Shown here: positions 1 through 20,790 of the stretch, in pieces | Numbering within the stretch: position 1 is the first letter of the stretch | How the letters are laid out: each line of letters opens with the position of its first letter | Assembly: GCA_038826135.1 (NCBI GenBank) | Contig: JAWBON010000019.1 | Location: 1-20,790, forward strand | DNA: 20,790 nucleotides | Direction: 5' to 3' | Source: Candidatus Odinarchaeota archaeon | GTDB taxonomy: Archaea; Asgardarchaeota; Odinarchaeia; Odinarchaeales; Odinarchaeaceae | Notes under the pieces: generated by a model | What the model was told of the DNA's origin: nothing | Database searches by the model: none | What the model saw: the letters and a program-made list of their open reading frames with translations, nothing else | Program-made: the position numbers and the translations under genes

Positions 1-1674
1 TATTATTTTAGAAGCTGCGTGATCAACAGCTCGGATTGCTATAGAGCTGAATAATAATGGTATAGCGCCACCTACTAGAAGACCTATAAAAACATAAACG
101 TTCGCGACGTTTATCAATCCTATACCTGTGTCTTCGACATATGACCAGAATAATGCTACAGCAGCGATTACAGCTGAAGCTATTGCAATACCTTTTGTAA
201 TAGCTTTAGTAGTGTTCCCTACGGCGTCAAGCTGCCCCAGGATTTCAGCAGCTTCACCTTCTTTTAACCCTGCCATTTCACCTATACCCTGAGCATTATC
301 TGAGACTGGGCCGAATGTGTCCATTGAGATATTGTTACCTGTAAGCGTCAGCATTCCTATACCGCATAAAGCTACACCGTAGAATATGAATACAGGAGGT
401 AAACCTGCGAATATCACGGCGGAGATTAGTATAGCTGTTGCTATAACTATAATATTCCATACACTGCCTTCGTAACCTACAGATAAACCTCTGAGAATAG
501 TCGTAGCTGCACCTGTATTGGTTGATCTTGCAAGACCTTTAACAGCAGAGTGTTTTATAGAGGTGAACCGGTCTGTCAGCTCATTGATGGAGATGGCTAG
601 TACAACCCCGGCTAATGTAGCTATAGATAATCTTACTGAGAGTAGAATCGGATCAATACCGATTGGTAATCCCGGTGGATTTGATAAACCGATATATAGA
701 ATGCCTGCTATGAAGAACCCGGCTATAGAGATAGATGCGGAAGTGTTGAAACCGAATTTAATCGATCTTAATGCGTCTTTCATCTCCCCTCTGGCTTTAA
801 CAAAGTATGTCCCGATTATTGAAGAAATTAAACCTATAGCTCTTACTATTAACGGGAAGATTACACCCGCAAATCCCAATGCCAGATAGCCTAAAATCAT
901 AGCGGAAACGATTGTAACCTCGTATGATTCGAATATATCCGCAGCCATACCAGCGCAGTCGCCGACATTATCCCCTACAAGATCAGCTATCACAGCAGGG
1001 TTTCTCGGATCATCTTCAGGTATTCCCTTTTCAACTTTTCCAACCATGTCCGCCCCTACATCGGCAGCTTTAGTATATATTCCACCACCAATCCGCATAA
1101 ATAACGCTATAAGTGATCCTCCGAAACCGTATCCGAGTAAAACTTCGAAAGCATATTGTTGATATATCATGAATACTATGACACCGCCAAGTAAACCAAG
1201 ACCGTCGGTTAACATACCCGCAATTGTCCCTGTCCTATAACCTATTTGCAAAGCTTCACTGAAAGTTCTTCTAGCAGCGCTTGCAACTCTAACATTACCC
1301 CTTGTAGCCATGTTCATGCCTATATAGCCTACACTGGCTGAGAAAACCGAGCCCATTACGAAAGCGCCAGCTCGACCTGCACCGTAAAATACCGCTTCAG
1401 GAGTACCAGCCGTGTAATATGATGTTGTCGCCAGATACGCTGTAAAGAATAATGCGATTGTCAGTACACTTACAATTGGAAAAATAGCTCGGAATTGCTT
1501 CTTAAGATAGCTGTTAGCACCACCTCGGATAGCTTTAGCTATCTTAACCATAGCTGGTGTACCCTCATCTTTACGAAGAATCTGTTTAATTAAAAGAACA
1601 GCGTAAACAAGGCCGCTGACGGATACTAGGAGGATAAACCATAGAAGCGCCCATTCTAATGTGATTTGAAACAT
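1..1674 (-). CDS. hppA: Membrane-bound proton-translocating pyrophosphatase, K+-independent type (3' end runs off the window; missing from ORF track)
   Basis: Manual translation from ATG 1674 (GGAG SD at 1686-1689) is open to position 1. It contains GGGIYTKAADVGADMVGKVEKGIPEDDPRNPAVIADLVGDNVGDCAGMAADIFESY and LDAVGNTTKAITKG, plus many hydrophobic helices. Confidence 0.97.
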   Translation of the reverse strand, partial: MFQITLEWALLWFILLVSVSGLVYAVLLIKQILRKDEGTPAMVKIAKAIRGGANSYLKKQFRAIFPIVSVLTIALFFTAYLATTSYYTAGTPEAVFYGAGRAGAFVMGSVFSASVGYIGMNMATRGNVRVASAARRTFSEALQIGYRTGTIAGMLTDGLGLLGGVIVFMIYQQYAFEVLLGYGFGGSLIALFMRIGGGIYTKAADVGADMVGKVEKGIPEDDPRNPAVIADLVGDNVGDCAGMAADIFESYEVTIVSAMILGYLALGFAGVIFPLIVRAIGLISSIIGTYFVKARGEMKDALRSIKFGFNTSASISIAGFFIAGILYIGLSNPPGLPIGIDPILLSVRLSIATLAGVVLAISINELTDRFTSIKHSAVKGLARSTNTGAATTILRGLSVGYEGSVWNIIVIATAILISAVIFAGLPPVFIFYGVALCGIGMLTLTGNNISMDTFGPVSDNAQGIGEMAGLKEGEAAEILGQLDAVGNTTKAITKGIAIASAVIAAVALFWSYVEDTGIGLINVANVYVFIGLLVGGAIPLLFSSIAIRAVDHAASKII

Positions 1675-1742
1675 ATTATTGTCAACTCCAGTAAAGTAGA
1701 CTGCAATATTTTAGCTGTATTTCACTGAGTATTAACAACTTA

Positions 1743-1756
1743 CTTATAAATTTATA
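1743..1756 (-). promoter_or_regulatory. Probable TATA box for hppA
   Basis: TTTATAAG on minus strand (1750-1743), ~70 nt upstream of the ATG, within the palindrome TATAAATTTATA (1745-1756). Confidence 0.5.
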
Positions 1757-1769
1757 TGTTAAATTCTTT

Positions 1770-2774
1770 TTAGCCGCCGAAGAATCTGCGGATCTCTTCA
1801 GCAGCTTTCTCAGGCGCTACCTCGTTTACAGGAAGACCCAGGCTTATTTCGAAACCTGTTTCGAAATAAAATCTTGGAAAAACTCGGATATACATATGAT
1901 ATTTTTCGTTTCTAACTGTTTGATTAATAATAAAGTTGTAGGAGGGGTTCTCAAGCACACAGTTGAAAGCTCGGCAAACATCTCTTAAGGTTAGAGCGAG
2001 CTCAATAAACTCCTCATCTTTTAATTTATTTATATTATTAACATGAGATTTAGGGATCACCCAAACCTCATACGGGAACATAGCCGCATAGGGGCTTATA
2101 ACGATAGTTGATTTCTCCTCAAACACGAATCTGGGAGAGTTTCTCTCCCGAGCTATCACGTCCTCTATTAAACATTTTTCAGCCCCCTCCAGCATATTAA
2201 GCTCTTTAATAACACGGTCTGGGAGAATGTTTGAAGAGATAATGTGGCTGTGGGGGTGTAGGAGAGTGCCACCGGATTTAGGACCGTGATTTTTAGATAT
2301 ACTTATAAACTGGGCTCTCTCATCTTTTCCAAGCTCGTTGAAACGATCCCTGTAGACTTGAAATAATAATTTAACAGAGTCCGAGTTCATATTATGAAAG
2401 TAATTAGTATGATTTGGTGTGTCAATAATTAGCTCATGAACTCCGAATGGAACAATATATGTTAAACCTTTATCCTCTACTGGTGAAGGCTGCTCGGTAG
2501 ATTCGAAAACGGGGAATTTATTATCTAAAACTTTAACAAGCCATGACGTCTCCCGGGTATCCCCGCCTTCAACCTTGCTGACAATGTTACCGGCCTCATC
2601 CTTCAAGTATACTTGTTTAGCTGGTGCTAGATTCATCTCTTTACCAGGGCAGAGAGGGCATTCAAAACCAGGTTTCTCAGCCATTTCCTCAGGCAAGCCT
2701 TTAGGTCTAATGCTCCTAATAGTTGCTATGAGCACTTTCTCATCGGTTAAATAATCTTTTCTTAACTGGTTCAA
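1770..2774 (-). CDS. GalT-family (HIT superfamily) nucleotidyltransferase/phosphorylase
   Basis: N-terminal LRKD...R..RP, CPLCPG zinc motif, VLDNKFP, GVHELIIDTPNH, KNHG..SGGTLLHPHSH, FPYEVWVIPK. TTG start with GGTGA SD. Confidence 0.88.
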   Translation of the reverse strand: MNQLRKDYLTDEKVLIATIRSIRPKGLPEEMAEKPGFECPLCPGKEMNLAPAKQVYLKDEAGNIVSKVEGGDTRETSWLVKVLDNKFPVFESTEQPSPVEDKGLTYIVPFGVHELIIDTPNHTNYFHNMNSDSVKLLFQVYRDRFNELGKDERAQFISISKNHGPKSGGTLLHPHSHIISSNILPDRVIKELNMLEGAEKCLIEDVIARERNSPRFVFEEKSTIVISPYAAMFPYEVWVIPKSHVNNINKLKDEEFIELALTLRDVCRAFNCVLENPSYNFIINQTVRNEKYHMYIRVFPRFYFETGFEISLGLPVNEVAPEKAAEEIRRFFGG

Positions 2775-2797
2775 AAGGATTCACCAACTCGGCGGGT

Positions 2798-2828
2798 TAT
2801 ATTATAAAGTATGTAACCTATTATAAAT
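2798..2828. promoter_or_regulatory. Divergent promoter region with two TATA-like boxes
   Basis: TATTATAAA occurs twice (2800-2808, 2819-2827) in the 92-bp gap between head-to-head genes. The first reads TTTATAATA on minus and the second TTATAAAT on plus. Confidence 0.5.
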
Positions 2829-2866
2829 ATGTTTTTACACTGCTTAATTAAATATACGAGTAGAAA

Positions 2867-4015
2867 GTGAGCAAGGTGCTTGATTTGCCTAAAACTAGTA
2901 GAGGAGACTACAATAAGTTCTTGAAAAAAGCCTACGACGCTGAGAATAAAGCCTTCAAGCAATGGGATAAGAATAATTTTCTTAAAGCAGCAGAATTATT
3001 TAAAGACTCTGCAGAGTGGTTTGAGAAAGCTAAACAGGCAGCCACCACTATTGATGAAAAAGTGTTAACCACATCTAACTTTTTTGTAGAGTTAAGTAAC
3101 CATTACTGGGTTTCAGGTCTTAAAAAATATTCTGACGATGAAGAATACGATGACGCTGCCGAGCTTTTTAAAAAAGCCATATTAAATAAGAAGAAAGCTT
3201 TAGAGGCGGATAAAGAGGATCTTCCGTTTAGGAAAGGGTTAGCCGGACAGAAGGAGGTTAAGAGAAGAGAGTGGAGGTTATTTCAGCAATCCACTTTAAG
3301 AGAATTATACGCTTATTATTTTCTTTCCGTCGGGCTTAAAGCCGAGAAAGAGAAGAAGACTAAGATTGCATTAGAGAATTTCGAGAACGCTGCAGCAAGC
3401 TATAATCAGCAGATTAAATATTTGAAAAGTGTTAAAAAACCGTATTATCTCGTTCAACTATATCTTTTGAAAACATATCTTAAGATAGCTCAGTGTAAAA
3501 AAGAGCTGAATAAAGTGAATGAGGCTGTAAACGATTATAACCGTATAATAAGCCAGGTTGAAAAACTTGATAAGCGCCATAAAATGAGAGCTGAAGCGAT
3601 TCTAGCACTTGCAAACGCGGAGCTGGGGGAATGCTATAAGGAATTAGACAGGGAGGGTGAAGCGGTTAACTATTATTGGCGTTTCCTAGAGTGGGCTAAA
3701 AAAGTTAAACTAGACAGGGAGCAGGCTCTAGAAGTGGCCAGATGTATTTGTATAATCACAATTATAAACATTAAATTAGGGAACACCAGTGAAGTGGATA
3801 AGGCTATTAAAGAATTCAAGTCCGGTAAAATATTCGGTAAAAATATAAGAGAAGTTCAAAGAGACCCATGGTATAATCTAGCTTCCTTAATCTCAGAATA
3901 TTATAAAACCGGTGATGAAAAAATCTTTAAAGACGCTAAAGTCGTGTATGAGAAAATGATTGATAAGAAAGACAGATTCATAACAAGGTTCTTTGAGAAA
4001 ACTGAGAATATCTAA
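2867..4015 (+). CDS. TPR-like alpha-helical repeat protein, SNAP (NSF attachment protein)-like pattern
   Basis: 382 aa, Lys/Glu/Ala-rich, with recurring helical repeats (KAAELFKDSAEWFEKA, YDDAAELFKKA, ALENFENAAASY, EAVNDYNRII, ELGECYKELDREGEAVNYY). Confidence 0.75.
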   Translation: MSKVLDLPKTSRGDYNKFLKKAYDAENKAFKQWDKNNFLKAAELFKDSAEWFEKAKQAATTIDEKVLTTSNFFVELSNHYWVSGLKKYSDDEEYDDAAELFKKAILNKKKALEADKEDLPFRKGLAGQKEVKRREWRLFQQSTLRELYAYYFLSVGLKAEKEKKTKIALENFENAAASYNQQIKYLKSVKKPYYLVQLYLLKTYLKIAQCKKELNKVNEAVNDYNRIISQVEKLDKRHKMRAEAILALANAELGECYKELDREGEAVNYYWRFLEWAKKVKLDREQALEVARCICIITIINIKLGNTSEVDKAIKEFKSGKIFGKNIREVQRDPWYNLASLISEYYKTGDEKIFKDAKVVYEKMIDKKDRFITRFFEKTENI

Positions 4016-4076
4016 AGGTTTATTTAAGAAAACATATAAAATAATTATTAATCAGATTCATCCAGGATGTGTCGTT

Positions 4077-4775
4077 TTGAAAATCTTAATCACAGGAGCT
4101 ACTAGAGCTGGTAAAAGCACTTTAATAAGAACTCTGACAAACGGGAAGAGCATAAGTGTTGATAAACACGGAACCACGGTAGCGTTAGATCACGGTGTTA
4201 TAACAGTTAGAGGTATAAAACTCTACTTATTCGGTACACCCGGATTAGAGCACTTCAGTGTTTTAAGAAAGATTCTATCCGAGGGAGCGGATGGAATAAT
4301 ATTCGTAGTTGACAGTGAAGACAAGTCGAACGATAATCTTGCAAAACTCGTCTGGAGAGAGATAGCTTCACTAGCTCCAGCAGTCCCATGCATAGTCGCT
4401 GCTAATAAACAGGATAAGGCTAACGCTAGAAAACCCAGTGAATTACGCAGAGACTTGAAATTCCTCTCCGGTGTTCCCATAATCCCCACCAGCGCCAAAG
4501 ACAATTTCAATTTAAACGTGTTAGTGAACTCTATGCTAACAATATTAATAGGCGAGTTGAGCCCGCTGCTTAAAAAAATAGAGAAATACAGTGACGTGAA
4601 AGAGGGAATCAAGAAAGTCATGAACGATATGAAAATCGATTATGAGAAGATAAAATCCTATTTAAACTGGCTTGAGTACAGGGAACTTGTGGAAGTGGAT
4701 TGGGAGAAAGGCAGCTACTCTATGAGACGGGAGCTTAAAGAATTATTAGATGCTGAAAGCCCGCCTATTTTCTGA
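4077..4775 (+). CDS. Small GTPase of the MglA/CvnD-like (Ras superfamily) type with C-terminal winged-helix-like extension
   Basis: G1 GATRAGKST, switch I TTVALDHG, G3 FGTPGL, G4 NKQD, G5 SAK. Start moved from the track's 3993 to TTG 4077 (GGATGTG SD-like site just upstream, AT-rich TATA-like region 4021-4045). Confidence 0.9.
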   Translation: MKILITGATRAGKSTLIRTLTNGKSISVDKHGTTVALDHGVITVRGIKLYLFGTPGLEHFSVLRKILSEGADGIIFVVDSEDKSNDNLAKLVWREIASLAPAVPCIVAANKQDKANARKPSELRRDLKFLSGVPIIPTSAKDNFNLNVLVNSMLTILIGELSPLLKKIEKYSDVKEGIKKVMNDMKIDYEKIKSYLNWLEYRELVEVDWEKGSYSMRRELKELLDAESPPIF

Positions 4776-4786
4776 ATTTTAACGGG

Positions 4787-4803
4787 CGAAAAGTATTTAA
4801 GCA
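4787..4803 (+). promoter_or_regulatory. BRE + TATA promoter of the aro operon
   Basis: CGAAAA (4787-4792) followed by TATTTAAGCA. Implies a transcription start near 4825, ~230 nt before aroA'. Confidence 0.65.
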
Positions 4804-4849
4804 TATAACAGTTTAATCTATCAGCGTCTATTTATTAGAGGTGCAGGAT

Positions 4850-4918
4850 TTGGCGGGGTGTTGGAGGTATAACTTTTTTGGAAGATATTCAAAACCTCCT
4901 ACAGGATACTCCGCTTAA
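4850..4918 (+). CDS. Putative aromatic-rich leader peptide [22 protein letters not shown] (22 aa; 25 aa if GTG 4841 is used)
   Basis: GAGGTG SD (4838-4843), 6-nt spacer, TTG 4850, TAA 4916-4918. 6 of 22 residues are W/Y/F. Confidence 0.55.
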   Translation: MAGCWRYNFFGRYSKPPTGYSA

Positions 4919-5057
4919 ACCAGTTTTAAGCACCAGCATATTACCGGCTATAATTAAATCTTCGCTTGATTTTATGCCGTATAAGATTTTTTTAAAAGAA
5001 TCTGTTTTAGAAAACAATGTCTATATTAAAATCTTTGAAAGGGGGTTAAATAGTTGA
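4878..5057 (+). CDS. Putative 59-aa uORF ([12 protein letters not shown]...FERGLNS) of unknown function
   Basis: GGAGGT SD (4863-4868), 9-nt spacer, TTG 4878. Its TGA overlaps the aroA' TTG as TTGA. Confidence 0.45.
4945..4993 (+). terminator. Terminator-like hairpin plus T7 tract inside the aro leader
   Basis: CGGC(4945-48)/GCCG(4976-79) and AAATC(4956-60)/GATTT(4968-72) stems, then TTTTTTT at 4987-4993. Confidence 0.4.
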
Positions 5058-5830
5058 ATGGCAAAAAAATAAGACTTTCTAGAATTATGAAAAACGGAAA
5101 AGCGGTAATAATACCGATGGATCACGGTGTAAGCAACGGTCCTATGGATGGAATAGTGAAAATAGAAGACACTATTAGAAAACTCGAGGAAGGAGGGGCT
5201 ACTGCAATACTCACACATAAGGGAATAGTTCGAAGCCTAAGCCAGGTTCCTAAAACAGGCGTAATAGTTCATTTCTCAGCTTCAACCTCAATGTCCCCTG
5301 ATACAAACTGGAAAGTCCAGGTTGGAAGCGTTGAGGAAGCTATAAGACTGGGCGCGGATGCGGTCTCAGTCCACGTTAACATAGGATGCGATCGAGAGCC
5401 AGAGATGCTTATGAAACTGGGTGGAATAGCTGAAGCCTGTGATGAATGGCAGATACCTCTACTAGCTATGATGTACCCTAGAGGTAAAAACGTGAAAGAC
5501 CCCTTCGACCCTAAAACAGTAGCCCATGTTGCACGGGTTGGAGCTGAACTCGGAGCTGATATAATTAAAACCAATTACACTGGAAGCCCGGAAACATTCA
5601 GACAGGTTGTTGAAGGCTGCCCTGTACCTGTTGTTATAGCAGGCGGCCCGAAAATGGATTCAGATCAAGCAGTTTTAGAAATGGTTAAGGGAGCCATGCA
5701 AGCGGGAGCTGTCGGAGTTTCAATGGGTAGAAACGTATTCCAGCACAGAAACATAGCCGGGATGACCAGAGCTTTATACAAGATAATAGTTGAAGGAGCC
5801 ACTGTTAAAGAGGCTGCTAAAGAATTATAG
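5054..5830 (+). CDS. aroA': 2-amino-3,7-dideoxy-D-threo-hept-6-ulosonate (ADH) synthase, class I aldolase DhnA family
   Basis: [70 protein letters not shown]. Adjacent to DHQ synthase II. Confidence 0.93.
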
Positions 5831-5843
5831 ACAGGTGAATGAG

Positions 5844-6938
5844 TTGAGTAAAGAAGTCTGGGTGGATCTTTCAAATCAGAAATGGCCTTCGAAAAAAGAG
5901 GTTTTAACCACTGCTCTAGAACGTGGAATCAGCACAGTGATACTCGATGAAGAGGATATACCTAAAGCTAGAAAAATAGGGCAGTTAAAAATAGCCACAT
6001 ATTATAAAGATTTAAAGACACCCTCTGAGGCCGATTTCCAAATAATTGAAAATGTAAAAACCAGTGAACAAACGCAAAAAATAAGCGAAAGTATACAGGC
6101 TAGAAGATATGAAATAAACAGTAACGAGGATGTTTTAATAATTAAAGAAGAGAAAAACACACTGCCATATTTTATAATATCAGCTAAAAACTGGAAGGTA
6201 ATCCCCCTAGAGAATCTAATAGCGGAATTCCAGAACAGTAGAACAAAACTTATCGCAGAGGTTAACAGTATTGAAGAGGCCAAACTGTTCCTTCAAACCT
6301 TGGAGAAAGGTGTAGACGGCGTGTTATTAAAGAATCCAACAATAGACCAAGTGATCGAGACAGCCAAGATATTGAAAGAATTTTACAAGCAGAAAACCGA
6401 ACTCACACCAGCTAAAATAACCGTGATAAAACAGTTAGGAGCTGGCGACAGAGTTTGCATAGACACATGCTCAATACTTCGAAAAGGAGAGGGTATCCTA
6501 GTAGGTTCCCAGTCAAAAGGCCTATTTCTAGTCCATTCTGAAAGTTTGGAGTCTGAATACGTTGCTTCCAGGCCTTTCAGAGTAAACGCGGGACCGGTTC
6601 ACTCCTATGTTTTAACACCCGGTAATAAAACCAAGTATCTTTCCGAGCTGAAAGCAGGAGATGAAATCCTAGTTGTTAGCAGTAAAGGAGAGACTTTTAC
6701 AGCTATTATCGGCCGTGTTAAAATCGAGGTAAGACCGTTAATACTGGTAGAGGCTGAAGTTAAAGGTGAAACCTATAAGATAATACTTCAGAACGCTGAG
6801 ACTATAAGACTGGTTGACAGTAAAGGTGAGCCTGTGTCTATAACCCAGTTAAAAGTCGGAGATCAAGTCCTGTTAAATATTAGAGAAGGGGCCCGCCACT
6901 TCGGAACCCAAATCCAGGAGACAATAATAGAACGGTAG
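5844..6938 (+). CDS. aroB': 3-dehydroquinate synthase II (oxidative deaminating)
   Basis: WKVIPLENLIA, LEKGVDGVL, GDRVCIDTCS, SRPFRVNAGPVHSY, VGRVKIE-type GRVKIEVRPL, LQNAETIRLV, RHFG..IQETIIE. Start moved to TTG 5844 (AGGTGA SD). Confidence 0.95.
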   Translation: MSKEVWVDLSNQKWPSKKEVLTTALERGISTVILDEEDIPKARKIGQLKIATYYKDLKTPSEADFQIIENVKTSEQTQKISESIQARRYEINSNEDVLIIKEEKNTLPYFIISAKNWKVIPLENLIAEFQNSRTKLIAEVNSIEEAKLFLQTLEKGVDGVLLKNPTIDQVIETAKILKEFYKQKTELTPAKITVIKQLGAGDRVCIDTCSILRKGEGILVGSQSKGLFLVHSESLESEYVASRPFRVNAGPVHSYVLTPGNKTKYLSELKAGDEILVVSSKGETFTAIIGRVKIEVRPLILVEAEVKGETYKIILQNAETIRLVDSKGEPVSITQLKVGDQVLLNIREGARHFGTQIQETIIER

Positions 6939-7637
6939 ATGGTTTATTTGATAGGCTCCACATTAATATGCGTCTCAATAGTAAAGAGGACGCTGGTCGA
7001 AATAATCAAGGCAGCTAACACACTGTTAAAAGAACCCGTAGACCTCTTAGAGCTCAGACTAGACTATCTTAAACCATTACCAGAACTAGAACAAGTTCTC
7101 AAACTATTAGACGTTAAAAAACCTAAAATAATCACGTTTAGACCTAGAAGCGAGGGCGGTGAAAGCGATCTTGACGATGAAAGCAGAATAAATATTTTCA
7201 AAGAATTCATTAAAAAAAGAGTTGAATATGTGGACATCGAGTATTCAACTCTGAAAAATAAAGAGGTGTTGAAAGAAGCGGAAAACTATAATGTGAAAAC
7301 AATACTTTCAAAACATATATTAGATGAAACACCCTCTTTTAAAGAGTTAAAGACACTACTAAATAATATGATGGTTTTAAAACCGTCTTTTATAAAAATA
7401 TCAACAATGATAATGGATAAAGATGACGTGATAACACTCTCCAAGCTTATAAGCTACGCTAACAAGAAGAATACTCCGATAGTGGTTACTGGAATGGGCG
7501 AGCTTGGAAAAATCACCCGGATATTAAACCCTATAATGGGCTCTAAGATAACCTACTGCAGCATGCCAGGTGAACCTGCAGCTCCAGGCCAACTAGATTA
7601 TAATAAAACTATAACAATGTTAAAAGAATTATTCTAG
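6939..7637 (+). CDS. aroD: Type I 3-dehydroquinate dehydratase
   Basis: DLLELRLDYL, ITFRP..EGG, YVDIEY, SKH...TP, KIS (Schiff-base Lys), GMGELGKITRI, APGQL. Confidence 0.93.
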   Translation: MVYLIGSTLICVSIVKRTLVEIIKAANTLLKEPVDLLELRLDYLKPLPELEQVLKLLDVKKPKIITFRPRSEGGESDLDDESRINIFKEFIKKRVEYVDIEYSTLKNKEVLKEAENYNVKTILSKHILDETPSFKELKTLLNNMMVLKPSFIKISTMIMDKDDVITLSKLISYANKKNTPIVVTGMGELGKITRILNPIMGSKITYCSMPGEPAAPGQLDYNKTITMLKELF

Positions 7638-7649
7638 GAGGTATATTAA

Positions 7650-8729
7650 ATGAGTAAAATAGGTGTAGCAGTATGCGGCGCAACCGGGAGCGTGGGCCAA
7701 AGATTCATAGAACTGTTACAAGGCCATCCCTGGTTCGAGCTTAAATGCATAATGGCTTCTGAGAGAAGTGAAGGTAAAAAATACTCGGAAGCGGTTCAAT
7801 GGATAGTCTCATCTAAGATGCCGGAACAGGTTAAAGACATGGAGATTAAACCACTCTCAACTAAAAGCTTAAAAAACGAGGATGTTAAAATAGTGTTCTC
7901 AGCCCTACCAGCAGATGTAGCCGGACCTGTCGAAGAGGAGTTTGCTAAAGCAGGCTACGCAGTCTCATCAAACGCTTCAGCTCATAGAAAAGACCCTGAT
8001 GTACCGATACTCATACCAGAGGTTAACGCTGAACACATTAAACTAATACCCGTCCAGCGAAAGAAAAGAAATTGGGACGGCCTCATCGTCACCGAGGCTA
8101 ACTGCACAACCACCGGTTTAATAATGCCTTTGAAACCGATATACGACAGTTTCGGCATAGAAAAAGTGATAGTGACAACTATGCAAGCGCTCAGCGGAGC
8201 CGGGCTTCCAGGAGTTCCAAGCATGGCAATCATAGATAACGTAATCCCTTACATAGCTAATGAAGAGGAGAAAGTGGAATGGGAGACGTTAAAACTTTTA
8301 GGGAAATTCGACGGGGATAGAATACTCCCCGCTAACATCAAGGTGAGTGCAAGCTGCAACAGAGTCTTCGTATTAGACGGCCACACTGAATCCGTCCTCG
8401 TGGAGACAACTAGAAAAGCCAGCGTTGAAGAGATTAAAAAAACGCTTGAAGATTTTAAAGGAGAGCCTCAAAAACTGAAACTACCAACAGCACCTAAGAA
8501 TCCGATCATTGTTTTAAACGAGGTAAACCGGCCTCAACCGAGATTTGACAGATGGGCGGGGGAGCCTGAACGCGCTAAAGGCATGGCGGTCTCGGTTGGT
8601 AGAATACGCCCAGACACAGTTTTCGAGAAAGGTGTTAAAATGACTGTTCTATCCCATAATACTGTAAGAGGTGCTGCAGGGGAATCAATACTAAACGCGG
8701 AGCTTTTAGTAGCTCATAAACTAGTGTAG
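7650..8729 (+). CDS. asd: Aspartate-semialdehyde dehydrogenase (archaeal/fungal type)
   Basis: GATGSVGQRF, FSALPADVA, SNASAHR, ANCTT (catalytic Cys), TMQALSGAG, CNRV.VLDGHTE, SHNTVRGAAG. GGAGGT SD. Confidence 0.96.
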   Translation: MSKIGVAVCGATGSVGQRFIELLQGHPWFELKCIMASERSEGKKYSEAVQWIVSSKMPEQVKDMEIKPLSTKSLKNEDVKIVFSALPADVAGPVEEEFAKAGYAVSSNASAHRKDPDVPILIPEVNAEHIKLIPVQRKKRNWDGLIVTEANCTTTGLIMPLKPIYDSFGIEKVIVTTMQALSGAGLPGVPSMAIIDNVIPYIANEEEKVEWETLKLLGKFDGDRILPANIKVSASCNRVFVLDGHTESVLVETTRKASVEEIKKTLEDFKGEPQKLKLPTAPKNPIIVLNEVNRPQPRFDRWAGEPERAKGMAVSVGRIRPDTVFEKGVKMTVLSHNTVRGAAGESILNAELLVAHKLV

Positions 8730-8736
8730 TGAGTTT

Positions 8737-9615
8737 ATGTTGAAAAACCACAGTTTGAACGCGGAGACCAGCCTATACTGTCTAATAGGCAGCCCAGTCT
8801 CCCACTCCCTATCTCCACTAATGCACAATCACGCCTTCCGAAAACTCGGTTTAAACGCAGTTTACATAGCCTTCAACGTGGAGGACAACAAACTCGGTGA
8901 AGCGGTAAAAGGGTTAAGAGCCCTTAACATAAAAGGAGCGAATATTACAATCCCGCATAAAACCAGCGTGATCAAATACTTAGACACCGTGGATGACACA
9001 GCTTTGAGAATAGGGGCTGTTAACACTATTAAAAACATTAACGGAAGACTAGTAGGGTATAATACGGATTGGGAGGCAGCTATTGAACTCTTAAAAGAGA
9101 AAGCGGGAAAACTGCAGGGAAAGAACGCTCTTATAATAGGAGCGGGGGGTGTTGCTAGAGCAATCTTATACGGACTGGTAAAAAACAGTGTTAACGTGTC
9201 AATAACTAATAGAACCATGGATAAAGCCCGCCAACTAATAGTTGAATTAAAAAAACACGTAGGTGAAAAAATCGAGTGCACAGCGTTAAACCCTGAGAAA
9301 ATCAGAGAGAAAATATCAGATTTCCAGATAATCATAAACGCTACACCGCTCGGCATGACACCGAATATAAATGAAACACCGTTAAATACAGACTACTTAA
9401 CCGGTGAAATAATAGTTTTCGACACAGTCTACAATCCGCTTGAAACCCTTCTGATAAAAAAAGCTAAGCAGCAGGGTTCCACTGTAATAGAAGGCTACAG
9501 GATGCTTGTCAAACAGGGAGCGTTATCGTTCAAGCTATGGACAGGCATAGAGCCCCCTGAGAAAGATATGGAGAAAATAGTGTACATGAAGTTGAAGGGT
9601 GATCTTGGTGAATAA
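8737..9615 (+). CDS. aroE: Shikimate dehydrogenase
   Basis: GSPVSHSLSP.MHN, GANITIPHK, GAVNT, GYNTD, IGAGGVARA, NRT, INATPLGM, DTVYNPLET, MLVKQG. Confidence 0.96.
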   Translation: MLKNHSLNAETSLYCLIGSPVSHSLSPLMHNHAFRKLGLNAVYIAFNVEDNKLGEAVKGLRALNIKGANITIPHKTSVIKYLDTVDDTALRIGAVNTIKNINGRLVGYNTDWEAAIELLKEKAGKLQGKNALIIGAGGVARAILYGLVKNSVNVSITNRTMDKARQLIVELKKHVGEKIECTALNPEKIREKISDFQIIINATPLGMTPNINETPLNTDYLTGEIIVFDTVYNPLETLLIKKAKQQGSTVIEGYRMLVKQGALSFKLWTGIEPPEKDMEKIVYMKLKGDLGE

Positions 9616-10480
9616 AAAAGCCTCAGCTATTTCACACGGTGCGATAACTGTGATAAACGCTATAGCGGCGGGATTAGGCTCCGCTATAGGAATAGACCTG
9701 TGGACTAGAGCTGAGGTTGAAATACTAACAGAGGAAAAATATATAAGCAATATTTCAGGTTATGAAGAAGCGGACACCTCGTTAATCGAGAACTGTGTTA
9801 GGAAAGTTTTTGAAAAATTTAATATAAAAGGCTGCGGTGCTAAAATAACCACTTACAGCAATATACCAATCGGTAAAGGTCTTAAAAGCAGCAGTGCAGC
9901 CGCTAACGCTGTTACACTAGCCACTGTTAAAGCGCTTAACCTCAACCTATCCGATATTGAAATAATTAAAATAGGGGTTGAAGCGGCTATACAGTCGAAA
10001 GTAACTATAACAGGAGCCTTCGACGATGCTGCAGCATCATACTTCGGCGGCCTAGTTCTCACAGACAACACTAAATATCAAATAATATTTAGAAAACCGT
10101 TCACGAAAAATGTGAAAGCAGTTCTACTTATACCCGAACAGAAAACGTCAACACGGACAGTTGAATCTATTAATAAAACAAAGCTTATAGGCAAACTCAT
10201 ACCGCACATAGCCGACCTTGTTAGAAAAGACATGGTTGAAGACGCGATGAGTTTTAACGGATTCCTATACGGTGCATGTTATAACACTCCGACGGAGGCT
10301 TTATTCAAAGCTTTTGAAGCGGGAGCTACAGGGGTAAGCGTCTCAGGAACAGGCCCGACCATAGCTGCTTTAATCGACGAGGAGAAAGTAAACTTGTTAA
10401 AAAAAGCGTGGAGCGGGTTTAAAGGCGAGATAAGAGTCACAAATATAAATAACAGTAAAGCTAACGCTGCTATAATATAG
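9608..10480 (+). CDS. aroK: Archaeal shikimate kinase (GHMP superfamily)
   Basis: GAITVINAIAAGLGSAIGID, IPIGKGLKSSSAAANA, TITGAFDDAAASYFGG, SGTGP. Likely GTG 9608 with GGGTGAT SD, overlapping the aroE stop. Confidence 0.95.
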   Translation: MNKKASAISHGAITVINAIAAGLGSAIGIDLWTRAEVEILTEEKYISNISGYEEADTSLIENCVRKVFEKFNIKGCGAKITTYSNIPIGKGLKSSSAAANAVTLATVKALNLNLSDIEIIKIGVEAAIQSKVTITGAFDDAAASYFGGLVLTDNTKYQIIFRKPFTKNVKAVLLIPEQKTSTRTVESINKTKLIGKLIPHIADLVRKDMVEDAMSFNGFLYGACYNTPTEALFKAFEAGATGVSVSGTGPTIAALIDEEKVNLLKKAWSGFKGEIRVTNINNSKANAAII

Positions 10481-10509
10481 GAGGTGAAGGGCGTCTAGAA
10501 AAACAGCCC

Positions 10510-11820
10510 GTGAAAATGGTTAAAGCAACTATTCACCCGGTTAACTCTTTAAAAGGAGAGGTGGAGGCACCCCCATCTAAAAGCCACACCCACCGCATAC
10601 TAGTAGCAGGCCTCCTATCAGAGAATAATATAAAAGTTTATAATCCGCTTATCGCAGGTGACGTTGAAGCTACCATAAACTGTTGCAGATTATTCGGCGC
10701 GGAGTTGAAAATAAAAGATAAGTTAATTGAAATAACTCCACCGGATAAGTTAAACGCTCCGGTAGAGGTTTTAGACGCTAAAAACTCCGGGACAACCATA
10801 CGCTTCATGATGTCGATAGCGGCGATGGCTAAGGGGACAACTCGTCTAACCGGCTCACCGCAGCTTAAAAAAAGACCGATGGAGGACTTAGTAAACGCGT
10901 TAAACACTCTAGGAGCTACCTGCAAATACCTGGAGCGTGAAGGATATCCCCCTATCTCCATAACAGGCAGCGATAGATTAGGCGGAGAGGCTTCAATTCC
11001 AGGAGGCATCAGCTCGCAGTTCATATCCAGCCTATTATTAGCGTTACCAAGATCAACAGTCAACTCTATAATACATATTAAACCACCGGTTAAATCCAAA
11101 CCCTACATAAAAATGACGCTGGAGCTTTTAAGTAAAAGCAGTATAACTATAAAAGCTTCAAAAGACTTTAAAGAATTCATAATACCTGGAAACCAGCATT
11201 ATAATATAAGCGAATACACCGTTCCAAGCGACTGGTCTTCAACCGCTTTCCTACTAGCAGCCGCTGCGATAACTAATTCACCACTAACAGTTACCAACGT
11301 TGACTTCAACTCTATAAGTGCTGATAGAAAGATAATAAATGACCTTGAAAAAATGGGTGTTAAAATAGAAGCAGACGTTGAGAGAAAAATATTGAAGGTA
11401 AAAGAGTCTAAACTGTCAGGTGCTAGAATACACTGCGGTAACTCACCGGATCTTATACCAATATTAGCGGTGATGGCCTCATATGCGAAGGGGACAACAA
11501 TCATTTACGGAGCGGAGCATGTCCGCTACAAGGAGAGTAACCGGCTTTCCACCATAAGGGAGGAGCTTACTAAAATGGGGGTTAAAATCAAAGAAAATAA
11601 AACCGGTTTAACAATAAAAGGCTCAGGTGGAGTAAATCCTTCGAATAATTTAGACTCGCACGGAGACCATAGAATATTTATGTCCCTGTGCATAGCAGCG
11701 CTCAAAGCAGGCGCACCCTGCACCATCAACGGGCTGGAGACATACAGTGACTCCTACCCGAGCTTTATTAAAGATCTTAAAAAAATAGGTGTAAAAGTGG
11801 AGGAGAAGATAGATGCCTGA
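10510..11820 (+). CDS. aroA: 3-phosphoshikimate 1-carboxyvinyltransferase (EPSP synthase)
   Basis: PPSKSHTHR, NSGTTIRF, RPM, SSQFISSLL, PDL.P, KESNR, DHRI. Start may be GTG 10510 or ATG 10516. Confidence 0.96.
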   Translation: MKMVKATIHPVNSLKGEVEAPPSKSHTHRILVAGLLSENNIKVYNPLIAGDVEATINCCRLFGAELKIKDKLIEITPPDKLNAPVEVLDAKNSGTTIRFMMSIAAMAKGTTRLTGSPQLKKRPMEDLVNALNTLGATCKYLEREGYPPISITGSDRLGGEASIPGGISSQFISSLLLALPRSTVNSIIHIKPPVKSKPYIKMTLELLSKSSITIKASKDFKEFIIPGNQHYNISEYTVPSDWSSTAFLLAAAAITNSPLTVTNVDFNSISADRKIINDLEKMGVKIEADVERKILKVKESKLSGARIHCGNSPDLIPILAVMASYAKGTTIIYGAEHVRYKESNRLSTIREELTKMGVKIKENKTGLTIKGSGGVNPSNNLDSHGDHRIFMSLCIAALKAGAPCTINGLETYSDSYPSFIKDLKKIGVKVEEKIDA

Positions 11821-13192
11821 TAACAGTCTTGGAAAAATCTTCAAGATCACAGTATTCGGGGAAAGTCATGGAAACGTTATAGGCGTAGTTGTAGACGGGG
11901 CCCCAGCCGGGTTAAAAATAAGCGATGAAATAATTCAAGCCGAACTGGATAAAAGAAGACCGGGCTTATCAGAAACCTCTACAACACGCTTAGAAGAAGA
12001 CAGGGTGAAAATATATTCAGGTGTATTTAACGGTTTAACAACCGGCGCCCCCATATGTATGATGATAGAGAATAGAAATATCAGAAGCGAAGACTATGAA
12101 GAGTTTAAATCAAAACCCAGACCAGGACATGCAGATCTCACCGCCTATATCAAGTACGGTGGGCTTAACGATTACAGGGGTGGAGGGCAGTTCTCGGGAA
12201 GAATCACAGCAAGCTTTGTAATGGCAGGCGCTATAGCTAAGCAGATACTAGCAGTTAAAAAAATAGATGTCTTAGCCTATACTTATAAAATAGCGAATAT
12301 TACAGCGAATATCCCCGGATTAGATGAGATCAAGGTGAAAAAGAACACAAACCAATTATATTGCCCAGATAGAGAAGCCTCTGAGGAAATGCTTAGAAAA
12401 ATATTAGACGCTAAAAAGGAGGGGGATAGTGTCGGGGGGGTAATCCAGTGTATAGTAACAGGTCTACCCCCGGGTATAGGGGAACCAGTCTTCTCCTCTA
12501 TTGAAAGCGAGATCTCTAAAGCCATCTTCTCAATACCGGGTGTGAAAGGAATAGAGTTCGGCTCAGGGTTTAAAGCAGCGTTAATGAAGGGCTCCGAGCA
12601 TAATGATCCGTTTAAATATGAGAATGGGAGAGTAGTGGCGGAGACGAATAACGCTGGCGGGGTGCTCGGCGGCTTATCAACAGGGATGCCTGTAATATTC
12701 AATGTAGCTGTGAAGCCGACAGCCTCTATAGCTAAAGAACAGTTAACAGTCGACCTTGAAAATAAAGTTCAAACAACTATAAGAGTTAAAGGCAGACACG
12801 ACCCCTGCATAGTACCCAGAGCTGTACCTGTGGTTGAAGCTGTCACAGCGATAGTCATAGCGGACTTGTTAATTCAAGCCGGGTTTATTGAGCAAGTGCA
12901 ACCTTCAGATAAAAAAGACATAAAATATCAGAGGGGATTAATAGACAGGCTTACATTCAAGATACTGGAATTATTCAAGCAGAGAACAGACGCCGCTATG
13001 AACATAGCTAAAATAAAAGCTGAAAAGGAAACCAGTATACGCGATATTGAAAGAGAAAAACAGTTACTAGATGAAGCCGCACTCTATGCTAAGAGAATCG
13101 GTCTACCGGAGGAGGATGCTATCAGCCTCGTTAAAGAATTAATCAGGTTAACGGTTAAATTAGAGGAAAAAACTAGTAAAACAGGCAAGTAA
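11813..13192 (+). CDS. aroC: Chorismate synthase fused to a C-terminal AroQ chorismate mutase domain
   Basis: GESHG, RPGHAD, SGRITA, GDSVGG, GIEFGSGF, VKPTASI, GRHDPC, then an ~90-aa tail with R..ID......L...R....IAK.K......D..RE. Confidence 0.93.
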   Translation: MPDNSLGKIFKITVFGESHGNVIGVVVDGAPAGLKISDEIIQAELDKRRPGLSETSTTRLEEDRVKIYSGVFNGLTTGAPICMMIENRNIRSEDYEEFKSKPRPGHADLTAYIKYGGLNDYRGGGQFSGRITASFVMAGAIAKQILAVKKIDVLAYTYKIANITANIPGLDEIKVKKNTNQLYCPDREASEEMLRKILDAKKEGDSVGGVIQCIVTGLPPGIGEPVFSSIESEISKAIFSIPGVKGIEFGSGFKAALMKGSEHNDPFKYENGRVVAETNNAGGVLGGLSTGMPVIFNVAVKPTASIAKEQLTVDLENKVQTTIRVKGRHDPCIVPRAVPVVEAVTAIVIADLLIQAGFIEQVQPSDKKDIKYQRGLIDRLTFKILELFKQRTDAAMNIAKIKAEKETSIRDIEREKQLLDEAALYAKRIGLPEEDAISLVKELIRLTVKLEEKTSKTGK

Positions 13193-13214
13193 TAATCACG
13201 TGGGGGATTCATGT

Positions 13215-14099
13215 TTGAAACTGGCTGTTTTAGGAGGAGCCGGTAGGCTGGGAGCTTGGATTACAAGATTTTTAATAGCGCACAATATACAGACCGTTAT
13301 AGCTACACCCGATTTAAAGAAGCATAAGCGTTTCATAGATGAACTTGGCTTAGAAGCCTACAGCGACAACGTAAACGCGGTTAAATCAGCGGACGGTGTT
13401 ATAATATCAGTTCCATTAGAGGATACAGTAACAGTTCTAAAAGAGATAACCCCGCATATTAAACAGAACTCGTTTATAATAGAAGTCTCCTCTATAAAGA
13501 CACCGGTTGAAGAATTTCTTAAAGAGAATAGTAAAATCTTGCTTGAAAAAAACATCAGCCTTCTTTCCATCCACCCCATGTTCGGTCCAGGTGCTAAAAC
13601 AATTAAAAGAAAAAATATTATACTAATACCCTACACGGGAAACGAGAATATACTGCGACGCGTTAAAGAGTTTTTACAACGTGAAGAAGCTCGCATAGTG
13701 GAATCAACTTATAGAGAACACGATCAGAAAGTTGCATTCACCCTAGCTCTACCCCACTTCCTAACAATGCTTTTCACCGCGGTTATCAGCAGCAACCAGT
13801 TTAAAAACGATTTAAAAAATTACGCTGGCACCTCATTTAAAATATTAAAGCTTTTATCTGAAAGCCTCCCCTCCGAATCCTGGAAACTCTACTCACATAT
13901 TCAGATGATTAATAATTACACAGTAAACGTATTAGAGAGTTTGAAAACCCACTTCAATAAATTATTCGAAATCATAATAAACAAAGACATAGAAGGATTC
14001 AAACAATTCTGGAATAATAATATACTCCCCGTAGACGATGATAAAACAAACTGGATAAAATCCTATAAGAAAATCTACAATCTCATAGAGAAAATTTAA
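13215..14099 (+). CDS. tyrA: Prephenate (arogenate) dehydrogenase
   Basis: KLAVLGGAGRLG, IISVP, EVSSIK, SIHPMFGP, EHDQ.VA...LPH, GTSF. Likely TTG 13215 after GGGGGAT SD. Confidence 0.9.
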   Translation: MKLAVLGGAGRLGAWITRFLIAHNIQTVIATPDLKKHKRFIDELGLEAYSDNVNAVKSADGVIISVPLEDTVTVLKEITPHIKQNSFIIEVSSIKTPVEEFLKENSKILLEKNISLLSIHPMFGPGAKTIKRKNIILIPYTGNENILRRVKEFLQREEARIVESTYREHDQKVAFTLALPHFLTMLFTAVISSNQFKNDLKNYAGTSFKILKLLSESLPSESWKLYSHIQMINNYTVNVLESLKTHFNKLFEIIINKDIEGFKQFWNNNILPVDDDKTNWIKSYKKIYNLIEKI

Positions 14100-14103
14100 T
14101 ATT

Positions 14104-14122
14104 AAAAATAAAAAAAGAAAAA
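14104..14122 (-). terminator. Oligo-U terminator for trpB2
   Basis: Minus strand reads TTTTTCTTTTTTTATTTTT directly after the trpB2 stop. Confidence 0.65.
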
Positions 14123-14125
14123 ATA

Positions 14126-15433
14126 TTAGTCGAGTTTCAGAACCATCCTGTATCCTTCAATATCCAGCAGCCCATGCCCGCTATAGTTGAACACTATAAC
14201 TTTCTTTTCATTCCGCTTCTTAGCCTCTTTCGCAAGATCTATAGCCGCACATATAGCGTGGCTTGTCTCAGGAGCGGGAATAAGCCCCTCAGTCTCAGCG
14301 AAAAGCTTAGCACACTGATATATCTGCTCCTGCGGATAAGCGACAGATTTTATGAATCCCTCATTCCTCAACAAACTAACAGTAGGCGCTGCACCGTGAT
14401 ATCTTAACCCACCAGCGTGTATCGGAGGAGGGATAAACTCACAGCCTAAAGTGTACATTTTTATTAAAGGCGTTGTTTTAGCAGTATCACCGAAATCGTA
14501 ACGGTACTCGCCTTTTGTAAGAGACGGGCATGCTACAGGTTCAACCGCTAAAACCTCCGGGGAAGATAACTCGTTTCTAAGTATTTTACCAAGATACGGA
14601 AAACTGAACCCGGCGAAGTTACTGCCACCTCCAACACAGCCGATTAAAGAATCAGGGATAAGATCCAGCTTATTCATCTGCTCTATAAGCTCCTGACCGA
14701 TCACAGTCTGATGTAAAATAACATAGTTCAGAACACTGCCTAACGTGTACTTTGTATCCGGGTTTTTAACAGCCATCTCTATAGCTTCACTTATAGCTAT
14801 GCCTAAGGAACCTGGATGATTAGGATCCTTAGATACAAGGCTTCGACCGTAATCTGTTTTATCACTCGGAGAAGCGTAAACATCAGCCCCCAGAAGTTTC
14901 ATAATATATTTACGATACGGTTTCTGATTATACGAGCAGCGGACCATGAAAACCGTGCATTTTATACCAACCATCGCACACGCGTAAGCTAAAGCACTAC
15001 CCCATTGACCCGCCCCGGTCTCAGTGGTTAAGTTTCTCACACCCTCCTTCGCAGCATAGTATGCCTGCGCTATCGCAGTATTCGGTTTATGGCTGCCTGT
15101 CGGGGATAAATCCTCTCTTTTAAAGAATATTCTAGCAGGCGTGTTCAGTCTCTGTTCAAGTCTCTTAGCCCTGTATAGGGGGGACGGTCGACCCAGCCGG
15201 TAATAGTATTCTACCAGATCCTCAGGTATACTAATATAACGCTCCTTCGCAAGCTCCTGCTTCACACACTCCTTAGGGAAAAGATTCATCAAAGCTTCAG
15301 CTGGGATAGGCTCTTTCGAAGCAGGGTTAAGATACGGTGGAAACTCTGATCGTATATCCGCTAATATATTATACCATTTCCTAGGCAACTCATCCAATCC
15401 AAGTTGAACCTTCACATCATTCATATTAGACAT
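14126..15433 (-). CDS. trpB: Tryptophan synthase beta chain, type 2 (stand-alone TrpB2)
   Basis: 435 aa, LP.KWYNI, GSHKPNTA (PLP Lys), TETGAGQWG, GCVGGGSNFAG, PPPIHAGGLRYHG, PAPETSHAI, FNYSGHGLLD. GGAGGT SD at 15445-15440. Confidence 0.96.
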   Translation of the reverse strand: MSNMNDVKVQLGLDELPRKWYNILADIRSEFPPYLNPASKEPIPAEALMNLFPKECVKQELAKERYISIPEDLVEYYYRLGRPSPLYRAKRLEQRLNTPARIFFKREDLSPTGSHKPNTAIAQAYYAAKEGVRNLTTETGAGQWGSALAYACAMVGIKCTVFMVRCSYNQKPYRKYIMKLLGADVYASPSDKTDYGRSLVSKDPNHPGSLGIAISEAIEMAVKNPDTKYTLGSVLNYVILHQTVIGQELIEQMNKLDLIPDSLIGCVGGGSNFAGFSFPYLGKILRNELSSPEVLAVEPVACPSLTKGEYRYDFGDTAKTTPLIKMYTLGCEFIPPPIHAGGLRYHGAAPTVSLLRNEGFIKSVAYPQEQIYQCAKLFAETEGLIPAPETSHAICAAIDLAKEAKKRNEKKVIVFNYSGHGLLDIEGYRMVLKLD

Positions 15434-15503
15434 AATTCAACCTCCAAAATTTTTTAATTTTTAAAAAAATATAGAATTTATCAGCTAACCAGTGCAGTGG
15501 CTT

Positions 15504-15644
15504 CTAAGGCCACAATAACCAGCGCCAAGCCCAGATCCGGCTTAACAAAAAAGCCTCAGATGAAAAAACACTATTTAAAAACAGTTCTACTTTCAAGTAA
15601 GGGTTAACACCACTCGCGCACTGCACTGTTAAAGCTAACTCCAT
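15504..15644 (-). CDS. Putative Trp-rich leader peptide ending LLSRIWAWRWLLWP (46 aa from ATG 15644; 14 aa from TTG 15548)
   Basis: Four TGG codons at 15533, 15527, 15521 and 15512; TAG 15506-15504. In-frame starts: ATG 15644 (AAGGTG SD, 11-nt spacer), GTG 15626, TTG 15596, TTG 15548 (GAGG SD, 5-nt spacer). Confidence 0.65.
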   Translation of the reverse strand: MELALTVQCASGVNPYLKVELFLNSVFSSEAFLLSRIWAWRWLLWP

Positions 15645-15654
15645 TCCAAGGCAT
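15604..15654 (-). CDS. Putative overlapping uORF MPWNGVSFNSAVREWC (16 aa, 2 Trp)
   Basis: First ATG downstream of the trpB2 promoter, stop TAA 15606-15604. The SD is only 1 nt from the ATG, so initiation is doubtful. Confidence 0.3.
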   Translation of the reverse strand: MPWNGVSFNSAVREWC

Positions 15655-15694
15655 ACACCTTACTGAAAGATTAAAAATAAATTAAAAAATGTAG

Positions 15695-15710
15695 TATATA
15701 ATATTTTCGG
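15695..15710 (-). promoter_or_regulatory. BRE + TATA promoter for the trpB2 leader/trpB2
   Basis: CCGAAAA (15710-15704) followed by TATTATATA (15703-15695). Implies a transcription start near 15672. Confidence 0.7.
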
Positions 15711-15712
15711 TG

Positions 15713-15907
15713 TTAACTAGTTTCAAGATAGTCTTCTATAAGAATAGTTAACAATGGAATAAAACAGACAGGCAGGATCCATAAATTATCCGAAATAGTT
15801 AAAGGAATCAGTGGAAGCCTTACAAATCGTAAAATAACCGAGATTATTAGAAAAACGCTCCAACACGTTAAAATAATATAAGTATTTTTCAACTTAACCT
15901 TATCCAT
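15713..15907 (-). CDS. Small membrane protein (64 aa, about 2 TM segments)
   Basis: ATG 15907 after GGGAG. Hydrophobic stretches YIILTCWSVFLIISVIL and LWILPVCFIPLLTILI. Confidence 0.6.
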   Translation of the reverse strand: MDKVKLKNTYIILTCWSVFLIISVILRFVRLPLIPLTISDNLWILPVCFIPLLTILIEDYLETS

Positions 15908-15920
15908 AAAACTCCCTTTT

Positions 15921-16448
15921 TTAAATTGAAAGCCGCCGAATCTTATCCTCAAACTTGGACTTTAAACTATGATATTCCTCCGAGCTGATCTCGCCTGAAC
16001 TATGCCTCGAATCTAAAGAAGCAAGCAGCTCCTTGTATATTTCAAGTTCAGCTTGCCTATCATCTTCCAATTCAACCATACTAGAATTTTCAAGTTTGTT
16101 TGTCAGCTCAGCTATAATCTTATCTCTCTCCAACACCTCCGCCTTAAGAGAAGCCACTGTAGACTCTAAATTATCAATCCTGGTTAATAAATCATTTATC
16201 TGATTAAAAAAAATATCCCGTTCAGCAGGCTTTGTTTTCCCAGTAACCTCCACTAGAACAGAATCACTGGCTGGTGTAGAGCGGGGGGGTGTTTCTACTC
16301 GAGTTGAAGACGTACTACGCTTCTCCATTAAATATACTATCAAGAATAGGGTAGGAAAAAGCATCATAATAAAAAGAATCGGGCTTAATAAAATAAGTAT
16401 TAAATCAACTAATATTAGAAGCAGTAAAAATACGATAACAATAAACAA
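15921..16448 (-). CDS. Membrane-anchored coiled-coil protein with C-terminal SHOCT-like motif
   Basis: 40-aa hydrophobic N-terminus, S/T/P linker, heptad region (INDLLTRIDNLESTVASLKAEV...), and LASLDSRHSSGEISSEEYHSLKSKF. GAGGTG SD 8 nt before the TTG. Confidence 0.75.
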   Translation of the reverse strand: MFIVIVFLLLLILVDLILILLSPILFIMMLFPTLFLIVYLMEKRSTSSTRVETPPRSTPASDSVLVEVTGKTKPAERDIFFNQINDLLTRIDNLESTVASLKAEVLERDKIIAELTNKLENSSMVELEDDRQAELEIYKELLASLDSRHSSGEISSEEYHSLKSKFEDKIRRLSI

Positions 16449-16534
16449 TTACACTACACCTCTAAGAATAATATTAAAACTAAAAATATAATATTAACTA
16501 TTCATGAGATAAGGAGATTTTTAATATTCTGATT

Positions 16535-16557
16535 AAAAAAATAAAAGAGGAGAGAGG
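16535..16557 (-). terminator. Pyrimidine/oligo-U terminator after the surface protein gene
   Basis: Minus strand reads CCTCTCTCCTCTTTTATTTTTTT just after the stop. Confidence 0.6.
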
Positions 16558-16558
16558 T

Positions 16559-19009
16559 TTATCTTTCAACTCTGCCTTTTATGCCTCTTCTTTTCAGAAC
16601 AAAGTATGCTCCAATACCTGCAGCTACAACTACTACAACGATCGGTATTATTATCCATAACGGTATGCCAGGTGTGAATGAGAAAACCACGAATACACTA
16701 AAGTGGGTTAAGTGACCGGATATCCAGTTCTCAGCTGTATTATGAATTACCTCGCTTAAAGCCTCATACGCGTTAGTGGACGGGTTAAACCAGTAAATGT
16801 TCAGCGAGTTCTCGTCAACACCCGCAACCTGTTCATCAGTGTAATAGAAGGTAAGCCAAGCGTCAACACTGGTAACTGTTTCAGTAGCTGTTATGTTAAC
16901 ATAGTAGCCTATCGGGGTGAAGCCTCCACCAGGAGAAGGAGCCCCTACAGCTTCGCTTATCACTAAACCTGTTGCACCAGAGATACTGTTTATTGTTAAG
17001 GATACCCCTAAGCTTGGAACATTGAACACAGCTGGAAGATAATTCGGATCCACGTATCCGCCTGTAACATCCCCGGTAACAGTGGAGAATAACAGATCTT
17101 TAAGATCTGGAATGGTTTTATTATCCCAGAACATTGCAACAGCTTTCCCTTGACTATCATAAACTATATTATCCGGCGGCGTTGTACCTGCATAGGATAG
17201 TATTGTGTGATGTGTGCCATTGCTGCCCCCTGAAACAAGTATCCCAAGCTTCTGATTTGCAGTAGACGGGTAGACGCCGGCTTCGGCTTCGAATAAACTG
17301 TTTAAATTATACCAGGAAGAGTTAACCCAGCTCTTAGTAGGAGTTATTAATACACCTGTAACCTGCTCCGTGTAACCGTAGCCCTCCACCATCTCCACAT
17401 TAACATAGAAATTACTGAATTTTAAGTCTAAGTCTTTGATTGTAGTGTTAAAATCGATAGGGCGCATTACAGACCAGAACCTGGCATCACTAATCCACCA
17501 ACCGGAAGATTCATCATAGCACTCCAGCCAGTACTCATTTAAATTGTTAACATAGTATTCTATAGCCTGATAGCCTCCAGTATACTTCTGCCAACCGTTG
17601 CTAATTTTGTAGTCTGGACCTTTCTCGATTACATGGTGAGCTTCCACTATAGAGACGTTTTCATTCCACCACCAGTCGCCGAAAAACGGAGGTTCACCCA
17701 GGAAATCCTCGTAGTCCTCTATTAGATTTTCAAAGTCAAGTTCACCGCTCGCAGCGATACTGCCGGTACCGGTGGTTGCCCCAGCATTCACACTTATACT
17801 AAATGCTCCTTTCTGTAATCTAGAAGCCATAAAAACCTCCATGAAGAACTCATAGAGGTCTGAGTTATTTAAATAGAGTGTGCTTGGAACCTCGCTCTCT
17901 GGAGGCCACCAACCAACTTCTATGGGCGGCATCAGTGTGTTTATGACTTTTTTCAAATCTATGGTTTGACTGCCGGACCAGGTTAATTTCTGAGTTGAAG
18001 GGTTATAGCTTATACTACTGCTTCCGACAGAGTTGGCCACCATCTGCTCATACTCGTACATGACAGCAGCGGTTACATTCCAGTCGCTTACACCAATAGT
18101 ATCGTAGATAAGCGGTGTCATGAAAACTTTTCTAAGACCCCATGTAGTGTTCTGCGCTTTAAAATCGAAATTAATTAAAGCGCCAGGATGAGTTCCACTG
18201 AAAGTAGTGTTAGTGTATGTGAAAGTCGCGTATGTACATAGAACAAGCATATTTGTAATATTGTAAAGAGAGTCCTCGCCTGTGCCAACTAGGCTCTCCA
18301 TAAACTGTTTAAAGAACTCTAGATGTGTATAGTTGAATGATTCTCCTTGATAGATTAATCCACCGTTCCCGTAAAGGCGTATATTAGTGTCATTCAACCA
18401 CAAGTTCACTGTTATAGGGCTTCCAATATAATCATTAGTACTTATAGTTATGACACCGGTTAAAACCCCTTTGTTAATGTTTAAGCTGCCTGTGAATGAG
18501 GGTATTTCGAACGGCATTGTCATTGAAAAAACTTCTTCCATTATTTTGGTTAAATTCATATCTTTCAGAAGCGCTGAAACACTTAAGACACCTTGATTAC
18601 CATCGTAGTTAAGGTTGAAATCTATGTCCCCGAGGGCAAGTGAACCTGTAGTGTTAAAACTCCAATCATAGTTGAAGGTGAAGTTCAGTTTATTATTCAA
18701 GATATCCAACACTAATTTCATTAAGTACTGGTCTGTTGAACTTGAATACCATGTAGATGTGTAGTTTTGGACAATTGTATCGTTTGTGATGAATAATATA
18801 AAACTCCTGTCATAGGATGCGTTAAACAGCTTTACATGTGAATTGGTGATCTGAACACTTCCATCCGGCATTACTGTGAAAGTAACATTGACGGTGCTAT
18901 CAACCGATGGCGGTGCTTTAACAGGCTGAAAACTTAACGGTAGAACAGCCACTATTGACAGTAACAGAGCTGCTGTTGTTAGAAATCCTAAAACTGTTCT
19001 TTTACTCAT
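16559..19009 (-). CDS. Large secreted, C-terminally membrane-anchored surface glycoprotein (S-layer-like)
   Basis: Signal peptide (MSKRTVLGFLTTAALLLSIVAVLP...PVKA), about 20 N-X-S/T sequons by manual count, beta-rich body, C-terminal TM helix followed by KRR. ATG 19009 with GGTGA SD. Confidence 0.8.
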   Translation of the reverse strand: MSKRTVLGFLTTAALLLSIVAVLPLSFQPVKAPPSVDSTVNVTFTVMPDGSVQITNSHVKLFNASYDRSFILFITNDTIVQNYTSTWYSSSTDQYLMKLVLDILNNKLNFTFNYDWSFNTTGSLALGDIDFNLNYDGNQGVLSVSALLKDMNLTKIMEEVFSMTMPFEIPSFTGSLNINKGVLTGVITISTNDYIGSPITVNLWLNDTNIRLYGNGGLIYQGESFNYTHLEFFKQFMESLVGTGEDSLYNITNMLVLCTYATFTYTNTTFSGTHPGALINFDFKAQNTTWGLRKVFMTPLIYDTIGVSDWNVTAAVMYEYEQMVANSVGSSSISYNPSTQKLTWSGSQTIDLKKVINTLMPPIEVGWWPPESEVPSTLYLNNSDLYEFFMEVFMASRLQKGAFSISVNAGATTGTGSIAASGELDFENLIEDYEDFLGEPPFFGDWWWNENVSIVEAHHVIEKGPDYKISNGWQKYTGGYQAIEYYVNNLNEYWLECYDESSGWWISDARFWSVMRPIDFNTTIKDLDLKFSNFYVNVEMVEGYGYTEQVTGVLITPTKSWVNSSWYNLNSLFEAEAGVYPSTANQKLGILVSGGSNGTHHTILSYAGTTPPDNIVYDSQGKAVAMFWDNKTIPDLKDLLFSTVTGDVTGGYVDPNYLPAVFNVPSLGVSLTINSISGATGLVISEAVGAPSPGGGFTPIGYYVNITATETVTSVDAWLTFYYTDEQVAGVDENSLNIYWFNPSTNAYEALSEVIHNTAENWISGHLTHFSVFVVFSFTPGIPLWIIIPIVVVVVAAGIGAYFVLKRRGIKGRVER

Positions 19010-19070
19010 ATTATTTTTCACCGTTAATTCAAATTTTAAAAAAAAACATAGTAATATTATTATGAAATGT

Positions 19071-19080
19071 TTTATATAAA
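19071..19080 (-). promoter_or_regulatory. TATA box for the surface protein gene
   Basis: Palindromic TTTATATAAA ~60 nt upstream of the ATG. Confidence 0.55.
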
Positions 19081-19083
19081 TGA

Positions 19084-20553
19084 TTAGCTGTTCTTTGACT
19101 TATTATAGTCAGGGGAGTAGCGGACATGTTTAGTTTTACCCTGCCCTATAATCTCTAAGTTAAGATTGTTAACGAATTCAATAGGTTCTAAAAGAAATAA
19201 TCCTGCGTCTAAACCTATTTTGAAAGCATCTATTCTGAGTAGACCTGATAGAATCTCTTCTCGAAACAACTTTTCATCTTTAACATAGCCGGGTTGGATC
19301 GTTAACTTTAACAGGGGTTTATAGTTTTTGCGAGATATGTATATTTCCCATTTATCCACTCTTCCGTTAACCATATTAGATTTTAAAATCTCATTTACGG
19401 AAATAGTTGAGAATCTTATAATACCGAGATTGATAATATCATCCACGCGTCCTAGAATCTTAAGTTTAGGGCAGATATTTCCACATATACATTCGTCTAC
19501 TTGCACTATTTTCACAAGATCTCTTATTCTATATCTTATAAGCGGCAGCGATTCTTTAAAATCGGTAACGACAAGTTCACCGGTTAAGTTTTTCTCAGCT
19601 TCAGATAGTAAAACAGCTTCAGGCTTATAACCTGGTTCCCTGCTTTCTTTTTCCAGTTCGCTTTCAGGAATAATCTCTAATATACAGTTAAGCGAGGGGA
19701 AATGTAAACCGTTATGTTCACTACACTCGTAGCCTACTCCGAAGCCTTCCGTGAAACCGTATAGGTCAAATGCCTCTAAACCCCAAAGGTCTTGTAAAGC
19801 ACTCCTATAAGGGTCTAGGGATTCAGCAGTGAAGAAACCTAATCTAAGTTTTTTAAAAACTTGTTTAGGTTTTATTGATATGATCTTAGTGAGGGCGGAG
19901 CCTAGTTTCAGTTTAAGACTTCCTTTTTCTTTAGCTATTGATTTGAGTATGCTTGGAGCTCTGCTAGCGATTTCTTCAGCTATTCTAAGAACCAAGGAGG
20001 GAGTTGATAATAGGATAGTGGGTTGTCTTTTCATTAAAAGCCCGAAGCTGTCTTGCATAGATGTTGGGCTTGTGATAATCTGTTCTATAGGGTGGCCTAT
20101 ACTTGCTGAGGATTCTAAAACCCTGTATGGTAGACTGCCTGATATAAAAGGTGTGGGGAGGGTGATTGATAACATTATATCCTCAGGTTTTAAGCCTGCT
20201 TCAAATAATATTTTTCCGATTTCAGTGCGAGACATCGAATAGTCTTTATAACTCCATGGAATCCATTTCTTTTTACCCATAGAACCGGATGTGCAATGCC
20301 AGAGCGCTACGTTTCTTGTTAGAATTATCTCTTCAGCTGGGTGGTTCTCCCAAACTGTTCTTAAATCATTTGAATCTATAAAAGGGAGTTTTTTAAGGGA
20401 TTCAAATCCTTTTAACGCATCCAGTTTTAAGTTTTTACCAGACCATTTATCCTTGTATAGGGCTGAGCGACTGGCCTTCTTGAAAAGCTTGGTTTCATTC
20501 AGCCGTCTCTCCTGGTTTTCATAATGTTTTTGGAAACTTGACAGATTCAACAC
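19084..20553 (-). CDS. Phenylacetate-CoA ligase (PaaK)-like adenylate-forming enzyme, substrate unknown
   Basis: HCTSGSMG P-loop, LSTPS, FTAESL, DLYGFTE, ECSEHNGLH, GELVVT, PLIRYRIRD, GRVDDII, GKTK. Confidence 0.85.
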   Translation of the reverse strand: MLNLSSFQKHYENQERRLNETKLFKKASRSALYKDKWSGKNLKLDALKGFESLKKLPFIDSNDLRTVWENHPAEEIILTRNVALWHCTSGSMGKKKWIPWSYKDYSMSRTEIGKILFEAGLKPEDIMLSITLPTPFISGSLPYRVLESSASIGHPIEQIITSPTSMQDSFGLLMKRQPTILLSTPSLVLRIAEEIASRAPSILKSIAKEKGSLKLKLGSALTKIISIKPKQVFKKLRLGFFTAESLDPYRSALQDLWGLEAFDLYGFTEGFGVGYECSEHNGLHFPSLNCILEIIPESELEKESREPGYKPEAVLLSEAEKNLTGELVVTDFKESLPLIRYRIRDLVKIVQVDECICGNICPKLKILGRVDDIINLGIIRFSTISVNEILKSNMVNGRVDKWEIYISRKNYKPLLKLTIQPGYVKDEKLFREEILSGLLRIDAFKIGLDAGLFLLEPIEFVNNLNLEIIGQGKTKHVRYSPDYNKSKNS

Positions 20554-20633
20554 CGTTTAAATAATTATGATTAAATTATTTAGTCAACAAGAATTTTAAT
20601 ATAATGTTTTATCGCTATTATTAGGTTGTGAAT

Positions 20634-20790
20634 ATGCTGTTTGAAAACATACTCATGTTTATTATGAGTAGAAAACTTCGGTATCTGAGGAGTAGAATTG
20701 GTAAAATAGATTCTGAAAAAAGTAGAGATCTTTTAAAAAAAGTTAACCGTGATAATTTAGAGAAAATTATTAAATACAAGTTTTACAAGA
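20634..20790 (+). CDS. Partial ORF divergent from the PaaK-like gene (MLFENILMFIMSRKLRYLRS...KYKFYK, runs off the window)
   Basis: AGGTTGTG SD-like site before ATG 20634. Frame stays open for 52 codons to the window end. Confidence 0.55.
   Translation, partial: MLFENILMFIMSRKLRYLRSRIGKIDSEKSRDLLKKVNRDNLEKIIKYKFYK

Follow-up and report, generated by a model that had tools for sequence, protein, structure and literature searches.

The leader of trpB2, a gene for a stand-alone TrpB-like enzyme in an archaeon of the class Odinarchaeia (Asgard), looks like a ribosome-based amino-acid sensor of the type known only from bacteria, because an upstream open reading frame (uORF) with four Trp codons precedes the gene and similar frames occur in many Asgard families. 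On balance, we favour a reading in which this leader carries a Trp-sensing uORF within a folded RNA and the leader of the convergent aro operon is a differently built, analogous device for which sensing is plausible. Every sequence feature named in a preliminary description of the window (the whole 20,790-nucleotide stretch of DNA analysed) is present, and the description as a whole is partly confirmed, strongly for trpB2 and less so for aro.

The convergent arrangement of the two units is borne out by gene positions and family matches (Table 1). Specifically, the aro operon encodes, in order, ADH synthase, DHQS-II, DHQase I, asd, shikimate dehydrogenase, a GHMP-type kinase, EPSP synthase, chorismate synthase-CM and prephenate dehydrogenase. 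Comparison within the genus covered four genomes (G000 to G003). Neither trpE, trpC nor trpA was found in three of them (G000, G001 and the closed genome G002), so that stand-alone TrpB2 is the sole Trp-forming enzyme detected in these three. The BRE/TATA motifs proposed for both units are conserved in the genus, the aro element being kept as GAGAAAAGTATTTAAAC in G001–G003, and are predicted to act as promoters; both leader lengths (about 235–240 nt) are reckoned from the TATA position only.

Table 1. Coordinates of the features of the aro and trpB2 units in the window.
Feature	Position	Strand	Remarks
aro promoter, BRE-like CGAAAA and TATA GTATTTAA	4787..4800	+	Putative function, from archaeal consensus
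SD1 (GAGGTG) of aro uORF1	4838..4843	+	6 nt upstream of TTG 4850; invariant in 4/4 genus genomes
aro uORF1	4850..4918	+	22 codons, TTG 4850 to TAA; W-R-Y-N-F-F codons at 4862-4879
SD2 (GGAGGT)	4863..4868	+	Formed by Trp-Arg-Tyr codons of uORF1; 9 nt upstream of TTG 4878
aro ORF2	4878..5057	+	59 codons, +1 frame relative to uORF1; ends TGA within TTGA at aroA' start
Anti-SD1 (GCACC)	4930..4934	+	Pairs with SD1 in MFE folds
ATTTTTTTAAAA, aro leader	4986..4997	+	Inside ORF2; exact match
aro operon	5054..14099	+	Nine genes, ADH synthase to prephenate dehydrogenase; Pfam and NCBIfam matches
trpB2 (TrpB-like PLP enzyme)	14126..15433	-	NCBIfam NF009057, TIGR01415; SD GGAGG at 15445-15441
ATTTTTTTAAAA, trpB2 leader	15459..15470	-	U7 tract, then A run; exact match
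Segment B, GCCACTGCACTGGTTAGCT	15483..15501	-	Long-range pairing with segment A (15639-15618); MFE and consensus folds
trpB2 leader uORF	15504..15644	-	46 codons from ATG 15644; ends IWAWRWLLWP-TAG
Trp run	15510..15533	-	Four UGG within eight codons; in last nine sense codons of uORF
5' stem P1, CTTTCAGTAAGG(G)TG with (C)ACCCTTACTTGAAAG	15590..15669	-	Both arms invariant in genus
trpB2 promoter, BRE CCGAAAA and TATA TATTATATA	15695..15710	-	Invariant in 4/4 genus genomes; putative function

The trpB2 uORF is singular in its genome. Across all six frames of the 1.26 Mb sequence, at least four TGG per 10 stop-free codons are found at six places only, and the trpB2 leader is the one true intergenic leader among them; the other two seemingly intergenic matches are an rRNA-like sequence and a gene truncated at a contig end. 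Ranked for runs of any amino acid, it comes second of 2,021 small ORFs (P = 4e-7). All four genus genomes keep the frame open, with two independent indels of 3 nt inside the uORF and indels of 1, 5 or 7 nt outside it. Its start codon is uncertain: an SD-like AAGG(G)TG sits 13 nt from ATG 15644, TTG 15596 and TTG 15548 are further in-frame candidates, and the 5' element holding the ATG is conserved in family f27, but without an ATG there. That this uORF behaves as a translated leader bearing Trp codons is supported, at the level of sequence, by its uniqueness in the genome, its maintained frame, its recurrence across Asgard archaea, and the in-phase, C-terminal placement of its TGG codons.

This recurrence was surveyed in 69 Asgard trpB2 upstream regions, with the antisense strand as control. 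Frames with at least three W per 12 codons precede trpB2 in 21/69 regions on the sense strand versus 4/69 on the antisense strand, and those with at least four in 15 versus 1. The runs always lie at the C-terminus of the ORF and come from about nine Asgard families with unrelated flanking sequences. The uORFs could instead encode small functional peptides, for instance a Trp-rich C-terminal membrane anchor, and their conservation as open frames would suit such a role. We consider this very improbable: outside its Trp run, the trpB2 peptide varies and accommodates indels among the four genus genomes, a C-terminal W run and linkage to trpB2 are all that the families have in common, and the peptide of the second ORF in the aro leader (ORF2) is unconserved.

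Counted without regard to phase, TGG clusters upstream of trpB2 number 24 on the sense strand versus 3 on the antisense strand. This bears on control by a protein, with incidental uORFs, exerted either by a TrpY-like DNA-binding repressor or by a Trp-activated, TRAP-like RNA-binder of UGG or UGGC words. TrpY is a DNA-binding protein acting at promoter TRP boxes. It reportedly represses trpB2 and trpEGCFBAD in Methanothermobacter thermautotrophicus (Karr et al. 2008, J Bacteriol 190:2637), a precedent with the same target, an archaeal host and the Trp-responsive regulation proposed here. Furthermore, order-level relatives (family f2) have a divergent 193-aa gene and a TGTACA adjacent to their TATA box, a helix-turn-helix-like ORF abuts trpB2 in families f15 and f8, and within the runs the base after a W codon is mostly C or G (UGGC or UGGG). 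TRAP itself recognises GAG/UAG repeats. However, TGTACA is absent from both leaders, neither candidate regulator has a homologue in G000 (E >= 0.37), and a domain search revealed no transcription-factor domain in the cluster or in neighbouring ORFs, in agreement with the preliminary description; what the trpB2 leader has instead is codon-based. All TGG share one phase in 15 of the 24 sense-strand clusters, in an open frame ending at a stop, whereas a phase-blind binding site needs no such frame. Protein control appears quite unlikely.

The trpB2 leader is strongly folded (z = -4.44; none of 200 shuffles as stable). Stem P1 encloses the first ATGs together with segment A and appears in constrained folds once a ribosome is set at the uORF stop codon. 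Only this position of the ribosome alters the fold; the ribosome-free and stalled states are alike, which means that a switch, if present, has to be kinetic. Both leaders allow mutually exclusive helices to be drawn, as had been proposed, but covariation adds little: the consensus fold of the four genus trpB2 leaders contains no compensatory pairs, and in the aro leader a single compensatory change, read by eye, falls in the SD1:anti-SD1 helix. The U7 tract lies about 35 nt past the uORF stop and about 20 nt upstream of the SD; all four genus genomes, as well as Asgard families f16 and f27, retain a T6-7 run with A5-6 after it. For termination at oligo-T, archaeal RNA polymerase needs no hairpin (review, PMC13675443). 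The terminator role of this tract is putative; among W-run leaders overall, T runs are not commoner than A runs (13/20 versus 17/20).

The aro leader is built differently. Its uORF1 is probably translated, as judged from the invariance of SD, start codon and length across the four genomes. Codons 4–10 (CWRYNFF) change only synonymously (TGT/TGC and AAC/AAT), codon 13 goes from Tyr to Phe to Tyr, and the middle six codons have diverged. In G000, G002 and G003 no stop interrupts ORF2 before the main start, and in G001 the frame runs open until 23 nt short of it, over a stretch only 41–63% identical between genus genomes (open-frame shuffle P of 0.03–0.08 per genome); probably both uORF1 and ORF2 are translated. 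SD2 and TTG2 are invariant in all four genomes. uORF1 forms a hairpin of -33.3 kcal/mol (z = -3.56), in which SD1 and anti-SD1 pair in MFE folds as GGUGC/GCACC in G000 and as GAGGUGU/ACACCUC in G001 and G002. A role as ribosome-binding site for ORF2 would also account for the invariance of TGGAGGTATAAYTTTTTTG.

Whether this leader senses aromatic amino acids is a weakly supported proposition, far less certain than the sensing role of the trpB2 leader. The preliminary description took uORF1 for an aromatic leader peptide; the frame is present and conserved, but W/Y/F content as high as its own occurs in 12 of the 437 leader regions of the genome (about 3%), and no excess of aromatic uORFs was observed across 19 other Asgard aro-operon leaders. 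By itself, its aromatic enrichment is near chance level. Ile, Arg and His runs of equal or greater strength precede unrelated genes. Moreover, stalling on W-R-Y-N-F-F would place the ribosome over SD2 and TTG2; under simple positive coupling, this would regulate a biosynthetic operon in the wrong direction.

It is conceivable, though less likely, that for the aro leader alone the functional leader ORF is ORF2, which would couple ribosomes to the aroA' start with no aromatic sensing, the aromatic codons of uORF1 being a by-product of the conserved GGAGGU SD, the spacer, the U-rich ORF2 start and the hairpin. Consistent with this, TGGAGGTATAAYTTTTTTG corresponds exactly to SD2, spacer and TTG2, ORF2 stays open in four genomes over diverged sequence, and the aromatic enrichment is weak. 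Conversely, SD1 and TTG1 of uORF1 are invariant too, though their 6-nt spacer varies; the SD2 spacer, unlike it, is conserved, a difference that we also count against the ORF2 account. uORF1 furthermore keeps exactly 22 codons without a stop despite its diverged middle, and codon 13 remains aromatic throughout.

The preliminary description had gone further, ascribing to both leaders one common layout, which the bridging ORF2, absent from that description, contradicts: no ORF of this kind leads to the structural gene in the trpB2 leader. Under that model, both would be classical bacterial-style attenuators of a single design, in which the cognate peptide selects antiterminator or terminator and AUUUUUUUAAAA is the termination site. 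The cognate-codon uORFs, the predicted alternative pairings, the conserved T6-7 tract of trpB2 and the 12-mer identical in both leaders would fit. ATTTTTTTAAAA does have exactly two copies in the window (expected 0.08), but it is conserved only in the trpB2 leader, and a common functional role in both leaders is not supported; the aro copy lies within the conserved open ORF2 and is probably incidental, since it is not conserved in G001–G003. No GC hairpin plus T-run terminator adjoins either T7 tract, neither leader matches an Rfam leader family even at E <= 5, and the 110 nt separating aro uORF1 from aroA' lack sequence conservation. These results, together with the differing ORF architectures, make the classical design unlikely.

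The trpB2 leader resembles trpL of E. coli and Salmonella (RF00513 Trp_leader) in a uORF whose Trp codons, a W-R pair included, cluster near its end, in strong folding whose pairings would be disrupted by a ribosome on the stop codon, and in a U tract ahead of the structural gene. It differs from trpL in its archaeal host, its stand-alone trpB2 target, a uORF of possibly up to 46 codons, a U tract not abutted by a GC hairpin, and the lack of any match, in sequence or in structure, to the Rfam model. In archaeal termination, oligo-U or the factor FttA is sufficient, so the read-out step in this leader cannot be the bacterial one. The aro uORF1 recalls E. coli pheL-pheA and pheM-pheST: it is short, has its own SD, contains Phe-Phe, Tyr and Trp, and precedes aromatic-pathway genes. 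Unlike those leaders, it has only two Phe codons, within a mixed W/Y/F run, its leader lacks a terminator, the gap to the first enzyme gene is bridged by an overlapping +1-frame ORF, and its conservation is shown within one genus only. Like ermC and cat leader peptides, it sits in a hairpin hiding a second ribosome-binding site; in ermC, however, the stalled ribosome frees the downstream SD, whereas the putative aro stall site overlies SD2, so the logic differs. The overlap of the upstream stop with the next start (TTGA) is shared with termination–reinitiation coupling, a subject touched on in a review of translational coupling (PMC12548453). The literature searched contained no report of leader-peptide control in archaea, as the preliminary description had supposed.

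In the mechanism that we consider most likely, the trpB2 leader, a conserved and strongly folded RNA about 240 nt long, carries a translated uORF. When charged tRNA-Trp is scarce, the ribosome would stall on the UGG run, so that segment B, just past the stop, could pair with segment A; with ample Trp, the ribosome would reach the UAG and cover segment B. The two RNA states would then set trpB2 output, with three candidates for the regulated step: read-through at the U7 tract, termination-factor access, and translation. In the aro leader, uORF1 lies in a predicted hairpin closed by the SD:anti-SD helix, its W-R-Y codons doubling as the SD of ORF2, which would be translated to the aroA' start; uORF1 may plausibly read the supply of aromatic aminoacyl-tRNA and thereby gate the expression of ORF2 and aroA'. 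On this reading, the two leaders work as analogous devices, each with a layout of its own.

Our results make it likely that the minus-strand 5′ leader of trpB2 is a translated sensor of Trp codons. The window lies on contig C19 of a genome bin of 1.26 Mb and 38% GC (G000) from an uncultivated Odin-lineage Asgard archaeon, which we compared with three genomes of the same genus (G001 to G003, of which G002 is one closed contig). Profile searches of G000, G001 and the closed G002 returned nothing above the curated cut-off for trpA, the chorismate-binding domain of trpE or trpC (the IGPS match in G000 scores 18 bits against a cut-off of 27 bits), and TrpB2 is therefore the only Trp-forming enzyme detected in most of the genus. 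A trp operon occurs in one of the four genus genomes, G003, where it runs from trpE to trpA on a short separate contig (C99, 8.7 kb; locus L154 onward, 2409-8257) and could reflect variation between strains, horizontal transfer or a binning error. Upstream of trpE on this contig we found no Trp-run uORF, and the GC-rich stretch 5′ of the gene contains no tRNA according to ARAGORN. Among the neighbours of the two leaders are a small GTPase gene of the Ras/Arf-like kind typical of Asgard genomes and, 5′ of the trpB2 promoter, two unannotated ORFs, the shorter of which has a 3′ end conserved at the DNA level within the genus.

Genes, leader features and predicted helices of the window
Feature	Position	Strand	Remarks
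Ras/Arf-like small GTPase gene	3993-4775	+	C-terminal extension; 3′ end 12 nt before the aro BRE
aro BRE/TATA	4787-4800	+	
SD1 of uORF1	4838-4843	+	GAGGTG; followed by a variable 6-nt spacer and TTG 4850
ORF2	TTG 4878 to TGA in TTGA	+	59 codons; +1 frame; TTGA holds the aroA′ start codon
T7A4 12-mer, aro copy	4986-4997	+	ATTTTTTTAAAA; reads K-I-F-L-K within ORF2
aro operon	5054-14099	+	Nine genes; profile matches
ADH synthase gene	within 5054-14099	+	aro operon; TIGR01949
Genes for 3-dehydroquinate synthase II, type I dehydroquinase and aspartate-semialdehyde dehydrogenase		+	aro operon
Genes for shikimate dehydrogenase, GHMP-type shikimate kinase and EPSP synthase		+	aro operon
Genes for a chorismate synthase-chorismate mutase fusion and prephenate dehydrogenase		+	aro operon
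trpB2	15433-14126	−	TrpB-like PLP enzyme; convergent with the aro operon; NF009057, TIGR01415
Continuation of the uORF frame beyond UAG in G000	15434-15503	−	25 codons; UAA overlaps trpB2 codons 2-3
U7 tract	15469-15463	−	35 nt after the uORF stop codon
trpB2 leader uORF	ATG 15644 to TAG 15504	−	Ends IWAWRWLLWP
Helix P1		−	CUUUCAGUAAGGGUG with CACCCUUACUUGAAAG; recurs in four genomes
Long-range helix A:B	15639-15618 (A), 15501-15483 (B)	−	Recurs in four genomes
9-bp stop-codon helix	15560-15552, 15511-15503	−	UCU(A/G)AGGC(C/U) in the uORF with GGCCUUAGA; four genomes
5′ element	15650-15632	−	TTGGAMTGGRATTARCTTT
trpB2 BRE/TATA	15710-15695	−	CCGAAAA-TATTATATA; invariant in four genomes
Unannotated ORF	15713-15952	−	79 aa; no Pfam family
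Unannotated ORF	15921-16448	−	175 aa; coiled coil; sub-threshold SHOCT match

The conserved trpB2 leader, about 240 nt long as judged from the TATA position, is predicted to start about 25 nt downstream of the BRE/TATA motif, and all four genomes keep its uORF frame open, with (F/I)WAWRWL(L/T)WP and TAG at its end. Two indels of 3 nt each, in different genomes, fall within the uORF, whereas those 5′ of the first ATG or 3′ of the stop measure 1, 5 or 7 nt; together with a peptide that varies across the genus up to the Trp run, this pattern marks a frame that is preserved for its translation and whose peptide is irrelevant. The frame offers three candidate in-frame starts (ATG 15644, TTG 15596 and TTG 15548), and its SD-like AAGG(G)TG is weak and poorly spaced. 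The ATG is contained in a conserved 5′ element, TTGGAATGGGATTAGCTTT, whose version in the Asgard family f27 (TTGGACTGGRATTAACTTT) has no ATG. The 5′ element that is common to Odin and f27 leaders (loci L117 and L115), and that is followed in the f27 leaders by a strong local hairpin, suggests that these leaders have an ancestral leader RNA in common. As a separate observation, the uORF frame of G000 remains open beyond its UAG, such that read-through would reach the trpB2 start; this extension is absent from the other three genomes, and we rejected a bridging ORF as unconserved.

The density of Trp codons in the uORF, four UGG in eight codons, is exceptional for this genome. At least four TGG in 10 stop-free codons occur at six places genome-wide in all six frames: three inside genes (off-frame or antisense), one in rRNA-like sequence, one in a gene truncated at the end of a contig, and the trpB2 leader. 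Among 2021 small ORFs from 733 upstream regions, the uORF ranks second for single-amino-acid runs (P = 4e-7). The other checkable high-ranking runs precede unrelated genes (Ile before an alpha/beta hydrolase, Arg before a DUF711 protein and His before a glycosyltransferase), and the control shows that moderate single-residue runs arise by chance. A control of this kind had been called for in the preliminary description, which proposed that the codons of the uORF match the product of the pathway. No strong run other than the Trp run of trpB2 is at the same time cognate to the gene that follows it.

Trp runs recur well beyond the genus. In the regions 5′ of trpB2 orthologues at 69 loci from about 20 Asgard families, open frames with at least three W in 12 codons number 21 on the sense strand versus 4 on the antisense strand, and those with at least four W in 12 codons number 15 versus 1; irrespective of phase, clusters of at least four TGG within 36 nt number 24 versus 3. 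All TGG share one phase in 15 of the 24 sense-strand clusters, with fewer than one such cluster expected by chance, and the W runs always stand at the extreme end of the frame (FWRWQWCWRWQ*, SWHPWRSWRWQ*, TWRWHWHWCF*, WRWWHWL*, FWRWQWPWRF*, SWRWQWAWCWCR* and GWPWRGPWQ*, asterisks denoting stops). A repeat bound by a protein or an RNA would need neither a reading phase nor a terminal stop, and herein lies our chief argument that the runs function as codons during translation. Defined by at least three in-phase C-terminal UGG in an open frame located up to about 450 nt 5′ of a trpB2 orthologue, Trp-run leaders are found in the window, its three genus relatives and loci of families f3, f6, f9, f16, f18, f22, f24 and f27. 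A metagenome scan with TGGNNNTGGCGNTGGNNNNNNTGGCCNTAG for leaders of the Odin type gave 106 matches; none of the 80 listed loci encodes TrpB2 or resembles the leader, and we dismissed these matches as chance.

To our knowledge, the DNA-binding repressor TrpY is the only regulation known for archaeal trpB2, and control by a TrpY operator involves TGTACA-type TRP boxes at the promoter. Neither leader contains TGTACA, whose three occurrences in the window all fall within coding genes. Asgard lineages without a Trp run show other arrangements, among them an HTH-like ORF abutting trpB2 and TGTACA by the TATA box together with a divergent gene. The former arrangement is seen at L005, L006 and L008 (families f15 and f8), where the ORF, about 130 aa long and containing the HTH-like segment PLSTVK..LR.L.ECGL, overlaps the trpB2 start; no homologue was found in the window's genome, and the only Pfam match is a sub-threshold one to RP-C. 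The latter is seen in three order-level relatives (L017, L019 and L020 in G004 to G006), in which TTTTTGTACACAAAAGC adjoins an TTTAAATATAG TATA box about 60-110 nt upstream of trpB2, alongside a divergent 193-aa gene that has no Pfam family and of which no homologue was found in the window's genome. In these relatives, trpB2 looks like a gene under repressor-operator control instead of a leader uORF.

The predicted fold of the trpB2 leader is much more stable than that of shuffled sequence (−75.9 kcal/mol; z = −4.44), and one arm of its 9-bp helix comprises the Pro codon and the stop of the uORF along with the final Trp codon. None of the 62 consensus pairs shows a compensatory change among the four genomes, because the sequences are too alike. 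Mutually exclusive helices had been proposed for both leaders. In constrained folding of the trpB2 leader, a ribosome masked on the second UGG leaves A:B intact, and one masked at the stop codon abolishes A:B and the stop-codon helix and lets P1 form; the fold thus changes only for a ribosome at the stop codon. Alternative helices can also be drawn on paper for the aro leader, where one compensatory pair was seen, against none for trpB2. The ribosome-free fold equals that with a stalled ribosome, and switching would therefore be possible only briefly, with RNA polymerase just ahead; such a short kinetic window is geometrically reasonable because of the distance of the U7 tract from the stop codon.

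In a scan of both leaders, neither T7 tract proved to have a terminator made of a GC hairpin and a U run. The scan did report two sites in the trpB2 leader, but these coincide with the Trp run and have no T run. The genus retains a T5-7 run directly followed by A5-6, as do families f16 and f27. Over all W-run leaders, A runs are at least as common as T runs, and we rejected the latter as a general trait of such leaders. For archaeal polymerase, oligo-T can suffice for termination in the absence of a hairpin (PMC13675443), from which we infer that attenuation at the U7 tract could occur. Transcription attenuation at this tract is thus a possible, though less likely than not, account of how the trpB2 leader acts.

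The aro leader, on the plus strand, is built differently. SD1 and the TTG start of its 22-codon uORF1 are invariant in the genus, as is the length of the frame, which reads M-(A/V)-(G/E)-C-W-R-Y-N-F-F-(G/E)-(R/E)-(Y/F)-x6-(Y/H)-S-A-stop in the four genomes; changes in CWRYNFF are synonymous only, and codons 14-19 are scrambled between genomes, yet no stop arises. uORF1 sits in a hairpin (z = −3.56) at whose base the start region GGYGGRGUG pairs with the uORF end AYACUCCGC, and which is closed by pairing of SD1 with an anti-SD just downstream of uORF1 (GGUGC/GCACC in the window, GAGGUGU/ACACCUC in G001 and G002). This closing helix has one compensatory change, U-A to C-G, judged by eye, and in G003 the C-rich anti-SD block pairs with the uORF1 start region instead. 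The W-R-Y codons of uORF1 also spell GGAGGU, a second SD (SD2) 9 nt before the TTG of ORF2 (TTG2). The ORF2 frame is open to the aroA′ start, that of the first operon gene, in G000, G002 and G003 and to 23 nt short of it in G001. Over the 110 nt in its path, identity between genomes is only 41-63%, the peptides are unrelated, and the frame stays open in 3-8% of shuffling trials per genome, which supports translation of ORF2. This frame is thus very probably translated, and it seems to be the translation rather than the product that matters.

Whether uORF1 reads aromatic amino acids is a separate question. At least four aromatic residues in six occur in 59 of 2021 small ORFs, and W, Y and F together at this density occur in 12 of 437 regions, an event of about 3%. 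In 19 aro-operon leaders of other Asgard families, aromatic uORFs are no more frequent than on the antisense strand, a weak negative result given that operon starts were crudely called. The W-R-Y-N-F-F codon pattern has 42 matches in 400 Asgard genomes versus about 20 for the reversed control; these raw counts are uninformative. With composition of little help and no excess in the 19 leaders, the case for a sensor therefore rests on conservation within the genus, and this conservation is partly explained by SD2 and TTG2. A ribosome stalled at W-R-Y-N-F-F would cover both; given positive termination-reinitiation coupling, starvation would then lower, not raise, aroA′ synthesis. We consider a role of uORF1 in sensing aromatic amino acids possible but rather doubtful. 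In the Freyarchaeia chromosome CP147778 (L167/L040), a tandem repeat, GGTGATGCCCTGCCAA, flanked by TGG-rich sequence lies about 120-260 nt upstream of asd-aroA′, with a TGG-rich frame reading D-W-T-W-M-W-W-F. The W-T-W-M-W-W-F frame of this leader sits in the tandem DNA repeat, which the relatives L165 and L166 retain but with a different reading frame.

A mechanism that gives the right sign of control is a starvation-induced +1 slip from uORF1 into ORF2, which would make the aro leader a previously undescribed translational switch. Here, starvation at the invariant AAY-UUU-UUU-G run of uORF1 would make the ribosome slip by one base, tRNA-Phe on UUU re-pairing perfectly one base further on; it would then translate the spacer, which is not conserved, as far as the TTGA overlap and reach the aroA′ start, so that amino-acid hunger would be converted directly to enzyme synthesis. 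ORF2 does occupy the +1 frame, which all four genomes keep open from the uORF1 start, and the genus has an invariant U6-7 run. However, ORF2 comes with an SD and a TTG of its own, and no such re-pairing is available at the Trp and Tyr codons, so that the switch would read Phe only. We judge this slip very unlikely.

The trpB2 leader resembles trpL-type attenuators in its sensing part, with clustered cognate codons ending a short translated frame in a folded leader, but differs from them in its read-out part, which has neither a hairpin-plus-U terminator nor an Rfam match; the W-R-Y-N-F-F cluster of the aro leader is, by the same measure of clustered cognate codons, only the roughly 3% event. 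The trpB2 leader likewise differs from T-box riboswitches, which have one specifier codon in a loop, in having several in-frame UGG. Nothing in the whole window matches Rfam at the gathering score, and at E ≤ 5 neither leader matches an Rfam leader family, the hits being of chance level (a CRISPR repeat and an HIV stem-loop). The preliminary description had assigned both leaders to one classical attenuator layout, which the missing terminator and Rfam match and the second ORF of the aro leader make improbable; taken together, its observations were confirmed in part. The T7A4 12-mer that it had singled out as an element shared by the leaders is rare in whole-window shuffles; it is AT-rich, its aro copy is absent from G001 to G003, and the identity is best read as coincidence.

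Ribosome-mediated sensing of amino acids by leader peptides is a textbook mechanism of bacteria, promoter-bound repressors are the established mode of control in archaea, and archaeal termination works without the bacterial hairpin. We found no report of an archaeal leader-peptide attenuator in the literature, and the codon-sensing trpB2 leader would thus combine trpL-like sensing with a different read-out, new for archaea in the literature found. The two-ORF aro leader presents a second architecture besides it; were the frameshift switch true, the two would be mechanistically distinct ribosome-based amino-acid sensors in Asgard archaea. With TrpB2 apparently the sole Trp-forming enzyme of the genus, the trpB2 leader would control its whole capacity to make Trp from indole. 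If the Trp-run leader of many Asgard families is what it appears to be, hungry codons link translation with gene control in archaea too, and the leader provides a short, testable element for transcription-translation coupling and for termination by oligo-U or FttA in this domain. Asgard archaea being the closest prokaryotic relatives of eukaryotes, it would also bear on how eukaryotic uORF-based control originated.

Follow-up and report, generated by a model that had tools for sequence, protein, structure and literature searches.

A candidate ribosome-read leader with conserved tyrosine and phenylalanine codons upstream of the shikimate operon of Odinarchaeia

Described leader systems and the aro leader

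In bacteria, the sensing of amino-acid supply by ribosomes that read leader peptides is textbook knowledge. The control known for amino-acid operons in archaea is exerted by protein regulators such as TrpY, and a literature search found no report of a leader-peptide attenuator in an archaeon. In the enterobacterial attenuators (pheL-pheA and trpL-trpE, with thr and ilv as multivalent examples), the 5' leader of an amino-acid biosynthetic operon contains, within RNA secondary structure, a short ORF that has a ribosome-binding site to itself; the product codons clustered in this ORF are retained, but the remainder of the peptide varies. The same features are seen in uORF-A, the short frame described here, which precedes the shikimate (aro) operon of a Candidatus Odinarchaeota archaeon. 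However, the uORF-A leader also has a second long ORF, of unconstrained sequence, that runs to the first gene; its host is an archaeon, whose type of RNA polymerase terminates at oligo-T or through aCPSF1/FttA; and it has neither the paired terminator and antiterminator nor the hairpin-plus-U-tract terminator of the enterobacterial leaders in conserved form. The initial annotation had read the frame by the logic of such attenuators. Of that comparison, the conserved uORF with its own SD, start and Tyr/Phe codons stands, but a conserved terminator/antiterminator pair and a match to an Rfam leader model were not found. Consequently, the assignment of the uORF-A leader to the leader-peptide kind is supported, but it is not a classical attenuator.

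Other bacterial systems share different elements with this leader. The +1 frameshift of E. coli prfB (RF2) has, like uORF-A, an upstream SD-like GGAGG, a UUU U codon context that permits re-pairing, a potentially slow A-site codon, and an open +1 frame. In prfB, the SD-like stimulator that promotes +1 shifting lies 3 nt upstream, whereas the spacing of the uORF-A GGAGG is 5-6 nt. Furthermore, the sensor, a release factor in prfB, would be an aminoacyl-tRNA in uORF-A, and the shifted frame leads to the next gene rather than encoding a conserved protein. In the translational attenuation of ermC and cat, the leader ORF lies, as does uORF-A, inside a hairpin that a stalled ribosome would remodel. 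There, the stall frees the SD of the next gene, which is located in the 3' arm; in the uORF-A leader, by contrast, the SD (SD2) and UUG of the second ORF are in the 5'/apical part, under a ribosome positioned at codons 5-13, and the 3' arms of the hairpin are C-rich segments that resemble anti-SD sequences.

The genome (G000; 1.26 Mb in 105 contigs) carries a shikimate operon of the ADH-synthase/DHQ-synthase-II type, whose genes occupy 5054-14099 of the window, that is, of the whole 20,790-nt stretch of DNA that was analysed. The gene order is aroA', aroB', aroD, asd, aroE, a GHMP-type shikimate kinase, aroA, an aroC-chorismate mutase fusion, and prephenate dehydrogenase. The fusion gene (11813-13192) joins chorismate synthase to a type II chorismate mutase domain, and asd (7650-8729), encoding aspartate-semialdehyde dehydrogenase, supplies the co-substrate of ADH synthase from inside the operon. 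The leader is the 278-nt gap between the end of a small GTPase gene (4775) and aroA' (Table 1). This GTPase gene (3993-4775), which is Ras/Arf-like, lies directly 5' of the leader, and the synteny is kept in every Odinarchaeia contig examined.

A BRE/TATA motif, GAAAA[AG]TATTTAA, is kept in all ten Odinarchaeia leaders recovered, with one A/G difference, and lies 65-78 nt 5' of the Cys-Trp codons of uORF-A. Given the usual archaeal TATA spacing, transcription is expected to start at about 4823-4824, 5' of uORF-A; the ORF would then lie just 3' of the start, as had been proposed initially. Read on the minus strand, the region around the U-run (4869-4880) has the sequence AAAAAAG TTATACC; this is similar to the forward BRE/TATA and could be an antisense promoter.

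Table 1. Coordinates of the features of the aro leader and the trpB2 locus, with the uORF-A products of distant Odinarchaeia leaders
Feature	Position in window	Strand	Remarks
BRE/TATA, CGAAAAG TATTTAA	4787-4800	+	Putative promoter, from the archaeal consensus
9-mer TATCAGCGT	4819-4827	+	Over the expected transcription start; invariant in the genus
SD1 of uORF-A, GAGGTG	4838-4843	+	6 nt before the TTG at 4850
uORF-A	4850-4918	+	22 sense codons; TTG start, TAA stop at 4916-4918
Hairpin P1, 5' arm, GGCGGGGUGU	4852-4861	+	Codons 1-4; pairs with 4906-4915
GGAGGU	4863-4868	+	Within the Trp-Arg codons; candidate SD2 for sORF-B and/or SD-like element 6 nt before the U-run; invariant in ten Odinarchaeia leaders and family g18
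U-run, UUU UUU	4874-4879	+	Two Phe codons; in every Odinarchaeia and g18 leader, the first is UUU with a further U after it (U5-U7)
sORF-B	4878-5057	+	59 codons, +1 frame relative to uORF-A; UUG start; TGA overlaps the aroA' TTG (TTGA)
Hairpin P1, 3' arm, AUACUCCGCU	4906-4915	+	Codons 19-22
Anti-SD1 segment, GCACC	4930-4934	+	ACACCUC in the sister species; predicted to close an outer helix with SD1
SD3 (GGGGGU) and TTG start of aroA'	5041-5056	+	
aroA' (ADH synthase)	5054-5830	+	TTG start agrees with homologues; in-frame stop at 5048
trpB2	14126-15433	-	
trpB2 leader ORF	15504-15644	-	46 codons; ends I-W-A-W-R-W-L-L-W-P; behind a CCGAAAATATTATATAC promoter
uORF-A of L125			22 residues
uORF-A of L126			MREVECWRNYFFSSWNERN
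uORF-A of L128			MRCDAIRGCWRYHFFGRFTKHLSAHHQ
uORF-A of L130			MRCVAIRGCWRYHFFEEYSKPLSGKTE
uORF-A of L131			GTG start, ECWRNYFFYRRNRSI

Conservation of uORF-A and the occurrence of related leaders

The frame is present exactly as first described, with GAGGTG, a 6-nt spacer, and a TTG that opens an ORF in which five codons of nine (W-R-Y-N-F-F-G-R-Y), and six of the 22 in the whole ORF, are aromatic. The accompanying caveat was that TTT/TAT codons are frequent in AT-rich DNA. In crude leader regions of this genome, 69 of 2515 short ORFs (2.7%) have at least five aromatic residues in nine, as do three of the 54 short leader ORFs that bear an SD. As the 278-nt leader contains several sORFs, such a composition alone would be met by chance about once in ten; the binomial P for 6 aromatic residues of 21 is 0.007-0.02. 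Taken by itself, then, the aromatic composition of uORF-A would be weak evidence, and it is the conservation in ten leaders that lifts the frame above chance. A chance ORF, or a small trans-acting peptide unrelated to control of the operon, would fit the frequency with which equal aromatic density occurs among leader sORFs, but not the retention of uORF-A in ten leaders, always at an aro operon and in synteny. Moreover, neither a second copy of uORF-A nor a shared operator was found elsewhere in the genome, and we regard this explanation as hardly credible.

Some seven distinct lineages are represented among the ten Odinarchaeia leaders, in which ADH synthase identity falls as low as 81%. Three sister species and a metagenome contig of 92% identity (MG35) align with the G000 leader over its whole length; the distant Odinarchaeia were found by a protein search with ADH synthase (81-87% identity), and their contigs are syntenic (GTPase, leader, aroA'). 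Scans of public collections with a conserved 19-mer and with a gapped pattern gave, beyond known genus members and chance bacterial matches, one 92%-identical metagenome contig. Order-level relatives (family f2) were uninformative as a comparison, as they carry only an aldolase paralogue.

Within the genus, uORF-A has 22 codons in all cases and reads M-[A/V]-[G/E]-C-W-R-Y-N-F-F-[G/E]-[R/E]-[Y/F]-..-[Y/H]-S-A-stop. Codons 4-10 show synonymous changes alone (TGT/TGC, AAC/AAT), and codon 13 is TAT, TTC, TAC or TAT amid an otherwise scrambled stretch. The leader provides an internal control, in that the spacers between SD1 and its start and between SD3 and its start vary at most positions in the genus; in the 9 nt between GGAGGU and the UUG of sORF-B, which form part of the codons Y-N-F-F, only one synonymous site has changed. 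The fixity of these nine nucleotides relative to the freely varying SD1 and SD3 spacers argues for an extra constraint on those codons.

Across all ten leaders, an in-frame TTG or GTG lies 6-9 nt after a purine-rich SD. The distance from the start to the Cys codon is 2, 3 or 8 codons (in L126, 4 when counted from the ATG), and the start shifts by up to 5 codons with the frame kept; the length ranges from 17 to 27 codons, and the stops vary between lineages (TAA, TAG, TGA). The core [G/E]-C-W-R-(Y,N/H)-F-F and a fifth aromatic codon are found in every case. F-F is invariant, with TTT or TTC as its second codon; every leader has one Tyr codon here, which may exchange places with Asn (TAT-AAC, TAT-CAC, AAT-TAC); and the fifth aromatic codon, 1-4 codons after FF, is TAT, TAC, TTC, TTT or TGG. 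Synonymous changes in the core are TGT/TGC, AAC/AAT, and TTT/TTC. Alignment across relatives had been put forward initially as a check for conserved W/Y/F codons with synonymous variation, and it bears out the proposal for Tyr and Phe and for a fifth codon that varies within the aromatic class. Judged from these alignments, the pattern is one that would be expected of a translated frame whose aromatic codons matter and would not be expected from an RNA motif alone.

A divergent Odinarchaeia leader of 438 nt (L126 and L127, 2063-2500) contains three successive ORFs: uORF-A (ECWRNYFFSSW), a second that ends SKFFSYSTFYLF, and a third that ends in an ATGA overlap with aroA'. L126 has both uORF-A and the aromatic tail SKFFSYSTFYLF.

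In two other Asgard families (g18 and f18), the leader ORFs before aro operons are far more aromatic. In g18 (Promethearchaeota archaeon; loci L075, L079, L080, L088-L092), the aro operon opens with aspartokinase, and the leader reads GAGAGGTG-N6-TTG TGG AGG CCT AGT TTT TAC TAA, a seven-codon ORF encoding MWRPSFY, of which G034 and G058 have an in-frame tandem duplication (39 nt). In G058, the assembly is broken within this leader. One base after the MWRPSFY stop, an ATG opens a second frame of 55 codons, the tail of which has 13 aromatic residues in 21 codons (P ~2e-9); its stop lies within a small hairpin, CCGCUUCUAAGCGG, and 3' of this hairpin come a T-run and the SD of aspartokinase. When 400 Asgard genomes were searched for the shared motif GAGGTG..YGGAGG..TTTTT, the Odinarchaeia and g18 aro leaders were returned with 3 stray matches, and because of this near-exclusivity the two kinds of leader are taken to be related. 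In f18, the leader ORF of L086 (G028; oriented 4542-4637) ends MAGFSYTYSYRYSYTYRV before the aro operon; it has six Tyr codons, one at every second codon, and its end overlaps an inverted repeat, CUAUACC..GGUAUAG. No striking aromatic sORF was found in the aro leaders of f3, f7, f9, f14, f23, f19 (a weak case), a Nitrososphaerota contig, and two other contigs, which argues that the device is lineage-restricted.

The initial annotation had taken Trp, Tyr and Phe together as the end products of the downstream pathway. This holds for Tyr and Phe but not for Trp: searches of G000 and of the closed genome G002 gave neither anthranilate synthase (PF00425) nor TrpA (PF00290). Trp is therefore not made from chorismate in the genus, and the product codons are those for Tyr and Phe. 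In the g18 genome G043, the Trp codon has become CGG while GGAGG is kept, which suggests that the Trp codon may be there for the sake of GGAGG, in keeping with the lack of trpE and trpA in the genus.

The sole Trp-forming enzyme seen in G000 and G002 is a PALP-family gene that adjoins the aro operon. Its product is probably TrpB2, in which case Trp would come from salvaged indole and not from de novo synthesis. This gene has a leader ORF of its own; the four genus members all carry it, with the motif FWAWRWL[L/T]WP and with 3-nt indels that keep the frame, and it has 4 Trp in 10 codons (P ~1e-6). It resembles uORF-A in its similar BRE/TATA (CGAAAA-TAT..), its cognate codons, its W-R motif, its conservation in the genus, and its enclosure by long-range pairing. 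It differs from uORF-A in its length, in the C-terminal position of its regulatory codons, in a much stronger codon enrichment, and in that no bridging ORF was seen. A crude genome-wide screen, whose 45-codon limit missed this 46-codon leader, gave no convincing His, Thr, Leu or other leaders.

Leader structure and the bridging frame

The leader RNA can form a hairpin around the aromatic codons. In the genus, its base P1 is a 10-bp helix in which the variable positions all stay paired via one-sided changes; in the distant leaders, the 5' arm of P1 is the same and its 3' partner is located elsewhere, and the hairpin encloses the aromatic codons in all ten leaders. The G000 fold has an energy of -34.9 kcal/mol (z = -3.2). 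As the z-scores beyond G000 and G002 are modest (about -0.45 to -2.5 in the divergent leaders), the case for uORF-A does not rest on structure. The outer helix between SD1 and anti-SD1 shows one U-A to C-G double change in G000 and is broken in MG35, and GGAGGU pairs with ACCUCC (4894-4899) in G000 only.

With ribosome footprints masked at codons 5, 10, 13 and 20 and at the stop in five leaders, no conserved alternative helix was found. There was also no consistent effect on the aroA' SD, which was sequestered upon a stall in G000 and MG35 only. Thus, a single conserved hairpin domain is seen rather than a conserved terminator/antiterminator pair. Likewise, no conserved U-tract terminator was found between uORF-A and aroA'; runs of U5-U7 occur in most leaders, in differing places, but there is none in G003 and only U4 in G001. 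The T-run inside uORF-A was considered as a terminator sensed by translation and is excluded by geometry, as the codons would still be inside RNA polymerase at the T-run. An Rfam search of the window gave no family at gathering score, and at a permissive threshold 4770-5070 gave only two noise matches (E ~9-10).

The core of uORF-A is also conserved as nucleotides and overlaps both the hairpin arm and GGAGG, and so part of the signal could lie at the level of the RNA. In its full form, this explanation holds that the leader is an RNA element only, a structured 5' leader with the ribosome-binding site of sORF-B, in which the short frame is incidental and untranslated; the element might act through SD/anti-SD helices, through the binding of a protein or ligand, or through a U-run at which polymerase pauses or terminates. 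The persistence of GGAGG where Trp is lost, a UUU bias beyond coding need, the predicted partial sequestration of SD1, and helix changes that all preserve pairing in the genus would fit such an element, and a 22-codon open frame is not rare in AT-rich DNA. However, an RNA element does not explain why the SD and start move and yet remain in frame, why the ORF is kept with different lengths and stops, why Tyr is kept through a swap of position, or why the fifth codon varies among TAT, TAC, TTC, TTT and TGG within an unconserved stretch. Furthermore, the TGT/TGC change is synonymous but breaks a predicted pair, the apical region, in contrast to an aptamer, lacks conservation on its 3' side, and the leader has no Rfam match. 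An element of RNA alone is therefore considered improbable.

The bridge from uORF-A to the operon was absent from the initial annotation. It is formed by sORF-B, whose UUG lies nine bases 3' of GGAGGU. Between the uORF-A stop and aroA', this frame has no stops in eight of the ten leaders, and the other frames have 1-9; in shuffled sequences, the probability that any frame is open is 0.003-0.13 per leader. In L131, the +1 frame has no canonical start for ~26 codons, and yet it is open. A hand count of the differences between G000 and the 92%-identical MG35 gave ~17 nonsynonymous and 1-2 synonymous changes in sORF-B, and no Pfam match was found. The conserved properties of sORF-B are simply that it stays open and that it ends on the aroA' start codon. 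An open frame with a drifting peptide argues that translation through the leader, rather than its product, has been selected.

A proposed two-ORF relay

These observations have led to a model, which we hold to be fairly likely, in which the leader is a cis-acting sensor of Tyr/Phe supply that is read by ribosomes and is connected to the operon by a relay of two ORFs. Thus, ribosomes reading the leader would probably control the aro operon. A ribosome would load at SD1 and the TTG and read uORF-A, which would set the codons for one Tyr, Phe-Phe and a further aromatic residue in the apical portion of the hairpin, along with the Trp codon that also forms part of GGAGG. When Tyr- or Phe-tRNA is short, the ribosome would dwell on the aromatic codons, on the U-run just after GGAGG, and a ribosome held there would keep the hairpin open while sitting on the entry point of sORF-B (GGAGGU, 9 nt, UUG). 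The dwell time in uORF-A would then decide the passage of ribosomes through sORF-B to aroA', and this passage would set the translation of the operon and probably the completion of its transcript. The trpB2 leader with its four conserved Trp codons and the aromatic-rich leader ORFs of other Asgard families make sensing by the ribosome credible.

The sign of the response presents a difficulty for this model. A ribosome on codons 5-13 covers SD2 and the UUG, and consequently, under starvation, simple stalling would let fewer ribosomes enter sORF-B, the opposite of what a biosynthetic operon needs. There would be ways round the problem, namely an opening of the hairpin that acts on transcription or on the fate of the RNA, an arrest induced by the end product, or a +1 slip; the output of a pause in uORF-A might, then, be premature termination, translational coupling, or a change of frame.

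In the last of these, a hungry-codon +1 frameshift on GGAGG-N6-UUU-UUY would turn the operon on under Phe/Tyr starvation. The second Phe codon (Tyr in g18) would wait in the A site while the P-site tRNA-Phe, aided by GGAGG, slips from UUU to the overlapping UUU. A starved ribosome would then follow sORF-B to the aroA' start, whereas with ample Phe/Tyr it would reach the in-frame stop at 4916. Such a slip would have the correct regulatory sign and would account for the sequence-free bridging frame, which is open from the U-run to aroA' with an unconstrained peptide, even in L131, where the canonical start is missing. It would also account for the first Phe codon, which is UUU with a U after it in each of the ten Odinarchaeia leaders and in all g18 modules, despite the about equal use of TTT and TTC in the genes of this genome (7076 vs 7362; 49% TTT). 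In addition, the A-site codon is always aromatic (UUU, UUC, UAC), and GGAGG is fixed 5-6 nt upstream even where no start lies at SD spacing from it (g18, L126, L131). However, a UUG start is found 9 nt after GGAGGU in four of the seven Odinarchaeia lineages, and an ATG is found beside the uORF stop in g18 and L126; as these starts are available for the second frame, ordinary initiation or reinitiation suffices and a slip is not required. The 6-nt spacing of GGAGG also departs from the 3 nt that stimulates shifting in prfB, and the conserved aromatic codon after FF is left unexplained. We judge a frameshift unlikely.

The sign would be correct, too, if uORF-A encoded a product-sensing arrest peptide like TnaC. 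In this case, nascent ECWRYNFF would stall the ribosome when free aromatic amino acids are abundant, and the stalled ribosome, by covering SD2 and the UUG of sORF-B, would shut the operon, a geometry of occlusion suited to feedback repression. Conservation of the core at the level of residues, including the non-aromatic Cys and Arg, is consistent with such a peptide, but the Cys and Arg codons are also accounted for by the helix arm and GGAGG. Furthermore, the g18 homologue, with 7 codons, is too short to fill the exit tunnel, and the aromatic tails of g18, L126 and G028 resemble codon sensors more than they do a specific peptide. An arrest peptide is consequently thought very unlikely.

If the relay is functional, the closest relatives of eukaryotes among prokaryotes would be using coupled transcription-translation to control genes, and two ORFs acting in succession without a terminator/antiterminator pair would constitute an architecture unlike the bacterial one. 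Should the +1 frameshift prove true, Asgard archaea would possess a natural amino-acid sensor built from recoding rather than from terminator hairpins. In either case, the leader is a concrete, mutable element of 230 nt with which translation-dependent control, and possibly recoding, may be tested in archaea.

Follow-up and report, generated by a model that had tools for sequence, protein, structure and literature searches.

Ribosome-mediated attenuation is the textbook case of coupled transcription and translation being used for regulation. In the trpL leader-peptide attenuator of Escherichia coli, a short frame with clustered Trp codons near its stop lies ahead of a Trp-synthesis gene, and the Trp-codon segment pairs with the segment just after the stop. 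That second segment has an alternative partner, and a U run precedes the structural gene. Candidate attenuators of this kind are found in actinobacterial trp operons, including one upstream of trpB2A in Corynebacterium diphtheriae (PMC1262725). In the factor-dependent leader-peptide attenuators mgtL-mgtA of Salmonella and tnaC-tnaA of E. coli, both Rho-dependent, the position of the ribosome on a short frame decides whether the RNA needed by the termination factor is exposed. In mycobacteria, polycysteine short frames, which are leaderless, act as Cys-responsive attenuators, runs of one rare amino acid codon reporting the supply of that amino acid to downstream genes (bioRxiv 10.1101/834739). 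In Archaea, the trpB2 gene of Methanothermobacter thermautotrophicus is put under tryptophan control by TrpY, a DNA-binding repressor acting at the promoter, with no leader RNA and no small upstream frame. As far as our full-text searches reach, ribosome-mediated attenuation has been described only in bacteria, and we found no report of an archaeal leader-peptide attenuator.

We analyzed a 20,790-nucleotide stretch of DNA (hereafter, the window) from Candidatus Odinarchaeota archaeon, an Odin-type Asgard archaeon. An initial annotation of its minus strand had proposed mutually exclusive helices in the leader of a trpB2 gene, with a ribosome stalled on Trp codons masking one arm and freeing the downstream segment. 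The observation held, as every proposed element is present: the 10-bp complement with its AA/UU extension (15630-29 with 15488-87, G15489 being bulged) and its AGCU/AGCU extension (15636-33 with 15486-83), the GUGGC/GCCAC hairpin with CCU and the UAG stop (15506-04) in its loop, AGCCA/UGGUU within 15502-15487, GGCUU at 15555-51, AAGCC at 15543-39 and GGCUU at 15531-27, and U-tracts at 15581-77 (U5), 15568-63 (U6), 15552-47 (U6) and 15469-63 (U7). The interpretation was only partly supported, as described below. The features of the locus, all on the minus strand, are as follows.

15695-15710: archaeal promoter, with a BRE, CCGAAAA (15710-15704), and a TATA box (15703-15695); predicted transcript start near 15671.
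15658-15669: 5′ arm of helix H1 (CUUUCAGUAAGG) in the 5′ UTR, containing the Shine-Dalgarno-like AGGUG/GGGUG.
15590-15602: 3′ arm of helix H1 (CCUUACU-U-GAAAG), inside the small frame at codons 15-19 (P-Y-L-K-V).
15504-15644: small upstream reading frame of 46 codons plus UAG, ending I-W-A-W-R-W-L-L-W-P-stop.
15510-15533: Trp-codon cluster, UGG at 15533-31, 15527-25, 15521-19 and 15512-10.
15619-15649: 5′ arm of the long-range helix P1, including the AUG of the frame (15644-42) and CAGUGCAGUG (15628-15619).
15472-15499: 3′ arm of P1 (CACUGCACUG at 15499-15490, then AGCUGAU, then AUUCUA), ending 2 nt before the U7 tract.
15497-15513: stop-codon hairpin, GUGGC (15513-09) with GCCAC (15501-15497), the last Trp codon being in the 5′ arm; it can extend to CGCUG/CACUG.
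15503-15560: inner helix UCUGAGGCU (15560-52) with GGCCUUAGA (15511-03).
15463-15469: U7 tract followed by A-rich sequence, a candidate archaeal (FttA/U-tract) terminator between the small frame and the trpB2 ribosome-binding site.
15441-15445: trpB2 Shine-Dalgarno sequence, GGAGG, conserved in the aligned lineages.
14126-15433: trpB2, coding for a TrpB-like PLP-dependent enzyme of 435 aa.

The downstream gene is on the same strand and starts 70 nt after the stop of the small frame. Profile searches identified its product as TrpB2 (NF009057, 679 bits; TIGR01415, 635 bits; PF00291). TrpA homologues and the TrpE-type chorismate-binding domain were not found in this genome (G000, 93% complete) or in two congeners, G001 (97%) and G002 (98%, a single contig). 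TrpB2 is therefore probably the only Trp-forming enzyme there, which suggests that it works alone, making Trp from indole. A third congener, G003, carries trpE and trpA on one contig (C99), which could be a real operon or a binning contaminant. A sigma-70-like promoter hit upstream of the leader is better read as a BRE/TATA promoter. The organism is an archaeon, and this promoter is conserved at a fixed 264 to 283 nt from the trpB2 AUG in seven lineages. Sequence conservation begins about 30 nt downstream of the TATA box, from which the transcript start near 15671, and hence a leader of roughly 240 nt, is predicted.

For comparative analyses, we used the three congeners (G001 to G003), which carry the leader at 81 to 83% identity. 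From TrpB2 proteins of 69 to 86% identity, we obtained six more lineages by searching for contigs that encode them: L097, L098, L099/L100, L101 (cut by a contig end), L102/L103 and L104. A DNA-pattern scan of metagenome contigs for the block made of the Trp cluster and the stop hairpin found nothing, and a protein-based metagenome scan returned no TrpB2 above 68% identity. Four sequencing runs yielded only short, low-depth contigs of near-identical strains over this stretch, without transcript starts, ends or useful variants.

In every lineage, one frame is open from a conserved UUGGA(A/C)UGG motif to a stop that directly follows a cluster of in-frame UGG codons. Tested in six lineages, the frame, although its middle has diverged, is open for 46, 46, 47, 47, 49 and 58 codons, while the other two frames carry 3 to 7 stops each. 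The product of the shuffle probabilities is about 1e-9, an overestimate of significance because the lineages are related. In-frame UGG clusters next to the stop occur in all ten lineages. In this genome, four UGG codons lie within the last nine sense codons, and only six places in the 1.26 Mb, over all six frames, have at least four UGG in ten stop-free codons. A second cluster of four UGG codons, NCLWRWWGLW at 4480-4510 (minus strand), lies antisense inside the GTPase-like gene at 4077-4775, in a short frame with no obvious downstream gene, and is probably due to chance. Among 52 other candidate Trp-ending short frames in the genome, the two that we inspected, an IWAWRWL copy on contig C4 and a WWW frame at 1070-1234 of the window, are off-frame readings inside long genes. 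The former (C4, 24018-24101, minus strand), the only other IWAWRWL in the genome, is an off-frame reading of the HxHND-MGLAVAN motif of an isopropylmalate/citramalate-synthase-like gene. In its other frame, the Trp-cluster DNA of the leader likewise reads DLGLALV, which is probably a coincidence.

The small frame is thus very probably translated, although its start codon is predicted and the Shine-Dalgarno-like GGUG lies 11 nt from the AUG, which is rather far. The peptide is poorly conserved outside the Trp residues, and its last residue is P, L, W, Q or H depending on the lineage. There is thus no TnaC-like conserved W...D...P-stop peptide, and the pattern fits a codon-sensing leader peptide rather than an arrest peptide of the TnaC type or a functional protein. 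A second, overlapping small frame at 15603-15653 (minus strand; AUG at 15653, MPWNGVSFNSAVREWC-stop) looks conserved as W-N/T-G-I/V-x-F in all lineages. However, its AUG becomes AUA, AUU or AUC outside the genus, so this conservation is probably at the RNA level (the UUGGAAUGG motif and the P1 and H1 arms).

We next examined the RNA structure. The whole leader folds at -77 kcal/mol (z -4.1; 0 of 200 shuffles as good), and its minimum-energy structure contains the long-range helix. By our arithmetic, a perfect 10-bp complement is expected about 0.03 times in a 240-nt RNA. The 10-bp helix is the core of P1, a composite helix joining 15649-15619 with 15499-15472. P1 scores -30 to -39 kcal/mol, 4.6 to 7 SD below shuffled partners, in G000 to G003 and L097; in this genome the duplex is -35 kcal/mol, about 6 to 7 SD below. 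These energies, like those below, are model values. In all five lineages the 3′ arm of P1 ends 0 to 3 nt before the U-tract, even in G002, where a 10-nt insertion supplies a new outer partner. On the five-sequence alignment, 86% of cells are paired, against 30 to 48% when the partner is slid. Conservation or compensation of the 10-bp repeat in relatives had been set beforehand as a test of the proposal. The core is invariant rather than compensated in the five lineages that have it, and covariation is not significant. In L098 the 5′ arm carries an uncompensated change, in L099 it is not complementary, and L102 and L104 have no equivalent (z near 0). As these four lineages keep the frame, the Trp cluster and the U-tract, P1 cannot be the core of the mechanism across the clade; the shared core is the Trp-codon frame, H1, the stop hairpin and the U-tract.

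The stop-codon hairpin is kept in 8 of 8 lineages, with one compensatory change, AUGGC/GCCAU in L101. It extends through CGYUG/CARYG, so that its 5′ strand contains the third and fourth Trp codons. The 10-bp helix and the GUGGC/GCCAC hairpin overlap by only 3 nt (15499-97), and competition is larger with the extended form. The inner helix buries the last Trp codon and the stop, and excludes the stop-codon hairpin. It is present in the minimum-energy fold and still present at 75°C, and it is kept in the genus and partly in L097, with one-sided changes only. Two smaller items of the initial annotation are weak. The GGCUU/AAGCC/GGCUU either/or pair is specific to this genome, because the stretch carrying the upstream GGCUU copy varies in the congeners, and the AGCCA/UGGUU hairpin loses its first pair in all three congeners.

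The best supported helix, H1, had been missed, as had the fact that the long helix runs right up to the U-tract. H1 pairs the 5′ UTR with codons 14 to 19 of the frame and encloses the start codon. It scores -15 to -22 kcal/mol in eight lineages and is recovered by RNAalifold. Eight of its 12 pairs change on both sides, and 0 of 500 shuffles reach the score. For instance, CUUUC/GAAAG becomes CUUCC/GGAAG in L097, and paired deletions occur in L097, L098 and L099. One arm of H1 lies outside P1 and the other inside it, so that full H1 and full P1 exclude each other. H1 is transcribed first, whereas the P1 fold is 6 to 16 kcal/mol more stable than the H1 fold in the genus and about equal to it in L097, a pattern that fits a kinetic switch. 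P1 survives folding at 60 to 75°C in G000 and G003.

A run of 5 to 9 U lies 28 to 46 nt after the stop of the frame in eight of the nine complete lineages; in L102, a U5 run lies 12 nt after the stop and a second one 44 nt after it. The U-tract is always followed directly by an A-tract (U7-A5-UU-A6 at 15448-15469 here, U9-A8 in L099), giving a T/A palindrome that would read as a U-tract on either strand. In archaea, such tracts, together with FttA/aCPSF1, end transcription without a hairpin, and FttA threads about 36 nt of nascent RNA with a U-rich part at -30 to -36 (PMC11616081; PMC8716108). A U-rich tract downstream of a putatively translated frame fits the definition of such a terminator (PMC11616081), its function here being inferred from sequence alone. 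A scan for terminator-like hairpins found none at the U7 tract; only the long-range P1, which closes about 120 nt, abuts it.

We therefore describe the trpB2 leader as working like the trpL-type attenuators, without placing it among them because the defining compact terminator hairpin is absent. Relative to trpL, the host is an archaeon with a BRE/TATA promoter, the frame is 46 codons long rather than 14, the alternative partner lies upstream, at the start of the frame, rather than downstream, and there is an extra covarying helix. Relative to the Rho-dependent leaders, the proposed logic is the same, but the factor would be FttA/aCPSF1 and the signal would be tRNA charging rather than free Trp. 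An aromatic-codon leader ahead of the shikimate operon in the same window has the same promoter type and a Shine-Dalgarno-like AGGUG preceding a small frame with cognate codons, followed by a U7 tract. However, the two RNAs are not alignable beyond the promoter and the AGGUG...UUGG stretch, and that leader has no significant P1-like helix (z -0.8). Upstream of TrpB2 genes in 150 other archaeal and bacterial loci, Trp clusters are no commoner on the sense strand (5) than on the antisense strand (10). The second Odin family (genomes G004 to G006, loci L091 to L093; TrpB2 55 to 56% identical) has a short leader, with a TATA-like box only about 55 nt upstream of the start and no upstream frame, and at least one of these genomes has a second TrpB2 paralogue (48% identity).

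We tentatively favor a model in which the annotated stretch is the 3′ half of a leader that senses tryptophan through a translating ribosome, the frame starting about 27 nt from the predicted transcript start. In this view, when charged tRNA-Trp is scarce the ribosome would stall on the Trp codons and cover the 5′ strand of the stop hairpin but neither P1 arm, leaving the post-stop strand free to form P1. P1 would hide the RNA next to the U-tract, weaken U-tract/FttA termination and let the RNA polymerase run into trpB2. When Trp is plentiful, the ribosome would reach the stop and cover 8 of the 10 inner P1 bases, by our arithmetic from a 30-nt footprint. H1 and the stop hairpin would then form, the RNA before the U-tract would stay single-stranded, and transcription would end before trpB2. 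What the analysis establishes is the frame, its Trp cluster, the helices with their mutual exclusion, and the geometry of the U-tract. Translation of the frame, stalling, the dependence of the fold on ribosome position, the identity of the fold that switches trpB2 on and termination as the controlled step are all inferred. In particular, the antiterminator role was assigned to P1 from physiology, as a Trp-forming gene should be on in starvation, and no data show that a helix next to a U-tract changes archaeal termination. Moreover, P1 is also the equilibrium fold of the ribosome-free RNA, so that any difference between the fed and starved states would rest on folding kinetics, and U runs are common in a genome of 38% G+C. 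The initial annotation was thus supported in that this is a trpB2 leader whose Trp codons lie in a frame very probably translated, and in that the post-stop strand has two alternative partners, one of which a ribosome on the last Trp codons would leave free to form.

In its fullest form, a leader-peptide attenuator in the Asgard lineage in which a hairpin-independent U-tract/FttA terminator is gated by a long-range antiterminator helix, itself dependent on ribosome stalling at four Trp codons, this reading is not excluded but remains unlikely on present evidence. A working example would show that the device exists with archaeal RNA polymerase and ribosomes, that it can be built on a terminator that needs no hairpin, and that coupling in these relatives of eukaryotes is tight enough to carry regulatory information. 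It would also give a defined natural template for asking whether RNA structure or a nearby ribosome modulates FttA-dependent termination, the ribosome question being listed as open by the authors of the FttA structure (PMC11616081).

Among the alternatives, all of which we consider unlikely, the Trp-codon frame might regulate trpB2 without these helices, for example if a stalled ribosome protects the mRNA from 5′-to-3′ decay, as stalled ribosomes stabilize erm mRNAs in bacteria, or changes ribosome traffic. P1 and the other helices would then only stabilize or package the leader in a thermophile. The frame, the Trp cluster and the U-tract are indeed conserved far beyond P1. We also masked ribosome footprints at each Trp codon or at the stop in the folding model, and this did not change the predicted accessibility of the trpB2 ribosome-binding site in a consistent direction, or free it, in any lineage. 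In contrast, the covariation of H1, the conservation of a stop hairpin built from Trp codons and the tracking of the U-tract by the P1 end across an insertion argue for specific structural roles.

About as unlikely, and the main rival for the role of P1, is the same set of parts with opposite roles, P1 and the U-tract acting as a bacterial-type intrinsic terminator with a very large loop. Read-through would then occur when ribosomes occupy a P1 arm, either a queue behind a ribosome stalled on the Trp codons covering the 5′ arm or a ribosome at the stop covering the 3′ arm. The geometry is that of a terminator, with a stem ending 0 to 3 nt before a run of 5 to 7 U in five lineages, and the untranslated RNA folds into P1, as in bacterial "superattenuation". 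By our arithmetic, four ribosomes spaced 30 nt apart behind a stall at the first Trp codon would reach the 5′ arm. However, a single ribosome stalled on the Trp codons favors P1, which would switch a Trp-forming gene off during starvation, and the queue needs several initiations before the polymerase has travelled 70 nt. In addition, the base of the stem is A/U-rich and melts in the model at 75°C in G000, and archaeal termination does not need hairpins.

It is very unlikely that the frame encodes a small Trp-rich protein with its own function, merely cotranscribed with trpB2. Its length is conserved at 46 to 47 codons in seven lineages, and a source annotation called a 47-aa gene at this place in L099. 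However, the peptide diverges strongly outside the Trp cluster, much of its apparent conservation is explained by H1 and P1, and a search for homologues of the 46-aa peptide found none. Least likely is an RNA-only sensor (a divergent T-box-like or riboswitch element, or a protein-binding site) with the UGG triplets conserved as RNA, since, although conservation within the genus covers all three codon positions and the overlapping frame (W-N-G-I-x-F-N) appears conserved as well, showing strong constraint at the RNA level, the triplets stay in frame with each other and with a nearby stop in L102 and L104, whose surrounding sequence differs, the frame is kept open, and no Rfam 15 family matches, T-box (RF00230) included, at the gathering score over the whole window or at E up to 10 over 15350-16000, beyond chance-level hits.

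The best of these hits (E 0.074), to a CRISPR-repeat model, lies upstream of the promoter. It corresponds to an inverted repeat, GUUAACUA...UAGUUAAC (15709-15755, minus strand), directly upstream of the BRE, which is not conserved in the congeners.

Sequestration of the trpB2 ribosome-binding site was also considered and rejected as the main mechanism. At 37°C the model pairs GGAGG with a pyrimidine stretch, either the 5′ end or CCCUCU before the U-tract, but, besides the failure of the footprint masks to free GGAGG in any lineage, these pairings vanish at 60 to 75°C in the close lineages. A pyrimidine element complementary to GGAGG (CCCUCU, CCCCCUCUCUC or CCCUUU) precedes the U-tract in most relatives (loci L003, L004, L002, L098 and L099), and the predicted duplex beats shuffles in two lineages only. 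This genome has only UUCU at that place (15476-15473).

Follow-up and report, generated by a model that had tools for sequence, protein, structure and literature searches.

A tryptophan-codon-rich leader preceding trpB2 in Odinarchaeum and other Asgard archaea as a candidate ribosome-mediated tryptophan sensor

Introduction

Leader-peptide attenuation is a textbook mechanism for the control of amino acid biosynthesis in bacteria. In the trpL leaders of Escherichia coli and Salmonella (RF00513), a short ORF of 14 codons with two adjacent Trp codons near its stop precedes the genes for tryptophan synthesis, and the 1:2 hairpin of the E. coli leader carries the Trp codons in its 5' arm and the stop codon in its loop. 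The logic of such a device needs coupled transcription and translation, which archaea have. Archaeal termination proceeds at oligo-T tracts and with factors such as aCPSF1/FttA, not at hairpin terminators of the bacterial type, and a tract of the T6-T7 type is sufficient for termination by archaeal RNA polymerase. Another bacterial leader peptide, TnaC of the E. coli tna operon, uses one Trp residue to sense free tryptophan, and the gene it induces is catabolic. For archaea, the only control of trp genes or trpB2 known to us is the TrpY repressor of Methanothermobacter thermautotrophicus, and a full-text search of the literature yielded no report of an archaeal leader-peptide attenuator.

The DNA studied here is a window of 20,790 nucleotides (the whole stretch analyzed) from a Candidatus Odinarchaeota archaeon, in which the trpB2 gene is preceded by a leader resembling trpL in several respects. 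Both have a short ORF in front of a gene for tryptophan synthesis, Trp codons near the stop codon and a U-tract between leader ORF and structural gene, and the predicted stop-codon hairpin of the Odinarchaeum leader has the layout of the trpL 1:2 hairpin. In contrast to the 14 codons and two adjacent Trp codons of trpL, however, the Odinarchaeum ORF has 46 codons with four spaced Trp codons and spans nearly the whole of a 190-nt structure, the host is an archaeon, and neither a hairpin next to the U-tract nor an alternative of the 2:3/3:4 kind nor a match to RF00513 was found at the locus. The likeness to TnaC concerns a leader peptide acting in cis, with the stop codon and the RNA following it as the putative decision point, and a terminal Pro residue, which is absent in the other Asgard families; loading of a factor-dependent terminator on the post-stop RNA, as for TnaC, is one possible output. 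Here, however, four Trp codons stand before a biosynthetic gene, whereas TnaC employs a single Trp residue ahead of a catabolic one. TrpY, finally, regulates trpB2 in response to tryptophan, as is proposed for Odinarchaeum, but it is a protein repressor acting on DNA and not an RNA leader with an ORF. Inspection of the sequence at the Odinarchaeum trpB2 promoter gave no TGTACA box, while in the sister family of the same order such boxes, which resemble TrpY operators, flank the TATA box of trpB2.

From the comparison of sequences described below, we consider it fairly likely that the trpB2 5' leader is a leader-peptide-based, that is, ribosome-mediated, tryptophan sensor. Leader-peptide attenuation would then probably be found here in a new domain and with a different termination machinery. 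What the Odinarchaeum form adds is the ORF length of 46 codons, the 190-nt fold closed over a long range, the distance of 70 nt from the gene and the homology to a Borrarchaeum-type leader.

Results and Discussion

The trpB2 gene and its leader ORF

The product of trpB2 is clearly assigned to the stand-alone TrpB-like enzymes (NF009057 with 678.7 bits and an E-value of 2.9e-204, TIGR01415 with 634.9 bits) and shares 90% identity with WEU40487.1 from the closed congeneric genome of Ca. Odinarchaeum yellowstonii LCB_4 (G002); hence, the window belongs to a different species of Odinarchaeum. Neither TrpA nor IGPS (TrpC) was found in three of the four Odinarchaeum genomes, namely, the one carrying the window (G000), G001 and the closed G002. 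Hence, trpB2 appears to be the only Trp-making gene in these three, which would make a dedicated tryptophan sensor sensible, and with its tiny genome the organism is a useful test case. A trp operon is present only in the fourth genome, G003, and no Trp leader was found for it. On the plus strand of the window, an aro operon converges on trpB2. Its genes for an ADH-synthase-type aldolase and 3-dehydroquinate synthase II stand ahead of those for a chorismate synthase-mutase fusion and prephenate dehydrogenase.

The initial annotation had pointed out a minus-strand reading frame with four Trp in eight codons that ends 70 nt before the tryptophan synthase start. The sequence bears this out completely: TGG codons are present at 15533-15531, 15527-15525, 15521-15519 and 15512-15510, accounting for four of the last nine codons, and the last of them is followed by CCT and the stop codon, so that the last Trp stands one codon before the stop, with a gap of 70 nt between the latter and the ATG of trpB2 at 15433. 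Both proposed starts, ATG 15644 and TTG 15548, the latter preceded by GAGG (15557-15554) with a 5-nt spacer, are present as well. However, the form favored at that time, a 14-codon peptide of TrpL-like length beginning at TTG 15548, finds no support, as a start codon at the homologous place is lacking in all three sister genomes (Table 1). The 46-codon frame is conserved: in each of the four Odinarchaeum genomes it begins with this ATG and stays open over 45-46 codons. Accordingly, the core idea of a Trp-codon leader peptide serving trpB2 is supported by the comparative data and the 14-codon form is not. A well-placed Shine-Dalgarno motif is lacking at the start of the leader ORF; a GGUG stands 11 nt upstream, inside a predicted hairpin. 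The element also marks an unannotated small ORF together with a structured RNA, overlooked by gene callers and Rfam.

Table 1. Features of the trpB2 leader region and of the aro leader, with positions in the window.
Feature	Position	Strand	Remarks
aro operon leader	4776-5053	plus	BRE/TATA, GAGGTG, TTG-started uORF, hairpin, T7 tract
trpB2, stand-alone TrpB-like PLP enzyme, 435 aa	14126..15433	minus	NF009057, TIGR01415
trpB2 Shine-Dalgarno GGAGG	15441..15445	minus	7 nt before ATG; invariant in 4 genomes
T7 tract, candidate archaeal intrinsic terminator	15463..15469	minus	34 nt past uORF stop, 29 nt before trpB2 ATG
P1 long-range helix, 3' arm (predicted)	15480..15501	minus	starts 2 nt past stop codon; MFE and alifold
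Conserved structured 5' leader RNA (model R1), ~190 nt	15484..15672	minus	island of higher GC within AT-rich intergenic sequence
Local hairpin GUGGC / loop CUUAGAA / GCCAC (predicted)	15497..15513	minus	last Trp codon in 5' arm, stop in loop
Leader ORF	15644..15504	minus	ATG 15644, 46 codons, end WAWRWLLWP, stop TAG 15506-15504
Four in-frame TGG (Trp) codons within 8 codons	15533..15510	minus	invariant in genus (4 genomes)
TTG of 14-codon form	15548..15546	minus	not conserved: no ATG/GTG/TTG at homologous place in G001, G002, G003
P1 long-range helix, 5' arm (predicted)	15619..15639	minus	codons 2-9 of leader ORF; MFE and alifold
Archaeal promoter, BRE-like CCGAAAA and TATA TATTATATA	15710-15704 (BRE), 15703-15695 (TATA)	minus	invariant in 4 Odinarchaeum genomes

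Promoter, predicted fold and T-tract

A TATA-to-TSS distance of the usual 23-27 nt would place the transcription start at about 15680-15670, leaving some 30 nt up to the ATG of the leader ORF. Between leader and trpB2, the only candidate for a second promoter is a TATA-like T/A run, which was rejected, as at about 22-29 nt from the trpB2 ATG it is too close and leaves no room for one. Leader ORF and trpB2 lie on the same strand and, judging from this arrangement, probably form one transcription unit. Promoter, leader and trpB2 start codon together take up no more than 280 nt.

The leader, a larger element than the one described in the initial annotation, stands out as an island with a GC content of 0.42-0.55 between flanks of 0.15-0.25, and its predicted minimum free energy of -68.1 kcal/mol corresponds to a z-score of -4.66 on the minus strand versus -2.0 on the plus strand. 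The predicted fold is closed by the long-range helix P1, with a core of GCAGTG/CACTGC that is invariant across the four Odinarchaeum sequences. When the four sequences are laid over this fold, 96% of cells are paired and compensatory or double-sided changes amount to zero, so that covariation is uninformative here; the support for the predicted fold is thermodynamic only. In the predictions, the local hairpin around the stop codon and P1 are mutually exclusive, competing for the same GCCAC segment. In constrained folds, P1 is kept with a ribosome stalled at the first three Trp codons and opened with a ribosome at the stop codon. A terminator/antiterminator pair was not identified in these folds, and no terminator hairpin of the bacterial type was found next to the T7 tract. 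The Shine-Dalgarno motif of trpB2 is unpaired in every predicted fold, and sequestration of this site, as in translational attenuation of the ermC type, was therefore rejected as output of the leader. A run of T6-T7 occupies the homologous position in each of the four Odinarchaeum genomes, bearing in mind that T-runs are fairly common in AT-rich intergenic DNA (in this genome, 6.6% of long ORFs have at least six T in the window from -70 to -12).

A fold as stable as this (z -4.66) would also be expected from a structured cis-regulatory RNA binding a protein or a small ligand, comparable to a riboswitch or a TRAP-like system, for which translation would be unneeded and the reading frame and its UGG triplets would merely result from UGG(C) motifs that serve for pairing with GCCA or as binding sites of a factor. 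The lack of a good Shine-Dalgarno motif at the uORF would fit such an RNA. This explanation is unlikely in our view, in part because of the Rfam results: at gathering threshold, the whole window gave no match, including to RF00513 (Trp_leader), T-box and riboswitch families, and between 15400 and 15760 four matches with an E-value of up to 10 are at chance level and none is relevant. The best of these, to CRISPR-DR50 (E-value 0.041, 26.7 bits versus a gathering score of 47), covers 15709-15755 and thus lies upstream of the promoter.

ARAGORN predicted neither tRNA nor tmRNA genes in the window. A tRNA relationship of the stop-codon hairpin was considered on account of a 21-nt identity to the anticodon arm of a tRNA-Leu(UAG) on a metagenome contig and dismissed, as an identity of this length is at chance level for the collection. 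In the same search of metagenome contigs for further variants of the Odinarchaeum leader, the first of two patterns gave nothing and the second only this anticodon arm. Hot-spring metagenomes do contain the DNA of the locus. It is also present in two runs labeled as metatranscriptomes, in contigs of low depth that probably represent DNA; one of these contigs spans the promoter.

Conservation within Odinarchaeum

Each of the four Odinarchaeum genomes has a single copy of the leader, and the mean column identity among them is 92%. Between genomes, it diverges by 9-17%, compared to 42-58% at the fourfold-degenerate sites of trpB2, and must therefore be under strong selection. This selection does not follow the codon pattern of an ordinary protein gene, as variable columns are spread evenly over the three codon positions (11/9/13) and the majority of the differences between congeners are nonsynonymous in the leader ORF, often with a radical exchange. 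Therefore, the constraint at genus level, as judged from sequence, is on the RNA, the open frame and the invariant Trp codons and not on the protein sequence. The equal conservation of all three codon positions, far above neutral level, would likewise suit an untranslated regulatory RNA. For such an RNA, however, it would be odd that the only two indels within the ORF, independent events that affect different genomes and sites, each comprise 3 nt and keep the frame, and that model R1, built from the four Odinarchaeum leaders and searched across the order, gave nothing credible outside the genus. This search showed no second copy in the genome, and the sister family of the same order proved to be without the element.

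Trp-codon leaders before trpB2 in other Asgard families

For a wider comparison, the regions upstream of trpB2 were collected at 121 loci in 107 genomes of the phylum; one locus is identical to that of Ca. Borrarchaeum weybense, which identifies the phylum as Asgardarchaeota. At least three in-frame TGG within ten codons are present on the sense strand of 31 of the 121 regions versus five of 121 on the antisense strand, at a background in the flanks of 0.04 per 300 nt; among non-operonic trpB2 loci, the share is 30 of 105. The check suggested in the initial annotation thus shows conserved Trp clusters upstream of trpB2 in related archaea, the 31 regions stemming from about seven families, although they include related genomes and the counts thus overstate independence. 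The uORF is kept in all four Odinarchaeum genomes and, in the form of similar leaders, in these families, but is lacking in the sister family of the order. In the sets examined, the element always stands directly upstream of trpB2. A scan of genome contigs with a TrpB2 alignment showed Trp clusters, among the 80 very diverse loci listed with the own genus left out, only at Borrarchaeum and a few bacterial loci.

In every cluster-bearing leader, the last Trp stands 0-3 codons from the stop. The peptides differ otherwise, for example, WxWxWxW in ORFs of 16-17 codons, SWHPWxSWRWQ in one of 59 and GWPWRGPWQ in one of 66 codons, and across families, with ORF lengths of 16-66 codons, only the terminal Trp cluster is universal. 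When clusters of four TGG within 30 nt were collected irrespective of register, 16 of 21 had all four in one frame, with about one expected. A UGG spacing in multiples of three, an ATG and a stop just past the last Trp point to translation, as a protein-binding repeat needs none of these. Thus, what is constant across families is the ORF and not a fold, both ORF length and structure being variable, which further argues against an RNA acting by structure or ligand binding. Still, UGG is followed by C in many families, and the UGGC motifs thus formed are predicted to pair with downstream GCCA, as that explanation would have it. For 26 of 29 Asgard trpB2 leaders, the predictions show a hairpin whose 5' arm comprises the last UGG codon or codons and whose loop (or arm) comprises the stop, its arms differing between genera (for example, GGCGU/ACGCC, GGUCUU/AAGACC and GGCAUUGGC/GCCAAUUGC), and T5-T9 tracts follow 23-46 nt past the stop in most other families.

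The Odinarchaeum leader shares with the other Asgard leaders the downstream trpB2, the Trp cluster 0-3 codons from the stop, the stop in a hairpin loop and a subsequent T-tract. It differs from those of the largest family in its ORF of 46 instead of 16-17 codons and in lacking the palindromic AT-rich box found before trpB2 there, and from the other Asgard leaders in its position 70 nt from trpB2, instead of about 145-196 nt, and in being enclosed by a long-range helix. With the Borrarchaeum-type leader and a leader of a third family (G007-type), it has in common an N-terminal motif (MGFALT / MAFSLE) and a central D/E-L-F/A-L motif, the latter encoded with different Leu codons. On this sequence evidence, Odinarchaeum and Borrarchaeum-type leaders are homologous.

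Amino acid motifs common to three families despite different codons would also be compatible with a small Trp-rich protein, or a small RNA, that has a function of its own and is only located or transcribed together with trpB2, without sensing tryptophan for it. That the leader has a promoter to itself and a T-tract at which a short transcript might end points in the same direction, and there is a precedent in the Sinorhizobium leader peptide peTrpL and sRNA rnTrpL, which reportedly act in trans (PMC7298713). On the other hand, a conserved protein would hardly tolerate that most substitutions within the genus alter the amino acid, often radically, or that length varies from 16 to 66 codons with nothing but the terminal Trp cluster universal. 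Moreover, a profile of the leader peptides searched against 1.84 billion proteins recovered nothing but the Borrarchaeum-type leader itself and a repeat protein of 6091 aa without real resemblance, and the constant position directly upstream of trpB2 in the sets examined is not what an independent function would predict. An independent role of peptide or RNA is thus considered improbable, even more so than the ligand-binding RNA discussed above.

Frequency of Trp-codon clusters in the genome

Clusters of at least four TGG in eight codons occur only four times in the 1.26-Mb genome when all six frames are counted, with about 1.7 such windows expected from the TGG frequency of 0.0099. Of these four, only the leader cluster stands upstream of a tryptophan gene, while the other three sit in short, unrelated frames. 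Short upstream ORFs with at least three Trp in seven residues precede merely three of about 1150 long ORFs, and the two genes other than trpB2 encode a CPBP protease and a prenyl synthase, both without a link to tryptophan; TGG clusters are hence not common before unrelated genes. When the entire G000 genome was scanned for short upstream ORFs with a high share of one amino acid, 18 matches were obtained. The seven downstream genes checked besides trpB2 (for a hydrolase, dihydrolipoyl dehydrogenase, MoaB, a Bud32-like protein, the CPBP protease, the prenyl synthase and one product without family match) are unrelated to the amino acid concerned, and no further single-amino-acid leader was found among them.

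An expectation of about 1.7 windows against four observed, as well as the existence of two genes with Trp-rich upstream ORFs but no Trp link, might suggest that the cluster is a meaningless chance product of a G-rich, structured segment. The comparative data strongly disfavor this, as the cluster has stayed unchanged in four genomes despite near-saturation at neutral sites, recurs before trpB2 in other Asgard families within unrelated flanking sequence and precedes the apparently only Trp gene of the genome. A chance origin is thus very improbable, in agreement with the initial annotation, which had taken the cluster as unlikely to be fortuitous.

Proposed mechanism

For a ribosome-mediated tryptophan sensor, the following course of events may be envisaged. 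Transcription would start about 30 nt upstream of ATG 15644, and a ribosome would translate the 46-codon ORF while the leader is still being made. By analogy with bacterial attenuators, the speed of passage over the four UGG codons would report the supply of charged tRNA-Trp, and the position of the ribosome would determine, according to the predicted folds, how the RNA around the stop codon pairs. With a ribosome stalled on the Trp codons, the local hairpin would be masked and the post-stop segment left free to close P1, whereas a ribosome reaching the stop codon would cover this segment. The most likely output would be conditional premature termination at the T7 tract (15469-15463), possibly with the post-stop RNA being exposed to, or hidden from, the termination machinery. 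More full-length trpB2 mRNA might thus be produced at tryptophan scarcity, with both this direction and the termination step itself inferred.

As a general proposition, Asgard archaea, here Odinarchaeum, would control amino acid genes by leader-peptide sensing in the bacterial style, with an output that is perhaps factor-dependent or oligo-T termination gated by post-stop pairing, and this would be the first ribosome-mediated attenuation in Archaea. We lean slightly toward this broader view. If true, coupled transcription and translation would serve to sense metabolites in that archaeal lineage which is closest to eukaryotes, and the logic of attenuation would work with a Pol II-like archaeal polymerase that terminates at oligo-T.

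An aromatic-codon leader of the aro operon

Besides the trpB2 leader, the window has a second candidate of this kind, an aromatic-codon leader upstream of the aro operon (Table 1), which counts in favor of the sensor proposed for trpB2. Its uORF of 22 codons starts with TTG and encodes the aromatic run CWRYNFF, and the leader further shows a GGAGGU/ACCUCC hairpin and a T7 tract. If a sensor as well, this parallel leader would make leader sensing in Asgard archaea a system rather than a single case. Length and aromatic run of the uORF are kept in all four Odinarchaeum genomes, although the second half of the uORF has strongly diverged.

Tryptophan synthesis genes and regions upstream of trpB2

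When searching the four Odinarchaeum genomes (G000 to G003, with G000 being the genome of the window), neither TrpA (PF00290) nor IGPS (PF00218) was found in G000, G001 and the closed genome G002, and a trpEGDCFBA operon is present only in G003, on an 8.7-kb contig (L233), with an S17e-like gene and a tRNA containing an intron located ahead of it. Therefore, tryptophan production in most Odinarchaeum genomes appears to proceed through TrpB2 only, presumably with external indole as substrate. In front of the G003 trpEGDCFBA operon on this contig, a Trp leader is absent.

A leader with Trp codons is likewise absent upstream of trpB2 in the sister family of the same order (L152, L162, and L169; genomes G004 to G006). 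These regions carry TGTACA and ATGTAT boxes on either side of a TTTAAATA TATA box, about 60-110 nt upstream of trpB2, and the boxes resemble the TRP-box operators of the Methanothermobacter TrpY repressor, a likeness which suggests protein-based control in this family. The largest Asgard family sampled (L143-L191) carries a strongly conserved box, AT-rich and nearly palindromic (ATTGAATTCCAAT, embedded in GCATTAATTATATTGA...), which is situated downstream of the Trp leader ORF and about 55-80 nt ahead of trpB2. A role as a second promoter or as an operator is possible for this box, and control might therefore be two-layered in this family. Besides, the scan of genome contigs with the TrpB2 alignment also yielded two bacterial loci, L080 and L125, with three to four consecutive Trp codons (WWWW and WWW) about 200 nt upstream of trpB2, which resemble the usual trp leader peptides of bacteria.

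Additional features in the window

The region preceding the aro operon is a candidate second leader. Length and aromatic run of its uORF are retained in all four Odinarchaeum genomes, while the second half is divergent.

Positions of the candidate aro leader and of other features in the window
Feature	Position	Strand	Remarks
Candidate second leader	4776-5053	+	upstream of aro operon (start 5054)
BRE/TATA of aro leader	~4777-4795	+
GAGGTG of aro leader	4839-4844	+
aro-leader uORF	start TTG 4852	+	22 codons; aromatic run CWRYNFF plus additional Tyr codons
GGAGGU/ACCUCC hairpin of aro leader		+	3' of uORF
T7 tract of aro leader	~4985-4991	+	3' of uORF
TGG cluster LWRWWGLW	4477-4500	-	26-codon frame, antisense within GTPase gene (3993-4775)
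Perfect inverted repeat, TGTTAACTA ... TAGTTAACA	15709-15755	-	9 bp, spacer 25 nt; just upstream of BRE/TATA of trpB2 leader

The TGG cluster within the GTPase gene, among the four clusters of the genome with at least four TGG in eight codons, is not followed by a downstream Trp gene and is probably due to chance. With a 5-bp stem, a 7-nt loop and U at loop position 2, the stop-codon hairpin of the Trp leader ORF has the geometry of an anticodon arm, and its 21-nt pattern matched the anticodon arm of a tRNA-Leu(UAG) on an unrelated metagenome contig (L237, 3433-3520); this likeness is taken to be coincidental. The inverted repeat, not conserved in the other three Odinarchaeum genomes, gave a weak CRISPR-DR50 match under the threshold (E 0.041) and may be an operator or serve as terminator for the gene upstream.
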